Below, piece by piece: positions 1-64,000 of a stretch of 64,000 nucleotides of DNA. The notes below the pieces were generated by a model. The model did no database searches. It was given only the letters and a program-made list of their open reading frames with translations, and was not told the origin of the DNA. The first letter of the stretch is position 1, and each line of letters begins with the position of its first letter. This DNA comes from Dehalococcoidia bacterium (GTDB lineage: Bacteria > Chloroflexota > Dehalococcoidia > Bin125): positions 1,098,717 through 1,162,716 of the forward strand of contig CBDBPH010000001.1 in the NCBI GenBank assembly GCA_965208665.1, written 5' to 3'. Both the position numbers and the translations under genes were made by a program.

Positions 1-354
1 CGAGGCGCGCTGCGAAAGCATCGAGCGGATCGCCAGGCGACGCATCCGCTTCGGGAGTCGCTTGCGGTAGGAGCGCGGGTGCGGACCATGGGCAACGGCG
101 CCGCCGATCCGCGTCGGGGAGGAGGGCGTTCCCATGCGAGCCCGACCGCCACCTTTCTGGCGTCCGGTCTTCTTTGACGCTTGCCGGACAGCGGATCGAT
201 CGAGCGTCGAGGCGTTTCCCTGCCGCGCATTGGCGCGTTGCGCCGTCACGGCCTGATGCACGACCGCGAGGTTGGGCTCAATCCCGAAGACCGAGTCGGC
301 GGCGTCGATTTCGCCGGCCGAGTTGCCCTGGGCGTCGATCAACGGAAGTTTCAT
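1..354 (-). CDS. rplD: 50S ribosomal protein L4 (5' part; gene runs off window edge)
   Basis: Minus-strand ATG at 354 overlaps the rplC stop (ATGA). Manual translation gives MKLPLIDAQGNSAGEIDAADSVFGIEPNLAVVHQAVTAQRANARQG..., a typical L4 N-terminus. Position upstream of rplC matches the S10 operon order. Not in the ORF track because it is truncated by the window edge. Confidence 0.85.
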   Translation of the reverse strand, partial: MKLPLIDAQGNSAGEIDAADSVFGIEPNLAVVHQAVTAQRANARQGNASTLDRSAVRQASKKTGRQKGGGRARMGTPSSPTRIGGAVAHGPHPRSYRKRLPKRMRRLAIRSMLSQRAS

Positions 355-1001
355 CGCTTGCCGCCTCGCCGCTTGGTCTGTCGGATCCGAACCAGACCGT
401 TGGTCGCGCCCGGCACCGATCCCTTGACGAAGACCAGATGCCGATCCGCGTTGACATCCACCACTTCGAGATTCATTGATGTCGTCGTCTTGCCGCCCAT
501 CCGACCCGCCATCCGGGTGCCCTTGAGCACGCGACCGGGCGTCGTGCCTGCGCCGACCGAGCCGGGGGCGCGGTGCCGGTCGCTCTGACCGTGAGTCCGG
601 GGTCCGCCGCGGAAGCCGTGTCGCTTGACGGTTCCGGCGAAGCCCTTGCCCTTGGAGATGCCCTGGATGTCCACGCGGTCGCCGGTCGAGAACACCTCGG
701 TCGCATTGACCACGGCGCCCACTTCCAGGTCGACCAACTCGTCCGCTTCCACCGGGAACACTGCGAGGTGCTTGCGCGGGCCGTTGTTGCCGGTGTGTCC
801 GCGCTCGGCCTTGCTGATCCGCCAGGCGGGCGCTTCACCGTACCCGACCTGGACTGCGGAGTAGCCATCGCGCGATTCGGTCATGATCTGCGTGACGGGA
901 CAGGGGCCAACCTCGAGCACCGTGCAGCCCACAACCGCCCCGGCCTCGTCAATCACCTGGACCATGCCCAACTTCTTACCGAGGAGTCCGGGTATCGCCA
1001 T
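351..1001 (-). CDS. rplC: 50S ribosomal protein L3
   Basis: 216 aa with an L3-type C-terminal region (KGKGFAGTVKRHGF...GGKTTTSMNLEVV). S10-operon context between rpsJ and rplD. Confidence 0.95.
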   Translation of the reverse strand: MAIPGLLGKKLGMVQVIDEAGAVVGCTVLEVGPCPVTQIMTESRDGYSAVQVGYGEAPAWRISKAERGHTGNNGPRKHLAVFPVEADELVDLEVGAVVNATEVFSTGDRVDIQGISKGKGFAGTVKRHGFRGGPRTHGQSDRHRAPGSVGAGTTPGRVLKGTRMAGRMGGKTTTSMNLEVVDVNADRHLVFVKGSVPGATNGLVRIRQTKRRGGKR

Positions 1002-1003
1002 GA

Positions 1004-1312
1004 TTAGAGCTTGATTTCGACGTCAACACCCGACGACAGTTGCAGCCGCATCAGGGAATCGACGGTTCGGCCGGTGGGTTCAATGATGTCGATGATCCGC
1101 TTGTGGGTGCGGATTTCGAACTGCTCGCGTCCGTCCTTGTGGACGAAGGGCGAGCGAATCACCGTGTACTTGCGAATTTCGGTAGGCAGCGGAATGGGCC
1201 CGGCGACACCGGCGCCGGTTTTCTCGGCGGTGTCGAGAATCTGCGCAGCCGACTCATCGAGAACCCGATGGTCGTATGCCTTGAGCCGGATGCGTATCTT
1301 CTGCCGAGCCAT
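1004..1312 (-). CDS. rpsJ: 30S ribosomal protein S10
   Basis: 102 aa, [19 protein letters not shown]...[21 protein letters not shown], a canonical S10. Confidence 0.95.
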
Positions 1313-1351
1313 TTTGCCGTCTCTCTGCCCTGCGATGTCTCTGGTTCGGCG

Positions 1352-2554
<1,203 letters not shown>

Positions 2555-2617
2555 GATCGGTTCTCCTGCCTGTCGTTCTTTCGATGTTGTCGTCTGGTTT
2601 GATTCAGTGCCAAACGG

Positions 2618-4672
2618 CTAGCGCGCCTCCGCGAGCACGCTCTGAGGAACTTCCTCGTAGTGGTCGAACTCGATGCTCGCCGTCGCGCGGCCCTGCGTCA
2701 TCGAGCGCAGCGCCGTTGTGTATCCGAAGAGGTTGGCGAGCGGCATTTGCGCCTGAATGATCTGCGCTGCGCCGCGTTCCTCGGTGCCCACGACCGAACC
2801 GCGGCGGCTCGAGAGGTCGCCTGCGACCTCGCCGAAGTAGTCCGGCGGCGTGGAAATCTCCACCCGCATCATCGGTTCCAGCTGCACCGGCGCCGCCTTG
2901 CGCAGGGCTTCACGGAATCCGATCGAGGCGGCGGTGGCGAACGCCATCTCGCTCGAGTCCACCTGGTGATAGGATCCGTCGGTCAACGCCACCTTGACGT
3001 CAACGACGGGGAAGCCACCAACCACCCCGGAGCGCATCGCGTCCTCAACGCCCTTGCGCACCGAGCTGATGTACTGCTGGGGCACGACGCCGCCGACCGT
3101 CTCGTTCTCGAACTCGAACCCGTTTCCGGGCGCGTTTGGCTCGACTCGCAGCGTCACGTGGCCGTACTGGCCGCGACCACCGGTCTGGCGGACGAACCGG
3201 CCTTCGGCCTCCGAGCTGCGGCGAATGGTCTCGCGATACGACACCTGCGGTCGACCGACGTTGCACATCACGTTGAACTCGCGGCGCAGTCTGTCGGCAA
3301 TCACTTCCAGGTGCAGCTCGCCCATACCGGAAATCACCGTCTGTGCGGTCTCATCGTTGTACTCGACCTTGAAGGTCGGGTCTTCCTCGGCCAACTTGCG
3401 TAACGATGCGCCCAGGCGATCCTGGTCGTCGGCGCTCTTTGCCTCGATCGCAATCGAGACGACCGGCTCAGGGAAGGAGATCTGGTCCAACAACACCGGT
3501 GCGTTGCGGTCGCAGAGCGTGTCGCCGGTGAAGGTCTGTTTGGGTCCGACGAACGCGGCGATGTCGCCGGCGGTCACGTGATCGATGTCCTCGCGCGAAT
3601 CCGCGTGGACCCGCAGCAGCCGCCCCACGCGCTCGGTCTCGTCACGAGACGAGTTGTAGACGCCATCTCCAGCCTTCAGCGTGCCCGCGTAGATGCGCAC
3701 GTATGCAATCCGGCCGACGTACGGGTCGGTCACGATCTTGAAGGCGAGTGCCGTGAGCGGCTCGTCAGGATTGGCCAGACGGGTCTCGGGGCCGTTGTGG
3801 CCGACACCTTCGACCGGCGGTACCTCGTCCGGCGCGGGCAGGTAGTCCACGATGCCATCCAGCAGCCGCTGGACGCCGACGTTCTTCAGCGCCGAACCAC
3901 AGAAGACCGGCGTGAACGAGTTCGCGATTGTCCCGCGCCTCACCGCCTTGACGATCTCGTCGACTGAGAGCTCATGACCCTCGATGTACGAGATCATCAC
4001 CTGTTCGTCGAACTCGGCAATTCGCTCGATCATCGTTTCGCGCCAGCGCCCGGCATCGGCGACGTAGTCTTCGGGAATGTCACCCTCGGTGGGCGGAGCG
4101 TCGCGGTCGGAGCTGAAGAACCAAGCGCGCTCGCGCATCAGATCGATGACGCCCCGGAACTGGTCCTCGGAGCCGATCGGAATCTGCAGGGGCACCGGCA
4201 TCATGCCCAGCCGGTCGCGAATCATCTCCATCGTGCGCCAATAGTCGGCGCCGATCCGGTCCATCTTGTTCACGAAGCAGATCCGCGGGACGCCGTAGCG
4301 ATCGGCCTGTCGCCAGACCGTCTCCGACTGCGGCTCGACCCCGGCGACGGCATCGAAGACGACCACGCCGCCGTCCAACACTCGCAGCGAGCGCTCCACC
4401 TCGACGGTGAAGTCGACGTGACCCGGCGTATCGATGATGTTGATCCGGTGGTCACTCCAATCGCAGGATGTCGCCGCGGCCATGATGGTGATGCCGCGCT
4501 CGCGCTCCTGTTCCATGAAGTCCATGACCGCGGTGCCCTCGTGCACCTCGCCGATCTTGTAGGTGCGGCCGGTGAAGTACAGGATCCGTTCGGTCACGGT
4601 GGTCTTGCCGGCATCAATATGCGCAATGACGCCGATGTTTCTGAGCGACGAGATGGGCGGGTCAGCGGGCAT
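2618..4672 (-). CDS. fusA: Elongation factor G
   Basis: 684 aa with [17 protein letters not shown] and NKMD G-motifs and domain IV/V signatures. Confidence 0.97.
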
Positions 4673-4806
4673 GTTGATTGTGTCCTCTGGTCAGCTCTCT
4701 GGTCGTTCTTTCGGGTCTCTGCTTCGCGCAACGTTGAGCTCCGGCAACTCGGGGCCAGGATTCAGCTCTCGTTGTGCGTTCCTTCAATCGCTCCTGCGGC
4801 GTCGCA

Positions 4807-5277
4807 CTACCAGCGGTAGTGAGCAAACGCGCGGTTCGCTTCCGCCATCCGGTGGGTTTCTTCACGGCGCCGCACGGCGGCGCCGCTGTTGCTGTATGCG
4901 TCGAGCAACTCGTCGGCCAGGGAGAGATGGGCCGGCCGACCCTTGCGTCCCTGGGCCGCCGTCACCAGCCAACGAATGCCCAGCGAGGTCCGACGGTCTT
5001 GGCGGATCTCGACGGGCACCTGGTAGGTCGCACCACCGACGCGGCGCGGCCGCACTTCCATCTCGGGCGTGATGTTGTTCAGCGCCTGATCGAAGACCTC
5101 AAGCGGGTCCTGGCGCACACGCTCCTCGAGGATGTCCAGGGCGCGGTAGACGATGCGCTCGGCGGTACCCTTCTTGCCGTTCCGCATCAAGCGGTTGATC
5201 ACCATCTGCACCCGTTGCGATCCGTAGACCGCGTCGGGGCGGATTTCGTGTCGATCAGGCCGTCGTCGTCGCGGCAC
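4807..5277 (-). CDS. rpsG: 30S ribosomal protein S7
   Basis: 156 aa, MPRRRRPDRHEI...INRLMRNGKKGTAERIVY, S7 family. Lies between rpsL and fusA. Confidence 0.95.
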   Translation of the reverse strand: MPRRRRPDRHEIRPDAVYGSQRVQMVINRLMRNGKKGTAERIVYRALDILEERVRQDPLEVFDQALNNITPEMEVRPRRVGGATYQVPVEIRQDRRTSLGIRWLVTAAQGRKGRPAHLSLADELLDAYSNSGAAVRRREETHRMAEANRAFAHYRW

Positions 5278-5352
5278 GTTGTCTCATCCATCTCTAACGC
5301 GAGCGCGTCTCGGTAATGCCGAGAGGGCTCGCCACACTAAAACGACCACCCG

Positions 5353-5790
5353 CTAGTGGGTGGCCGCTGTTGCCAGTCCTGCCGTCTTGCGAGTTCCGTA
5401 CTTGGAACGGCCCCGCTTTCGATCGGCTACGCCGAGCGCATCGAGCGCTCCGCGTACGACCTGATAGCGAACGCCGGGCAAATCGCGGACACGTCCGCCG
5501 CGGACCAGCACGATCGAGTGCTCCTGCAGCGTGTGACCCTCGCCGGGGATGTAGGCGGTGACTTCGATCCCGTTGGTCAGCCGCACGCGGCAGACCTTAC
5601 GCAAGGCGGAGTTGGGCTTCTTAGGCGTGACCGTCCGCACCGCCGTGCAGACGCCGCGCTTCTGCGGTGAGCCGCTGTCCTGAGTCGTGCGGCTGGTCAA
5701 CGCGTTGTAGCGGAAGCGCAAGGCAGGCGCCTTCGCCTTCTTCCGGGACTTCTTGCGTCCCTTGCGGGCCAGCTGGTTGATCGTCGGCAC
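5353..5790 (-). CDS. rpsL: 30S ribosomal protein S12 (with internal insertion and C-terminal extension)
   Basis: 145 aa with the PQKRGVC...[12 protein letters not shown]...[15 protein letters not shown] signature. About 14 aa ([14 protein letters not shown]) are inserted between PAL and PQKRG relative to canonical S12, plus a C-terminal tail. Confidence 0.93.
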
Positions 5791-6046
5791 GCTGTTGCTC
5801 GTTCCTTACTCGCTCTTGCTCCGAGCCGATGCGCTTGCGGGTGCATTGGCACGAATACAGGGTCAAAGCCGCTGGTTGATCGGGCCGGCGGTACGCCGGC
5901 GGTCATCAACCTCAGGTCGGCCTCGACCCTTCCCACGCCGAACCGCCTCCGCGGTAGGCGCGTGAAGTTCAACAATATCCCAACTCAAGCCAACCCTGCA
6001 AGAATCCCCACGCACCTGCGACCGGATTGCATCTGTTGTCTGGCTG

Positions 6047-6964
6047 TCAGACCCCAGCGTAGGAGTGCAGACCGGAGATCCAGAGATTGACGCCCAGATA
6101 CGTGAACATCACGGCAAAGAAGCCCAACACGACGATCCAGGCGCTCCGCGCTCCGCGCAGTTGGCGCAGTCCACGACCGTGGATGTAGACCGCAAAGATC
6201 AGCCATGTCACCAGAGCGGCGGTCTCCTTCGGATCCCAGCCCCAATAGCGGCCCCAGGCGTCGTTCGCCCAGAACGCGCCCAGCGCGACCCCGGCCGCCA
6301 GCAGGGGAAACCCAACAAGGACCGCTCGATAGGTCAGCTCGTCGCAGCGCTCGGCCGAGGGCAACCATTCGTAGCGGCCGCCCAGCACGGCGACCCGCGC
6401 CGGAAATCCCTGTACCAGGTGCATCACCGCGCCGCCAAACGCGACCGCCAGCACCGCGTAGGAGAGGATCATCAGAGCCACATGGATCGTCAACAGCGTT
6501 GGACTCTGCAGCGCGGGTACCAGCACTTCCTGCCCGCCGCTCGGGAATGCCAGTGCCGATCCGTACAGCCCGCAGGCGACCGGAAGCACGAACGCTCCCG
6601 CCAGCCTCGTACCGGCGCGCAACTCGAAAATGCCATAGAGCAGCACAATGGCCACGCCGAATGCCATGGAAAACTCGAACAAGTTGCTGTATGGGGCGTG
6701 ATTCAGTGCGATCGAGCGCATCACCAATCCGGCAATCCCCAGGGCGGCCGCCGTCCACACGCTCAGCGTGGCGATCCCGCCCAGCGTCGGCGAGCGAAGC
6801 GGCTCAGGTTCGGGGGCCGGAAGCGAGGGCTCGGTCACTGCCACTCGCCGCGACGCCCAGGCGAAACGGAATCGCGGTTGCAATGCGTACAGCACCGACG
6901 CCAGCGCGGCGCAGCCAGCGGCGACAAAGCTCGCCCAAAGCAAGAACAGCGCGCCCTCAGCCAT
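6047..6964 (-). CDS. ccsA: Cytochrome c-type biogenesis protein CcsA/ResC (system II heme handling)
   Basis: Multi-pass membrane protein with the tryptophan-rich WWD motif FWANDAWGRYWGWDPKETAAL. Start moved to the internal MAEGALF (ATG at 6964) because the upstream R-rich 22 codons of the track ORF look spurious. Confidence 0.8.
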   Translation of the reverse strand: MAEGALFLLWASFVAAGCAALASVLYALQPRFRFAWASRRVAVTEPSLPAPEPEPLRSPTLGGIATLSVWTAAALGIAGLVMRSIALNHAPYSNLFEFSMAFGVAIVLLYGIFELRAGTRLAGAFVLPVACGLYGSALAFPSGGQEVLVPALQSPTLLTIHVALMILSYAVLAVAFGGAVMHLVQGFPARVAVLGGRYEWLPSAERCDELTYRAVLVGFPLLAAGVALGAFWANDAWGRYWGWDPKETAALVTWLIFAVYIHGRGLRQLRGARSAWIVVLGFFAVMFTYLGVNLWISGLHSYAGV

Positions 6965-7838
6965 CGCTGGTCTCCGAGTTCTCCGACGCCGCCGCCTCTG
7001 CGTCCGCCTTCGCCTCCGCCTTGAGCGCATCCGATCGACGCGGGGCTCGCGCTTCGCCGAACGTCAATCGACGGAATCCTTCGGACCACGGGATTCGGCC
7101 TGCTCGCGCGGCCTGCTGAGACCGATTACGCATCCGCTTCGCCATCTCCTCGCGATTCGGCGCCTGGACCTGCGAGGCGTGGCGTAGGAGGGCATCGATT
7201 CGACGGTCGAGTTGGTCGGACACGTCAACGAAGTAGTTCGGCTCATTGCTCCCGGCGAGCAGGACCGTGTTGACCCGCACCGGTTCGACGCCCGTCGCTA
7301 CCTGCTCCGCGTAGGAGTTGGCATTGCGAGAGAGGGGAAAGACCGCATCCAAGGCCGCGATACCGACCGTGCGATGGTCCCGATGATTGAACCCGCGATA
7401 GCCGTCCCAGGTGATCATCAGCTCGGGTCGGACATCGCGCAGTACGCGCACCATCTGTCCGCGAAACTCTGAGCCGTCTTCCACGTGACCGTCGGGGACT
7501 CGCAAGAAGATGCAGCGCCTGATCCCTAGCTCCGAGGCAGCCGCTTCCTGCTCGGCTTCGCGTAGGGCGCCAAGATCGGCCGGCCCCAGCATCGGATCCT
7601 TGGTGCCCTTGTCTCCGCTCGTGACGAGACAGAACGTGACTTCCCAGCCGTCATCCGACAACTGGGCCACTGTCCCGCCGCAGGTGAATTCGATGTCGTC
7701 CGGATGCGCCATCACGACCAGCGCTCGGCGCGCCTCCGCAGGAGCCTCGGCGTCCGGCATGTCGGCTCCCAACTTCTCCGATGCGGCGTGGTCCTCTAAC
7801 TCGCCGCCACTAACAGCGACTCCACCGAGTCCGGGCAA
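6957..7838 (-). CDS. PIG-L/LmbE family N-acetylglucosaminyl deacetylase (MshB/BshB-like)
   Basis: AHPDDIEFTCGGT matches the LmbE/PIG-L zinc-deacetylase signature (AHPDDE). The true start may be the internal MPDAEAP near 7760. The 3' end overlaps ccsA. Confidence 0.75.
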   Translation of the reverse strand: MPGLGGVAVSGGELEDHAASEKLGADMPDAEAPAEARRALVVMAHPDDIEFTCGGTVAQLSDDGWEVTFCLVTSGDKGTKDPMLGPADLGALREAEQEAAASELGIRRCIFLRVPDGHVEDGSEFRGQMVRVLRDVRPELMITWDGYRGFNHRDHRTVGIAALDAVFPLSRNANSYAEQVATGVEPVRVNTVLLAGSNEPNYFVDVSDQLDRRIDALLRHASQVQAPNREEMAKRMRNRSQQAARAGRIPWSEGFRRLTFGEARAPRRSDALKAEAKADAEAAASENSETSDG

Positions 7839-9094
7839 CAGGAGTCGCGCTGCGAGCCTGCCACCTCGGGCTCATTCAGCAGGTCCTGGTACACATCGAG
7901 AATACTGCGGGCGACGCTGTTCCAGGAGAACACGGCCATCTCGGCCGCAGCGGCGGCCCCCATCCGGCTTCGCAGCGCGTCGTCGGAGAGCAGCCGATCA
8001 ATCGCCGATGCGAAGTGTTCAGGTTGCCGATCCTTGGCCAGTAGGCCGGTCTTACCGTGCGTGATCGTGGTGGCCAACCCGCCGACCCTGGTCGCCACCG
8101 GTGGCGTGCCCGAAGCCATCGCCTCGACCGCTACCAGGCCGAATGACTCGTACGCCGACGGCACCGCGCAAACCGCAGCCGCACGGTACAGGTCCGGCAA
8201 TCGCTCTCTGTCGACGGCATTGACGAATCGGACGCGCTCGGCGACCCCGCAAGCATCGGCCAGGCCGCGCAAACGCGCGCGCTCGCCCTCATCTCGCTCG
8301 TCGCCGCCGGCGATCCAGAGCAGCGCGTTGGGCCGAGCCTGGATCAGCGGCAGCGCCTGGATCAGCAGATCGGCGCCCTTGGCCTCTTCCAGCCGGCCAA
8401 CGAACAGGATGCCGGGACCCTCGTCAACGCCGAGCTCGGGCATTGCGGTGGCCACGCGGCGACGCGAGTCGCCGACACCAGAGGGATGGAAGCGCGACAG
8501 ATCGATCCCGCATGGGACGACGCGGACGCGCGATGCGTCCGCTCCGTACTGCCCGATCAGGAATGCCCGCTCATGGGATGTCGCTCCGATGATCACGTCG
8601 GAACAAGCCACAACCTGCCGCTCGCCGGCGATGCGGAAGGGCGGCTCCGGCCGTTGGAACACCTGCTTGACCGCGCCCAGCGTGTGGAACATCACTGCGT
8701 GCGGACATTGCCAGCGGCGCGAAAGCTCGATGCCACTGAGTCCGGCCACCCAATAGTGGGAATGGACGAGGTCGTATTCGTCGTGCCCGGCCGCAATCCG
8801 GGCCACGCCCTCGGTGAACTCGGAGACGTGCGCGGCCACTTCGATCGGCGGCAGCACCACCGGAGGGCCGGCATCGACGTGGAACAGCCGCGCACCAGGC
8901 ACGAACTCTTCGGCGTACGGCGCATCCGGCTGGTCACGTCGGGTGAAAATGTCGACTTCCCAGCCCATGTCAACGAGTTGGCGCGACAGTTCAGCCACGT
9001 AGACGTTCATGCCGCCGGCTTTGGTCGTACCCGCCTTGGCCAGCGGTGACGTGTGCGTGGACATTACGGCCAGACGCCGTCGAGGTCGCCTCAT
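7796..9094 (-). CDS. GT4 family glycosyltransferase, MshA-like (retaining GT-B)
   Basis: The N-terminus HTSPLAKAGTTKAGGMNVYV closely resembles MshA (D-inositol-3-phosphate GlcNAc transferase). The C-terminal part carries an E-x7-E style GT4 motif region. Confidence 0.85.
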   Translation of the reverse strand: MRRPRRRLAVMSTHTSPLAKAGTTKAGGMNVYVAELSRQLVDMGWEVDIFTRRDQPDAPYAEEFVPGARLFHVDAGPPVVLPPIEVAAHVSEFTEGVARIAAGHDEYDLVHSHYWVAGLSGIELSRRWQCPHAVMFHTLGAVKQVFQRPEPPFRIAGERQVVACSDVIIGATSHERAFLIGQYGADASRVRVVPCGIDLSRFHPSGVGDSRRRVATAMPELGVDEGPGILFVGRLEEAKGADLLIQALPLIQARPNALLWIAGGDERDEGERARLRGLADACGVAERVRFVNAVDRERLPDLYRAAAVCAVPSAYESFGLVAVEAMASGTPPVATRVGGLATTITHGKTGLLAKDRQPEHFASAIDRLLSDDALRSRMGAAAAAEMAVFSWNSVARSILDVYQDLLNEPEVAGSQRDSCCPDSVESLLVAAS

Positions 9095-10086
9095 CTCGCG
9101 ACCTCCCTCGTCAGCTGGATCCGGCGCACGACGGCGTCGCGGCCACCCAACTCGTACTTGTACGGCTCATCACCACGCAAGAAGTTCACGCTCGACATCC
9201 CCCGCTCAACCGCATCGCGGATGCACAGCACCTTCGACGCCAATCCAGCCGACAGGTCACGGAACTTGGGATTGTAGCCACTGTTGTATAGCAGCAACTG
9301 ATTCTGAGCTACGAAACACAACACGATCGCCGCGGCCTCGCCCGAGACCGACATAACATACAGCCGCAACCAACCAGCCTCTGACAGCGACGCGCTCAGA
9401 CGCTCGAAGAAGGAGCGCATCTCCTCGGTCAGGAATACGGCCTTGTCGCCGCGAGAGTCCGCCATCATCGACATGAACGCAGGCATCCAGGCCGCCACCT
9501 CCTGCGGAGTCTCGACCGATTCGAACTGTACGGCCCCGCGAAGCTGGCGCAGTGGTCGCAGCTTGCGCCGTACCTCGCGCCGATCCCGCGGGCGCAGTGT
9601 CGACAAGTATGCCTCCCAGCCGTCGCCAACCTCCACTGTCGGACAAACCGCTTCCTGCGCAACGTCAACCCGCCAACCGCGCTCCGACGCGATCGCGAAG
9701 AGGCTCTCCCAGTTGGAACCGGGTTCGATGCCGCGGAACTCCGCCGTCTGCGCATCGGATGCCTCGAGGCGATCGAGCACAGCGGAGGCGAGCGCTGGTT
9801 CCTTCCCGGCCTGCGCCACCGGTCCGAGGTAGTCCGACACCTCATGGTCGCCGGCGAAGGTCCAATGTGTCTCGCAGCGCCTGAGTGGGGCCAGGCCGAC
9901 CAGTTCGCCGGTCCCGTTCTCCAGCCCCACCAGCTCCAGTTCGCCGCAGGCGGATTCGCCAAACACCGACCACCACGCCTCGCCGAACTCGGGCGTTGAG
10001 AACGGCGTCGCCGGGACTGTGCGGCAGAGTGCGCTCCAGCGCTCGCGCAGATCGGCGTATTGCCCGCTGACGACAGCCAAACTCAC
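9091..10086 (-). CDS. FemAB-like / BioF2-like GNAT-fold acyltransferase (Acetyltransf_6-type)
   Basis: 331 aa. The C-terminus [14 protein letters not shown] is typical of the PF13480 FemAB-like family, with a two-lobed GNAT-like organisation. Start/stop overlap both neighbours by 4 nt. Confidence 0.65.
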
Positions 10087-10658
10087 AGTCGCTGCGTCCC
10101 GACCAGCGAGAGGAACTCTGCTCGCGTCTCTTGCTGCTCAAGAAAACTGCCCCGCATCGCCGAAGTCAGCATGCGCGAGCCCGGCTTCTTGATCCCCCGC
10201 ATCTGCATGCAGAGATGCTCCGCTTCGACGGCGACCGCGGCGCCCTGCGGCTGAATCGTGTCCATCAGCACGTCGGCAATCTGAGCCGTCAGCCGTTCCT
10301 GCAACTGCGGCCGCCGAGCCATCGCATCGACGAGGCGGGCCAGCTTGGAGAGTCCAACGACGCGGCCATTGGGCACGTAGCCCACGTGGGCGATTCCGTG
10401 GAACGGCATCAGATGATGCTCGCACATCGAGAAAAAGGGCACGTCGCGTAGGATGACCATCTCGTCGTGGCCTTCTTCGAAGCCCACTGACAATAGCGCC
10501 GGAATATCAATATCCGGACCGCCAAGCGTTTCCTCGTACGCCGCTACGACCCGGCGCGGCGTGTCGCGCAGCCCCTCGCGATCGGGATCCTCGCCCAGCG
10601 CCAGCAGAAGATCACGGACGGCGGCCTCTGCTCGTTCGCGATCGACTCGACCGCTCAT
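10083..10658 (-). CDS. folE: GTP cyclohydrolase I
   Basis: 191 aa with [10 protein letters not shown] and the HVGYVP...VVGLSKLAR motifs of FolE. Confidence 0.93.
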
Positions 10659-11746
10659 TGCAGCCCCTCCTCGATCGCCGCCGCTGCTTCTTCGAAGTTC
10701 GAGCCGATCTCTACCACGTCGGCGCGAATCGACTCCACCGCCCGCTCAGGGTCCTTCAATCCGTGTCCGGTGATCGTGCAAACCACGCGTCGGCCGGCCA
10801 GTGAACCGCTTCCGTGCCGGGCGAGTAAGCCCGCGACCGAGGCCGCCGAAGCCGGCTCGCAGAAGATGCCTTCCTCGCTGGCCAAGGTCCGATACGCATC
10901 GAGGATCTGTGTGTCCGTCGTGGAGATGATCGAACCACCTGACTGGTCTCGCGCCGCGATGGCGCCATCCCAGGACGCCGGCGCGCCGATCCTGATCGCC
11001 GTCGCGATCGTCTCGGGACGCTTGACTGGTCTCCCGTGCACCAGGGGCGCCGCGCCCGCGGCCTGAACGCCAAGCATGGCCGGCCGCTGCGAAGCCCGCT
11101 CGGCATGGAAGTACTCGCAGTAGCCGTGCCAATAGGCGGTGATGTTTCCAGCGTTCCCGACTGGGATGCAGTGCAAATCTGGCGCATCGCCCAGCGAGTC
11201 GACGATCTCCATTGCCGCCGTCTTCTGACCTTCAATCCGGTACGGATTGACCGAGTTGACGAGCGCCAGCGGCAGCCGACCGGTCAGTTCCTGCGCCAGG
11301 CGCAACGCATCATCGAAGTTACCGTCGACCGCGAGCACCCGCGCGCCGTGGGCCGCCGCCTGGGCGAGTTTGCCCTGCGCAATCCGACCCTCCGGAACCA
11401 GCACAAAGGCCCGCAACCCGCAGCGTGAAGCATAGGCCGCTGCCGAGGCGCTGGTGTTGCCGGTCGATGCGCAGAGCACCGCGGTCGCTCCCTGCTCGAC
11501 CGCCTTGGCCACCGCCACTACCATCCCGCGATCCTTGAACGAGCCGGTCGGGTTGCACAACTCCAGCTTCAGCCAGACCTCGTCTGCGCCAGTCGCGCGT
11601 TCAAGACTCTCGGCCCGGACCAGAGGCGTGCTGCCCTCGCCCAACGTGACGCATGGCGTCGATTCGGTCACCGGCAGCCAGTCGGCGTAGCGCTCGAGCA
11701 CTCCGCCGCCGGCCCACGAGCCGGTCCTGACGGTGCTGCTAGCCAT
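10655..11746 (-). CDS. thrC: Threonine synthase
   Basis: 363 aa. PLP-lysine motif [17 protein letters not shown] and a glycine-rich loop, fold type II PLP enzyme. Confidence 0.92.
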
Positions 11747-12761
11747 CGTTGCGGACTCGCAGATACGACTTCAACTCGCGGATCTCCTGCTCTAGTTCCT
11801 CAATCTGTCTCCGTCGCACCTGTTCTTGCAGGGCCACGAAGCGTTCCTGTTCTTGTGCGGTGAGCGCGGACACCCCCTCGATCCGGTCGCCCAGCGAGGC
11901 GACGGCACGCTCACGACGGGCATCACGGGCACGGAGCTGCTCGCCCATCCGCTCGACGTTGCCGATCCGCTCCTCCAGCGCCTCTGACCCCCGTTGCACA
12001 GACGACACGATCGCTCGGGACGCATCCAGCGCCTGCAACGATTCCTCGATCCGGCCGCGCAACGCGTCGACATTGTTCTTCAGGTCGTCCCATTGCTCGG
12101 CGGTCTCCTGCACGCGACGCAGGCTCTGATACGAGAGCTCCAACCGCTCCGTAACTCCGTGCAACTGACGCTCGAGCGCGTCAATCCGACCCTCCAACGC
12201 GCTGCTCTCTCCCGAGGCTCGGCGCAGTCCGTCGGCATTGGCTGAAATCCGCGCGCCGAGTGCGACCTGACTGTTTTCGATCTGCGACAGCCGATGCGTC
12301 AGTTCGCCTCCTTCGGTGTTGACCCGACGAATCGCCTCGTCGAAGACGCTCAGCCGCTCGCGTAGGTCGTTCAGCGACTTCTCGCTCGCCTGTAGTCGGC
12401 GCAGCGCATCGTTGGCCGTCTCTCGCTGAACATCGAGATCCTGGCGCACCTGTCGAATCGAGGTCTCCGCCAGTTCTCGGCTCTCGTCAAGTTCGCCGCC
12501 GAAGCGCCCAAGTCGCTCTCGCAGCGCTTGGACCTCTTCCAGTTGCCTCAGCGATGCCCCAACCTCGGTCGCCAACGTCAGGGCGCGGCCCTCGAGTTCT
12601 CGCAAGCGTTGATCGAGGCCGCTCAGCTCTCGTTCGTCGCGCACATGCGATTGCGCCAGCTCAGCGGTCTGACTGCGTAGGCCCGCGATCGATTCTTCGA
12701 TTCGCAGCCAGCGAGTGTCGGCTCCATCTACCGGATCAGTCGTCGTCACAGCCATCCTCAA
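11739..12761 (-). CDS. Hypothetical coiled-coil protein
   Basis: 340 aa. Almost entirely heptad-like L/E/R/Q-rich helix with no recognisable catalytic motif. Wedged between hom and thrC with overlapping boundaries. No competing gene on the opposite strand. Confidence 0.55.
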
Positions 12762-14043
12762 TCCGAAGCCGCACGCCCAGCTCGATCACCGAGTCCGAGA
12801 GCTCCAACCCATCCAACACCCGTTGCAACGCCCCATCGCTGCAGCCGTGAGTCGTGACGATGAGGTCCGCCGACTGACTCCGCTCGGGATGCGGCGTCTG
12901 CAGCACGGAGGCGATGCTCACGCCCTCGGCCGCAAACACCGCTCCCAATTCTGCCAGCACGCCTGCACGATCGGGAACTTCCAATCGCAGATATGTCCGC
13001 ACCCAGAGGTCTGATAGTGGAACGAACTGCGGCGAAGGATCTATTGGCCGCAGCCGTCGAGGCGCCTGTTCCGAGGCGAGCCGGCTGCCGACGTCGAGAA
13101 TGTCTGCCACTACGGCGCTTGACGTCGCGCCGGCGCCGGCACCAGGACCCTCGAGCACCACCGAACCGATCAGGTCTCCCGAGACCGACACCGCATTGAG
13201 CACGCCTTCGACCGCGGCCATCGGATCGGAGACCGGCACCAGCGTGGGATGGACACGGAGATCGAGTCCGTCCGCAGTCTGCCGAGCCGTGGCCAGCATG
13301 CGGATGGCGTAGCCCAGGTCGCGGGCGTGGACGAAGTCGCGCGCCTCGAGTGAGCGGATGCCCTCGCAATGCACGTCGTCCGGTCCCACTTGCGAGTGAA
13401 ACGCAAGCGAGGCCAGGATCGCCAGCTTGTAGGCCGCGTCGATGCCGTCCACATCATTGGTCGGGTCGGACTCGGCGTAGCCCAGGCGCTGCGCCTCGGA
13501 CAAGGCCTCTGCATAGCCTTTGCCCTCCTGCGACATCTCGGTGATCATGTAGTTGGTCGTGCCGTTGATGATCGCTCTCACCGACGACACATCATTGGCC
13601 TGCAGATCTCGTTGCAGCACACCGATGATCGGGATACCGCCACCGACGCTCGCCTCATAGCGGAGTTCGGCTCCGCGCTCTTCCGCCAGCGCCAACAGCG
13701 CCGGGCCCCGTTTCGCCATCACTTCCTTGTTGGCGGTCACTACCGACTTGCCGGCCGATAGCGCCGCCTCGATACAGTCCGCCGCGGGCGTCTCACCGCC
13801 CATTAGTTCCACCACGACATCGACGTCATCATTTCCCACGACAGCGAACGGATCATCGGACAGCGAGAGCCCCCCAGCCGCCAGATCGGCGCGCGCGGCC
13901 ACGTTGCGAACTGCGGCCGCACGGACTTCCAACCTACGCCCGCAGCGCGCCTCGTACGCCCGGGCATTGCCCTGCAGGGCCTCGAGCACGCCGTGTCCGA
14001 CGACCCCAAGTCCGAGCAATCCAATCCCCAACGACTTCGGCAT
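12736..14043 (-). CDS. hom: Homoserine dehydrogenase
   Basis: 435 aa. N-terminal NAD-binding GLLGLGVVG, a central homoserine-DH domain and a C-terminal ACT domain. Confidence 0.93.
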   Translation of the reverse strand: MPKSLGIGLLGLGVVGHGVLEALQGNARAYEARCGRRLEVRAAAVRNVAARADLAAGGLSLSDDPFAVVGNDDVDVVVELMGGETPAADCIEAALSAGKSVVTANKEVMAKRGPALLALAEERGAELRYEASVGGGIPIIGVLQRDLQANDVSSVRAIINGTTNYMITEMSQEGKGYAEALSEAQRLGYAESDPTNDVDGIDAAYKLAILASLAFHSQVGPDDVHCEGIRSLEARDFVHARDLGYAIRMLATARQTADGLDLRVHPTLVPVSDPMAAVEGVLNAVSVSGDLIGSVVLEGPGAGAGATSSAVVADILDVGSRLASEQAPRRLRPIDPSPQFVPLSDLWVRTYLRLEVPDRAGVLAELGAVFAAEGVSIASVLQTPHPERSQSADLIVTTHGCSDGALQRVLDGLELSDSVIELGVRLRIEDGCDDD

Positions 14044-14744
14044 CAGGCGTCGGACTCCTCACTGGCAGGAGCGGGTTCGTCGACCGACGCCGCCGCATCG
14101 GTCGGAGCGGGCTCCTCCTGAACAGCTTCGACCTGCGGGGCAGCTTCGACCTGCGGTTCAACATCGACCTGCGGTGCGGCTTCGGCCTGCGCTTCAACCT
14201 CGGCCTGCGCTTCAACCTCGGCCTGCGGCGCAGCCTCTGCCTGTGGCGCAGCGTCGACCTGCGTGGCTGCCTCGGCCTGCGGTGCGACGTCGTCAGGCGG
14301 AGCAGCCGCCTCGGCGCCGCCCTCGGCCGGAGCCTCCGGCGGAGCGTCATCGAGTTCCGCCCGCATCGCCCGCTGAGCCATCCTCGTCACCATGCGGAAG
14401 CGTGATGTCTGGCGCATGTGCTCAGCCGTGTAGGGCAGAAGCGCCACTTGACGCGCCCGCTTGATCTCTCGCGCGACCTTGCGCTGGTCCTTGGCCGTTA
14501 GGCCCGTCTTGCGCCGAGGCTCAATCCGACCGCGGTCCGAAATCAGCTTCTTCAGGCGGTCGACATCCTTGTAGTCGATTGTGGCGACCTCCTGTGGCGT
14601 AAAGATCGGCGCGCGGCGACGACGCCCACGACGTCGCGTGCGTTCGATCATCTGCGGCAGGCGCTCGCTCGACTCCGGCGCCGGCGTAATCCGCGGCGCG
14701 GGTTCCGGCGCCGGCTCAATAATCGGTTCGGATTCAGTCGTCAT
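14043..14744 (-). CDS. rpsR: 30S ribosomal protein S18 with N- and long acidic, repeat-containing C-terminal extensions
   Basis: The core [61 protein letters not shown] is S18. Start set at MTTESEP (ATG at 14744, GGAG 9 nt upstream). About 120 aa of A/E/Q/P-rich tail follow, encoded by 18-bp tandem repeats. Confidence 0.88.
14124..14285 (-). repeat. About 9 tandem copies of an 18-bp unit (consensus about CAGCTTCGACCTGCGGNN on the plus strand) inside the rpsR 3' region
   Basis: Direct reading: cagcttcgacctgcgggg / cagcttcgacctgcggtt / caacatcgacctgcggtg / cggcttcggcctgcgctt / caacctcggcctgcgctt ... These encode (A/V)(A/E)PQ(A/V)(E/D) hexapeptide repeats. Confidence 0.85.
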
Positions 14745-14801
14745 CAAACAATCTCCAGGATGTTGTTCGTCACATGCCAACCGGGCGCGCGACGCGTCTG
14801 G

Positions 14802-15236
14802 CTACTCGAACGGCAGATCCCCTGCATCGGGGCCGCCGCCAGGATCACTTGGCCCGTCGTCCCAACTGCCTCCGCCTCCGTCGAAGTCGCCGCCACCACC
14901 GCCACCGCGACCGCCGAGGAACTGAATGTCGTTCGCAACGACTTCAGTGGTGTATCGGTTGTTGCCTTCGCGATCCTGCCACTGCCGTGTCTGCAATCGA
15001 CCTTCGACATACACTGGACGACCCTTGCTGAGGTACTGACCCACCAGTTCGGCCAGACGCTGCCAGGCGACAATGGAGACCCATTCAGTCACTTCCTGCC
15101 GCTGACCGTCTCGGTCCGTATAGGACCGGCTGCATGCAATCCGGAAGTTTGCGACCGCAGCACCGTTCGCCGTGAATCTCAACTCAGGATCGGCACCCAG
15201 ATTGCCGATCAACATCACCTTGTTCAGTCCTGCCAT
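14802..15236 (-). CDS. ssb: Single-stranded DNA-binding protein
   Basis: 144 aa with an OB-fold N-terminus ([21 protein letters not shown]), a Gly-rich linker and an acidic C-terminal tip DLPFE. Confidence 0.95.
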
Positions 15237-15268
15237 GAGTTCGCTCCCCGACGTTAAGTCTCCGCAGG

Positions 15269-15577
15269 TTAGTGGTCGCGACGCACAATCAGATGGCGCA
15301 GCACCTGCTCGTCAATCAGCAACGACTGCTCCAGGTCATCGCGACGCGCCTCGGTATCGCCCTCGAAGTGGGCAATCAGATAGTGCCCCTCGTACGACTG
15401 CTTGATCGGATAGGCCAGCCGACGCCGACCCCAGTCGATCACTTCCGTCACGTCGTTACCGTGCTCAGTCAGCGTGCCGCGCAGGTGCGCCATTCGCTCC
15501 TCCACCTGTTCACCCACGATGTCCGGGTGCAGCACCACCATGATCTCGTATTCCGTACCCACGTATCGCTCCTCCAT
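15269..15577 (-). CDS. rpsF: 30S ribosomal protein S6
   Basis: 102 aa. [10 protein letters not shown] matches the S6 N-terminal motif. Conserved rpsF-ssb-rpsR order. Confidence 0.9.
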
Positions 15578-15603
15578 TTGCGCCGACTCGCCGTCGGCTG
15601 GAA

Positions 15604-16875
15604 CTAGGTCGTCACGCTCTGGATGCCGGGAATCGGGAAGCCCGACGCCAGCTCCTGCACCTCCGCGCGGACGCGGGCGTGCTCAGTTTCGTTGTCGATG
15701 TGATCGAGCACCCGACCGATCAGGCTTGCGACTCGGGACATCTCATCCTCGCACATCCCCCGAGTCGTCAGGGCCGGCGTACCGATGCGAATGCCCGAAG
15801 TCACGGTCGGACGACGGGTGTCGTAGGGGATCGTGTTCTTGTTCACCGTGATCCCGGCTGAGTCCAGCGCTGTCTCGGCCGCCTTGCCGGTCAGGCCCTT
15901 GCTGCCCACGTCAAGCAGCACCAGGTGATTGTCCGTGCCGCCGGAGACGAGCCGCCAGCCCTCAGATTGCAGCCCCGCTGCCAGCGCCCGGGCGTTGGAC
16001 ACGATCTGCGCTGCGTACGCTGCGAACTCGGGCCTCGCCGCCTCTTTCAGTGCGACCGCTTTGGCCGCGATCGTGTGCATGTGCGGCCCCCCCGAGGTCC
16101 CCGGGAAGATCGCCCGATCGATCGGTCGCGCCATTTCGTCGTTTGTCAGGATCAACGCCGACCGCGGACCGCGCAACGTCTTGTGCGTCGTCGTGGTGAT
16201 CACCGGCGCATACGGAACCGGCGATGGATGTACACCGCCTGCGACCAGCCCGGCCACGTGAGCCATGTCGACGACCAGCACCGCCTCGACCGACTCTGCG
16301 ATCTCGGCCGCGCGAGCGAAATCGTAGACCCGCGGATAGGCGGTCGCGCCAACCACGATCACCTTCGGCCGATGCTCCTGTGCCTGCGCCGCCATTGCGT
16401 CGTAGTCGATCCGCTCGCTCTCCTGGTCGACGCCGTAGGAAACGAACTCGAACCAGCGACCGGAGATGTTCACCGGCAGACCGTGGGTCAGGTGGCCGCC
16501 GTGATTGAGTTCCAGACCCATCGCCGTGTCGCCAGGCGACAGCAACGCGAAGTACGCGGCAATGTTCGCCTGCGTCCCGGAATGCGCCTGCACGTTTGCG
16601 TGGTCCGCGCCGAACAGCGACTTCGCCCGCTCGATCGCGAGCTCCTCCACGATGTCGACGAACTCGCAGCCGCCGTAGTAGCGCTTGCCCGGGTAACCCT
16701 CGGCGTACTTGTTGGTCAGTACCGAGCCCATCGCGGCCAGTACGGGCTCCGACGGGTAGTTCTCGGACGCAATCAGCTCGAGACCGTCCTGCTGTCTGCC
16801 TGCCTCGCGCTCGATTGCGGAAGCGATCTCCGCATCCACAGAGTCCAGGGCAGCCCCGGCCAACGTCAACGCCAT
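15604..16875 (-). CDS. glyA: Serine hydroxymethyltransferase
   Basis: 423 aa with [21 protein letters not shown] and [11 protein letters not shown] (PLP-lysine) motifs. Confidence 0.95.
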
Positions 16876-16990
16876 CTCACACCCATTCGCGTTCTGGAGA
16901 CCCGAGCAAATCGGGCCGCCGCCAGGTCAGACGCCCGGCAGCACACGAACCACAGTCGATCTCAGCTTACACGCGGTCAAGAAATCGAAG

Positions 16991-18097
16991 TCAACCAGAC
17001 AACTCTCGCTCCAGCTCCAGGCGCGACCAGGCGGCATCGATCCCGGCCAACACGCCGCCGCTGACCAGCGAATGACCGCCCATCATCACGGCCGAGTCCT
17101 GGAGCATCGAGACCAATCCGCGCAACCGTTCATCCGTGATCACGTCCCAGCGGCCGAGGTCCGCCCAGAATCGGTCGCAACGTGAGACATCCCAACCGAG
17201 ATGAGAGAGAAACGGGCGGGTGTCCCAGAGGGTCGCATCGCCCAGGCCGTCAAGCGCCAACAAGAACCCGTCCTGCCCGGCCCACTCATACAGCTCACCC
17301 AGCAGGGACCGAGCGCGACGCTGACGCGATCGTAGCCCGCGCTCCTCCGACAACACCCTGACCCGACAGGACGTGTCGCGATCTACTGCCGCCCAGTCCG
17401 AGCCGCTCACTCGTCCGGCGATCATGAGCTCGGCATCTTGCCGCGTCATGACGTCGAAGACCGTGAACGCCAACTGGACCGGCTCATCCAACTCAGGCTG
17501 ACGCGCGAGTGCGGCGCTTGTCGCTTGGCCGATCTCCAGCGATCCCACACTCGCAGCAGCCTTCAACACCGTTACGTCTGCCGGTGTGTCGATGTCCAGT
17601 ACGGAACGCGCCGACCGCTCATACGACACGACTGGTACATCACTGCCATCCCTGATCAGCAACGCGAATCGGTTGTCAACCGATTCGCCGGCCACGCAAC
17701 TCAGCAAGCGGCCAGCGGGCACCCCGATCCAGTCGCAGGAGAACATTCGGTTGGCCGTCGCCACGCCTGACTCGATCGCCTCACGCACCGACGACCAATC
17801 ATCTACGGTCATCGCCGGCATGCCGGAACCGGCGTAGCAGACCGGCCCACTCACATCGGCGGACGCCGCTGTCACGATGTCGCCGATCAGTTGCTCCTCA
17901 GTGGTTTCCTGGACAGACAGGTCGCCAATGGATTCGGTCGAAAACACCCGCACTCGATCGAATCCCGCCGCCTGCGCGCGCTCCGCCGTGTCTCGGAGCA
18001 CTGCGGCGCGCACCTCGTCGACCATCCGAACCGGAACGCAGTCATCACCAAATGGCCGATAGCAAAGCCAGAACTCTGAATTGCGACTGCCCGACAT
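16991..18097 (-). CDS. Hypothetical protein (possible MobA-like nucleotidyltransferase-fold N-domain)
   Basis: 369 aa from MSGSRNSEFW (ATG at 18097). Contains VLDIDTPADV, which resembles the DIDTPEDL motif of MobA/CofC-like NTP transferases, with no further recognisable signature. The upstream 41 codons of the track ORF overlap comF and were trimmed. Confidence 0.45.
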   Translation of the reverse strand: MSGSRNSEFWLCYRPFGDDCVPVRMVDEVRAAVLRDTAERAQAAGFDRVRVFSTESIGDLSVQETTEEQLIGDIVTAASADVSGPVCYAGSGMPAMTVDDWSSVREAIESGVATANRMFSCDWIGVPAGRLLSCVAGESVDNRFALLIRDGSDVPVVSYERSARSVLDIDTPADVTVLKAAASVGSLEIGQATSAALARQPELDEPVQLAFTVFDVMTRQDAELMIAGRVSGSDWAAVDRDTSCRVRVLSEERGLRSRQRRARSLLGELYEWAGQDGFLLALDGLGDATLWDTRPFLSHLGWDVSRCDRFWADLGRWDVITDERLRGLVSMLQDSAVMMGGHSLVSGGVLAGIDAAWSRLELERELSG

Positions 18098-18098
18098 C

Positions 18099-18812
18099 TC
18101 AGTCTGCCCGAGCCGCCGTCCAGGCATCGACGGCCCTCGCTCCGGCGGCGAGCAGCGTCCGAGCCGCCTCTGAAAGCGTCGAAGTCGTCGTCGACACATC
18201 GTCCACCAGCAGCACTCCACGACCCTTCACGAGCGATTCCTCGGCGGCGAAGGCGTTGGTCACGATGCTCCGCCGATCGACGCGCGACTTGGCCTGCGCC
18301 TGTCTCGGACCCCACCAGCCTCGACGACGCAGCGCCCGTGTCTCCAGCCTCATCCGTGTCCGTTCCGCCACGACCCGCGCCAGGTGCTCCGCCTGATTGC
18401 CGCCGCGTCGGCGCTTGCGCAACAGCGGGATCGGAATCGGAACGATCATCTCGATGTCGCGGGCTGGCTCGATCTTTCCACTTGTTTCGACCAACAGCCG
18501 CGCCAGATCCTTGACGCCGCGATGCTTCAGCGCCAGCACGGCCGCGCGCGCCGGTCCGTCGTACACGAATCCGGAGCGCAACTCGCGCAGGGGTAATGGC
18601 CTGGACAGGCAGTTTCGGCAGACCGGCGACTCCGAGGTCAGCCAGCAGTGGCGGCAACGCTTGCCGTCGGCACGCTGCATGAGTGCGCGACACGGGCCGC
18701 AAATCAGGTCGCCGGCCGCTCCACACGACGCACAGTGTGGGGGCAAGGCGACATCGATCAGGGCCTGCAGGGCGCCCAGCGCGAGACCGACCGGCCGATA
18801 GACTGGATCCAT
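18099..18812 (-). CDS. comF: ComF-family phosphoribosyltransferase (ComFC-like)
   Basis: Start trimmed to MDPVYRP (ATG at 18812). N-terminal Zn-ribbon CxxC...CxxC (PPHCASCGAAG...CGPC; CRHCW...CRNC) followed by a PRTase domain (VLLVDDVSTTTSTL). The upstream 123 codons of the track ORF are S/R-rich and rejected. Confidence 0.8.
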   Translation of the reverse strand: MDPVYRPVGLALGALQALIDVALPPHCASCGAAGDLICGPCRALMQRADGKRCRHCWLTSESPVCRNCLSRPLPLRELRSGFVYDGPARAAVLALKHRGVKDLARLLVETSGKIEPARDIEMIVPIPIPLLRKRRRGGNQAEHLARVVAERTRMRLETRALRRRGWWGPRQAQAKSRVDRRSIVTNAFAAEESLVKGRGVLLVDDVSTTTSTLSEAARTLLAAGARAVDAWTAARAD

Positions 18813-19515
18813 GCGCCTCACCGTACAACTCTTCGCCAACCTCGCCGAGACCTGTGGAGCGCGCCAGATCGAACTCTGCGACCTGCCACAGCCGCTGACC
18901 GCGTCGCTGGTCATGGACGCGTTCGTCGACCGATTCCCGCACGTCGACGGGATGCGCGATTCGATCATGTTCGCGGTCAACGCCGAGTACGTCTCAGCCG
19001 ACCATCCAATCACCTCCTGCGACGAAGTCGCTCTGATCCCGCCGGTGAGCGGAGGTTCGAATAGCGACGCGCTGTTCAAGATCACGCGCGACGAGCTCGA
19101 CCCGACGGAACTGCACGACCTCGTCCTCTCGCCCGAGGCTGGGGCCGTCTCGCTCTTTTTCGGGGTCGTCCGCAACAACAATCTCGGCCGCGATGTCGAT
19201 TTCCTCGAGTACGACGCCTACCCGGCGATGGCCACCAAGGTCATGCGTCAGATTGCCGACGAGATCCGGGAACGCTGGGATGTGCTCGACATCGCCATGC
19301 ACCACCGCATTGGACGTCTGGAGATCGGCGAGGCTTCGGTCGCCGTTGCGGTTGCCTCAGCCCATCGAGGCGAGGGGATCGAGGCTTGCCACTACGGCAT
19401 CGACCGGCTCAAGGCCATCGTTCCAATCTGGAAGAAAGAGGTCTGGGCCGACGGCGAGGAATGGATCGAAGGCTCGCTCACCCCCTCCGCCGAGGTCGAC
19501 GCCGGGACTGAGTGA
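18811..19515 (+). CDS. Fused MoaD-MoaE molybdopterin synthase (MoaX-like)
   Basis: The N-terminal ~80 aa are a MoaD-like ubiquitin-fold (MRLTVQLFANLAE...ALIPPVSGG) ending in the GlyGly motif. The sequence continues in-frame into the MoaE domain (LFFGVVRNNNLGRDVDFLEYDAYPAMA...HRIGRLEIGEASVAVAVASAHRGEG...IVPIWKKE). Confidence 0.85.
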   Translation: MRLTVQLFANLAETCGARQIELCDLPQPLTASLVMDAFVDRFPHVDGMRDSIMFAVNAEYVSADHPITSCDEVALIPPVSGGSNSDALFKITRDELDPTELHDLVLSPEAGAVSLFFGVVRNNNLGRDVDFLEYDAYPAMATKVMRQIADEIRERWDVLDIAMHHRIGRLEIGEASVAVAVASAHRGEGIEACHYGIDRLKAIVPIWKKEVWADGEEWIEGSLTPSAEVDAGTE

Positions 19516-20929
19516 TTATCACCGCCTGCTGATCGGTCCGATAGTCTTTCGCCTTGATGTGATGGACCACACCCCGCTGGCTGTCGAGCAGCCGCGATGC
19601 CAGTCGTGGGTCGAGGCTCTCGGGCGGCACGTTGGTCGTAATCAACGTCGGCGACCGCCGGAGGTAGCGGGACGCGCAGAGTTGGTAGAGCTTCTCGCTC
19701 GCCCACTCAGTCGGCTGATGAGCACCCAAGTCGTCGAGAACCAAGAGGTCCACGTCCTTGAGTCGGGCGAACATTGACTCAAACGACGCTTCGCCCTCGT
19801 CCCGGTACGAAGCCCGCAAGGCATCAAGCAGCTCGGGAACCACAGCAAAACAGACGCTGTTACCGGCGGCGAGCCGATCGTTCGCTGCCGCCGCTGCCAG
19901 ATGAGTCTTGCCAACACCAGTGCCTCCGATCAATGTCAACCAGCCGCCGGGTTCTTCCGTCCAGTCCATCACCGCCCGCTTCGACACCGCTAGATTCTCT
20001 GCGTCACCGCGGCCGCCCAGCCCTTGCTCGCGGAATCCGTCGAACGAGTATTGCGACAACACCTCCTCGGTCATCCCGCCGAACTCGCGATACCGCCCGC
20101 CAGCCTGCGCCGGTCCCAGCTCGAGTCGCAGCAGCTCCAGCGTCAAGAACGACTGCAGTCCAATCGCAGAAAGATCCGCCGCCTCCGCGACCAACACCGT
20201 CCGCAAACCGCTGTTTCTCCGGTGATTGAGCAGTTGGAACAGCTTCTCTCGAGCCCAGTCGGTCGGGGAGATGCAGTCGAGATCGTCCAGGATCAGGAAT
20301 GCCGCGTCGCGCACGTGCTCAAACAGGAGCGCGTACGAGAGGTCGCCGCCGCTGGGCGCATTCATCGCCGCCCGCAATCGATCCAGAAGGTCGGCCGCGA
20401 CGAAGTACAGCGCGGGTCGGCCGGCCGCGATCCGCCGATTCGCCATTTCCGCCGACAGACGCGTGCGTCCCGAGCCCGCAACGCCGGTCAGCAGCAGCCA
20501 GCCCGGTTCGTCGTCGCTGTCGGCGAAGTCGCATGCCGATGCTGCCGGTTCCTGCGATGCCTCTTCGTCGCTCAGCCGAGCATCCGACAATGGTCCCAGA
20601 TTACTCAGCCGCTGCAGCCGCGCCGCGGTGAGCGCTTCTTCCTCCGCTCGCCGACATTCGCACGGCTGAACCCGGCCGAAGTCCGGATCGCCAACCGGTC
20701 GTGAGACGCGGACGTAGCCGGCCCCACCGCAGATTTCGCAGCGCGGTTCACCGTCCGGCGTCCAGAGCGAATCGTCGCGCTCCGGCGCGTCCGTATCACT
20801 CCCGGAAGAGGTGTCGGTAGCGCGACGATTCCAGCCCGCCAGCAGCGGACCGAGCCGTTGCATCTCCGCCATCGCGACCCTCCTTGTCTCGACCCGAAGC
20901 GTCCCAGCGCTCGAGGATGGCCTGGACAT
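19478..20929 (-). CDS. DnaC/DnaI/IstB-like AAA+ helicase-loader protein with N-terminal zinc ribbon and internally duplicated ATPase module
   Basis: Zn-ribbon CEICGG...CEC. Module 1 has GVAGSGRT (Walker A Lys replaced by Arg) and LILDDLD. Module 2 has GGTGVGKTHLA, LLVLDDLG and a TLITTN sensor region. The true start is probably downstream of 20929 (for example VAMAEM) because of overlap with the upstream gene. Confidence 0.75.
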   Translation of the reverse strand: MSRPSSSAGTLRVETRRVAMAEMQRLGPLLAGWNRRATDTSSGSDTDAPERDDSLWTPDGEPRCEICGGAGYVRVSRPVGDPDFGRVQPCECRRAEEEALTAARLQRLSNLGPLSDARLSDEEASQEPAASACDFADSDDEPGWLLLTGVAGSGRTRLSAEMANRRIAAGRPALYFVAADLLDRLRAAMNAPSGGDLSYALLFEHVRDAAFLILDDLDCISPTDWAREKLFQLLNHRRNSGLRTVLVAEAADLSAIGLQSFLTLELLRLELGPAQAGGRYREFGGMTEEVLSQYSFDGFREQGLGGRGDAENLAVSKRAVMDWTEEPGGWLTLIGGTGVGKTHLAAAAANDRLAAGNSVCFAVVPELLDALRASYRDEGEASFESMFARLKDVDLLVLDDLGAHQPTEWASEKLYQLCASRYLRRSPTLITTNVPPESLDPRLASRLLDSQRGVVHHIKAKDYRTDQQAVIITQSRRRPRRRG

Positions 20930-21500
20930 ATCGCCAGTTGCGGACGTTGTTCGCCGCCGCCTCGGCGAACGCGTCGTGTAACCACTCCAAGCCGAAGCGC
21001 GATTCCGCCGATTTGACCTCTTCCGCCAGGATCGGCGGCATCACGGTCCCGAATGCACTCTGCCAGATTTCGGGGACCGAGGAGTGGATGGGCTCACGGC
21101 CGTACACCGGCTGCGCGACTGGCGGCAGCGAGGCGGACTCCAGCGCCCTCCGGCCGTCGGCGTCGTTGAGCGCAATCCACTCCGTCCAGACGCCGTCCTG
21201 GATCGCACGTGCCCGCAACAACGAGCCACGCTCCACCGCGAGGTTGAGTCCGTCCGCAAACGCCTCGTTGACCTCGCGTTGCCCGCACATGTTGGCCAAC
21301 GCCTCAATCATCGCGCGTGTCTCCCGGAGGTCTTTGCTTGACAGACGGCGCGGGTATCGGCGCACCCTGGAGAGTCCGTCAGCGGTGTACAACGTCACGA
21401 TGAGCTCCGCCGGGTCGGACATCAACGGCGCCAGATCGCGCAGCAACGCCTGAGGCAGCGGCGTCACCGGCGCACCAGAGGCGAAGCCGTCGAACGTCAT
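20796..21500 (-). CDS. DnaD-domain protein (DnaD/DnaB-loader family, DDBH2 C-terminal domain)
   Basis: 234 aa. The C-terminal region FGLEWLHDAFAEAAANNVRNWRYVQAILERW carries the YxxxIxxxW signature of the DnaD/DnaB_2 domain. Its start overlaps the dnaB stop. Confidence 0.65.
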   Translation of the reverse strand: MTFDGFASGAPVTPLPQALLRDLAPLMSDPAELIVTLYTADGLSRVRRYPRRLSSKDLRETRAMIEALANMCGQREVNEAFADGLNLAVERGSLLRARAIQDGVWTEWIALNDADGRRALESASLPPVAQPVYGREPIHSSVPEIWQSAFGTVMPPILAEEVKSAESRFGLEWLHDAFAEAAANNVRNWRYVQAILERWDASGRDKEGRDGGDATARSAAGGLESSRYRHLFRE

Positions 21501-22987
21501 CAGAACTCATCCATCCCCGGTTCGGGCTGCGCATAGAAGTCCTCGAACTTGGCCACCGCAGGCACAAAGCGCACATCAACTCGACCCACCGCGCCATGTC
21601 GATGCTTCGCCACCAGCAGTTGGGCGACCTCGTGTTGGCCGCCGTGAATCGCGTCCGCGACCAGATCATCCTGGTAATCCTCACGGTCGTACATGTCCTC
21701 GCGGTAGATGAAGATCACCACGTCGGCGTCCTGCTCGATCGAGCCGCTCTCGCGCAGGTCCGAGAGTTGCGGTACCGGCGGATGGCGTCGCTCCACCGCA
21801 CGCGAGAGCTGCGACAGAGCCAGGATCGGGATTTCCAGCTCGCGCGCGATCTCCTTCAGCGTTCGCGAGATCAGCGAAATCTCGCTGACTCGGTTCGTGT
21901 CGGCCGGCGCTCGCGAAAACCCATGCACGAGCTGGATATGGTCCACAATGATCAAGCCCAGACCGTTCTGGCCGCTCCCGCGTCGATGCGCCTGCTCCTG
22001 CAGCCTCGTGTGCAGATTTCGCGACTTGGCCCGAATCTCGGCCAGCGTCTGTCCGGCCGTGTCATCGATGTGGATCTCCGCCCCGCTCAGCAGCCCAATG
22101 GCTCGAGAGATGCGACCTTCCTGTTCCTCGGTGTGCCGACCTACACGCAGCCGGCCGCTCTCCACACGCGACTCGGCCGAGACCAATCTCGACGCGACCT
22201 GCTCAGCCGACATCTCGAGAGAAAAGATCGCCACGGCCAACTGCTGGCCGAGCGCCGCATTGCGAGCGATTGTCAGCGCGAGCGCCGATTTGCCCACCGA
22301 TGGACGAGCCGCCAGCACGACCAGGTCCGAGCCGTGCATGCCCTCGTTCAGCAGCACGTCCAAATCCTGGAAACCGGTGCGAGTCGGCCCCTGGACTCCT
22401 GAGTCCTCCTGCGACCCATCACTCAGGACATCTCCCAGGAGATCCTGGAGCAACCGGAAGTCCTGACGCCGATCGGCGCCGCGAATGCCGTAGAGCAGTT
22501 CCACCGCGCGCGTCAGCGACTCGCCGACGTTGGGATCGGCCTCGTAGGCAAGCTCACCAATCTCGCCGGCGGCGCGGATCATGTCACGATACGTCGCCGC
22601 CCGCTGGACCAGTCGCGCGTAGTGCTCCGCCCCGACGGTCGCCGGCAACTCGTAGACGAGCTGGTTCAGATATGCCTGTCCACCGGCCTCCGACAGCCGA
22701 TTCTGGGCTCCCAACTCCGCGGCCACCGTGATCTGGTCGATCGCTTCGTAGCGATCAAAGACGGCCAGCACCGCCGCGAAGATCGCACGGTGACGCGGAT
22801 CCATGAAGTCTTCGGGGACGAGCATCCCCGCCAGTCGCTCGTAGATGCCCGGCTCAGCGAGGATCGCACCGAGGACAGACTGCTCGGCCGGCTGGTCCTG
22901 CGGCACGCCTCTCGGCGCCGCACGCGTCCGGCCGTTTTGGCCGAACTCGTCCGTCAACTCGTCGTATGCGGGATCGCTAGAGACCAC
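21500..22987 (-). CDS. dnaB: Replicative DNA helicase DnaB
   Basis: 495 aa with an N-terminal helical domain (SVLGAILAEP) and a RecA-like domain with GARPSVGKSALAL Walker A and IIVDHIQL Walker B. Conserved rplI-dnaB linkage. Confidence 0.95.
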   Translation of the reverse strand: MVSSDPAYDELTDEFGQNGRTRAAPRGVPQDQPAEQSVLGAILAEPGIYERLAGMLVPEDFMDPRHRAIFAAVLAVFDRYEAIDQITVAAELGAQNRLSEAGGQAYLNQLVYELPATVGAEHYARLVQRAATYRDMIRAAGEIGELAYEADPNVGESLTRAVELLYGIRGADRRQDFRLLQDLLGDVLSDGSQEDSGVQGPTRTGFQDLDVLLNEGMHGSDLVVLAARPSVGKSALALTIARNAALGQQLAVAIFSLEMSAEQVASRLVSAESRVESGRLRVGRHTEEQEGRISRAIGLLSGAEIHIDDTAGQTLAEIRAKSRNLHTRLQEQAHRRGSGQNGLGLIIVDHIQLVHGFSRAPADTNRVSEISLISRTLKEIARELEIPILALSQLSRAVERRHPPVPQLSDLRESGSIEQDADVVIFIYREDMYDREDYQDDLVADAIHGGQHEVAQLLVAKHRHGAVGRVDVRFVPAVAKFEDFYAQPEPGMDEF

Positions 22988-23026
22988 GGCTGCTCCCCTC
23001 TCGGAGAGCAGTCCGAACCGGCGACG

Positions 23027-23614
23027 CTAGGCCTCGACGGCTTCGACCTGTCCTGCCTCTTCCGCTTCTTCTGCCTCTTCGGCTGCTGCTTCCGCGGCTT
23101 CCGCTTCGTCGACTTCCGCCACTACCTCGGCGAAGCTCAAGTCCACGCTGTCTGCGTCCGGCTCGACGATCACGCGTACCTGAGCCGAGACGTTGCGTGT
23201 CAGCCGCACGCGGACATCCTCCGCTCCCAGTGTGCGCAGGGACTGCGCCAGCAGCACCTGTCGATGCTCGATCGCCGCGTCCGGCACCGACTCCGACGCG
23301 ATCTCCGTCAGCCGCTCGGCGATGTCGCGGGCCGTGATCGAACCGAATAGCCGGCCTTGCTCGCCGACCCGAGCCTGGAACGTCATCTCCGCCCCGGCGA
23401 TCGCCAGCGCGACCGGACTCGCCTCGCCGTCCAGCTTCTCCTGCCGTATGGCGTCCGCCTGCGCCAGGCGTTCGGCGCGGGCCAGGTTGTTCTTGGTCGT
23501 CGGACCTGCCAGCCCGCGCGGCAGCAAGTAGTTCCGCGCGAAGCCGTTCTTCACCTCTTTGATCTCGCCGACCAGCGCCGTCCCCTCGACCTCTTCGAAA
23601 AACACGACCTGCAT
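23027..23614 (-). CDS. rplI: 50S ribosomal protein L9 with acidic C-terminal tail
   Basis: Start set at MQVVFFEEVEG (ATG at 23614), which matches the L9 N-terminus. The body KNGFARNYLLPRGLA is L9. The C-terminus EAEAAEAAAEEAEEAEEAGQVEAVEA is an acidic extension. Confidence 0.9.
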   Translation of the reverse strand: MQVVFFEEVEGTALVGEIKEVKNGFARNYLLPRGLAGPTTKNNLARAERLAQADAIRQEKLDGEASPVALAIAGAEMTFQARVGEQGRLFGSITARDIAERLTEIASESVPDAAIEHRQVLLAQSLRTLGAEDVRVRLTRNVSAQVRVIVEPDADSVDLSFAEVVAEVDEAEAAEAAAEEAEEAEEAGQVEAVEA

Positions 23615-23732
23615 CAGATTGCTCCGCTCGATCCCTCGGACATACCTCACAACCATACCGACCCATGGCAATCGACCCAACACACATTGCAACAGACGAA
23701 CGTGCGTTCACTATAGAATTCGTGTGCGTCAT

Positions 23733-26700
23733 TTACAACCCAGCCGCGCTGTCACCCGCCGGAGCCCGTGATGCCGGCGGCTCGGCGATCGTCGCGCTCC
23801 CTCGCTCGCCGAGCGTCTTCCCAACCATCTGCACGACCTGATCGTTCGCCCGCAACCGCCACTCATCCGAGCACCGCAGCACTTCCACCCGATCACCGCC
23901 GCGAATGCGCAGATACACCAAGTCTGGGCCGGCGTGCATCATCTTCATCGCGGTCAGAGCGCCCTCGAGTTGCTCCATCAACTCAACATCGGCCGACTCA
24001 TCGCCCGACTCATCGATCGTGATCCAGAGGGCGGAACCGGCGGTTTCACCGACCGGTGCCGAAACCGGCAGCGGCGCCGGTTCCGCGGCTGCAGTCGGTG
24101 CAGGCAGTGGCTGCCGAGGTTTCAGCATCCAGGGCGGCGGCGACGCCTGCTTGATCGGCGGGACCGTCACGCCGGCTGCCGATGCGGCCGCGGCCTCGGC
24201 CTGCGTCTGCAGCGCTGGCGCGGACGACATCTGCTCGCTCCACGGCTCGACCGATTCCACAGCCAGGGTCAGCCGATCCATCCTGGCCCTGATGCTGACC
24301 GTCACGATCACGATCTGGTTTGGCTGCCATAGCTCCCGGGTCCGCGCCCATTGATCCGGCCAGACCGTAACCTCGGCCGTGCCGGACAGATCCTCCAACA
24401 TGATCGCCGCAAACGGATCGCCCTTCCGCGTCGTCAGCGAGCGCACGCTGCCCACCAGTCCGGCCACCGTCTGCCTGTTCCCGACCATGTCCTCGGTCAG
24501 CTCCGACAGCTGCGCATCGACCCGACCCTGCAGCGCCCGCGTCGCCGCCTGCAGCGGGTGCTCAGAGACGTAGGCGCCCAGCAACTCGCGTTCCCAGTTC
24601 AACTGCTCATGCGGCGTCGCGTCCATGTCTTCCTCGAGCGTGACGCTCGGCGTCGGTGTCTCGACCTCCGTGCCGAACAGATCGAACATCGACGTCTGAC
24701 CGCTGTCGCGCAGCTCTTGCGCACGGCGAGCCCGTTTGATGATGTCCTCCGCCGCCGCCACCATCGCCCCGCGCGACTCGATCGAATCGAACGCTCCAGC
24801 CTTGGCCAGCGCCTCCAGCGCCCGACGGTTCATCGACTTCGTATCCAACCGCTCGGCGAGATCGCTGGCGCTGTCGATTGGGCCGTTCTCCTTGCGCTCC
24901 TCGATCAACGGCTCCACCGCCGCTCGACCGACGTTCTTGATTGTCCCCAGGCCGAAACGAATCGCGCTTCGGCCGTCGGCCATCTTCTCCAGCGTGAACG
25001 TCGCCTCGGAGCGATTCACGTCGGGCAGCAGCAGCGGAATCCCCAACCGGCCGCACTCCGCCGCCGCTTCCCGCACTCGATCGCTGTTACCCGAGGCGGC
25101 CCGCAGCACGGCCGCCATGTACGACGCCTTGTGGTTCGCCTTGAACCAGGCCGTCTGATACGCAATCGCCGCATACGAGACCGCGTGCGCCTTGTTGAAC
25201 GCATAGCCGGCGAACGGCTCGATCAGCTCAAAGATCGTCCGTGCGTCACCCTCGGAGTACCCGTTCGCCAGCGCTCCTTCGGTGAAGTTGCCCCGTTCGC
25301 CCTCCATCACCGAAGCGATCTTCTTGCCCATCGCCTTCCGCATGATGTCCGCCTGCCCCAGGGTGTAGCCGGCGAACTTGCGCGCGATGTGCAACACCTG
25401 ATCCTGGTAGACGATCACGCCGTACGTATCGTCAAGGACCTCTCCGAGGTCGTCGTGCGGATACGACACACCGACGCGCCCGTGCTTGCTTTCAATGAAG
25501 CGGGGGATGTGCTCCATCGGCCCGGGGCGATACAGAGCCAACAGCGCCGCCAGATCTCGAATCGACGTCGGTTTCAGGTCTTCCACGACCCGCCGCATTC
25601 CGCCTGACTCCAGCTGGAACACACCGAATGTGTCGCCGGTCGCCAGCCGTTCGTACGTCGCCGGATCACCGTCCGGCAGATTGAGATAGTCGACCTCAAC
25701 GCCCTCGTGCTCGCGGACCAGGGCCACCGCCTCCTCAAGGATCGTCAGGTTCGTCAGACCGAGGAAATCCATCTTCAACAGGCCGACCGCCGCTACCTCG
25801 TCCATCCCCCACTGCGTCATCGGGATGAAGACGTCGTCCGACGACTCGTTCACCGGTCGCCGGAGCGGCACATTCTCGGCCAGCGGCTCCTGTGAGATCA
25901 CGACCCCAGCCGCGTGGGTTGAGGTGTTGCGCACCACCCCGTTCAGCCGCTGCGCGTAGGACAACAACTCGGCGACCGTCGGATCGTCCTGCTGCGCCGC
26001 CTGCAAATCCTGCGACTGTGCAATCGCATCCGCCACCGAGATGTTGAGCTGGTTCGGCACCATCCTGGCCACACGATCGGTGTCGCCAAGCGGCACGCCC
26101 AACGCGCGACCCGAGTCGCGGATCGCCGCCTTCGCTCCCAGCGTGCCAAAGGTGATGATCTGCGCCACGCGATCATGCCCGTACTTCTCGGCGACGTAGC
26201 GGATCACTTCATCGCGCCGATTATCGGCGAAATCCATGTCGATATCGGGCATTTCCCGGCGTTCCAGGTTGAGGAAGCGCTCAAACACCAGGTCGTACTC
26301 CATCGGATCGATGTCGGTGATATCGAGGCAGTACAAGACCAGGCTCGCCGCCGCAGACCCGCGCACCGCTCTCGCGATCCCGCGATTCTTCGCGAAGTGG
26401 GCGAAGTCCATCACGATCAAGAAGTACTCGGCAAAGCCGGTCTCCTCGATCACGTGCAGCTCGTATGCCAGTCGATCGCGATGACCCTGAGGCGGTGCCC
26501 CGTAACGCTGATCCAGGCCGCGGTAGGCGATATCAGATAGGTGTTCCAGGGCCGTCATGCCCTCGGGGATGTCCGGCTGTGGCAGGCGTAGACGGTCAAA
26601 CTCCAGCTTGACATCGCAACGTTCCGCGACGAGCTGAGTATTCGTCACCGCCTCCTGCAGATCGCTGAAGTTGTCCAGCATGTACTGCTCGGACGTGAGG

Positions 26701-27431
26701 TAGAAATCCTCTCCGTCAAACCGGAAGCGCTTCTCATCCGTCCGAACCGCGTTAGTGCCGATGCACAGCAGCAGATCATGCGCGTCGTGATCGCCCGGCT
26801 CGCAGTAGTGCGCGTCCTGGGTCGCGACGAGAGGCACGTCCAGGTCGCGGGCCATCCTGACGGTGTGTTCCAGCATCGGCTCAAACTGGGGCAACGCCTC
26901 GTGCCGCTGGATCTCGAAGTAGTAACGGTCGTCGAAGACCTCGCGGTACCACTCGACAATCCGCTCGGCCTCCTGGAAGTCCTCACGTATCAGCGCGCGT
27001 TGCAGCTCCGACGAAGGACAGCCGGAGAGCGCGATGATCCCCTCGGAGTATGTGGAGAGCAACTCGCGGTCGATCCGCGGTCGGTAGTAGAAACCTTCAA
27101 GATGCCCGCGCGTCGAGAGTTGGATCAGGTTGCGCCAGCCGACCTGGTTCTGCGCCAGCAAGACCAGGTGAAACGAGTTGGACGCCGCCTCGCGGCCGTC
27201 CGAGCGATCCGTGCGGATACCCGGGGCAACGTACGCCTCCATCCCCAGGATTGGGCGCAGGCCTTCGCTCTCACAGGCCTGATAGAACTCCACGGCCCCA
27301 TACAGGTTGCCGTGGTCGGTGATCGCCAGGGAATCCTGACCCAGGCCTCTCGCCCGATCCACCAGCGCCGGAATCTTGGAAAGCCCATCCAACTCCGAGT
27401 ACTCGGTGTGCGTATGCAGATGAGCGAACAT
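23733..27431 (-). CDS. dnaE: DNA polymerase III alpha subunit
   Basis: 1232 aa. N-terminal PHP domain (HLHTHTEYSELDG), polymerase core, OB domain and a P/A-rich C-terminal extension. Confidence 0.97.
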   Translation of the reverse strand: MFAHLHTHTEYSELDGLSKIPALVDRARGLGQDSLAITDHGNLYGAVEFYQACESEGLRPILGMEAYVAPGIRTDRSDGREAASNSFHLVLLAQNQVGWRNLIQLSTRGHLEGFYYRPRIDRELLSTYSEGIIALSGCPSSELQRALIREDFQEAERIVEWYREVFDDRYYFEIQRHEALPQFEPMLEHTVRMARDLDVPLVATQDAHYCEPGDHDAHDLLLCIGTNAVRTDEKRFRFDGEDFYLTSEQYMLDNFSDLQEAVTNTQLVAERCDVKLEFDRLRLPQPDIPEGMTALEHLSDIAYRGLDQRYGAPPQGHRDRLAYELHVIEETGFAEYFLIVMDFAHFAKNRGIARAVRGSAAASLVLYCLDITDIDPMEYDLVFERFLNLERREMPDIDMDFADNRRDEVIRYVAEKYGHDRVAQIITFGTLGAKAAIRDSGRALGVPLGDTDRVARMVPNQLNISVADAIAQSQDLQAAQQDDPTVAELLSYAQRLNGVVRNTSTHAAGVVISQEPLAENVPLRRPVNESSDDVFIPMTQWGMDEVAAVGLLKMDFLGLTNLTILEEAVALVREHEGVEVDYLNLPDGDPATYERLATGDTFGVFQLESGGMRRVVEDLKPTSIRDLAALLALYRPGPMEHIPRFIESKHGRVGVSYPHDDLGEVLDDTYGVIVYQDQVLHIARKFAGYTLGQADIMRKAMGKKIASVMEGERGNFTEGALANGYSEGDARTIFELIEPFAGYAFNKAHAVSYAAIAYQTAWFKANHKASYMAAVLRAASGNSDRVREAAAECGRLGIPLLLPDVNRSEATFTLEKMADGRSAIRFGLGTIKNVGRAAVEPLIEERKENGPIDSASDLAERLDTKSMNRRALEALAKAGAFDSIESRGAMVAAAEDIIKRARRAQELRDSGQTSMFDLFGTEVETPTPSVTLEEDMDATPHEQLNWERELLGAYVSEHPLQAATRALQGRVDAQLSELTEDMVGNRQTVAGLVGSVRSLTTRKGDPFAAIMLEDLSGTAEVTVWPDQWARTRELWQPNQIVIVTVSIRARMDRLTLAVESVEPWSEQMSSAPALQTQAEAAAASAAGVTVPPIKQASPPPWMLKPRQPLPAPTAAAEPAPLPVSAPVGETAGSALWITIDESGDESADVELMEQLEGALTAMKMMHAGPDLVYLRIRGGDRVEVLRCSDEWRLRANDQVVQMVGKTLGERGSATIAEPPASRAPAGDSAAGL

Positions 27432-27576
27432 CAGACTTCATCCTCGCTCCAGTGAACCACTCAGTAGAGATTGAAGCCGCGCTGTCCTGGAGTCCGAACG
27501 CATCCACATGCCAACAGGAAGGAGGTGGAATGTGGATGCCACATTTGCTCACTTCCAAGGTGTCATGTTGCTGATT

Positions 27577-27595
27577 CGAACAGAATAGCTGTTCC
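27577..27595. promoter_or_regulatory. Inverted repeat CGAACAG-N5-CTGTTCC about 150 nt upstream of dnaE (candidate operator)
   Basis: Direct reading of cgaacagaatagctgttcc shows perfect 6-bp arms GAACAG/CTGTTC. The GAAC...GTTC core is reminiscent of Cheo-type LexA boxes, but the spacing differs. Confidence 0.3.
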
Positions 27596-27721
27596 AAAAG
27601 CGCGCGGCGGATGCATCGACACGCGTCTCTTCGTGAAGCCCATCCGGGCGAAGTCCGACCGACAGAAACGGGCAGCCACAAGGACTGCCCCTACGGAATT
27701 GCCGATTGCCGCGGGTGGTTG

Positions 27722-28948
27722 CTAAATCTCCTGATCCAACTCAAACGCCGAGTGCAGCACCCGGACCGCCTCTTCACCGCGGTCCACGTTGACGAGACAT
27801 GTAATCCGAATCTCCGAGGTCGTGATCAGCTCAATGTTGATCCCCGCCTCGGAGAGCGAGCGGAACATCGTCGCCGCGTAACCCGGGCCGGACTGCATCC
27901 CCGTCCCGATCAGCGACACCTTGACCAGGTCGTGATTGAACAGCACGTCGGCCGCGCCCAGATCGGCGGCGAGCGGTTTACTGATCTCCTGCGTTCGTTC
28001 CCAGTCGTCGTCGGTCACCGTGAACGTCAGGTCGGTGAGTTGCAGCTCCGATGCGTTCTGGACGATCGTGTCCACAGATATACCCGCGTCGGCCAATGGT
28101 CCGAAGATCTGCGCCGCAATACCCGGCCGATCGGGCACATGACGCAACGTCACCGAGGCGACGTCGCGGTCCAGCGCGATCGTGCGCACCCTGTTCTCGG
28201 GCTCCATCAGAACCTCCCTGCGAATGATGGTCCCGCCGCCGGAGCCGAACTCCGATTGCGACGAGGCCACCAGGATTGGTATCTCGTACAACAGCCCCAA
28301 CTCGACCGCCCGCGGGTGCATCACGCCTGCGCCCTGCTGCGCAGCCTCCAGCATCTCCTCGGCCGCGATGTCCTTGAGGCAACGCGCCTGCGGTTCGATT
28401 CGCGGGTCGGTCGTGTAGATGCCCTGCACATCGGTGTAGATCTCAACCTGCGACGCCTTCAGCGCCGCGCCGAGGGCCACCGCCGACGTATCGGAGCCGC
28501 CCCGGCCCAGCGTCACATAGTCGCCTTGCGGGCTCTGCCCCTGGAACCCCGCCACCACGACCACATTGCCGGCCGCGAACTCCTCCTCGATCCGCCAGGT
28601 GTCGATCCCCCGAATCCGGGCGCGGCCAAAGGTCTCATCGGTGAACACGCCGGCCTGCGCGCCGGTCAATGCCACCGCGGGACAGCCCAGGTCTCCCAGC
28701 GCCATCGCCAGCAGCGCGCTCGAGACCATTTCGCCGGTCGCCATCAGCAGGTCGGTCTCCCGCCGCGGCGGCCGAGGATTCACGTCGCGCGCCAGCGCCA
28801 GCAGCTCGTCCGTGCTCTTGCCCATCGCCGAGACGACAACCGCGACCTGCTCGCCGTCAACCGCACGCGACGCGACGCGATGTGCAACATTCCGCAAGCG
28901 TTCAACTGATCCGACTGAAGTGCCGCCGTATTTCTGTACGACCGTCAC
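27722..28948 (-). CDS. lysC: Aspartate kinase
   Basis: 408 aa with KYGGTSV and VVVSAMGKSTDEL motifs and tandem C-terminal ACT domains. Confidence 0.93.
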   Translation of the reverse strand: MTVVQKYGGTSVGSVERLRNVAHRVASRAVDGEQVAVVVSAMGKSTDELLALARDVNPRPPRRETDLLMATGEMVSSALLAMALGDLGCPAVALTGAQAGVFTDETFGRARIRGIDTWRIEEEFAAGNVVVVAGFQGQSPQGDYVTLGRGGSDTSAVALGAALKASQVEIYTDVQGIYTTDPRIEPQARCLKDIAAEEMLEAAQQGAGVMHPRAVELGLLYEIPILVASSQSEFGSGGGTIIRREVLMEPENRVRTIALDRDVASVTLRHVPDRPGIAAQIFGPLADAGISVDTIVQNASELQLTDLTFTVTDDDWERTQEISKPLAADLGAADVLFNHDLVKVSLIGTGMQSGPGYAATMFRSLSEAGINIELITTSEIRITCLVNVDRGEEAVRVLHSAFELDQEI

Positions 28949-29871
28949 AGCACCTGAGCCCCGCCGGCATCGATCCCGGTCACGAAACCCTCGCCCGTGA
29001 TATCCCGCTCTGCCGCCGCCGAGATCCAGGCCTCGCGTACATCGTCCGCCTGTTCCTCGCTGGTCAACGCCATCAACGTCGAGCCTCCGCCCGACAGATA
29101 GGCCGCGTAGGCTCCGGCCGATTCCGCTGCCTCGAACAGCTCAAACATCGTTGGGAACAGCTTCGACCGCGGAATCTGATGCAACCGGTCGTCGACGGCG
29201 GTCTTCAGCGCCTCCCACGATCCCGTCGTCAGCGCCGCGACGAGCAGAGCCGCGCGGCAGGAGTTGTGCACCGCATCCTTGCGCGACAGCTCGTCCGGCA
29301 ACAGCTTCCGACCCTTTTTCGTCGACATGTTGAAGCTGGGCGTAAAACCCACGAAGCGAACGCCATCGGCAACGGGCAGCGATACACGGGTCACGGACTG
29401 CCCCTTCATCGCCACAATCTGGCATCCGCCGAACAGCGCCGGAGCCATGTTGTCGGCATGTCCTTCGAGGTCCGAGCCGATTTCCAGCACCCGATGCTCC
29501 GACAACGGATGGCCAAGCAAGGCGTTCGCCGCGACCAGACCAGCGCCACGACAGGCCGCGCTCGCGCCCAGTCCCCGGCCGAGCGGGAACTCCGCCTCCA
29601 CCGCAACGTCGATGTCCTCAGCGTCCGGGCGAGCCATGTCCAGCTCGCGATAGACCTCGCGTACTGCCTTGCGCACGTGCCGGGACATCGGCGAGCGTTC
29701 TCCTTCGAGACCCGAGGCAATCGACACCGTCACTGTCGCGTACAGCTGCAACGCCACGCCGGCTGCGTCGAACCCGGGGCCAAGGTTGGCCGACGACGCG
29801 GGTACCCGCACCGTCACGGGACCCAGGGGCTCGATCGCTTCAGAGCGTTCTGGCCATGTCTCAGTAGTCAT
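28945..29871 (-). CDS. thrB: Homoserine kinase
   Basis: 308 aa. GHMP-kinase motif PASSANLGPGFD. Confidence 0.9.
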   Translation of the reverse strand: MTTETWPERSEAIEPLGPVTVRVPASSANLGPGFDAAGVALQLYATVTVSIASGLEGERSPMSRHVRKAVREVYRELDMARPDAEDIDVAVEAEFPLGRGLGASAACRGAGLVAANALLGHPLSEHRVLEIGSDLEGHADNMAPALFGGCQIVAMKGQSVTRVSLPVADGVRFVGFTPSFNMSTKKGRKLLPDELSRKDAVHNSCRAALLVAALTTGSWEALKTAVDDRLHQIPRSKLFPTMFELFEAAESAGAYAAYLSGGGSTLMALTSEEQADDVREAWISAAAERDITGEGFVTGIDAGGAQVL

Positions 29872-29882
29872 CGGCGAACATT

Positions 29883-30536
29883 CTATGAGGCGCCTTTGCG
29901 TCCATCCAACCAGTGATTCACAATCTGCAACGCATCTGTCAACACATCCGCTGCCTCGCGCGAGGCATCGATGGTCCGGATCCGTTCCACATCCTCTGAA
30001 GCGAGCGACCGGAACCCCGCATTGACTCGTCTGTGGAACGCCAGATCCGCGTCGCCGATTCGGTCGCCTTCGGACGATCGCGCGCGGGTCCGCGCGAGAC
30101 CCGCCTCTGGCCCAATGTCCAGTAGCAGCGTCAAGTCCGGTGCGAGCCTCTCTGTCGCTTCCGCATTCAGCCGCCGCAATCGGTCGAGATCGAGCCCGCG
30201 ACCGTATCCCTGGTACGCCAGTGTCGAGTCGGTGTAGCGATCACTCAGCACCAGTTCCCCGGCCTTGAGCGCCGGGAACAGGACGTCGTGAACGTGCGAC
30301 GCCCGCGCCGCCAGGAACAGCCACGTCTCTACCCAATCGCTCATCTCCAGTTCCGGATCGAGCACCAGCGATCGCAGACGTGTCCCCAGCAAGGTTCCCC
30401 CCGGCTCCAAGGTCAGACGAACCGGGTGTCCGGATGCCCTGAGGGATTGGGCCAATGATCTCGCGAGCGTGGTTTTGCCGGCGCCGTCCCCGCCTTCGAC
30501 GGTGAGAAATACTCCCCTCCCCCGTTCAGCCGCCAT
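29883..30536 (-). CDS. tmk: Thymidylate kinase
   Basis: 217 aa with the EGGDGAGKTT P-loop, DRY motif and lid region. Confidence 0.92.
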   Translation of the reverse strand: MAAERGRGVFLTVEGGDGAGKTTLARSLAQSLRASGHPVRLTLEPGGTLLGTRLRSLVLDPELEMSDWVETWLFLAARASHVHDVLFPALKAGELVLSDRYTDSTLAYQGYGRGLDLDRLRRLNAEATERLAPDLTLLLDIGPEAGLARTRARSSEGDRIGDADLAFHRRVNAGFRSLASEDVERIRTIDASREAADVLTDALQIVNHWLDGRKGAS

Positions 30537-32178
30537 GGATGCGTACCCGGCGATACGGTTCCCGACCCTTGCTCACCGACTCCAGCGCCTGATCGCTCGC
30601 CAGTTGATGTTGCAGCTTGCGGATGTAAGGGTTTTGCGGCGTCAAATCGACCGCCGACTGCCTACCGGAATGAATCTGCGAAATCGCCTCTTCAGCTTCA
30701 GACAGTGCGGCCGTCACGGCGTCGTTCGGCGCCGAACCTTTTGACAGCGCCCGCAGGCTCTTCTCCATTTGCAACACGGTGTTGTGCTTCAGCACCACGA
30801 CCGGTAATCGTCGCGACTCGGCCAGGCGCAGCTCCGGCGGCCGACGCCGGAACGCGGTCCGCAGCGTCAACAGCACGTCCGCCTCCTCGACCCGCTCCGC
30901 GATTGAGACGTTCGCGCCGGTCTCACGGATCGCTTCACGCAGCCGCGACAGCGACACGCCCAACGGATAGATCTTCTGATGCGGGCCAGTCGACGCGGTC
31001 CGTCCGCGTGAAGCAGTACGACGCCTGAGCGGAGCCTCATGCGCCGAGCCGTTCCCGAACGACGGTCCGCTGCGCGGACCCGTCTGCGCCCCGAACGCCC
31101 GCGACAGGAAGTCATTCGTTGACGCTTCGAATCCCGTCCAGGAATCGTCGGAGACCATTGCATCGACGGAATCAGTTGACGTGTGGACCGCACCATCATC
31201 GTCCACTTCGCGGATCTCCGCCGCGACCGATTCGCCACGCAACAATGCGTCGACCGTGGTGCCGATGTCCGAGTGCAGGGCCACACGGGTGAACGACTGA
31301 ATCTCCACCAGCGCCTCGAAGGTCGGCGGAGCCTTGCGCTCGAGTACCGATTTGCGCGTGCCTCGGCGCCGCGCTTCCTCGTCCGACAGGGTGACCGTCT
31401 GAATCCCACCGATCAGGTCCACGAGCGTCGGATTGAGCATCAGGTTGGCCAGCGTGTTCCCGTGCGCGGTCGCGACCAGCTGTACCCCGCGTTCGGCAAT
31501 GGTCCGCGCCGCCTGGGCCTCCAGCTCCGTGCCAATCTCGTCGATCACGATCACCTCAGGCATGTGATTCTCGACCGCTTCAACCATCACCGAATGCTGC
31601 AACTCCGGCCGCTCCACCTGCATCCGACGGGCCCGCCCGATGCCCGAATGCGGGATGTCCCCATCTCCGCCGATCTCGTTCGAGGTGTCGACGATGATCA
31701 CGCGTTTCCCCTGCTCGGCCAACACCCGCGCCGCTTCGCGCAGAATCGTCGTCTTGCCGACCCCCGGACGCCCCAGCAGCAGGATTGAGGCCCCGGCCTG
31801 AACGAAGTCCTCGATCACCGAGACCGACCCTGACACGGCTCGGCCCACGCGCATCGTCAGGCCCACGACATCCTGCCGCCGATTACGTATGCAGGCAATC
31901 CGATGCAGCGTCCGTGGAATGCCGGCGCGGTTGTCCTTACCGAAATCGCCCAGCCCCGACATCACCATCTGCAGTTCCGCCTCGGTCACCTCCGACGCAC
32001 GCAACTCAAGCTCATCCTCGAGGAACCGCGCATACGGGGGACGACCAAGGTCGAGCACAATCTCCAGCAGATTGTCCTCGTCGCCATGTTCTACTACTGC
32101 TCGGCGAATGCCTTCCGGCAGCGTTGTCAGCAGCGCCGCCAGATCGTCGCTATGCACCGCCGACGTCAAGTCATTCAT
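30526..32178 (-). CDS. AAA+ ATPase with C-terminal R3H domain (SpoIIIAA/Ycf45-like)
   Basis: LLGRPGVGKTTILRE Walker A, VIIVDTSNEIGG, VIVIDEIG Walker B, then a long low-complexity linker and an R3H-type C-terminal domain. Confidence 0.8.
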   Translation of the reverse strand: MNDLTSAVHSDDLAALLTTLPEGIRRAVVEHGDEDNLLEIVLDLGRPPYARFLEDELELRASEVTEAELQMVMSGLGDFGKDNRAGIPRTLHRIACIRNRRQDVVGLTMRVGRAVSGSVSVIEDFVQAGASILLLGRPGVGKTTILREAARVLAEQGKRVIIVDTSNEIGGDGDIPHSGIGRARRMQVERPELQHSVMVEAVENHMPEVIVIDEIGTELEAQAARTIAERGVQLVATAHGNTLANLMLNPTLVDLIGGIQTVTLSDEEARRRGTRKSVLERKAPPTFEALVEIQSFTRVALHSDIGTTVDALLRGESVAAEIREVDDDGAVHTSTDSVDAMVSDDSWTGFEASTNDFLSRAFGAQTGPRSGPSFGNGSAHEAPLRRRTASRGRTASTGPHQKIYPLGVSLSRLREAIRETGANVSIAERVEEADVLLTLRTAFRRRPPELRLAESRRLPVVVLKHNTVLQMEKSLRALSKGSAPNDAVTAALSEAEEAISQIHSGRQSAVDLTPQNPYIRKLQHQLASDQALESVSKGREPYRRVRIHGG

Positions 32179-32193
32179 CGAGCAATCCTGCCT

Positions 32194-32847
32194 CTACGCC
32201 CGGTCCGAGAACCTGCACTCTCGGCCGGCGTAGCGACTGCACATTCTGATGAAGTGGCGGTGGAGTCGCCAGTCATCGGTCAACTCGGGATGGAAGGTCG
32301 TGGCCAGCAGCGATTTGTACTGCACCGCTACAGGCTCGAACCTGAAGGGCAAGCCCAACCGCAGAAGCACCTCCACGCCGTCTCCCACGTCGCAAATCCT
32401 TGGAGCGCGAATGAATACAGCATGAAGAGGACCGTCGCCCCCAAGTGCGCCTGGATCAAGGTCAGCCTCGAACGAATCGACCTGTCGCCCAAATGCGTTG
32501 CGCTCCACTGTCATCGGAAACAGATGTAAGCCGGGTCGATCCAGTGTCACGATTTTCGTGGCCAGCAGGATTGCGCCCGCACATGTCCCCCAAATCGGCA
32601 TCCCCTCAGCTGCCCTTGCCAGGAGCGGCTCACGCAGGTTGTACGCGATAAGGAGCCGTGCGATCGTGGTGCTCTCTCCTCCCGGAACAATCAAGCCGTG
32701 AACCTGTTGCAACTCGGCATTGGTTCGAACTTCTAGCGGCAACGCGCCAGCTCGGCGTACCGATGCCGAATGCTCGGCAAAGTCTCCCTGTAGGGCTAAC
32801 ACACCGATGACCGTCGGAGCGCTGTCCGTCAGTGCGAAGTCCCTCAC
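32194..32847 (-). CDS. pdxT: Pyridoxal 5'-phosphate synthase glutaminase subunit
   Basis: 217 aa with GVLALQGDF, GLIVPGGESTT and GTCAG catalytic Cys motifs. Confidence 0.93.
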   Translation of the reverse strand: MRDFALTDSAPTVIGVLALQGDFAEHSASVRRAGALPLEVRTNAELQQVHGLIVPGGESTTIARLLIAYNLREPLLARAAEGMPIWGTCAGAILLATKIVTLDRPGLHLFPMTVERNAFGRQVDSFEADLDPGALGGDGPLHAVFIRAPRICDVGDGVEVLLRLGLPFRFEPVAVQYKSLLATTFHPELTDDWRLHRHFIRMCSRYAGRECRFSDRA

Positions 32848-32884
32848 GGTGCCATTATGGCTGCGTTGACGAATGGCTGGTCAC

Positions 32885-33796
32885 CTACAGGCCTCGTTTC
32901 GCTAACAGCTCTGGCTCGGGGATCTCGCTAATCTCGAGACCTCGCATAGCCGGGGGCAGGTTCGTCGAAGTTTCGGCCAGGATTCCGTCGTCGTTGTAGT
33001 GGGTGACGGCTCGAACAATGGCATTCGCCATCTGCGCCGGATCCTCCGACTTGAAGATTCCGCTTCCGACAAACACGCCTTCTGCCCCCAGCCGCATCAT
33101 CAACGCGGCATCCGCCGGCGTTGCTACGCCGCCAGCGGCGAAGTTCACGACAGGCAAGCGACCGTTCTCACGAGTCTCGCGTAGCAGTTCGACGGGAGCG
33201 CCAATGTCCCGCGCGTACGGGACCAACTCTTCCTCACCGACTGCCTGCAGCTCCTTGATCGAGCCTTGCACGGACCGCATATGGCGCACCGCTTCGACGA
33301 TGTTGCCGGTCCCGGCCTCTCCCTTGGTCCGGATCATCGCCGCACCTTCCGCGATTCGACGCAGTGCCTCGCCCAAATCTCGGCAGCCACACACGAACGG
33401 AACTGCGAAGCCATGTTTATCGATGTGAAACACTTCGTCTGCCGGCGTCAACACCTCTGACTCGTCAACGAAGTCAACCCCCATCGCTTGGAGAATCGAG
33501 GCTTCGACGAAGTGACCAATCCGCACCTTGGCCATCACAGGAATCGACACCGCGTCCATAATCCCTTGAATCAGCGCCGGATCGGACATCCTCGCCACGC
33601 CACCAGCCGAGCGAATGTCAGACGGCACTCGCTCCAACGCCATTACTGAGCATGCTCCAGCCTCCTCTGCGATTTTGGCATGCTCAGGCGTAACAACATC
33701 CATGATGACGCCACCCTTGAGCATCTGGGCCAAGCCTTCTTTGACAGTTCGCGTCGCCGCCTCTACGACCATGTGGCTCCCTTCACTCCTGTTCAA
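32885..33796 (-). CDS. pdxS: Pyridoxal 5'-phosphate synthase lyase subunit
   Basis: 303 aa with [19 protein letters not shown] and [13 protein letters not shown] motifs of PdxS/SNZ. Confidence 0.95.
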
Positions 33797-33835
33797 GCGC
33801 AGTGTATCGCGCTGCAGCAGCCCGCTTCCGGTTCC

Positions 33836-34699
33836 CTAGGCAGTCGCAATCGCCGTCTCCAACTCGTCCACCTCGCCACCACCGGCCATGAGGTATGACA
33901 GGCTCTCAAGCGTCAGCGTTTCGCTGCGCCGATCCTCAACCAGGCGCCCGCGCTGGAACACCAGGAATCGATCACCCACCCAAAATGCGTGCTGTGGCTT
34001 CGGTGTCACGAGGACGACCGCCGTTCCGCGCTGCGCTGCACGCCGAATCAGACGAAGCACGGCGCCCGATTGGCGCACACCCAGCGCCGAAGTCGGCTCG
34101 TCGAGGATCAACACGCGCGCGCCGTAGTACAGCGCCCGAGCAATGGCCAGACCTTGGCGCTCTCCGCCCGACAAAGTGTGCGCTGCGCGATCGGGATCGC
34201 CCAGATCAACGCCCAGCTTCTCGAGCTCGGACTGCATCGCCTCCTTGGCGTAGGCGACATCGAAGCGCTGGAATATTCCCCATCCCTTGACCGGCTCCGC
34301 TCCCATGAAGAAGTTGCGCCACAGCGACATCAGCGGCGAGATCGCCAGATCCTGGTAGACCGCCACAATTCCCTGCGAGCGCGCCTGGCGAGGGGAGCCG
34401 AACTCGGTGGGCGTGCCATCGAGCAGGATTTCTCCTTCGCTGGGCCGAATCAAGCCGCAGAGCATCTTGATGAAAACCGATTTGCCGGCCCCGTTGTCTC
34501 CGACGACGCAGGTCACCTCACCTGCGCGCAGCGCCACATTGACATCCTGCAGCGCTGTCACCGCCCCGAACTGCCGGCCCAGCCCGCGCACCTCCATGAC
34601 CGGCACATCCTGTCGCTCAGTCGGCGGCGCCGCGCCGTCGTCTTGTTCGGATATCTGCTCGGTTGCCATGTCATGCTCCAACTTGCCGACTTGCGGCAT
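33836..34699 (-). CDS. ABC transporter ATP-binding protein (single-NBD, CUT2-like sugar type)
   Basis: GDNGAGKS Walker A, LSGGERQ signature and ILDEPT Walker B. Confidence 0.88.
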   Translation of the reverse strand: MPQVGKLEHDMATEQISEQDDGAAPPTERQDVPVMEVRGLGRQFGAVTALQDVNVALRAGEVTCVVGDNGAGKSVFIKMLCGLIRPSEGEILLDGTPTEFGSPRQARSQGIVAVYQDLAISPLMSLWRNFFMGAEPVKGWGIFQRFDVAYAKEAMQSELEKLGVDLGDPDRAAHTLSGGERQGLAIARALYYGARVLILDEPTSALGVRQSGAVLRLIRRAAQRGTAVVLVTPKPQHAFWVGDRFLVFQRGRLVEDRRSETLTLESLSYLMAGGGEVDELETAIATA

Positions 34700-35740
34700 C
34701 TAACCGGAACGCACCGTGCGCACGCGTTCGCCCACGACGTGGTTGATCAGCGTCGACACCAGCAGCAGCACCCCCAGGAACGCCCAGCGCCAGTCGGAGT
34801 TCCAACCGGCATGCGGAATCCCCACGAATGCGATGCCCCAGATCAACGCGCCGATCGCCGGACCGACCGCCGATCCGTAGCCGCCGGCCATGCGACAGCC
34901 GCCCACCACGGCCGCGATGATGTAGAAGAACTCCGCGCCCACGCCCTGACCAGCCTGCACCGATGTGTAGCGCACGGCGTTGCTGACGCCCACGAACCAG
35001 GCCGCGCCGGCAGTCAACATGAACAGGCCGATCTTCGTGCCGTTGACCGGAACCCCGACGGCGCGCGCCGCCTCGCGATCGCCGCCGGTCGCGAAGATCC
35101 AATTGCCGATCTTGGTCCGCCACAGGATCCACGTCGCGATCAGTGTGAATCCGCCCCACCACAGCAGCGAGATGCGGAAGTCCGACGGCGCCGTACCGAA
35201 CACCGTCGCCACGATCGCGTGCAGCGAGTCGAACCCGGCCGCCTCGTCGATGTTCTCGATCAGCGCATCACCGGTGAAGTACTTCGACAGTGCGACGTTC
35301 GCGCCGCGCAGCCCGAAGAAGGTGCCCAGCGTGACGACGAAGGAGGGCAGCCCTGTCCACACGACGATCACGCCGTTCCAGAGCCCGAGCGCGAGACAGA
35401 CCCCCAATGAGAGCACCAGCGCCAGCCAGAGGTTCATCCCCCACTCGGTCGCCATGATCCCCAGCAACGCCCCGGCCGTACCGACCATTACACCGGCCGA
35501 CAGGTCGAACTCGCCGCTGATCATCAACAGCCCGACGGCGACGGCGATGATCCCGTACGGCCAGGCCGTATCGAGCACCCGCGCGATGGTCGGAATCTCC
35601 ACCATTGCGCCTGAACTCGCGATGCTGAAGAAGATGAACAGCAACGCCGCCGCGACCAGAGAACCCAGCTCCGGGCGCAGCACCGCCGTTCGCACCCACG
35701 GTCGCTCCTTGCCAAACGCGGGTAGCTGCAACAGTGACAC
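34700..35740 (-). CDS. ABC transporter permease (RbsC/branched-sugar type)
   Basis: 346 aa, about 8-10 TM helices, BPD_transp_2-like. Confidence 0.88.
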   Translation of the reverse strand: MSLLQLPAFGKERPWVRTAVLRPELGSLVAAALLFIFFSIASSGAMVEIPTIARVLDTAWPYGIIAVAVGLLMISGEFDLSAGVMVGTAGALLGIMATEWGMNLWLALVLSLGVCLALGLWNGVIVVWTGLPSFVVTLGTFFGLRGANVALSKYFTGDALIENIDEAAGFDSLHAIVATVFGTAPSDFRISLLWWGGFTLIATWILWRTKIGNWIFATGGDREAARAVGVPVNGTKIGLFMLTAGAAWFVGVSNAVRYTSVQAGQGVGAEFFYIIAAVVGGCRMAGGYGSAVGPAIGALIWGIAFVGIPHAGWNSDWRWAFLGVLLLVSTLINHVVGERVRTVRSG

Positions 35741-35773
35741 CGATTCGCCTTTCCCTGGGCGGATGCTCGCAGA

Positions 35774-36817
35774 TTACTCGTTCGACTGATCGCCGGCGAT
35801 CACGCTCGCGCCGGTCCGGTGCGTCGCTTCGCGTACGCGCTGCACGTTGTTGATGTCGACGAATCCCGGTCCGAGCAACACTCCGCGACCCGCGATCCAC
35901 TGCAGCATCGCGTCTGCCAGCTCATCGCCCTGGGTCAGCTCGGAGTACTGGACCAGGCGAGCGTATGCGACTGGTAGATAGCCCTGCAGATAGGGTTGCT
36001 GATCCACGGCGAACTCCACCCGTCCGTCCTCGATGGCATCCAAGACCTCGTCGTTCAACTCGAACACGGCGTGCAACACCGGTCTGCCCTGGGGTCGTGA
36101 CGCGCGGACCTCCTCGATCGCGGACGAGGCCGCGTTCATGACCAGCGTGTTCATTGTCAAGACCGAGTCGATGGTCGGATCGTTCGTCAACGCCGAACTG
36201 ATTCGATCCTCCACGTCACCCGCCGGATCAACGACCAGGTCAGTCCACTGACCGGTCCTTGAGCCAGCCCGATTGCAGCGCGTTTCCAGAGCCACGTTGG
36301 TCGCCTCATGTCGAACGCAGAGCAGATGCGACGATCCGCCTTCCGCAAGGCGATCACCCACTGCCAACCCCGCGACCGTTTCCACCTGGCCGAAGTACGA
36401 GTCCACGCCCAGTTCGGCTCCTGCGGTGTCCCCGACATTGACCACGAACACCGTCAGGCCAATGACCACCGCTTCGCGGACCACGTCGGACATCGCCTCC
36501 GGATCCGACAACGTCACGACCAGCACGTCAAAACCTTGCTGCACCGCCTCGTCGATCAAGCGGACCCGTTGTTCGCTGTCTGGCGTCGAACGCCAATAGA
36601 GATTCACGTCGAACGTTCTGGCGGCGTCTTCCGCGCCGGCCCTGATTTCCTCCCAGAACGGATCGCCTTCCGCCCCATGCACAATCATCGCCACCGACAT
36701 CGGCGGCGCCAGACCAAGACCGAGCCGTTCCCGAGCCGCATCCGCACAGCCTGCAACTACCACGCCGACCGCGCACAATGTCAGAACCAACACCGGCAAC
36801 CGCAAGCGCCGCATCAA
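35774..36817 (-). CDS. Sugar ABC transporter substrate-binding lipoprotein (PBP type I)
   Basis: Signal peptide plus lipobox (LCAVGVVVAGC). Periplasmic-binding-protein type I fold with conserved DPFWEEI motif. Confidence 0.85.
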   Translation of the reverse strand: MMRRLRLPVLVLTLCAVGVVVAGCADAARERLGLGLAPPMSVAMIVHGAEGDPFWEEIRAGAEDAARTFDVNLYWRSTPDSEQRVRLIDEAVQQGFDVLVVTLSDPEAMSDVVREAVVIGLTVFVVNVGDTAGAELGVDSYFGQVETVAGLAVGDRLAEGGSSHLLCVRHEATNVALETRCNRAGSRTGQWTDLVVDPAGDVEDRISSALTNDPTIDSVLTMNTLVMNAASSAIEEVRASRPQGRPVLHAVFELNDEVLDAIEDGRVEFAVDQQPYLQGYLPVAYARLVQYSELTQGDELADAMLQWIAGRGVLLGPGFVDINNVQRVREATHRTGASVIAGDQSNE

Positions 36818-37863
36818 TCACCACCCAACTGCGGGAATCGCCGGACATTCGACTTGTCGACGAATCCTGGCCCGGTCACCAAACGTCCCGACGCCGCCCA
36901 TCGCTCCAGCCCCGCCAGGATCCCTCGCGTCGCCGCATCGCTGTCCAGGGAGCGGAAGTAGGCAAACGCGATTGGCAGAAATCCCTGCAAGTACGCTTGC
37001 TGGTCCACCGCGAACAGGACATCACCGGCTTCGATCGCTTCAAGAATGGCGGGGGACACGTCGAACGTCGCCAGTCTCGCCGACGATCCGGACGATTCAA
37101 TCGCGGCCATCGCCAGCTCAGCGATGCTCGAGTTGAGCGCGAGGATGCCATCGATGCTTGGATCTGCCTGCAGCAGGTTGGCAATCTCTCCGGTGGTCGA
37201 AACGCGGTCCGCCGTGCCGGTCACAAACAGCCGCTGCATCGAGCCGCCGGCCGCCTCCATAGCCAGACCGGCGTTCGCGCAACGCGATTCCAGGCCTATG
37301 TTGCCCGCCTCATGGATCACGCACAACAGTTTGCTCACCCCGGCCAGCACCAGGCGTTCTCCGGCGCCCAGCCCCGCGACGCCGTCGGGCTGCCCGAAGT
37401 GCGTGACCGCGCCGAACTCACGACCGCGTTCCTCGCCTGAGTTGATCGACATCACCAACAGGCCCGCAGCGACCGCCGAACGGATCGACTCCTCCAGGGC
37501 ATCCGGATCGGCCAGTGACACGATGAGCACGTCGTAGCCCAGCGCCACCGCGTTGTCGACCAGCCGCACCTGTTCGTTGACGTTGCCGTCGCCGTCGTAC
37601 AGCAACTCGATCCCGAACTCGCGCTGGGCCGCGAATGCGCCTGCTGCTACCTCGTCCCAGAACGGGTCGCCAATCCCGCCATGTGTGATCATGGCCACGC
37701 GGATATCCGTGGGCGGCAGGACGCCCGTCCCGGCCTGAAACGACACGTCCTCGTCGACCCGACAGATGTAGGCCGCGACCATCGCCAGGGCAACCAGGCC
37801 GGCGAGCACCAGCCATCGCAACCAGCCCTCATTCGCGAGCCGCTCAACCCGTCGTGCGAGCAC
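36814..37863 (-). CDS. Paralogous sugar ABC transporter substrate-binding protein (membrane-anchored)
   Basis: Clear paralogue of the 35774..36817 product (DPFWDEV...DVLIVSLADPDAL...). It has an N-terminal TM anchor instead of a lipobox. Confidence 0.8.
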   Translation of the reverse strand: MLARRVERLANEGWLRWLVLAGLVALAMVAAYICRVDEDVSFQAGTGVLPPTDIRVAMITHGGIGDPFWDEVAAGAFAAQREFGIELLYDGDGNVNEQVRLVDNAVALGYDVLIVSLADPDALEESIRSAVAAGLLVMSINSGEERGREFGAVTHFGQPDGVAGLGAGERLVLAGVSKLLCVIHEAGNIGLESRCANAGLAMEAAGGSMQRLFVTGTADRVSTTGEIANLLQADPSIDGILALNSSIAELAMAAIESSGSSARLATFDVSPAILEAIEAGDVLFAVDQQAYLQGFLPIAFAYFRSLDSDAATRGILAGLERWAASGRLVTGPGFVDKSNVRRFPQLGGD

Positions 37864-37892
37864 GCCCTACTCCCTGCTCCACCATTCCCTGA

Positions 37893-37927
37893 GCAGCGCG
37901 CATCTCACGCAAGCACCAGCGCGCTGC
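37893..37927. promoter_or_regulatory. Perfect 9-bp inverted repeat GCAGCGCGC-N17-GCGCGCTGC in the divergent intergenic region
   Basis: Direct reading. Located between the SBP gene (minus) and the metallophosphoesterase gene (plus). Candidate operator or structured element. Confidence 0.3.
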
Positions 37928-37949
37928 AGGTCACGCTAGGCTACCAATC

Positions 37950-38525
37950 ATGCGCATCGGTCTGATTTCCGACACACACGTCCCCGAAGCAGGCACCGAA
38001 CTCTGGCCGCAGCTCTGGGATCGGATCAAGACCGCCGATGTCCTGCTGCACGGCGGCGACATCCACGACATCGCCCTGATTGACAAGCTGGAGCAGGTTG
38101 CACCGATCTACGTCGCGCGAGGCAACGGGGACGACGGCTCCGGCGGACGCCCGGTGCAGCCGGAAGATCCGCGTCTGCGCGAGGCTTGGTCGTTGGAGTT
38201 CGAAGGCTTTCGCTTCGGTCTTACCCACGACATGGCCCTGCCCGAGTGGCCGCCCTACCGCACGGTGGAATCGATGATGGACCACTACTTCGGAGCGCCG
38301 CAGCACGTCGTTGTCCACGGCGACACCCATGTCGCATCGATCGAGACGATCCGAGGCGTCCTCATCATCAATCCCGGCAGTCCGATGTATCCCCGCAATC
38401 TCGACACCAGGCTAGGCACGTTGGGGTTCATTGAGATCGAGAACGGTCGACTGCACGCCTGGCTCGAACAACTGGATGACCACGGTTCGCACGTCGTACG
38501 GGAGCAACCGAAATACGCCTATTGA
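37950..38525 (+). CDS. Metallophosphoesterase (YfcE/MJ0936 family)
   Basis: GLISDTHVP, GGDIHD, GNGDD and GDTHV metal-ligand motifs. Confidence 0.85.
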   Translation: MRIGLISDTHVPEAGTELWPQLWDRIKTADVLLHGGDIHDIALIDKLEQVAPIYVARGNGDDGSGGRPVQPEDPRLREAWSLEFEGFRFGLTHDMALPEWPPYRTVESMMDHYFGAPQHVVVHGDTHVASIETIRGVLIINPGSPMYPRNLDTRLGTLGFIEIENGRLHAWLEQLDDHGSHVVREQPKYAY

Positions 38526-38575
38526 CCTCACCGCTCGTCGACGCATGAGCGCGGGTCAGCGAATACGCTACGCAA

Positions 38576-39091
38576 ATGGCCGGCATCACCGTCCTCGTGC
38601 CCTTCGATCGCTCGCGGGAAGCTCGCCGAGGATTGGACGTCGCCCTCCACCTGGCCAGAATCGACCGCCGCAAGTCGCGGGTCATGCCGATCTACGTGGT
38701 CGAAGTCGATCGCGCCTATCCCGTCGACTGCGATCTACCCCAGCAGTCTGCCCAGGGCGAGGCTTGCCTCGCTGAGGCGGAAGCCGCCGCCAAACAGGCC
38801 AAGGTCACCTGCGAGGCCATATTGCTGCAAGCCCGCAACGCCGGCCCCGCCGTGGTCGATCTTGCGGCCACCGAACGAATCGATCTGGTCGTACTCGGCG
38901 TCTCGCACGCCAACACCGTGTTCGGCGGCAGCGGCGAGCAGACCGCCTTGGTGCGCGGCGCAGGCGCAGGCATCGACCTCGGCCACACCGCCGATTACAT
39001 TCTCTCGCACGCGCCCTGCGAAGTCGTCGTCGTGCGCGAGCCCGCGCTGAGCCACGCACCGCCGGTCCCACACGAGTTCGTCGGTCGCTGA
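38576..39091 (+). CDS. Universal stress protein family
   Basis: 171 aa, UspA-like alpha/beta fold with the C-terminal LVVLGVSH...G-x2-G-x9-GS region. Confidence 0.85.
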   Translation: MAGITVLVPFDRSREARRGLDVALHLARIDRRKSRVMPIYVVEVDRAYPVDCDLPQQSAQGEACLAEAEAAAKQAKVTCEAILLQARNAGPAVVDLAATERIDLVVLGVSHANTVFGGSGEQTALVRGAGAGIDLGHTADYILSHAPCEVVVVREPALSHAPPVPHEFVGR

Positions 39092-39118
39092 GCCACAACG
39101 GAAACGGTCCCGATTTCC

Positions 39119-39544
39119 ATGCGTGTCGTCATCATGGGCTGCGGACGACTGGGGTCCACTCTCGCCCAGGAACTTGACCGCGAGGGACACCAGGTCACCG
39201 TGATCGATATCGACGCCGCCGCCTTCAATTGGCTCGATGAGGACTTCCGTGGCTCGACCATTGTCGGAGCCGGCGAAGACGTTGAAGTACAGCAGGCCGC
39301 TGGCGTCCCGCGCGCTGAAGTCTTCCTCGCCCTGGCCAACGGCGACAATCGCAACGCCATGGCTGTGCAAGTCGCAAGGCACATCCACAACGCGCCGAGG
39401 GTCGTGGCGCGCATCTACGACCCGGAGCGTGCCGAGGTCTATCGCCAACTCGGGATCAACGTCGTCAATCCCACCACCATCCTCGATCAGATGGTGCGCG
39501 AAGCCGCCTTCGGCCAAGACGAATCGAATGGGGCCGCCACGTAG
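39119..39544 (+). CDS. TrkA-N (RCK N-terminal, NAD-binding) domain protein
   Basis: VVIMGCGRLGSTLAQEL Rossmann motif. 141 aa with no C-terminal RCK domain. Confidence 0.85.
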   Translation: MRVVIMGCGRLGSTLAQELDREGHQVTVIDIDAAAFNWLDEDFRGSTIVGAGEDVEVQQAAGVPRAEVFLALANGDNRNAMAVQVARHIHNAPRVVARIYDPERAEVYRQLGINVVNPTTILDQMVREAAFGQDESNGAAT

Positions 39545-39546
39545 TC

Positions 39547-40209
39547 ATGTACGTCATCCTCGTCGGCGGTGGCAAGGTCGGGCGCGGCGCGGCCCGTGAC
39601 CTGATCCAGATGGGCCACGAGGTCTGCATCGTTGAGCGCGACGGCAACACTGCCTGGTCACTCAACAACGAACTCGGCGAGGTCGCCCTGCTAGGCGACG
39701 GCGCCGAAATCCATGTCCAGCGAGCCGCCGGCATGAACCGCGCCGACGTCGTCGTCGCCTGCACCGGCCGCGATCAGGTCAACCTGGCCGTCGCACAGAC
39801 CGCCCAGACGCGCTTCAATGTGCCCAAGGTGATCGCCCGAATTAATGATCCACGCAACGAGCGCATTTTCCGCGCCCTGGGATTCCACAACACCATCTCA
39901 GCCACCACGGCAATCGTCAGCGCGATCGAGCAAGAGGTCAGCGCGGGACTCTCGCGCCTGACACAGCTCAGGTCGTCGGCCTTTGTCCTGGCCGAGCTCG
40001 TGATTCCCCAACTCGCGCCGGCTGTCGGGTGTCAGGTGCGCGATCTCAACCTGCCCTCGCATACCCTGCTGGCCCTCATCATCCGCGACGACGACGAACC
40101 GGAGATTCCGGGACCAAACACCATGATCCAGCCTGGCGACATCGTCATCGCGGTGACCCAGCCTCAGCATGAGTCAGGTCTGCGCACCGCCCTGACCGGA
40201 GAAGCGTAG
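39547..40209 (+). CDS. TrkA/KtrA-family K+ transport regulatory protein (RCK N + C domains)
   Basis: VILVGGGKVGRGAARDL Rossmann motif plus an RCK C-terminal domain (IQPGDIVIAV). Confidence 0.85.
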   Translation: MYVILVGGGKVGRGAARDLIQMGHEVCIVERDGNTAWSLNNELGEVALLGDGAEIHVQRAAGMNRADVVVACTGRDQVNLAVAQTAQTRFNVPKVIARINDPRNERIFRALGFHNTISATTAIVSAIEQEVSAGLSRLTQLRSSAFVLAELVIPQLAPAVGCQVRDLNLPSHTLLALIIRDDDEPEIPGPNTMIQPGDIVIAVTQPQHESGLRTALTGEA

Positions 40210-40213
40210 CCAG

Positions 40214-41068
40214 ATGCCCGACGCCAAGACCGACCCCCTCCGCATCGCCTACCTCGGACCGCCGGGCACCTTCACCGAGCAGGCGGCCGTCCTCTTTGCC
40301 CGAGAACACGCCCGCTCCGAGTTCATCCCGTTTCCCAGCATCACCGCTTCGGCCGAGGCAGCCGCCCAGGGCGGTGCCGATGTTGCCATCGTGCCCTTCG
40401 AGAACTCGCTCGCCGGCGCCGTCGGCGAGACGCATGACCTGCTCATCCATCAACTCGATCTCAACATCTGCGACGAGCTCGTGATCCCGATTGAACATTG
40501 CCTGATCGTTGCGCCCAACGCCGACACATCGGAGATCCGAGCGATCTACTCGCACCCGCAGGCGCTCGGTCAATGTCAGCGGTATCTCAATCGGCGCTTC
40601 CCCAACGCCCGCACCGAGGCCACGCTGTCGACGGTGCAAGCGGTGGCGCGCGCGGTCGAGCTCGGCGACTTCACCGCCGCCATCGCGCCACGCCGCGCGG
40701 CGCAACTACACAATGCCCGCATTCTCGAGCTTGGCATCGAAGACGATCACCGCAACGCGACGCGCTTCGTGGTCCTGGCTCATCGCGACCACGAGCCCAC
40801 CGGCGACGACAAGTCGACCATCCTCTTTAGCACGGCAAACCGCCCGGGCGCCCTGCTTCGGGTGCTCCAGCACTTCGCCGATGCCAACATCAACCTCACG
40901 CGGATCGAGTCGCGTCCAGCCCGCGAGCGCCTCGGAACATACCTCTTCCTGATCGATTGCGACGGCCATCGCACCGACCCCGCGCTCGCCGACGCCCTCC
41001 AGCGGATGGAACCCGATCTCGAACAGCTCCGAATCATCGGCAGCTATCCCAAGGCTCCCCGACCCTGA
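40214..41068 (+). CDS. pheA: Prephenate dehydratase
   Basis: IAYLGPPGTFTEQAA, a PDT domain with the TRF triad region, and a C-terminal ACT domain (ESRPA). Confidence 0.92.
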   Translation: MPDAKTDPLRIAYLGPPGTFTEQAAVLFAREHARSEFIPFPSITASAEAAAQGGADVAIVPFENSLAGAVGETHDLLIHQLDLNICDELVIPIEHCLIVAPNADTSEIRAIYSHPQALGQCQRYLNRRFPNARTEATLSTVQAVARAVELGDFTAAIAPRRAAQLHNARILELGIEDDHRNATRFVVLAHRDHEPTGDDKSTILFSTANRPGALLRVLQHFADANINLTRIESRPARERLGTYLFLIDCDGHRTDPALADALQRMEPDLEQLRIIGSYPKAPRP

Positions 41069-41083
41069 CGACGGCCCCTCGAC

Positions 41084-41923
41084 ATGCCTGAGATTCCCGA
41101 ACTGCAGCACATCGCCCGAGTCCTGACCGAACGCCTCGCCGGCCGGACGATCGCGAACATCGACATCCAGAAACCGATCGTCATCCGCCTGCCGCGCGAA
41201 GACTTCGAGGCGGGTCTGCTCGGCGCGCAGTTCCGCTCGGTAGAGCGAACAGGCAAGTTCCTGCTCTTCCACACCAACCGCGACAGCGTGCTCGCCGTCA
41301 ATCCCATGCTCAACGGCCGCTTCCAGTGGACCTCCGGTGCCGATGGAACGAGGAAGTCGCACGCCCGCACCTGCTTCACGCTCAAGTTTCAACACAAGCA
41401 GGACGAGGGAGAAGAAGAGCTGGGCATCCGTTACATCGATGAGCGCTATCTCGGCAAGGTGTATCTCGTCGACGCCGAAGACCTCGATCAGGTGCCGGTC
41501 CTCAATGAACAGGGTCCCGACGCACTGGATCCGGAACTCGACGAAGCGGCGTTCCTGCAGCGCCTCAAACGCTACCGCGGGCAGGTCAAGAACGCGCTCG
41601 TCAACGCCAAATTCATCGCCGGCATCGGCAATGCCTACTCCGACGAGGTCCTCTTCAACGCCGGCATTCATCCCTTCACCAAAATCTCAACCCTCGACGA
41701 CGAGCGGCGCGCCCGCCTCTACCGAGCAATGCACGAAACCTTGAACTGGGCTGCGGAGATCTCCGCCGAGGAGATCGGTCAGAAGATTGATCGCAAGCCG
41801 AGAGACTTCCTCAACGTCCACCGCAAGGGCGGTCAACCCTGTCCCCGTTGCGCCAGTCCAATATCCGAGGTCTCGCCCAACCGCAGGATCACCTCGTTCT
41901 GCCGCGCCTGCCAACCCGCTTAG
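41084..41923 (+). CDS. mutM: Formamidopyrimidine-DNA glycosylase / Nei-family DNA glycosylase
   Basis: N-terminal MPEIPE (catalytic Pro2/Glu3), an H2TH domain and a C-terminal zinc finger CPRC...CRAC. Confidence 0.88.
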   Translation: MPEIPELQHIARVLTERLAGRTIANIDIQKPIVIRLPREDFEAGLLGAQFRSVERTGKFLLFHTNRDSVLAVNPMLNGRFQWTSGADGTRKSHARTCFTLKFQHKQDEGEEELGIRYIDERYLGKVYLVDAEDLDQVPVLNEQGPDALDPELDEAAFLQRLKRYRGQVKNALVNAKFIAGIGNAYSDEVLFNAGIHPFTKISTLDDERRARLYRAMHETLNWAAEISAEEIGQKIDRKPRDFLNVHRKGGQPCPRCASPISEVSPNRRITSFCRACQPA

Positions 41924-42471
41924 GCGTTGACCACGGCCGGCGGGTCCGCGCCCGGAATGAACGGCGCCCATCCCGGTTGACTCTCGAGGTACTGCCCGAA
42001 CAGATTGATCGGCGTCACTCTCGGTCGTCTCGGCCTCGACCGCAGGGTCATCCGCGCTTCGCGCGGCGTCCGCCCAGCCTTGCGATGGTTGCAGCCGCGG
42101 CAGGCCGAGACGAGGTTCTCCCATGTGTGCCTGCCTCCGCGGAAGCGAGGCACCACGTGGTCCAGCGTCAGATCCTTGAGCGCCGTCCGACGACCGCAGT
42201 ACTGACACATGAACCGGTCGCGATTGAACACCTCGCGACGGGACAGCCGCATCACCGGCCGCGGACGGCGGATGAAGTAGACCATGCGGATCACCGAGGG
42301 CACATCGTAGTCGCCGCTCACGGTCCGCAGCAGCGCTTTGGCCCGGTCGAGACGATCGATCACTTCGGCCTTGCCACGCTCAACCAGTACCACCGCCCGC
42401 CGCACGTTGCACACGTGCAACGGCTCGTAGTTCTGATTCAGCACCAACACCGATTTATTCAGAACCGACAT
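41920..42471 (-). CDS. HNH endonuclease family protein
   Basis: Start trimmed to MSVLNKS (ATG at 42471). HNH motif CQYCG...DHVVPRFRGGRHTWENLVSACRGCNHRK. The upstream 192 codons of the track ORF are G/R-rich, overlap cvpA and were rejected. Confidence 0.75.
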   Translation of the reverse strand: MSVLNKSVLVLNQNYEPLHVCNVRRAVVLVERGKAEVIDRLDRAKALLRTVSGDYDVPSVIRMVYFIRRPRPVMRLSRREVFNRDRFMCQYCGRRTALKDLTLDHVVPRFRGGRHTWENLVSACRGCNHRKAGRTPREARMTLRSRPRRPRVTPINLFGQYLESQPGWAPFIPGADPPAVVNA

Positions 42472-42545
42472 CGCTCCGAGGTGATGGTACCACCGGACCG
42501 CGTCCCTGAACGTCTGCAGGCCGTGAGACGGTCTTTGGACGACAC

Positions 42546-43145
42546 TCAGCCGCCGCCGACCGGCCCGCCAACCTGGTCCACCGACGAGCGCAGCGCATCC
42601 ACATCCCCAGCGAAGCTCTGGATCGCCAGATCGAACTCCGACGGCAGCAGCGCCCGCACCACCGGCGCGTTGTCGAGCATCGCCATCCCGATCGCCGATT
42701 GTCCAACCACGCCGTCCACATGCCCCAGCCCGGCATACACCAACATCGCAAACGTCGCCTGCATGAGCAGCAGACCGAAGAGCACTCCGAACAAGCCGCC
42801 CGCAGCACGATCGGCCCAGCCCAACAACAGCACGGTGGCCACACCACGCAGGAACGTTCCAAGGATGTATCCACCGACCGACACCAGCGTCAGGATCAGA
42901 AAGAAACTTGCCGCTTTCATCGTCCCCGAGGGCGTCTCCGCGATCGCGAGGTCGACGAATACCCGCTCGTGATACAGCCCCGCGACGACCACCCCCACGA
43001 CGATCGCGAGCAGTGCCACGCTGGCGCGCAGGATGCCCATCCGCCAACCCCAGAAACCGATCCCTGCCGCGACCACCACGATCACAACGTCGAGCACGTT
43101 CAGTCCGAGAAACAGCGCGGAACCGTCCACCAGACCACTGTACAC
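42546..43145 (-). CDS. cvpA: CvpA-family membrane protein
   Basis: 199 aa with four TM helices. Pattern LNVLDVVIVVV...GFWGWRMG is typical of the Colicin V production (CvpA) family. Confidence 0.7.
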   Translation of the reverse strand: MYSGLVDGSALFLGLNVLDVVIVVVAAGIGFWGWRMGILRASVALLAIVVGVVVAGLYHERVFVDLAIAETPSGTMKAASFFLILTLVSVGGYILGTFLRGVATVLLLGWADRAAGGLFGVLFGLLLMQATFAMLVYAGLGHVDGVVGQSAIGMAMLDNAPVVRALLPSEFDLAIQSFAGDVDALRSSVDQVGGPVGGG

Positions 43146-43169
43146 ACGAGCATCAGCCGCGCCGACGCC

Positions 43170-44051
43170 TCAGGCGCGGTAGCCGTCACTCGCTGACGGG
43201 TCCGCTATCTCGGGCGCCGCCGCGGCTTGACCCGCGGGCGAGCCGGTCAGCAAGCCCATCTGCGCCATCGAGGCAAAGCTGGATCGGGTCACGATCACGT
43301 GGTCCAGCAACTCGATCCCCATGGTCTGCGCTGCTTGAGCGAGCTCGGACGTCATTTCCCGATCGGCCGCCGACGGAGCCGAGGAGCCCGACGGATGATT
43401 GTGCACCACGATCATCGCCGGACCCTGATGCACGATGACCGGCCGCAACAACTCCGCCACCCGCACCGACGCGCCGTGCACCATGCCCTTGTACAGACGC
43501 TCCTCGCGAATCAGGCAATGCTGCTGGTCCAGCACCAGCACCCAGACCTCCTCGTGGATCAGATCGCCCAGCAGAGCCCGGTATCGCTCGAACACCTGGC
43601 GACCAGAGCGGAACGGCTCGCGGGCCGGCCATTCGTCATCGGCCAAACCCCGTGCCGCGAGTTCGACCGCCGCCTTGACCCGCGTCACCTTGGCAGGGCC
43701 CAGGCCCGTAACTCGCATCAGATCGCGCAGATCCGACCGCAGCAGGCCGACCAATCCACGATCCGCGAGGAGTTCTCGCGATTTCTCCAACACATTCGTT
43801 TCCTGGTCACCCGTGCTCAGCAAGACCGCGAGCAACTCGGTATTGGACAGCGACGCCGGACCCAGGCGCATCAGCCGTTCCCGCGGTTGATCCTCCGGCG
43901 CCAGCCCGTCGATGCCCTTGCGCCGCTTCTTGCCCGTGCGCGGCGCGGGAGCTGGCGACGCGCGCTCCTCCTCTGCCCGCTCGGACCGCTGAGCCTGCTC
44001 GGCGTCCGCGGCCGCCCACTCCGCCTCAAGTTCGGCTAGCGGATCTCGCAC
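43170..44051 (-). CDS. radC: RadC-family JAB-domain protein
   Basis: N-terminal HhH region (LSNTELLAVLLSTG) and C-terminal JAMM motif HNHPSG..S..D. Confidence 0.9.
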   Translation of the reverse strand: MRDPLAELEAEWAAADAEQAQRSERAEEERASPAPAPRTGKKRRKGIDGLAPEDQPRERLMRLGPASLSNTELLAVLLSTGDQETNVLEKSRELLADRGLVGLLRSDLRDLMRVTGLGPAKVTRVKAAVELAARGLADDEWPAREPFRSGRQVFERYRALLGDLIHEEVWVLVLDQQHCLIREERLYKGMVHGASVRVAELLRPVIVHQGPAMIVVHNHPSGSSAPSAADREMTSELAQAAQTMGIELLDHVIVTRSSFASMAQMGLLTGSPAGQAAAAPEIADPSASDGYRA

Positions 44052-44055
44052 CCGG

Positions 44056-44598
44056 TCACTCGTCGCGACTGTCGCCGAAGCTGGGCAACTCGACCCGCTC
44101 GCGGCCGGCCGCTGCTTCCCGCTCTCGTTCTCGCCGACGTTCCTCCCACGCGTCCTCCACGGTCGCCGCGTCCCGTTCCGCTTCTTCGGCCGCTTCCTCT
44201 TCAGTCCTCGGTCGCTCGTCCTCGCCCAGCGGACGCCAGGCGACCAGCGCGTTTGTATGCGGATAGTGGTTCAGATAAATCCAGCCGCCCGGCTCGGGCA
44301 TTTCGTCAAACACCAGCCGCGGCACGCGGTAGACCCGTCGCGCGACCAGCACATAGTGCGCGCGGAAGAAGATCAGCAGGTCGAACTTCCGCCACTTGCG
44401 CGCAACCTGACCCGTCGTCTCGATCGGCTCGCTGAACCAGTCCCGGAATGCCGACAGCGCCGAGAAGCCGGATAGCACGCCGATCAAGGCGAACAACGAG
44501 AAGCCGAACCAGGAGCCGCCGTTCCCGCCCAGCGCTTCGACCATCATGTAGACCGCGCCGACGGTCAACAGGCCAAACGCGGGCGTCCAGATCAGCAT
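44056..44598 (-). CDS. Hypothetical membrane protein
   Basis: Two predicted TM helices and an acidic/basic charged C-terminal tail. Start moved to MLIWTPAF to remove a 70-nt overlap with the LysM gene. No known motif. Confidence 0.45.
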   Translation of the reverse strand: MLIWTPAFGLLTVGAVYMMVEALGGNGGSWFGFSLFALIGVLSGFSALSAFRDWFSEPIETTGQVARKWRKFDLLIFFRAHYVLVARRVYRVPRLVFDEMPEPGGWIYLNHYPHTNALVAWRPLGEDERPRTEEEAAEEAERDAATVEDAWEERRREREREAAAGRERVELPSFGDSRDE

Positions 44599-44665
44599 CG
44601 AGCGCAAGATCGCACGGCGGGCCCGCTCCTCGTCGGGCGCCTGCGTGCCGGTCAGATCGCGGAGC

Positions 44666-45271
44666 CTACCCTCCACCACGACCGATCTTCCCCTCCTCGG
44701 TTGTCGAGCCGGACTCGTCCGCCACGATAGGCACATGCCACTCTGGAATCCAGATCCACTCCCCGCGGATCAGCACCGAATCCTCGCGTAGGTGCCAGTT
44801 CCAGCGCACCAGGTCCGCTACCGAAACCCCCCGCGCCGAAGCGATGCTGAATAGAGATTCTCCGCGCTGAACTTGGTAGCGCTCAAAGGAATACGGAACG
44901 GCTGGATCGAGCGGATCGGGCCGACCGGGGACAATCCCCGTCTGAGTCGCAACCGTCGGCCCGTGCCCGGTCCCGCCGACCGTAGACGCCACTGAAGCTG
45001 GCTGCGTTTCAATCAATTCAGTCCTCGCCTGTGCCGTCTGCCCTGCGGATAGTGGTCCCGCCCTCTCGGACGACGATTCGTCCAGGATCGCCGACTCCGG
45101 CTCGATTGACGTAACCGAATCACCTTGAGGCGCCGATGAGGAATCACCCCACGTCGCCGCCACCGCCACGACCGCCACCGTCAGACCAACCACAACTGCC
45201 AGCTCGATGGCACGCGAACTGCGCCACAACCGCCGGGTACCAAACTCGAAAACCGGGTTGTCAAGCGCCAT
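44666..45271 (-). CDS. LysM domain-containing membrane-anchored protein
   Basis: N-terminal TM anchor, S/T/P-rich linker and a C-terminal LysM domain (YQVQRGESLFSIASARGVSVADLVRWN). Confidence 0.75.
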   Translation of the reverse strand: MALDNPVFEFGTRRLWRSSRAIELAVVVGLTVAVVAVAATWGDSSSAPQGDSVTSIEPESAILDESSSERAGPLSAGQTAQARTELIETQPASVASTVGGTGHGPTVATQTGIVPGRPDPLDPAVPYSFERYQVQRGESLFSIASARGVSVADLVRWNWHLREDSVLIRGEWIWIPEWHVPIVADESGSTTEEGKIGRGGG

Positions 45272-45427
45272 CGCAACCCCCGGACACAGTCCGCCCGACT
45301 CGAATCGTCGCGGAACTGTAAAACCGGGTTAACGATAGCGCAACATGAACGCGGTGAGTCCGCCTCCAAGGCGCCGAATCTGGCCTGCGCCCTGGTCATT
45401 CGCTCCGAGACCCGAGGCGCATACTCG

Positions 45428-45823
45428 CTACTTCAGCTCGACGGTCGCGCCGGCCTCCTCGAGCGAGGCCTTGACTGCCTCGGCCTCTTCCTTGGTGATG
45501 CCTTCCTTGACCGTCTGCGGCGCCGACTCGACGAATTCCTTCGCCTCGCGCAGGCCCAGTTCGGTCACGGCCCGGACCGCCTTGATCACGTTGATCTTCT
45601 TGTCGCCGAACGCCTGCAGCACGACATCGAATTCGGTCTGCTCTTCGGCCACTTCGGCCGTCGCCGCCGCGCCGTTACCGCCGACTGCCGCCACCGCGAC
45701 CGGGGCCGCAGCGGTGACGCCGAATTCTTCCTCGATCCGCTTGACCAGGTCTCGCGCCTCGAGAATCGTCATCGCGCTGATCAGATCAAACGCTTCGTCA
45801 ACCTTCGACATATCTGTCTCCAC
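45428..45823 (-). CDS. rplL: 50S ribosomal protein L7/L12
   Basis: N-terminal dimerisation helix, an Ala-rich hinge and the C-terminal domain [21 protein letters not shown]...[10 protein letters not shown]. Confidence 0.93.
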
Positions 45824-45893
45824 TCAATCTCGGTCCTGACGACCGACTGATTCCGACTGTTTCACCGCGAACGGTCTCGCGGCGCCATTCCCG

Positions 45894-46439
45894 TTACTCG
45901 GCTCCCGATTCAGCTGTCTCCAACTGCTCGGCGCGCGCCTCGACGATCGCGGCCACATCGCGGAAGACCGCGCTCAGGACACCGGCGAGACCAGCAATCG
46001 GGCTGTTCAGTCCGCCCGCCACCTTGGCCATCAGCTCAGGCCGGCTGGGGACATCGGCCAGTGCCGCGACCTGCGACCCGTCCTGAAGCTCACCCTCGAC
46101 AAACACGCCCCGAATCGGCAACTCGAGTCGCGTGGCGGTCGTGTACCTCTGCAACGCCCGGGGCGCTTCCGTCAGGTCGCCAAAGCCGAACAGCAGCGCG
46201 GTCGATTCCTCCGCCAGATCCGCGGCGTCGGGATGACCGAGCCCCTCCGCCGCTCGTCGCCACAGAGTGTTCTTAATCACCCGCAGTTCGGTCTCCGGCG
46301 CTTCAGCCCGGATTCCGCGCCGCAACTCCTGCATATCCTTGACGCTCAGGCCTCGGTAGTCGATCCCGATCGTGATCGAGGCTCGACCCAGCCGCTCCTC
46401 AAGCAGCGCTACCTGTTCCCGTTTGCGTTCAGTTGCCAT
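45894..46439 (-). CDS. rplJ: 50S ribosomal protein L10
   Basis: 181 aa of the L10 family, immediately upstream of rplL. Confidence 0.93.
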   Translation of the reverse strand: MATERKREQVALLEERLGRASITIGIDYRGLSVKDMQELRRGIRAEAPETELRVIKNTLWRRAAEGLGHPDAADLAEESTALLFGFGDLTEAPRALQRYTTATRLELPIRGVFVEGELQDGSQVAALADVPSRPELMAKVAGGLNSPIAGLAGVLSAVFRDVAAIVEARAEQLETAESGAE

Positions 46440-46693
46440 ACCGCCTCCCGACCATGTGCAGGTCCATCGCTTCAGCCGCCCCAGCCCGCTTCGACCACCA
46501 GACCTGCAACCACACGCCAGCCCGCTCGTTGCGGGCGATCCATCGGTTGCTGCCTGCGCTGGACGTTTCAGGCCCGATTCGCCTCGGGTCCGCCAGCGGT
46601 CTCGGGCGGCATTGATTCCGTTCGTTCGATCCCAGCCTAGTCCACGACCCGTTCTTAGGTCAGCCAGGATTCCGGCTCATATCGGCCGGACCG
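46440..46693 (-). promoter_or_regulatory. rplJ leader region (candidate L10(L12)4 autoregulatory leader)
   Basis: A 254-nt untranslated GC-rich spacer between rplA and rplJ. By established knowledge, bacterial rplJ leaders carry the L10 binding site. Structure not verified here. Confidence 0.35.
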
Positions 46694-47407
46694 TTAATCC
46701 GCTCTCATTGCCAGGGCCGACTGCTGCTCCAGCTTGACGCCCGGACCCATCGTCGAGGCGATGCTCAGCGAGCGGATATAGCTGCCCTTCGTGCCCGACG
46801 GCCTGGCCTTCACGATCTCCGAGACCATCGTCGCCAGATTGTCGAGCAATTGGTCCTCGCCGAAGCTCGCCTTACCCAGCGGTACGTGCACCGACGCCTC
46901 ACGGTCCGTGCGAAACTCCACCCGGCCCGCCTTCGCCTCCGTCACAGCCTTGGCAATGTCGTTCCGATCGACAACCGTCCCGGCACGCGGATTGGGCATC
47001 AGACCACGCGGACCCAGAACTCGACCCAGCCGGCCAACTTTGCCCATAAGATCGCGCTGCGCGACCGCGACGTCGAAGTCCGTGAAACCGCCCTGCACCT
47101 GCTCGATCAGGTCATCGGCACCCACGACCTCAGCGCCGGCCTCGGTCGCCGCAGTCGCTGCGTCGCCCTCGGCGAAGACGGCGACACGAACTTCCTTGCC
47201 CAGTCCGTGCGGCAACCTCGCTGTGCCGCGCAACTGCTGGTCGGCGTGGCGCACGTCAAGCCCGGTGCGGATGTGCAGCTCAATCGTCTCGTCGAACTTC
47301 GCTGTCGCCATCTGCTTGACCAGCGCAACCGCTTCGGTCGGCGGGTAGTGCGCCTCTTTGCTGTACAAGTCCATCGCGTTTCGGTAACGCTTCCCGTGCT
47401 TCGGCAT
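46694..47407 (-). CDS. rplA: 50S ribosomal protein L1
   Basis: 237 aa, L1 family (GKRY...VRHADQQLRG...). Confidence 0.95.
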   Translation of the reverse strand: MPKHGKRYRNAMDLYSKEAHYPPTEAVALVKQMATAKFDETIELHIRTGLDVRHADQQLRGTARLPHGLGKEVRVAVFAEGDAATAATEAGAEVVGADDLIEQVQGGFTDFDVAVAQRDLMGKVGRLGRVLGPRGLMPNPRAGTVVDRNDIAKAVTEAKAGRVEFRTDREASVHVPLGKASFGEDQLLDNLATMVSEIVKARPSGTKGSYIRSLSIASTMGPGVKLEQQSALAMRAD

Positions 47408-47409
47408 GA

Positions 47410-47835
47410 CTAGCCCTCGACTTCCACGCCCATTGAACGAGCCGTCCCGGCCACCATCCGCATGGCCGCCTCGATGTCGTTGGCGTTCAGATCTTGCATC
47501 TTCTGTTCCGCGATCGACCGTACCTGCTCGGACGTGATCGAGCCGGCGACTTCACGCCTCGGCTCCGACGCGCCCTTCTCCAGACCGGCCGCTCGACGAA
47601 TCAGGTCGGAAGCCGGCGGCGTCCTCAGCTCAAACGTGAACGACCGATCTTCGTACACCGTGATCTGCGCCGGGATCAGTTCCCCCGCGTTCGACGCAGT
47701 GCGCTCGTTGTAGCTCTTCACGAATTCCATGATGCCCACGCCGTGCTGTCCCAGGGCCGGTCCAACCGGCGGCGCAGGACTCGCCTTGCCCGCCTCCAGC
47801 TGAAGGGTCAACACTGCTCGTACACGCTTCGCCAT
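47410..47835 (-). CDS. rplK: 50S ribosomal protein L11
   Basis: 141 aa with [12 protein letters not shown] and the KxxP N-terminal domain. Confidence 0.95.
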
Positions 47836-47921
47836 CCAGCCTTCTCCCTAACTCGCCAACGGCACAGGGCCGCCGACGCTCAAATGCAAGTCTGCAGCCT
47901 ACTGCGGTCTGTTGCGTAGCC

Positions 47922-48848
47922 CTATTGCTTCTCCACCTGGTCGAAGTCCAGCTCCAGCGGCGTCTCTCGACCGAACATCGAGATTCGCACCCGGACCTTG
48001 CCCTTCTCCACGTTGATCTCTTCGACCTCGGCCACCATGTCGACGAACGGGCCCTCGGTCAGCCGCACGGAATCGTTGACCGCAAAGCCCACGCGGACTC
48101 TCGGCTCCTCGACCTGTGTCTGGCCGATGATCTTCGCCACCTGTGCCGGCGGCAGGGGCCGCGCATGGTCGCGTTGATCCTCGCGCGTGCCGACGAATCC
48201 CGTCACTCCCGCCGTACCGTTGACGACGTGCCAGGACTGGTCCGACGGTTCGCCGGTGCCGTGATTGACGCGAATCTGGAGCAGCACGTAGCCGGGCAGC
48301 AGCTTGCGCTCAACCTCACGCCGCTTCCCGCCGCGAATCTCGACTTCCTGTTGTGTGGGTACCAGCACGAACCGCTTCTCGGCCATGCCTTTCTTCGACG
48401 CGCCGGCCCGCTCGGGTGTGAGCTCGACGAACTGATCCTCGGCGTCCATGTTGCGGATGCGCAGATCCAGCGCATCTCTCACCCGGTTTTCGTGACCGGT
48501 GTACGTGTTAATCGCAAACCAGGCCGCATCAGTTTCTTGGATGCCCTCCAGCGAGACCGCTGGCTCCGCGTCGCCCTCGTCTCCGTCTTCCCCTCGCAGG
48601 AAGGAAGCGATCGGGGTGGGCTCTTCCTCGACCGGACGATCCAGACCCAACTCCACCAGCGCCTCGGCAGCGGTCGTATCGATCTCCGCTTCTGCCGGCT
48701 CGGTCTCGGTCTCGATGCCCAGCGCTCGCGCCGTGGCCAGGATCTCCTGCAACTCTCGTTCCGCTGCAGAGATCTCGCTGCGCCCGAACCCGGCGCCACC
48801 CGACTCAGTGTTCGATTCTGTCTCTGGTGTATCTCGTGAGGTCGTCAT
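47922..48848 (-). CDS. nusG: Transcription termination/antitermination factor NusG (long form with acidic N-terminal extension)
   Basis: NGN domain (AWFAINTYTGHENRV...LLPGYVLLQ) and KOW domain (FAVNDSVRLTEGPF...GKVRVRISMFGRETPLELDFDQVEK). The ~100-aa E/T-rich N-terminal extension is not seen in the 181-aa E. coli NusG. Confidence 0.9.
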   Translation of the reverse strand: MTTSRDTPETESNTESGGAGFGRSEISAAERELQEILATARALGIETETEPAEAEIDTTAAEALVELGLDRPVEEEPTPIASFLRGEDGDEGDAEPAVSLEGIQETDAAWFAINTYTGHENRVRDALDLRIRNMDAEDQFVELTPERAGASKKGMAEKRFVLVPTQQEVEIRGGKRREVERKLLPGYVLLQIRVNHGTGEPSDQSWHVVNGTAGVTGFVGTREDQRDHARPLPPAQVAKIIGQTQVEEPRVRVGFAVNDSVRLTEGPFVDMVAEVEEINVEKGKVRVRISMFGRETPLELDFDQVEKQ

Positions 48849-49300
48849 CAGGGCAGCAACGTTTCCTCAACCACGCGATTCAGTCCGAAGTCGATCGCGC
48901 CTAGAAAAATGCCGACGGCAATCGCCACGACCAGAACGACGACCGTCAGGTTCGCCGTCTCTTGCCGCGAAGGCCAGACCACCTTGCGCAGTTCGTCGAT
49001 GATCGCCAGGATCGCCCGTGGATGCGTCAGTCGGTAGAGCAGGCTCTGGACCCGCGGCGCGTCCGATGTAGTCGGTCGCGATGCCCCGATCTCGCGTCGT
49101 GGCCGCGCCGGCAACGCCGCAGCTTCGGCCCCGCCACCTGACAGGCCGCCCGAACCGTCGATCGCGTCGGCCGGAGCCGGCGCCTCGACTTCCGGTCGCG
49201 GCACGCGTTGACGAGTGGGACGCGGCGTGGCGGAGGAGGCAGCGCGCGGCTGTCCGCCTCGACGTCCCCGCCGTCGACGGCTATCTCGAGATCTCGCCAC
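48848..49300 (-). CDS. secE: Preprotein translocase subunit SecE (with long basic N-terminal extension)
   Basis: C-terminal TM helix region IDELRKVVWPSRQETANLTVVVLVVAIAVGIFLGAIDFGLNRVV is SecE-like. The ~90-aa R/P-rich N-terminus has an apparent GTG start, so the start is uncertain. Confidence 0.75.
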   Translation of the reverse strand: MARSRDSRRRRGRRGGQPRAASSATPRPTRQRVPRPEVEAPAPADAIDGSGGLSGGGAEAAALPARPRREIGASRPTTSDAPRVQSLLYRLTHPRAILAIIDELRKVVWPSRQETANLTVVVLVVAIAVGIFLGAIDFGLNRVVEETLLP

Positions 49301-49303
49301 GGA

Positions 49304-49465
49304 TCACCGCGTCTCCCGGTAGGCACGCCGCCCGCGGCAGTGCGGGCAGTATTTGGTCAACTCCAGACGATCGGCGTCGTTTCGCCGGTTCTTCGTGGTG
49401 TGGTACGTGTGCGACTGGCACTCTCGGCAGCGCAGCGTGATGAACACGCGATCACCCTTTGCCAT
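49304..49465 (-). CDS. rpmG: 50S ribosomal protein L33 (zinc-ribbon type)
   Basis: Not in the ORF track. Manual translation of the minus strand gives [53 protein letters not shown] (53 aa, CxxC...CxxC). Fits the classical rpmG-secE-nusG arrangement. Confidence 0.85.
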
Positions 49466-49548
49466 GGCCAGATTCCTTCCTCAATCGCCGAATGGACTGA
49501 TCGAGTCGGCGGATTAGAACCATCTTCGCACGAACGACCGCTCCCGCG

Positions 49549-50751
49549 CTATTCCAGGATGGTCGTGACCGCGCCCGCGCCGACTGTGCGGCCGCCCTCG
49601 CGAATCGCGAAACGCAAACCCTCCTCCAGCGCAATCGGCGAGATCAGGCGCACCTGCATCTGCACGTTGTCCCCAGGCATCGCCATCTCCACCCCCTCCG
49701 GCAAGCCAATCTCGCCCGTCACATCCGTCGTGCGAATGTAAAACTGCGGTCGGTAGCCCGGGAAAAACGGACTGTGCCGCCCGCCCTCGTCCTTACTCAG
49801 GATGTACACCTCCGCCGTAAACGCTGTGTGCGGCGTGATCGAACCCGGCGCCGCCAACACCTGTCCGCGCGTGATCTCGTCCCGGTCAATGCCACGCAAC
49901 AGACAACCCACGTTGTCCCCCGCCTCGCCCGTCGGCAGCGTCTTCTTGAACATCTCCACGCCCGTCACCACCGTCGTGCGCGTGTCCTTGATCCCCACTA
50001 TCTCAATCTCCTCGCCACTGTTCACCACCCCCCGCTCGATCCGCCCCGTCGCCACCGTGCCCCGCCCCTTGATCCCGAACACGTCCTCAATCGGCATCAA
50101 AAACGGCTGCTCCACCGGCCGCGGCGGCGTCGGCACGTACTCGTCCACCGCCTCCATCAACTCCATGATCGAGGCGTACTCCGCCGCACTCGGATCCGTC
50201 GAGTCCGACTCCAACGCGTGCAACGCCGAACCGCGGATCACCGGAATGTCGTCCCCCGGAAACTCGTAGTCACTGAGCAGCTCCCTGACCTCCAACTCGA
50301 CCAGGTCCAACAACTCCTCGTCGTCCATCTGATCCACCTTGTTCAGGTAGACCACCATCCGCGGCACCCCCACCTGGCGCGCCAACAAGATGTGCTCCCG
50401 CGTCTGCGGCATCGGTCCGTCCGGAGCGGCGACGACGAGAATCGCGCCGTCCATCTGCGCCGCACCCGTAATCATGTTCTTGATGTAATCCGCGTGACCC
50501 GGCGCGTCAATGTGCGCGTAGTGCCGCTGCTCCGTCTCGTACTCCACGTGCGCAATCGCAATCGTGATCCCCCGCGCGCGCTCCTCCGGCGCCTTGTCAA
50601 TCGAGTCGAAACTCGAAAACGACACGTTCTCCGACTGCATCGCCAACGCCTTCGTGATCGCCGCCGTCAGCGTCGTCTTGCCGTGATCCACGTGCCCAAT
50701 CGTGCCCACGTTCACGTGCGGCTTGGTTCGCTCGTATACCTGTCGCGCCAT
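49549..50751 (-). CDS. tuf: Elongation factor Tu (copy 2, tRNA-linked tufB-like copy)
   Basis: 400 aa, differing from copy 1 by a single residue (YETEQRHY here versus YETEARHY). Nucleotide identity is confined to the coding region. Confidence 0.97.
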
Positions 50752-50823
50752 CGTGTCGCTCTCCCTGCAGCTGGCTGCTGTCTAGCTGGTCCTCGGACCG
50801 GTAATCCTCTAGTTGGCGGCGGA

Positions 50824-50901
50824 TGGAGCCCGCATCCAGACTTGAACTGGAGACCTCGTTCTTACCAAGAACGCGCTCTACCGACTGAGCTATGCGGGCC
50901 C
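50824..50901 (-). tRNA. tRNA-Thr (anticodon GGU)
   Basis: Reverse complement reads GGGCCCGCATAGCTCAGTCGGTAGAGCGCGTTCTTGGTAAGAACGAGGTCTCCAGTTCAAGTCTGGATGCGGGCTCCA. The cloverleaf folds, the anticodon loop TTGGTAA gives GGT, and CCA is encoded. Confidence 0.85.
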
Positions 50902-51028
50902 GTATCTGCCTTCCAAAACCGTCTGTACTGCTCCGTCCGAGCCGTCACTATCGATCCGGCCCATTCCGATGCCAGAACCGCTGGCAACGCTTCACCGTGC
51001 CGCGGCGGCCCACAATTGCTGACTGTGC

Positions 51029-51114
51029 TGGTGCCGGGGGCAGGATTCGAACCTGCGAAGCCTTTCGGCGCCGGTTTTACAGACCGGTGGTATTAGCCAC
51101 TCACCCACCCCGAC
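51029..51114 (-). tRNA. tRNA-Tyr (anticodon GUA, long variable arm)
   Basis: Reverse complement reads GTCGGGGTGGGTGAGTGGCTAATACCACCGGTCTGTAAAACCGGCGCCGAAAGGCTTCGCAGGTTCGAATCCTGCCCCCGGCACCA. The anticodon loop CTGTAAA gives GTA, and the acceptor stem pairs GTCGGGG/CCCCGGC. Confidence 0.85.
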
Positions 51115-51217
51115 ACTCTTCTCATCTTACTCCCATCCTCCTCCTCCGCACATCCACCGGACAGCCCCGCAGAGCGTCAATCTCTGTTCACCAGCACGCA
51201 AACAGATCGAGTCCAAC

Positions 51218-51293
51218 TGGAGCCCAAGGGGGGATTCGAACCCCCAACCTGCCGATTACAAATCGGCTGCGCTGCCAATTGCGCCACCTGGGC
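51218..51293 (-). tRNA. tRNA-Thr (anticodon UGU)
   Basis: Reverse complement reads GCCCAGGTGGCGCAATTGGCAGCGCAGCCGATTTGTAATCGGCAGGTTGGGGGTTCGAATCCCCCCTTGGGCTCCA. The anticodon loop TTTGTAA gives TGT. Confidence 0.85.
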
Positions 51294-51354
51294 CTGCCTC
51301 GATCCTAGACCGATCTCCCCATCGCGATCCGTTGTGAGCTAGGGCTCAGCTCCT

Positions 51355-51420
51355 CCTGTCTCCTCCCCCTGCGGGAGAGGGTTAGCGCCTGCCCCGCACT
51401 TGATGCGGGGGGTGCGGACC
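51355..51420. repeat. GC-rich palindromic intergenic repeat element (family member 1)
   Basis: Contains the hairpin GCCCCGCACTTGATGCGGGG and an upstream GAGAGGGTTAGCGCCTGCCCC segment. Both segments recur at 56821..56950. Confidence 0.6.
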
Positions 51421-51528
51421 CATCCATCGACAGTTTTTTGCACTTGACGACGTCAACTGGCTCCCTATCCTGCTATTGCGTTTATTCATCATTCCGAACA
51501 TCCAATAAACGCTTGGTAAGGGACTCCC

Positions 51529-52260
51529 GTGACACGCATCCTGATTGCCGCCGTTGCAGCGGCATTCGTGGCCGGCGCCATCGGCCTGGCCTCCATGCAA
51601 CCGGTCTCCGCCCAACCCGGCGGACCATCCGTCTGCCTCTCCCTCCCGCCCGGAGACCACACCTTCACCGCTCCCTCGCAGGACCGTGAGGGCGAGGTGT
51701 CGTTCACGGTCACCGTCGGAGATGGCGGCCTCGTGACCGCCTTCACCGAGCCGGGCGGACAGTCGATCCCACCCGTCGCGATGCTCGAAATCTTCACCGG
51801 CGAAGACGCCTACCCACTCCCGGAAGGTGTCTCATTCATCGAATGTGAAGCTTCCGGCGACGGCATGCAGGAGGCCGGCAAGGCGCCCGAGCTGTGTCTC
51901 AACCTCGATCCGGGCACCTACGAGGAATCCGTCAGCGCCAGCGGCAGGGTCGTCGACATCACGATCCACGTCGGCGAAGGCAACCGGTTGATCGCGGTCG
52001 ACGTCCTTGGCGAATCATACGGGCCCGCCGAAGCGCTCGACCTGCTCGCCCAGTTCGGCGCATCCATCCCGCCCCACATCGAGATCGTGCCGTGTGAGCC
52101 GACCAAGGCATTCCCCTACACCGGTAGCGGTGGCCTCGCCGACACAAGCAGTCTCGCCGGCCTCTGGGCCGGACTGGCTTCGCTCGCCGTGGTCCTGATC
52201 TCGATCGCCGCCTTCAGGCAACGACGACGCATCGTCATTCGCCGCGACGACGAAGTCTAG
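51529..52260 (+). CDS. Secreted protein with C-terminal sortase-type sorting signal (cell-surface anchored candidate)
   Basis: N-terminal signal peptide (MTRILIAAVAAAFVAGAIGLASMQPVSAQP). The C-terminus reads FPYTGSGG, then a ~25-aa hydrophobic helix, then RQRRRIVIRR, that is an LPXTG-like tripartite motif / TM / basic-tail architecture. Confidence 0.7.
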   Translation: MTRILIAAVAAAFVAGAIGLASMQPVSAQPGGPSVCLSLPPGDHTFTAPSQDREGEVSFTVTVGDGGLVTAFTEPGGQSIPPVAMLEIFTGEDAYPLPEGVSFIECEASGDGMQEAGKAPELCLNLDPGTYEESVSASGRVVDITIHVGEGNRLIAVDVLGESYGPAEALDLLAQFGASIPPHIEIVPCEPTKAFPYTGSGGLADTSSLAGLWAGLASLAVVLISIAAFRQRRRIVIRRDDEV

Positions 52261-53720
52261 AAGCGCAACGCGCTCTCAACCAGCGACTCGGCGCCGGGCT
52301 CCTCCTCGACCTGCTCAGGTTCAGGCTGGACTCGGCGCCAACGCGTTCCGTCGCGCGTGTCCTCCAGCGCCACACCCAGATCCGTCAGACGATCGCGAAC
52401 CGAATCCGCCAGCTCGTACTGCCTCGCCCCGCGCAACTCCTGGCGGATTGAGACCAGCAGGTCAATAAACGGCTCCGCGTCCGACTCACCGCTCGCGGAC
52501 ACACCGGCGAAGCCGAGACCGAGCACGTCGCCCAGCTCGACGAGGGCTCGCTGGGCCAACCCGGCCGGGCGATCGTCGGAGCGCGCCCGATTGACCTCCC
52601 GCGCCAGGTCGAACAACACCGCCAGCGCCTGCGGCGTGTTCAGATCATCGTCCAGCGCCGCGATAAACGTCTCCCGCGCGTCGGTCGGATCGAGCTCACC
52701 CTCGCCGTCGACCAGCGGAAGCATCGCCGCCGTTCGCAACCGCTCCGCTCCGCGCGCCGCAGCCGACAACGACTCCTCCGAGTAGGTCAGCGGCGAACGG
52801 TAGTGCCCGCCCAGGACGAACATCCGCAGGCCGTCCGCGCCGTATCGATCCAGGCCCTCGCGCAACGCGACGATCTTGCCGGTCGACTTCGACATCTTCT
52901 CCCCGCCGACCTGCATCATCGCGTTGTGCATCCAGTGACGCACGAACGGATCGAGGCCCGAATATCCCTCCGACTGAGCGATCTCATTCTCGTGATGCGG
53001 AAAAATCAGATCCATCCCGCCGCCGTGTAGATCGATCTGCTCACCCAGGTAACGAATTGACATCGCCGAACACTCGATATGCCAGCCCGGACGACCCGGC
53101 CCCCACGGACTCTCCCACTGCGGCTCGCCCGGCTTCGCGCCCTTCCAGAGCGTGAAGTCCATCGCGTGCTCTTTTGCGACGCCGATGTCGGTCGGTTCCG
53201 CCGAGATCATGTCGTCCAACGACCGGCCCGAGAGCTTGCCGTAGCCGGGCATCTCGCCGACGCGAAAGTACACGTCGCCGCCCGCCGGATAGGCCATGCC
53301 CTTCTCGATCAGCTCGCCGATCAGATCCAGCATCTGCGGAATCTCCTCGGTCGCCCGCGGATGCACATCGGCCGGCGCGATGCCCAGCTCGCGCCACTCG
53401 CCCATGAACGAGGAGATCTGCCGTTCTGCCAACTCAGAGACCGAAATCCCCTCCTGCGCCGCGCGAGCGATGAGCTTGTCGTCGACATCCGTGAAGTTGT
53501 ACACCAGCCGCACGCGCCGCCCGCGCCACTCCAGAAACCGCCGAAGCGTGTCGAAGATGATGATCGACATCGCGTGGCCCAGATGTGCGTCGTCGTACGG
53601 CGTGATCCCGCAGACGTACATCGAGATCGGATCATCCAACGGCTCAAACGGCTGTTTGCGACGTGTCAGCGTGTTGTACAGCTTCACGGACCAACCCCCA
53701 AGCGCGATCAATACAGGCAA
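52257..53720 (-). CDS. cysS: Cysteine--tRNA ligase
   Basis: HLGHA (HIGH) motif, KMSKS motif and zinc-binding Cys in class I aaRS order. Confidence 0.95.
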   Translation of the reverse strand: MPVLIALGGWSVKLYNTLTRRKQPFEPLDDPISMYVCGITPYDDAHLGHAMSIIIFDTLRRFLEWRGRRVRLVYNFTDVDDKLIARAAQEGISVSELAERQISSFMGEWRELGIAPADVHPRATEEIPQMLDLIGELIEKGMAYPAGGDVYFRVGEMPGYGKLSGRSLDDMISAEPTDIGVAKEHAMDFTLWKGAKPGEPQWESPWGPGRPGWHIECSAMSIRYLGEQIDLHGGGMDLIFPHHENEIAQSEGYSGLDPFVRHWMHNAMMQVGGEKMSKSTGKIVALREGLDRYGADGLRMFVLGGHYRSPLTYSEESLSAAARGAERLRTAAMLPLVDGEGELDPTDARETFIAALDDDLNTPQALAVLFDLAREVNRARSDDRPAGLAQRALVELGDVLGLGFAGVSASGESDAEPFIDLLVSIRQELRGARQYELADSVRDRLTDLGVALEDTRDGTRWRRVQPEPEQVEEEPGAESLVESALRF

Positions 53721-53760
53721 CGGCTATCGATCAAAGCCTAATCAACCCTCCCGTCACCCA

Positions 53761-53812
53761 TCTCCCCCCGCTTCGCGGGGGGCGATGCCGAATGCAGAGG
53801 GGGACACGCTCC
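53761..53812. repeat. GC-rich palindromic intergenic repeat element (family member 2)
   Basis: TCTCCCCCCGCttcGCGGGGGGcGATGCCGAAtGCAGAGGGGG is near-identical to 56963..57010 (TCTCCCCCCGCctccgGCGGGGGGaGATGCCGAAgGCAGAGGGGGG). Confidence 0.6.
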
Positions 53813-53826
53813 GATCCCGACGAGCC

Positions 53827-54537
53827 TTATCCCGCAGCCGTCTCTCCCGGCTGATCACCCGCATCATCCACCTGATCCCGCAGTCGCCGAATCTCCAACC
53901 GCAACTCTGCCACCGACAACTCGAGCGACTCAATCCGGTCATGCTCCGGGTCTGGCAGACGCAACACCGTGTCGTCCCCCGGGTCGTAGTAGGCCACCAC
54001 GTGCCCGGGCACGCCGACCACCGTCGAGTGCGGCGGCACGTTCGAGACCACCACCGCTCCAGCCCCAATTCGCGCTCCGGTCCCAATCGAGACCGCGCCA
54101 ATGATCGAGGCCCCGGCGCCCACCAGCACGTCGGCGCCGAACATCGGGTGGCGCTGCTTGCGCATCGTCGATGTCCCGCCCAGTGTGACCCCCTGGTGCA
54201 GGTGGCAACGCTTGCCGAGTCGCGCTGTCTCCCCGATCACCACCCCCATGCCGTGGTCAATCAAACACGGCGTGGCGATCTGCGCCCCCGGGTGAATCTC
54301 GATCCCGGTCATGTTCCGCCCCAGGTGGGACAGAAATCGGGGCAACACCGGAACCTCAAGCCGAAGCAGAGCGCCCGATATCCGATGCAGCATCAACGCG
54401 TGAACACCGGGATAGGCGAGCAGCACCTCGACCCAGTTCGTCGCCGCTGGATCGCGCTCCATCGTGAACTGGATGTCCGCCCACGTATTGTCGACGAACG
54501 AGTTGTACCAACCGGCAAGCCGTACCAGGAGCTCCAT
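53827..54537 (-). CDS. cysE: Serine O-acetyltransferase
   Basis: N-terminal SAT helical domain plus left-handed beta-helix hexapeptide repeats (GVVIGETARLG...GVTLGG...). Confidence 0.93.
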   Translation of the reverse strand: MELLVRLAGWYNSFVDNTWADIQFTMERDPAATNWVEVLLAYPGVHALMLHRISGALLRLEVPVLPRFLSHLGRNMTGIEIHPGAQIATPCLIDHGMGVVIGETARLGKRCHLHQGVTLGGTSTMRKQRHPMFGADVLVGAGASIIGAVSIGTGARIGAGAVVVSNVPPHSTVVGVPGHVVAYYDPGDDTVLRLPDPEHDRIESLELSVAELRLEIRRLRDQVDDAGDQPGETAAG

Positions 54538-54559
54538 GTCAGCAGCCTATACGTCCTCG

Positions 54560-55771
54560 CTATCCGTCCTCGTTATGCGGGCGTCTCACCCGCAGCGTTG
54601 CCACGGCGTGCGCGGCGATTCCCTCGCCGCGCCCCAGCGCCCCCATCCCTTCGGCGGTCGTCGCGGCGACGTTGACCGCTAACCTCCCGAGCCCCAGTGC
54701 CGCTGCCAACTCGCCGCGCATCGCCTCCACGTGAGGCCGCAGCCGCGGACGTTCGGCAATCACCGTGGCATCAACCGACTGAGGACTCGCGCCCACGGCG
54801 GCCAGCCGTTCCAGAACCATCGGCAGCATCGCGATGGAACTCGCATCTTCCCATTCGGGTTCCGAAGTTCCAAAGTGAGCGCCGATATCGCCCAATCCCC
54901 CGCCGCCCAGCAGCGCATCGATGATCGCATGCGTCAGGACGTCGGCATCCGAGTGTCCGGCCAGACCGGCCGCGTCGGGAACCGTGACGCCGCCCAGGAC
55001 GAGTTCGCGCTCGGGCGTGAAGCGATGGAAGTCGATCCCGATTCCCGTTCGCACCTCGAATGTCGCGCCGAGCAACGCCTCCGCGACCACGAGGTCCGAC
55101 GGCGACGTGATCTTCGGATTGGGCTCGCCCATATCGTGCACCACCACCGACTCGCCCAGTCGCTCGACAAGCGCAGCGTCGTCGGTGGCCAGGACTCCGT
55201 CCCGCTGCGCCTGTTCGTGAGCGCGTCGCAGCGTCTCCGCTCGAAACACTTGCGGAGTCGCCACCGCTCGCAGCGTCGAACGAGTCGGCGTCGCCTGGAT
55301 CTGCGCGCGCTCGTCAACCACCTTGATCGTGTCCACTGCCGGTCCGCCGGCAACCACCCCGACGCCGTCCCGGGCGCGATCGACGCAGCCGGCGATGGCT
55401 CGCGCCGAAATCATCGGACGTGCGCCGTCGTGCACCGCCACGACTCCCGCGTTTCGCAGCGCCGCCAGCCCGGCGCCGACCGAATCCTGTCGCTCCTGGC
55501 CCCCGGTCACCAGGGCCCGGACCTTGTCAAGCCCGCGGCAGAGTTCCGCGACGGCCGATCGATTCGCCTCCGATGTCACCACCACGATGTCGGTAACCGC
55601 TTCGCAATCCTGGAACGCAGCCAGGCTCCAACTCAACACGGGGCGCCCGGCCAGGTCTGCCAGCAGCTTGTCTCCGCCCCCCATCCGACGGCTGCTGCCG
55701 GCCGCCAGGATGATTGCCCCCACTCTCCCCTCCGGCCTCACGCCCCCGTCCTCACTCGATCTCCTGCTCAA
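54560..55771 (-). CDS. ispDF: Bifunctional 2-C-methyl-D-erythritol 4-phosphate cytidylyltransferase / 2,4-cyclodiphosphate synthase (IspDF)
   Basis: N-terminal IspD (AIILAAGSSRRMG) fused to C-terminal IspF (GIGIDFHRF...GHSDADVLTHAIIDALLGG). Confidence 0.93.
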   Translation of the reverse strand: MSRRSSEDGGVRPEGRVGAIILAAGSSRRMGGGDKLLADLAGRPVLSWSLAAFQDCEAVTDIVVVTSEANRSAVAELCRGLDKVRALVTGGQERQDSVGAGLAALRNAGVVAVHDGARPMISARAIAGCVDRARDGVGVVAGGPAVDTIKVVDERAQIQATPTRSTLRAVATPQVFRAETLRRAHEQAQRDGVLATDDAALVERLGESVVVHDMGEPNPKITSPSDLVVAEALLGATFEVRTGIGIDFHRFTPERELVLGGVTVPDAAGLAGHSDADVLTHAIIDALLGGGGLGDIGAHFGTSEPEWEDASSIAMLPMVLERLAAVGASPQSVDATVIAERPRLRPHVEAMRGELAAALGLGRLAVNVAATTAEGMGALGRGEGIAAHAVATLRVRRPHNEDG

Positions 55772-56729
55772 CCGCCAACTGGGCGAATACCATCCGCCCC
55801 GCCTGCGTCTGAATCACTCGTTTGACCACCAGCGAACGCAACTCACCGATCGCCTCCGCCCCCTCCTCGACTACCACCATCGTCCCGTCCGCGAGATACC
55901 CCACGCCTTGGTCCTCCCCGCGCCCGCGTTCGATCACCTCCACTGTCAACGGCTCGCCCGGCAACACATTGGTCTTCACTGCATTGGCCAGCACGTTGAG
56001 GTTCAGCGTTCTCACGCCCTCCAGTTCCGCCACCCGAGCCAGGTTGGCATCCGTCAGCGCCAGCGCCGCGCCGCGCTCGACCGCCATCCGTACCAGCCGC
56101 GCGTCGACATCACCGTCCGATTCCGTCGAACCATCGTCCACAATCTCCGCGCCCACCGTTGCATCCGACTGCAGCCGCGACAGCAACTCCAGTCCCGCCC
56201 GGCCCCGGCCGCGCCTCTGCGAGTCCGAGCTATCCGCCACGCGCCGCAGCTCATCGAGCACGAACCGCGGCACCACAACATTGGCCAGGATGAATCCGCT
56301 GGTCGCCACCTCGGCGATGCGGCCGTCGATGATCGCCGAGGTATCGAGGATCACCTCCGATGGCGCCGGCGGACGGCTCAGCGTCACAGACTCCGCCCGT
56401 CCGCGGACCGTACTCACAAACCGCTCAACCTCGGCACGGCGACCCAGCGCCACCCCGATTCCGATCGGGGCGAGAAGAATCGCCACTCCGATCGGGGCGA
56501 AGTGCCCTGCCGCTCCCGGCAGGTTGTCCAACACCGTCGACAGCAGCGACGCCGCGACCAGCGCAGCAACCAGCCCAAACCCGCCCAGCAGGATCTCAAG
56601 CGTCGACAGCGAACGCCAGATCCCCTGGCGAATCCACGTGACCGGCTGGATCAGCCAGTCCCAAAACCGAAACGCTGCCTCCGTCACGACAGCCCCCAGC
56701 AAAGAAAATGGCGGCCATGCGGCCGCCAA
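55752..56729 (-). CDS. PIN/TRAM domain membrane protein (YacL-like)
   Basis: N-terminal TM segments, a PIN domain (ILDTSAIIDGRI) and a C-terminal TRAM-like domain. yacL-ispD-ispF adjacency is as in Bacillus. Confidence 0.78.
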   Translation of the reverse strand: MAAAWPPFSLLGAVVTEAAFRFWDWLIQPVTWIRQGIWRSLSTLEILLGGFGLVAALVAASLLSTVLDNLPGAAGHFAPIGVAILLAPIGIGVALGRRAEVERFVSTVRGRAESVTLSRPPAPSEVILDTSAIIDGRIAEVATSGFILANVVVPRFVLDELRRVADSSDSQRRGRGRAGLELLSRLQSDATVGAEIVDDGSTESDGDVDARLVRMAVERGAALALTDANLARVAELEGVRTLNLNVLANAVKTNVLPGEPLTVEVIERGRGEDQGVGYLADGTMVVVEEGAEAIGELRSLVVKRVIQTQAGRMVFAQLAVEQEIE

Positions 56730-56814
56730 TCAGTCCAGAGCGGTCAACCGCCCAATAAATCCGGGCGCATCCCTGCGCACTTCCAATCATACAGGATTCC
56801 ATTCCCCTTGGTCC

Positions 56815-57010
56815 GCTATCGGCTCCCCTCTCTCTCCGCGAAAGGGCTAGAGCCTGCCCTCGCGAAGGGGGGGTAAGGGCCTCCCCGTTCCCCGCTCCCC
56901 CTCTGATACCCCGCACACGCTCATCCGACGCCCCGCACTTGATGCGGGGCCCAGCCCCATTCCCCTCTCCCCCCGCCTCCGGCGGGGGGAGATGCCGAAG
57001 GCAGAGGGGG
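56815..57010. repeat. Composite cluster of the GC-rich palindromic repeat family (all three modules)
   Basis: A 410-nt divergent intergenic region carries module A (CTCCCC...GAAAGGGCTAGAGCCTGCCC), module B (GCCCCGCACTTGATGCGGGGC) and module C (CTCCCCCCGC-N5-GCGGGGGGAGATGCCGAAGGCAGAGGGGGG). Confidence 0.6.
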
Positions 57011-57140
57011 GCATCCCCAGCTCCCCCGACTCGATCGCGGACCTGCTCCCCAACCGTCAACTCCGACACACCCTCCGCCCCACATAGAACACCAGTACGT
57101 ATATGATCAATCGCCTATCGCCACCGAGAGGACCCCAACC

Positions 57141-57575
57141 ATGACCGCCGCCAACGCCATGACCGCCCCACGCGCCCCCGCCGCCGTCAACCCGCCGCTG
57201 CCGCTGCGCAAGGATGCCATCCTCAATCACCTCGCCCATCACGCCACCAACGGACCCGCCTACGTCCAACTCGGCGCGACCAAAGCCCTCGCCCGCCTCA
57301 CCGGCCTCTACGCCGAAGCCCGCTACGAGGCCCAACTCGCCTTCGAGACCGCCCGTGAAGCGGTCCGTGAAGCCACCCACGAGGCCACCAGCCGGGCCAC
57401 CGACAAGGCCACCGACAAGGCCCGGACCGCATACGAGCGGGTCGCCCAACTGATGAACGGCGCCGAAGTCACCGAGGAAGACCTCGGCGGCTTCGCCAAA
57501 TTCGTCAAGCAGCGCGAGGAAGCAGAAGAGGAAGAAGAGGAAGGCTCCGGCAATGACGAGGACGAACCACCCTAA
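57141..57575 (+). CDS. Hypothetical helical protein with poly-Glu C-terminal tail
   Basis: 144 aa, predicted alpha-helical with A/E/T-rich repeats (EATHEATSRATDKATDKA) and a C-terminal EEAEEEEEEGSGNDEDEPP tail. No known motif. Confidence 0.45.
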   Translation: MTAANAMTAPRAPAAVNPPLPLRKDAILNHLAHHATNGPAYVQLGATKALARLTGLYAEARYEAQLAFETAREAVREATHEATSRATDKATDKARTAYERVAQLMNGAEVTEEDLGGFAKFVKQREEAEEEEEEGSGNDEDEPP

Positions 57576-57790
57576 TCCACAGACCACCCGGCAGTTCGCC
57601 ATCGTCGAGCTGCTGCACGACGGGCGCGGTTTTTTTCCGACCCACCGCCAACGCCAACTCTTCGAAGCGCTCCTCAGCGCCCCCTACCCCGCTCCAGACG
57701 CCGATCTGGACGCGGACCGCCTGACCGTGCTCTCTGGTAGCGTGAATCCACCAATCGCGTCGCGCTTGAAAGACGACTGCGAGTCCCGCA

Positions 57791-59668
57791 ATGCCCACCA
57801 TCGACATCGATCCCCTCCTGCGCGGCGTCTCCAAGCCCGCCCGCTACGTCGGCGGCGAGTGGAACGCAATCGAGCACGACTGGAACGAGCGCGCCGTCCG
57901 CTGGGCCCTGATCTACCCGGACCTCTACGACATCGGCCAGTCCAACGGTGGCCTCGCCATCCTCTACGACGTCCTCAACCACACCGACGACACGCTTGCC
58001 GAGCGCTGCTACACCCCCTGGCCCGACATGGCCGACAGCCTGCGCAGCCGCGGCCAACCGCTCTTCTCTCTTGAAAACCGGCGCGGCCTACGCGACTTCG
58101 ATGCCCTCGGCTTCTCGCTCTCCTACGAGCTCACCTACACCAACATCCTCGAGATGCTCGACCTCTCCGGCATCCCGATTCGCAGCCTCGACCGCGATGA
58201 GAACGATCCACTCATCCTCGCCGGGGGCTCCGGCGCGCTCGTCCCCGAACCACTCGCTCCGTTCATCGACGCCTTCGTCCTCGGCGAGGCCGAAGACGTC
58301 ATCCTTGAAATCAACGACCTCCTCCACGAGGCCAAGTCTCAAGGCGCATCCCGTCTCGACCTGCTGCGAGCCCTCGCGCGAACTCCCGGCGTCTACGTGC
58401 CCCGCTTCTATGAATGGCGGTACGAAACCGACGGAACGCCCGCCGAGGTCTTCGCCACCGACGACGCGGCCTCCGTTCCCGTCGTCAAGCGCTTCCTCCA
58501 GGGACTCCCGCCGATTCTGACCAATCCGATCGTCCCGTACCTGCAAACCGTTCACGACCGCGCCGGGATCGAGATCCAGCGTGGCTGCACGCAGGGCTGC
58601 CGGTTCTGCCAGGCCGGCATGATCTACCGCCCGCTGCGCGAACGCACGCCCGAGGAAGTCGTCGCCGGAGCCAGGGAACTCTTCCGCAACACCGGCTTCG
58701 ACGATCTCTCGCTCGTCTCCCTCTCCTCCACTGACCACTCGCAGATCAAGGCCATCGTCCGAGCATTGCGCTCGGAGTTCGGCGACGACATCGGCATCTC
58801 CCTGCCCTCCACCCGCGTCGACAGCTTCAGCGTCGATGTCGCCCTGCTCTGCTCGCCGCGCAAGAAACACTCGATGACCTTCGCCCCCGAGGCCGGCTCC
58901 CAGCGACTGCGCAACGCTGTCAGCAAGGTCGTCGACGAGCAGGACTTGCTCGACGCCGCCCGCAACGCCTTCGAACAGGGCTGGACGTCGATCAAGCTCT
59001 ACTTCATGGTCGGTCTACCGACCGAGACCATGTCCGACGTCGAGGGCATCGTCGACTGGGCCTCGCAGGTACGCCAGATTGGCCGTCAAATCGTCGGCAA
59101 CCGCGTTCGCGTTCGGGTTTCCACCTCGAATCACGTGCCCAAGGCGCACGCACCCTTCCAGTGGGCCCGACAGGAAACGCCGGCCGAACTCGAACCCAAG
59201 CACCAACTGCTCAAGCAACGTACCCGCAAAGCCCGCCTCGACCTGAGCTGGAACGACCCGCAAGAATCGATCCTCGAAGGCGTCCTCTCCCGCGGTGACC
59301 GCCGCCTCGCCCCTGTGATCGAGACCGCCTGGCGCAACGGCGCCCGCTTCGACGCCTGGAGCGAGCATCTCCGCGAGGACCTCTGGTGGAACGCCATGGC
59401 CCAGGAAGGTCTCGATCCCGCTTTCTACTGCCATCGCGAGCGCGACCTTTGGGAGCGCTTCCCCTGGATGCACATCGCCTCCGGGGTTTCCGAGGCCTTC
59501 CTGCGCAAGGAATGGCAGCGCACCTGGAAGGAACTCACCACCGCCGACTGCCGCGACGGCTGCAACGTCTGCGGCATGGAACACGCCGCACAGCTTTGCG
59601 AACTCAAACTCGGCGACCTGATCGCCAAACGTCGTGCCCCATCTGAGGAACTCATCAGCGTCCTATAG
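57791..59668 (+). CDS. B12-binding domain-containing radical SAM protein (TIGR03960-like)
   Basis: N-terminal B12-binding-like domain, radical SAM CTQGCRFC (CxxxCxxC) and a C-terminal extension domain. Confidence 0.88.
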   Translation: MPTIDIDPLLRGVSKPARYVGGEWNAIEHDWNERAVRWALIYPDLYDIGQSNGGLAILYDVLNHTDDTLAERCYTPWPDMADSLRSRGQPLFSLENRRGLRDFDALGFSLSYELTYTNILEMLDLSGIPIRSLDRDENDPLILAGGSGALVPEPLAPFIDAFVLGEAEDVILEINDLLHEAKSQGASRLDLLRALARTPGVYVPRFYEWRYETDGTPAEVFATDDAASVPVVKRFLQGLPPILTNPIVPYLQTVHDRAGIEIQRGCTQGCRFCQAGMIYRPLRERTPEEVVAGARELFRNTGFDDLSLVSLSSTDHSQIKAIVRALRSEFGDDIGISLPSTRVDSFSVDVALLCSPRKKHSMTFAPEAGSQRLRNAVSKVVDEQDLLDAARNAFEQGWTSIKLYFMVGLPTETMSDVEGIVDWASQVRQIGRQIVGNRVRVRVSTSNHVPKAHAPFQWARQETPAELEPKHQLLKQRTRKARLDLSWNDPQESILEGVLSRGDRRLAPVIETAWRNGARFDAWSEHLREDLWWNAMAQEGLDPAFYCHRERDLWERFPWMHIASGVSEAFLRKEWQRTWKELTTADCRDGCNVCGMEHAAQLCELKLGDLIAKRRAPSEELISVL

Positions 59669-59689
59669 GGAGAAAGAGGCCGACAACGT

Positions 59690-60170
59690 CATGTCCCGAG
59701 AAGTTCTCGAACATCTCATTTGGAGCCTCGACCAATCATTCCAGGAAAAGAAAGAACACTCCCTGGTCCAGAATCTCTCCTCGGTCACCACCGATGACCT
59801 GGACGAGGTCGTGCCGGGCGGCGGCCGCACCATGCGCGACCTGATCATCCATTGCGCCGCGGTCAAGTTCATGCACGCCAACCACGCCTTCGGCGACGCC
59901 ACCGCCACGTTTTGGAACACCTGGGATAAGGAAGAGCCCGTCAGCGAAGCGTCCTTCGAGGATCTCCTTGACTGGCTTGAAGCGGCTCACGCCCAGGTCA
60001 TCAAGGCCGTGAATGACCTACGCGACGACGACGAACTCGTCGCCAAGCGCCCGACCTACTGGGGCGAAGAGTGGGAGACACGCCGCATCCTCGATGCAAT
60101 CGCCGTACACGACGTCTATCACGCCGGCGAAATCAACCACCTCCGGGCCCTTCTCCATCAGGTCGACTGA
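59690..60170 (+). CDS. DinB/YfiT-family four-helix-bundle metalloprotein
   Basis: Start placed at MSREVL (RBS GGGAGAAAGAGG 8 nt upstream). Conserved His pattern (IIHCAAVKFMHANH...HDVYHAGEINH) of the DinB_2 family. Confidence 0.78.
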
Positions 60171-60189
60171 TCCAACGATGCCGATCGGA

Positions 60190-61497
60190 CTAGAACCGAA
60201 GCAACTCCCGCAAGCGCTCGGCCTCGCCCGACGGTCCGACCACCGCCAAACGCAACTCATCCTCCTGCAGATACTCGTTCGCCAATCGCTCGATATCCTC
60301 GGTCGTCACTGCCTGGTAACGCTCGTTCACTTCGTCAACCGATTTGACTTCACCATGCAGCAGCGCCTGGCCCCCATTCCAGGCCGAGACCGCTCGTGAG
60401 TCCTCCATCCCCATCAGCATCCGGCCTGCGGCCAAGCGGCGAGCGCGCTGCAACTCTTCCTCCGGAACCCCGTCACGCATGCGCGACAACTCGCCCAGGG
60501 TCGCCCGCAACGCCTCTTCGACGTTCTCAGGATCGACCCCCATTGACACCTGCAACACTCCCGAGTCCCGCAACAACGCCAACGACGCGTGAACGTCGTA
60601 CACTAGTCCTAACTCCTCCCGCACCTTGAGGAACAGTCGTGAACTCATGCCGTCACCCAGCATGGCCGTCAGTAGTCCCAGGGCGTGACGATCGGGATGG
60701 CGCGACGTCAGCGCCGGCACGCCGATGCTGAGCTGCGCTTGCTCCGTGTCCTTGATTCGGACCGAGACGCGCTCTCCATCGCTGCTCAGGGGCGCATCCC
60801 GCGGTACGTCTGCCTCGGCCGGCGACCAATTCGCAGTCAAGTCGGAAATTCGAGCCAACACCGCGTCCGGATCGATCTCACCCGCCACCGACACCAGCGC
60901 GTTGCCCGGGGAGTACTGCGATTGCCAGTAGGAGACGGCCTCGTCATAGGGAATCGACTGCACCGACTCCGGAGTGCCCGCGATGTCGCGGCCCAGCGGC
61001 GTTCCTCGCCACATCACTTCCGACAACAACTCGGCCACCAGCTGATAGGGAGAATCCTCCACCTGGGCCAGTTCTTCGAGAATGACCGAGCGTTCCTTCT
61101 CCAGTTCGTCACGCTTGAACCTGGGCCGCGACACCATGTCGACGATGACATCGACGGCCGTCTCCCAGTCGGGTCCAGGCACCTTGGCGTAGTAGACCGT
61201 CAGTTCCCGATCGGTGCCGGCATTGATGTATCCGCCCACACCTTCAATCGCAGTTGAGATATCGGCCGCCGATGGATGCAGCTCAGAGCCCTTGAACACG
61301 CAGTGCTCGACCATATGAGAGACACCGGCGAGTTCATCGCGCTCATACTGAGCGCCCGCTCCGACATAGAGCGAAACCGAAGCCGAACGCGCCGACGCCA
61401 TCGGCGCGCACAGCACCCGGAGTCCGTTGTCCAGAACCGTAATCTGAGGCGTGCCGTCCCCGCTGTCTGCTGGGGCCACCACTACTCCGCGCCCCAC
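60190..61497 (-). CDS. M16-family zinc peptidase (pitrilysin-like)
   Basis: Inverted zinc motif HMVEHCVFKG (HxxEH) and a downstream E-containing region, with tandem M16 halves. Confidence 0.88.
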   Translation of the reverse strand: MGRGVVVAPADSGDGTPQITVLDNGLRVLCAPMASARSASVSLYVGAGAQYERDELAGVSHMVEHCVFKGSELHPSAADISTAIEGVGGYINAGTDRELTVYYAKVPGPDWETAVDVIVDMVSRPRFKRDELEKERSVILEELAQVEDSPYQLVAELLSEVMWRGTPLGRDIAGTPESVQSIPYDEAVSYWQSQYSPGNALVSVAGEIDPDAVLARISDLTANWSPAEADVPRDAPLSSDGERVSVRIKDTEQAQLSIGVPALTSRHPDRHALGLLTAMLGDGMSSRLFLKVREELGLVYDVHASLALLRDSGVLQVSMGVDPENVEEALRATLGELSRMRDGVPEEELQRARRLAAGRMLMGMEDSRAVSAWNGGQALLHGEVKSVDEVNERYQAVTTEDIERLANEYLQEDELRLAVVGPSGEAERLRELLRF

Positions 61498-62201
61498 GTC
61501 GTGTCGCCCGATCCGTCGTCGCGCACGATCGAGTGGCCCATTGCGCCTTGGACGAATTCGTCGATCGACGCGCCGATCGTCGTGTCATCGCCGTGACCGT
61601 TGAACGTCAGCGTGTCCTCAGGCAGCGGGTAGAGCTTGGTCACGATCGAGCGCACCTCCTGCGTCACCTGCGGCATTCCACGGGTGTTCCCGGGACCGCC
61701 CGGGAACAGCGTATCCCCGACCACACAGTACGGGTCGTCGGGATCGGAAATGTAGAACGAGATTGAACCGGTGGTATGTCCCGGCGTGTGCAACACCTCA
61801 AGCTCGTTGTCGCCCAACAGGATCGTTTCGCCGCCCTGGAGGTGGATATCTACATCGAGGTCCGTCTCTAGCCAGGGATGCTGCTCGTCGGCCACGGTGT
61901 CGGAGACGTGCATATAGTACGGAACGTTCGGACCGAGCCACTCCCGTAGCTCGTGGTACGACTTGATGTGATCGGGATGCGAATGTGTGAACAGCACCAT
62001 CTTGGGTGTTGCTCCCGACTCCTCAACGCCGGCCATGACCAGCTCATGCTGCGCCACGGCGTCGATGATCGCCGCGTCGCCCGTGCCTTTGTCAACCAGC
62101 ACAAACGCGTTGTTCTCGAACGGGCCCCACGACATCTGCATCACCACCACCCGCGAATACACTCGCAACAGACGCGATTCCGCGTGCAGTCCCAGACTCA
62201 T
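61482..62201 (-). CDS. MBL-fold metallo-hydrolase
   Basis: THSHPDH (HxHxDH) motif and downstream His/Asp ligands. Hydroxyacylglutathione-hydrolase-like size. Confidence 0.85.
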   Translation of the reverse strand: MSLGLHAESRLLRVYSRVVVMQMSWGPFENNAFVLVDKGTGDAAIIDAVAQHELVMAGVEESGATPKMVLFTHSHPDHIKSYHELREWLGPNVPYYMHVSDTVADEQHPWLETDLDVDIHLQGGETILLGDNELEVLHTPGHTTGSISFYISDPDDPYCVVGDTLFPGGPGNTRGMPQVTQEVRSIVTKLYPLPEDTLTFNGHGDDTTIGASIDEFVQGAMGHSIVRDDGSGDTTWGAE

Positions 62202-62260
62202 GATGCGCTCCCCTCAGTCAGCCGTTCCTCCAGCAGTCTAGCCAGCCGACAGGTTCATCC

Positions 62261-63601
62261 ATGACCAACGCCATGACCACCGAGGCGCCAATCGACGCCC
62301 TCGGAAACGTGCTCCCGCTGACCGCTCGAGCCAACCCCGCCGGCGTGCTGCAGATTGGCGGCTGCAGCGTGCGCGACCTCGCCGGCGCCTTCGGCACGCC
62401 GCTCTATATCTACGACGAGCACACCATTCGACAGACCTGTCGCGACTATCTGCGCGACTTCCAGGCGCACCTGCCCGGCAGCCGCGCGCACTATGCCGGC
62501 AAGGCCTGGCTCAGCCCGGCCTTGACCGAACTGCTGGTCGAGGAAGGCTTCGGCCTCGACGTCGTCTCCGCCGGTGAACTGCACGTTGCGATCGCTGGAG
62601 GCATGGATCCGGATCACATCGCATTCCACGGCAACGGCAAGACGCCTGAGGAGCTCGAGTACGCCCTCAGTTCAGGCGTCGGCCGGATCATCGTCGACAA
62701 CGACGACGAATTGAGCGTGCTGGACCAACTCACTCGTGAACGAGCATGCGAGCAGCGGATCATGCTGCGCATCACCCCTGGCGTCGACGCGCAGACCCAC
62801 GCCAAGACCACCACTGGTCTACGCGACAGCAAGTTCGGCTTCCCGCTGCCCTCTGGTCAGGCCGAAGCGGCCCTCGTCCGGGCGCTGGACGCACCCTTCC
62901 TCGATGTCGCCGGCTTCCACATCCACCTCGGCTCGCCGCTGTTCAACGTCCAGCCGTACGCGGACGGCATTGCCACGATCGGCGAGTTTGCGGCCGAGAT
63001 GAAGCAGCGTCACGGCTACGAATGGCGCGAGTTCTCGCCCGGCGGCGGTATGGCACTCACCTACACCGCGGACCGGGTGGCGCCCGCGACTGAGACGTAC
63101 GCCGTACAAATCGCCGAATCGATCCACACCGCCTGCGACACCCACGGGTTGCCGATGCCCGATGTCCACATCGAACCGGGTCGTTCTGTCGTCGGCCGCG
63201 CCGGCCTCGCCCTCTACTCCGTCGTCAGCCGCAAGCACATCCCCGACACACGCGACTACGTCACGGTCGACGGCGGCATGTCCGATAACATCCGTCCCGC
63301 CATGTACGAATCGAAGTACGAGGCAGCACCCGCCGAGCAAATGAACACCGTCCCCAGCCTGGTGGCGACCATTGCCGGCAAATTCTGCGAGTCCGGCGAT
63401 GTCCTCGTCCGCGACGCGCAACTGCCCGCACTGCAACTGGGCGAGCTGATCGCCATCCCCGCCAGCGGCGCCTACCAGATAGCGATGGAGAGCAACTACA
63501 ACCTCTCGCTCCGTCCGGCAATCGTGATGGTCAACGACGGCGACGCGCGCCTTGTCCGGCGACGCCAGACCCTCGACGATCTGCTACATCTTGAACTCTG
63601 A
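62261..63601 (+). CDS. lysA: Diaminopimelate decarboxylase
   Basis: Fold-III PLP decarboxylase. The lysine region and GGG...EPGR motifs are LysA-like. Confidence 0.93.
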   Translation: MTNAMTTEAPIDALGNVLPLTARANPAGVLQIGGCSVRDLAGAFGTPLYIYDEHTIRQTCRDYLRDFQAHLPGSRAHYAGKAWLSPALTELLVEEGFGLDVVSAGELHVAIAGGMDPDHIAFHGNGKTPEELEYALSSGVGRIIVDNDDELSVLDQLTRERACEQRIMLRITPGVDAQTHAKTTTGLRDSKFGFPLPSGQAEAALVRALDAPFLDVAGFHIHLGSPLFNVQPYADGIATIGEFAAEMKQRHGYEWREFSPGGGMALTYTADRVAPATETYAVQIAESIHTACDTHGLPMPDVHIEPGRSVVGRAGLALYSVVSRKHIPDTRDYVTVDGGMSDNIRPAMYESKYEAAPAEQMNTVPSLVATIAGKFCESGDVLVRDAQLPALQLGELIAIPASGAYQIAMESNYNLSLRPAIVMVNDGDARLVRRRQTLDDLLHLEL

Positions 63602-64000
63602 TGACCGCTTCCGCGCAGCCCGTTGGTGACTGGGGGCCGCACGCCGCTTCCCTGGCCTGCCGAACCCTGACCGCGATGCTCGAATCGGGCCGCCTGCCTC
63701 ACGCGCTGTTGATCGTCGGTCCGACCGGCGTGGGCAAGCGCGACCTCGCTATTCGCACCGCGCAAGCGCTGCTCTGCGACTCAGTTGATCCATCATCGCA
63801 CGGCCCCTGCCGCAACTGCCGCAACTGTCGCCGCCTGCACGACCCGTCCCAGCCAATGCTCGATCCGCAGCACACCGATGTCGAAGTGGTCACCCCCGGC
63901 GCTCTCTGCATCGAGACCGACCATGACCACCGCAACTCGCGTTCGATCGGAATCTGCATCGTCAGGCGGATCGAACGCGCCGCGAATCTCGCGCCGTTCG
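63601..64000 (+). CDS. holB: DNA polymerase III clamp-loader subunit (delta'/HolB-like), 5' part running off the window
   Basis: Not in the track because there is no stop within the window. ATG at 63601 overlaps the lysA stop (TGATG). Manual translation gives MTASAQPVGDWGPHAASLACRTLTAMLESGRLPHALLIVGPTGVGKRDLAIRTAQALLCDSVDPSSHGPCRNCRNCRRL... The Walker A plus Cys-cluster zinc module is typical of delta'/DnaX N-termini. Confidence 0.65.
   Translation, partial: MTASAQPVGDWGPHAASLACRTLTAMLESGRLPHALLIVGPTGVGKRDLAIRTAQALLCDSVDPSSHGPCRNCRNCRRLHDPSQPMLDPQHTDVEVVTPGALCIETDHDHRNSRSIGICIVRRIERAANLAPF

Follow-up and report, generated by a model that had tools for sequence, protein, structure and literature searches.

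What are the GC-rich palindromic modules that recur between genes in this stretch of DNA, and to which kind of repeat do they belong? The window, that is, the whole 64,000-nt stretch of a Dehalococcoidia bacterium contig that was analysed, had been described preliminarily as carrying three such modules, A, B and C, each in two copies and all between genes. This description of their presence holds, as each module gives two matches at the positions reported, where about 0.03-0.05 would be expected by chance. Module B, GCCCCGCACTTGATGCGGGG, has exact copies at 51391-51410 and 56930-56949 (two matches with up to three mismatches against 0.03 expected; 0/100 shuffles reached two). The 3' half of module C, GATGCCGAANGCAGAGGGGG, lies at 53784-53803 and 56991-57010, and module A, GARAGGGYTAGMGCCTGCCC, at 51375-51394 and 56840-56859, both with two matches against 0.05 expected; the two copies of module A are the least similar pair. 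Further copies are present in related genomes, so local chance, the reading that would have dissolved the family, fails. Within the window, every copy stands between genes, in three spacers:

Locus 1: spacer between tRNA-Thr (- strand) and ORF 51529 (+ strand)
Locus 2: spacer between cysS (- strand) and cysE (- strand)
Locus 3: spacer between a PIN-YacL-like gene (- strand) and ORF 57141 (+ strand)

We propose that the modules are probably intact or decayed copies of mosaic, short, non-coding dispersed repeats of the BoxC/PIT/'TMECO' kind, which carry an intrastrand-triplex motif. Such repeats have reportedly been described from E. coli and other bacteria by Bachellier et al. in the 1990s and by Hoyne and Maher in 2000, and they were treated by Holder et al. 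in 2015 (PMC4666352). Their basic unit begins with a pyrimidine run (Y), a loop and the Watson-Crick complement of Y, a purine run (R); loop 2 then leads to a third domain (RH), the mirror image of R. In class II motifs, this third run lies antiparallel to R and is able to make G.GC, A.AT or T.AT triads. Copies of the three modules were correctly recognised as recurring; they are parts of one mosaic repeat system and not three independent elements. Judged by its sequence, module C is a complete unit laid out like a class II intrastrand triplex motif, with 9-nt domains (TCTCCCCCC/GGGGGGAGA/AGAGGGGGG) and, as its second loop, a mini-hairpin of 11 nt whose own loop is GNA. Module A corresponds to R and loop 2 (GGGAGAGGG-TTA/CTA) in a classic BoxC/TMECO unit. 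The hairpin of module B is accessory; it stands by itself or is nested in loop 2 of A- or C-type units. The kind of repeat is thus known; what is new is its host clade, the Chloroflexota, and, for part of the copies, a previously undescribed variant.

That variant is the C-type unit. A covariance-model search, with a model made from related copies, finds exactly two full C units in the window, one intact (C2, locus 3) and one degraded (C1, locus 2):

56964..57013, + strand: C2, intact C-type unit
56966-74: Y domain of C2, TCTCCCCCC, followed by the apex GCC-TCC-GGC
56984-92: R domain of C2, GGGGGGAGA
56993-57003: P3 mini-hairpin of C2, T-GCC-GAA-GGC-A
57004-11: mirror third domain of C2, GAGGGGGG
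53759..53806, + strand: C1, degraded C-type unit
53761-69: Y domain of C1, TCTCCCCCC, followed by the apex GC-TTC-GC
53777-85: R domain of C1, GGGGGGCGA
53797-53803: third domain of C1, GAGGGGG, with the P3 hairpin T-GCC-GAA-TGC-A before it

C2 matches the model with 69.2 bits (E 6.5e-15) and has a 12-bp perfect stem; by inspection, its TCTCCCCCC/GGGGGGAGA/AGAGGGGGG domains give 9/9 Watson-Crick pairs and 9/9 triads. A scan of the window's + strand for strict class II intrastrand-triplex patterns hits C2 alone, where shuffled windows give 0.27 each. C1 scores 47.8 bits (E 9.4e-10) with two broken pairs, and its orthologue in the syntenic genome L198 scores 73.8 bits and holds the consensus base at 4/4 differing positions. 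The DNA fold of C2 has a z of -3.4 and that of C1 only -1.2; these and the following z-scores refer to Watson-Crick folding of the DNA. Stable G:C stems had been ascribed to all modules; perfect GC-rich hairpins of 8-12 bp do exist, and two copies, that at 53761 and the A-type one at 56824-56885, are degraded.

The A- and B-type copies are more intricate, and at 51358-51417 A and B, counted as separate modules in the preliminary description, form one composite unit:

51315..51429, + strand: lineage-specific segment of about 115 nt, carrying the A+B composite unit
51358..51417, + strand: composite BoxC/TMECO-type unit, opening with the Y-like run tctcctccccc and the loop tgc, and ending in a degenerate third domain, GGTGCGG
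51373-51381: R domain of the composite unit, GGGAGAGGG, then loop 2, TTAGC
51387-51410: nested B hairpin of the composite unit, GCCTG-CCCCGCA-cttga-TGCGGGG
56824..56885, + strand: degenerate A-type (BoxC-like) unit; 5' part with Y ctcccctctctctcc, loop gcgaa, truncated R aggg and CTAGA; 3' part with the nested hairpin GCCTGCCC-tcgcgaa-GGGG and third domain GGGTAAGGG
56930..56950, + strand: free-standing B hairpin, GCCCCGCA-cttga-TGCGGGGC

In the composite unit, GGGAGAGGG-TTA matches R and loop 2 as given for TMECO type A of E. coli (PMC4666352, Table 1), and the succession of R, loop 2 and the GCCTGCCC hairpin is common to this unit and the related loci L117 and L202. The composite unit folds at -17.7 kcal/mol (z -2.6). 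The A-type unit at locus 3 shares its layout with L202 and L117 and is 90% identical to L117 over 31 nt; its fold is weak (z -1.0). The free-standing B hairpin folds at -11.1 kcal/mol (z -3.8), and the 20-mer of module B recurs exactly in L036 (twice), L065, L082 (twice), L084 and one IMG/VR contig. As a cluster, the units at locus 3 are BIME-like.

The link to BoxC/PIT/TMECO can be followed in the relatives, where the published pattern, CCCTCNCCC-N3-6-GGGNGAGGG-N3-GGGNGAGGG, has 14 exact fits; one of these copies has counterparts of 88-91% identity in 5410/5426 E. coli genomes (median 17 places in each). The A-type units have the same sequence as E. coli BoxC/TMECO, and the exact fits in relatives have, as in E. 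coli, TTA and CCG as second loops. Among the copies in the window there is no full fit: the third domain of the locus 1 unit is degenerate and displaced by the 24-nt nested hairpin, and the A-type unit at locus 3 has a truncated R domain; nesting and decay keep these A-type copies from fitting the strict pattern. C-type units fall outside it altogether and are absent from the 5426 E. coli genomes. The family shares with BoxC/PIT/TMECO the domain order of Y, loop, R, loop and mirror R, the intergenic, multi-copy occurrence, often as inverted pairs, at loci that vary between relatives, and, as far as the searched repeat-bearing loci show, the lack of an associated transposase. It differs in its Chloroflexota host, in the C-type domains together with the 11-nt GNA mini-hairpin as loop 2, in the accessory hairpins nested in the second loop, and in having some copies in frame within genes, E. 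coli TMECO being described as always intergenic. Published loop limits are said to be 0-10 nt in Hoyne et al.; those of the ITxF search definition are 1-6 nt (Holder et al. 2015, PMC4666352). Loop 1 of the C-type, an apical loop of 3-4 nt, falls within such limits, and loop 2, a mini-hairpin of 11-15 nt or about 35 nt with nested hairpins, exceeds them. The published TMECO census covered 262 proteobacterial genomes, and the main text of the paper does not mention Chloroflexota (PMC4666352).

Across the copies, the complementarity of the domains is largely kept. The P3 stem co-varies (GCC/GGC, GTCAC/GTGAC, GTCCC/GGGAC and GTCGC/GCGAC); over P3 and the P2 apex, pairing is seen in 94% of cells, and both sides have changed in 61 cells, compared with 18 in shuffles; and, family-wide, apical loops co-occur with their complements. 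The RH domain is kept in 62/65 copies that have a P3 unlike the search pattern, a test that is not circular because of that very difference, and P3 has a strand-specific GNA loop in about 60 of these 65. L096, one of the three exceptions that lack RH, holds an IS110 insertion in its copy. L204 shows a three-way change, with Y CTTCCCCC, R GGGGGAAG and RH GAAGGGGG. Templated copying cannot produce a mirror repeat like GGGGGGAGA...AGAGGGGGG; this would argue for selection on the fold. E. coli TMECO oligonucleotides form a stable purine-motif intrastrand triplex and stop DNA polymerase in vitro; in vivo, the triplex was undetected in double-stranded E. coli DNA (PMC4666352). In about 55-60% of our copies, RH could instead form Watson-Crick pairs with an upstream CCCCTCT, giving a three-way junction.

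Compensatory changes in P3 and the P2 apex, together with strong and significant folds, would also be expected of a structured RNA family, whether it regulates in cis, serves RNA stability or processing, or terminates transcription with no U-tract, for instance in the cysE-cysS transcripts. RNA can form pyrimidine-motif triplexes (PMC4666352), copies are enriched downstream of genes, and the cysE-cysS spacer carries a unit in 7/7 syntenic genomes, always in the same orientation. Even so, we regard a structured RNA as quite improbable, and the small RNA family suggested in the preliminary description is not upheld. Searching 51100-57300 against Rfam 15 gave only tRNAs above threshold and nothing plausible at E up to 10, and 18 related loci gave no match at the motif. 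The units take both orientations relative to neighbouring genes (35 vs 17), the unit type at one spacer varies between genomes while other orthologous sites are empty, the window's own cysE-cysS copy has lost pairs, and copies lie in frame inside MnmE, tRNA methyltransferase, DUF4301 and HsdM, several of them in Bacteroidota. Both the conserved GNA loop and the mirrored purine run speak for the G strand of DNA, the purine-motif triplex being reportedly one that RNA does not form. E. coli PIT/TMECO elements have neither promoter nor terminator activity (PMC4666352). Intrinsic terminators had already been discounted, and are rejected here as well: no module hairpin is followed by a 3' T run, and none has a terminator-like call on either strand.

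A second line of evidence is turnover. In seven syntenic genomes, modules have been gained, lost or replaced at all three loci, with flanking genes and promoters conserved; the comparison sets each module-bearing locus against its own flanking genes and promoters. At locus 1, the conserved flanks ...ctagaccgat and acagttttttgcacTTGACG lie just about 12 nt apart in the syntenic L198, L199, L200 and L202, and L203 has three tandem copies of another hairpin repeat there. The cysS-cysE spacer holds five different unit types across the seven genomes. At locus 3 the block is absent from L199 and L200, and the loop of C2, TCC in the window, is GGA in its L198 orthologue, an inversion. Loci with TMECO are likewise more variable between E. 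coli strains (PMC4666352). The modules behave as unstable selfish DNA and not as terminators or regulatory RNA.

Such clean presence and absence between relatives is also what MITEs would leave. These are deletion derivatives of IS with a DDE transposase; they are mobilised in trans and have terminal inverted repeats and target-site duplications at their edges. In Dialister and Paludibacteraceae, the C core does lie within palindromic elements, about 270 nt in size, whose inverted arms are long, inverted doublets of about 140 nt occur in Dehalococcoidia, and a possible, imperfect CCATCG duplication borders the locus 1 insertion on both sides. Against this, terminal inverted repeats are missing from single units of 45-50 nt, whose ends mirror each other; the duplication is inconsistent, and no fixed target-site duplication was resolved at the locus 1 edges or in the filled and empty sites of Aequorivita, where the comparison is ambiguous. 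No parent IS with matching ends was found, and the sole IS seen, of the IS110 family, interrupts a unit and is not bounded by units. A MITE origin is therefore extremely doubtful in our judgement.

The spread of the repeats bears on a third alternative. Among the matches listed, the C core has at least 132 exact copies in 117 genome stretches, mostly Chloroflexota/Dehalococcoidia MAGs, with some in Bacteroidota, Dialister, Chlorobiota and Abditibacteriales; the covariance model gives 207 matches in 835 kb. By crude, GC3-based gene calls, 81/88 classified copies are intergenic, and 52 have co-directional flanking genes, 21 convergent and 8 divergent, an enrichment downstream of genes. The G-rich reading falls on the C-skewed strand at 53:20, GC skew by 8-kb blocks being only a proxy for replication direction.

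Strict REPs or REPINs, hairpins recognised as single-stranded DNA and copied by a RAYT (an HUH tyrosine transposase encoded once per genome), would fit several of these traits, including the bias relative to GC skew and the unit interrupted by an IS110-family element, REPs being known targets of IS110/IS1111. The repeats resemble the REP, BIME and REPIN sequences of Enterobacteria and Pseudomonas (PMC3733652) in being high-copy, short, GC-rich, intergenic palindromes in mosaic clusters such as that at locus 3, in their inverted doublets, in preferring the 3' side of genes, in serving as IS110/IS1111-type targets and in their occasional intragenic copies; moreover, the GGGGWSAS motif in the terminal inverted repeats of some RAYT-like genes (PMC3733652) resembles GGGGAGAG. 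The preliminary REP/BIME-type reading thus stands in so far as these are multi-copy, mosaic, intergenic repeats; strict REPs they probably are not. A GTAG or CGTC tag lies within 14 nt in at most 12/188 C-type copies each (about 6%), and some B copies are preceded by CGAC or CGAT, inconsistently. No IS200- or RAYT-like ORF was met among 5143 ORFs in about 0.9 Mb of repeat-bearing loci, a weak test, as phmmer was run with IS200 and RAYT query sequences on these loci and a RAYT gene is single-copy. REP families are usually species-specific, in contrast to a C core that is identical across phyla among the matches listed, and REPs are not known to have a third, mirror-repeat domain. Nor were transposase remnants found near E. 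coli TMECO copies (PMC4666352). We consider the strict REP/REPIN reading unlikely.

Returning to repeats of the BoxC/PIT/TMECO kind, we propose that the feature under selection would be the fold of the G-rich single DNA strand, comprising the hairpin, the triplex and the GNA mini-hairpin, which may form transiently in replication or repair. The repeats would then propagate as selfish DNA by a structure-dependent copying process, with genome instability as their local effect. REPs buffer the 3' end of the upstream message; in the cysE-cysS spacer, and wherever else our repeats are transcribed, a strong RNA hairpin may do the same. The constant presence and orientation of a unit in that spacer could reflect a host function there, and not pure selfishness.

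A further reading is possible, if somewhat doubtful: the C-type unit (core GGGGGAGATGCCGAAGGCAGAGGGGG) may be a distinct, undescribed mobile element of about 45 nt that combines a hairpin with a GNA mini-hairpin and a mirror purine run and crosses phyla. Its G-rich single-strand fold would be the substrate of the copying machinery, its activity would be recent enough to differ between genomes 94% identical in IspDF, and the unit would be able to insert in frame within essential genes. If the C-type is indeed mobile, the mechanism by which BoxC-type repeats spread would become directly tractable, given its high copy number and the many filled and empty sites in complete chromosomes of sponge-associated Chloroflexota.

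The in-frame copies also recall Rickettsia palindromic elements, which are 100-150 bp long, are known from one genus only and are not known to have a purine/pyrimidine mirror architecture. Like these elements, the repeats can lie in frame in functional protein genes and be inherited with them, the comparable case here being an Aequorivita tRNA methyltransferase clade; the resemblance to Rickettsia palindromic elements, which are mentioned in PMC3733652, is one of behaviour only.

The three GC-rich modules, A, B and C, recur where they had first been read: the exact 20-mer of B lies at 51391 and 56930, the 3' half of C at 53784 and 56991, and the degenerate pattern of A is matched at 51375 and 56840. 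Each occurs twice in the window, against 0.03-0.05 occurrences expected from dinucleotide-preserving shuffles. The genes around them are as follows.

51218-51293, minus strand: tRNA-Thr
51529-52260, plus strand: ORF without a Pfam match
52257-53720, minus strand: cysS
53827-54537, minus strand: cysE
54560-55771, minus strand: ispDF
55752-56729, minus strand: PIN/YacL-like gene
57141-57575, plus strand: ORF without a Pfam match
57791-59668, plus strand: radical SAM gene

Thus, every module is intergenic, and the gene map agrees with the preliminary description on this point. The module stems are perfect and 8-12 bp long. No T tract lies 3' of the modules and a terminator scan calls none, so the statement that they are not classical terminators also holds.

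The preliminary description had left open that the similarity was a local coincidence without further copies. A scan of one genome per species (596 Gb) with the query GATGCCGAANGCAGAGGGGG, the C core, gave at least 117 stretches with at least 132 copies; with so many copies in other genomes, this is settled against. The majority of the listed matches are in Chloroflexota/Dehalococcoidia MAGs with chromosomes of 3.0-3.7 Mb, and the names (IRC, RHO, SB0664, OZ24... chromosomes) suggest that many of them presumably come from marine sponge metagenomes. Chromosome OZ242281.1 carries at least 17 blocks with the repeat. Among the matches listed, every real one has the same upstream hairpin; the one match that lacks it (L074, Prevotellaceae, inside a gene; L-numbers denote fetched stretches of other genomes) is of a kind that chance would produce in 596 Gb. 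The exact B 20-mer is also present in L036, L065, L082 and L084, and A-like sequences in L084 and L117. Outside the clade, the C core with its hairpin is found, among the matches listed, in Flavobacteriaceae, Aequorivita, Lentimicrobiaceae, Saprospiraceae, Prolixibacteraceae and other Bacteroidia, and in Chlorobiota, Abditibacteriales and Dialister. For the C-type unit, 5426 E. coli genomes and the PLSDB plasmids gave no match and a phage collection gave one weak partial match (52% of the query, E 0.3); the unit is present in two IMG/VR contigs.

By crude gene calls, 81 of the 88 classified copies among the matches listed are intergenic and 7 genic, and the genes flanking the intergenic copies are co-directional (35+17), convergent (21) or divergent (8). 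Four Bacteroidota genes of AT-rich genomes (L018 2432-2476, L021 728-772, L091 7110-7154 and L086 1166-1210) hold the C core in frame; they encode MnmE, tRNA1(Val) m6A37 methyltransferase, DUF4301 and HsdM. The methyltransferase with the insert has 245 aa (...NPPFYSPPLPSASPPKGEK...) in a clade of Aequorivita species and, without it, 236 aa in other species; in A. todarodis, the insert is read in a different frame. A target-site duplication is not resolvable between the filled and empty Aequorivita genes, which are too diverged. Near-identical palindromic repeats of about 270 nt containing the C core are shared by L008, L045, L047 and L072 (Dialister UBA734 and a bin labelled Paludibacteraceae); such sharing between bins assigned to different phyla points to mis-binning as one alternative.

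The aligned C-type copies have a fixed layout. A pyrimidine run, Y (consensus CTCTCCCCCC, often with TCCCC 5' of it), is followed by a variable apex (GC-N3/4-GC or CTTGC) and by a purine run, R (GGGGGGAGA), complementary to Y; the main hairpin so formed is P2. After R come a T, a small hairpin (P3), an A and then the run GAGGGGGG. The P3 stems co-vary (GCC/GGC, GTCAC/GTGAC, GTCCC/GGGAC, GTCGC/GCGAC), and the loop G-N-A is nearly invariant, in about 60 of 65 pattern-independent copies among the matches listed, its complement never occurring. C-GNA-G closes exceptionally stable DNA mini-hairpins. The final run mirrors the purine arm and is neither a direct nor an inverted repeat of it. The search pattern does not account for this run, because GAGGGGG follows P3 in 62 of the 65 listed copies whose P3 differs from the query. 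One of the three copies without it, L096 (OZ242281.1), holds an IS110-family element (2704-3690; Pfam DEDD_Tnp_IS110 and Transposase_20) inside this third domain, in one arm of a repeat doublet that is thereby split by about 1.2 kb, a single case. A covariance model built from 47 copies, the kind of search suggested at the outset, finds exactly two units in the window (69.2 and 47.8 bits) and 207 matches in 835 kb of related DNA. In its alignment, 94% of cells pair, and both sides are changed in 61 cells, compared with 18 in shuffles.

The predicted fold is a class II intrastrand purine-motif triplex, which is defined by one strand carrying a pyrimidine run, the run complementary to it and a purine run in mirror order. 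Repeats of this kind, BoxC, PIT or TMECO, have been known since the 1990s; to our knowledge, neither their function nor their mode of spread is known. The layout was deduced from the sequence first, and the relevant paper (PMC4666352) was reached afterwards by a full-text search with a related 18-mer. There, Holder et al. (2015) describe the E. coli BoxC repeats, for which the names PIT elements and, later, TMECO were also given; their pattern is CCCTCNCCC-N3-6-GGGNGAGGG-N3-GGGNGAGGG, with 3610 copies in 262 proteobacterial genomes. The copies in K-12 are intergenic without exception. Inverted pairs of the repeats are frequent; the stable triplex is formed in vitro by CD and NMR, but the triplex signal is absent in vivo by DMS footprinting (PMC4666352). 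The elements have no promoter or terminator activity, transposase remnants are absent near the copies, and their loci are more variable between strains than control loci (PMC4666352).

In the Chloroflexota loci, 14 sequences fit the TMECO pattern exactly, among them ones with TTA or CCG, the second-loop types known from E. coli; one of the 14 has matches at 88-91% in 5410 of 5426 complete E. coli genomes, in a median of 17 places per genome. The same family thus lives in Chloroflexota, even with the loop types found in E. coli. At 51373-51386, module A reads GGGAGAGGG-TTAGC, the R domain and TTA second loop of TMECO type A. At locus 1 (the tRNA-Thr/ORF 51529 spacer), the B hairpin comes next and then GGTGCGG, a degenerate third domain, which makes A and B there a single BoxC unit whose second loop holds a nested hairpin. 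The C-type unit, in contrast, does not fit the published sequence pattern, and its second loop is 11 nt or more, whereas the published ITxF search allows loops of 1-6 nt; that search would miss the C-type unit with its hairpin in the second loop. A literature search with the exact C-core sequence found no paper. The comparison of the modules with REP/BIME-type or miniature repeats was right in kind and is here refined to BoxC/PIT/TMECO-type intrastrand triplex motif repeats. The novelty is moderate: the host clade, the unit variant, the nesting and the in-frame copies are new, and the kind of element is already known.

These units are modular, in that hairpins nest in the second loop. A nested hairpin is also seen in the A-type units of L117 and L202 and in the C-type P3 loop of L036, L046, L098 and L198, as GCCGAA[AGCCTGCCCC...GGGG]GGCAGAGGGG, where the GCCTGCCCC hairpin is apparently inserted into the GAA loop. 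A fourth hairpin type, GTCATTCCCGC...GCGGGAATCTCGCC, likewise shows nesting. With a GCAA loop (GTCATTCCCGC-GCAA-GCGGGAATCTCGCC), it occurs as three tandem copies in the tRNA-Thr/ORF spacer of L203 (reverse complement) and also in L202, L033 and L036; in the latter two, a B-type hairpin is nested in its loop.

Unit content changes even between very close relatives. A syntenic series was chosen by IspDF homologues from the protein database and exact-protein look-ups; a metagenome scan with IspDF gave distant relatives only, of at most 54% identity. IspDF identity to the window is 94% in L198, 89% in L199, 88% in L200/L201, 81% in L202, 79% in L203 and 75% in L204. The distance between the conserved flanks of locus 1 (...ctagaccgat and acagttttttgcacTTGACG...) is about 115 nt in the window and about 12 nt in L198, L199, L200 and L202. 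The cysS/cysE spacer has a unit in every genome compared, of five kinds and all in the same orientation: the window and L198 have the C-type, L199 and L200 have a short A-like unit, L202 has an A-type unit that contains a nested hairpin, L203 has three TMECO units in tandem, and L204 has a C-type variant (Y CTTCCCCC, R GGGGGAAG, mirror run GAAGGGGG) that is a three-way compensatory change. Between the window copy and its L198 orthologue, 4 of 48 positions differ, compared with 2 of about 78 in the spacer around it, and L198 has the family consensus at all four; two of the changes break pairs in the window copy and account for its score of 47.8 bits, against 73.8 for the orthologue. This copy and the A unit of locus 3 (the yacL/57141 spacer) no longer fold better than shuffles. 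At locus 3, orthologous A, B and C units are present in L198, with many indels and with a hairpin nested in P3; the module combinations in L202 and L204 are different, and in L199 and L200 the entire module block is absent together with ORF 57141, the radical SAM gene directly following the yacL upstream region. This ORF (57141-57575, plus strand; flanks 57030-57790) encodes 144 aa without a Pfam match, has its own T-rich terminator-like end, and has homologues in L198, L202, L203 and L073.

Is the conserved fold that of RNA or of DNA? The preliminary description had offered a small structured RNA family as one possibility. This is not supported: Rfam gives no match at the module sites of the window, even at E up to 10, nor at the modules of 18 related loci at gathering and permissive thresholds. 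An excess of G:T over A:C mismatches (75 vs 43) was considered as an RNA-strand signal and rejected, because the subfamily variants are confined to the Y domain and are not independent events. Among the matches listed, the P2 loops coexist with their reverse complements (TCC 9/GGA 3, GAA 6/TTC 2, TCT 5/AGA 4, TTT 4/AAA 4). Indeed, in the C unit at 56964-57013, the 12-bp hairpin has the apical loop TCC in the window (56978-56980) and GGA in the orthologue of the 94%-related L198. Such pairs suggest frequent flip-inversion of the hairpin in DNA; loop inversion argues for DNA, since it is what hairpin- or cruciform-mediated flipping yields. Purine-motif triplexes do not form in RNA (PMC4666352). 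A mirror repeat is not makeable by templated copying and is therefore, we infer, kept by selection on some property of a strand. Of 73 copies among the matches listed, 53 have the G-rich reading on the C-skewed strand, as do all window copies; speculatively, this bias might avoid a polymerase-blocking fold on the strand exposed in lagging-strand synthesis. Loop flipping, the strand bias of GNA, the mirror run and the skew point to DNA and to its G-rich strand, and the mirror third domain, the three-way co-variation and the strand-specific GNA loop, all read from sequence, would argue that the fold of this strand is conserved.

Most likely, the units are dispersed repeats, selfish or neutral, in which the fold of one DNA strand is what is conserved. 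The consequence is local instability, published for E. coli and seen at all three window loci, and a unit that is transcribed would also give a strong RNA hairpin. As to the mechanism of spread, no REP-associated transposase (RAYT), tag, terminal inverted repeats or resolvable target duplication was found, and a RAYT/IS200 search over the fetched loci, a weak test, gave no match. The constant unit between cysE and cysS is compatible with three readings: an ancient occupancy overwritten through conversion between copies, a hot spot of insertion, or use by the host, for example as an intercistronic RNA hairpin. A TnpB/IscB guide RNA scaffold, a ribozyme, a CRISPR repeat, a tRNA-derived element and an attenuator acting by alternative pairing of two G runs were dropped, as gene context and Rfam give them no support. 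In annotation, these spacers should be labelled dispersed repeats, not small RNAs or terminators.

Other features of the window were observed. At 56690-56800 on the minus strand, a GC hairpin (56728-56709) and the T run TTTTCTTT after it are found about 22 nt upstream of position 56687, where the PIN/YacL-like gene has its likely GTG start. This stretch of about 100 nt has no Rfam match and is conserved in all seven syntenic genomes, whereas this conservation does not extend to the adjoining repeat modules; the stretch could be a leader or an attenuator of the yacL-ispDF-cysE-cysS cluster. Two tuf copies (1349-1648 and 49546-49845), one in a str operon and the other after a tRNA-Thr/Tyr/Thr cluster, share a 300-nt stretch at 98% identity. 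A tandem array at 14096-14317, with an 18-nt period and about nine in-register copies that are 65-78% alike, is probably a coding repeat. The GC content is 0.60-0.61 at 26001-28000 and 32001-34000, against about 0.65 elsewhere, and the GC skew is negative over the entire window (-0.03 to -0.23).
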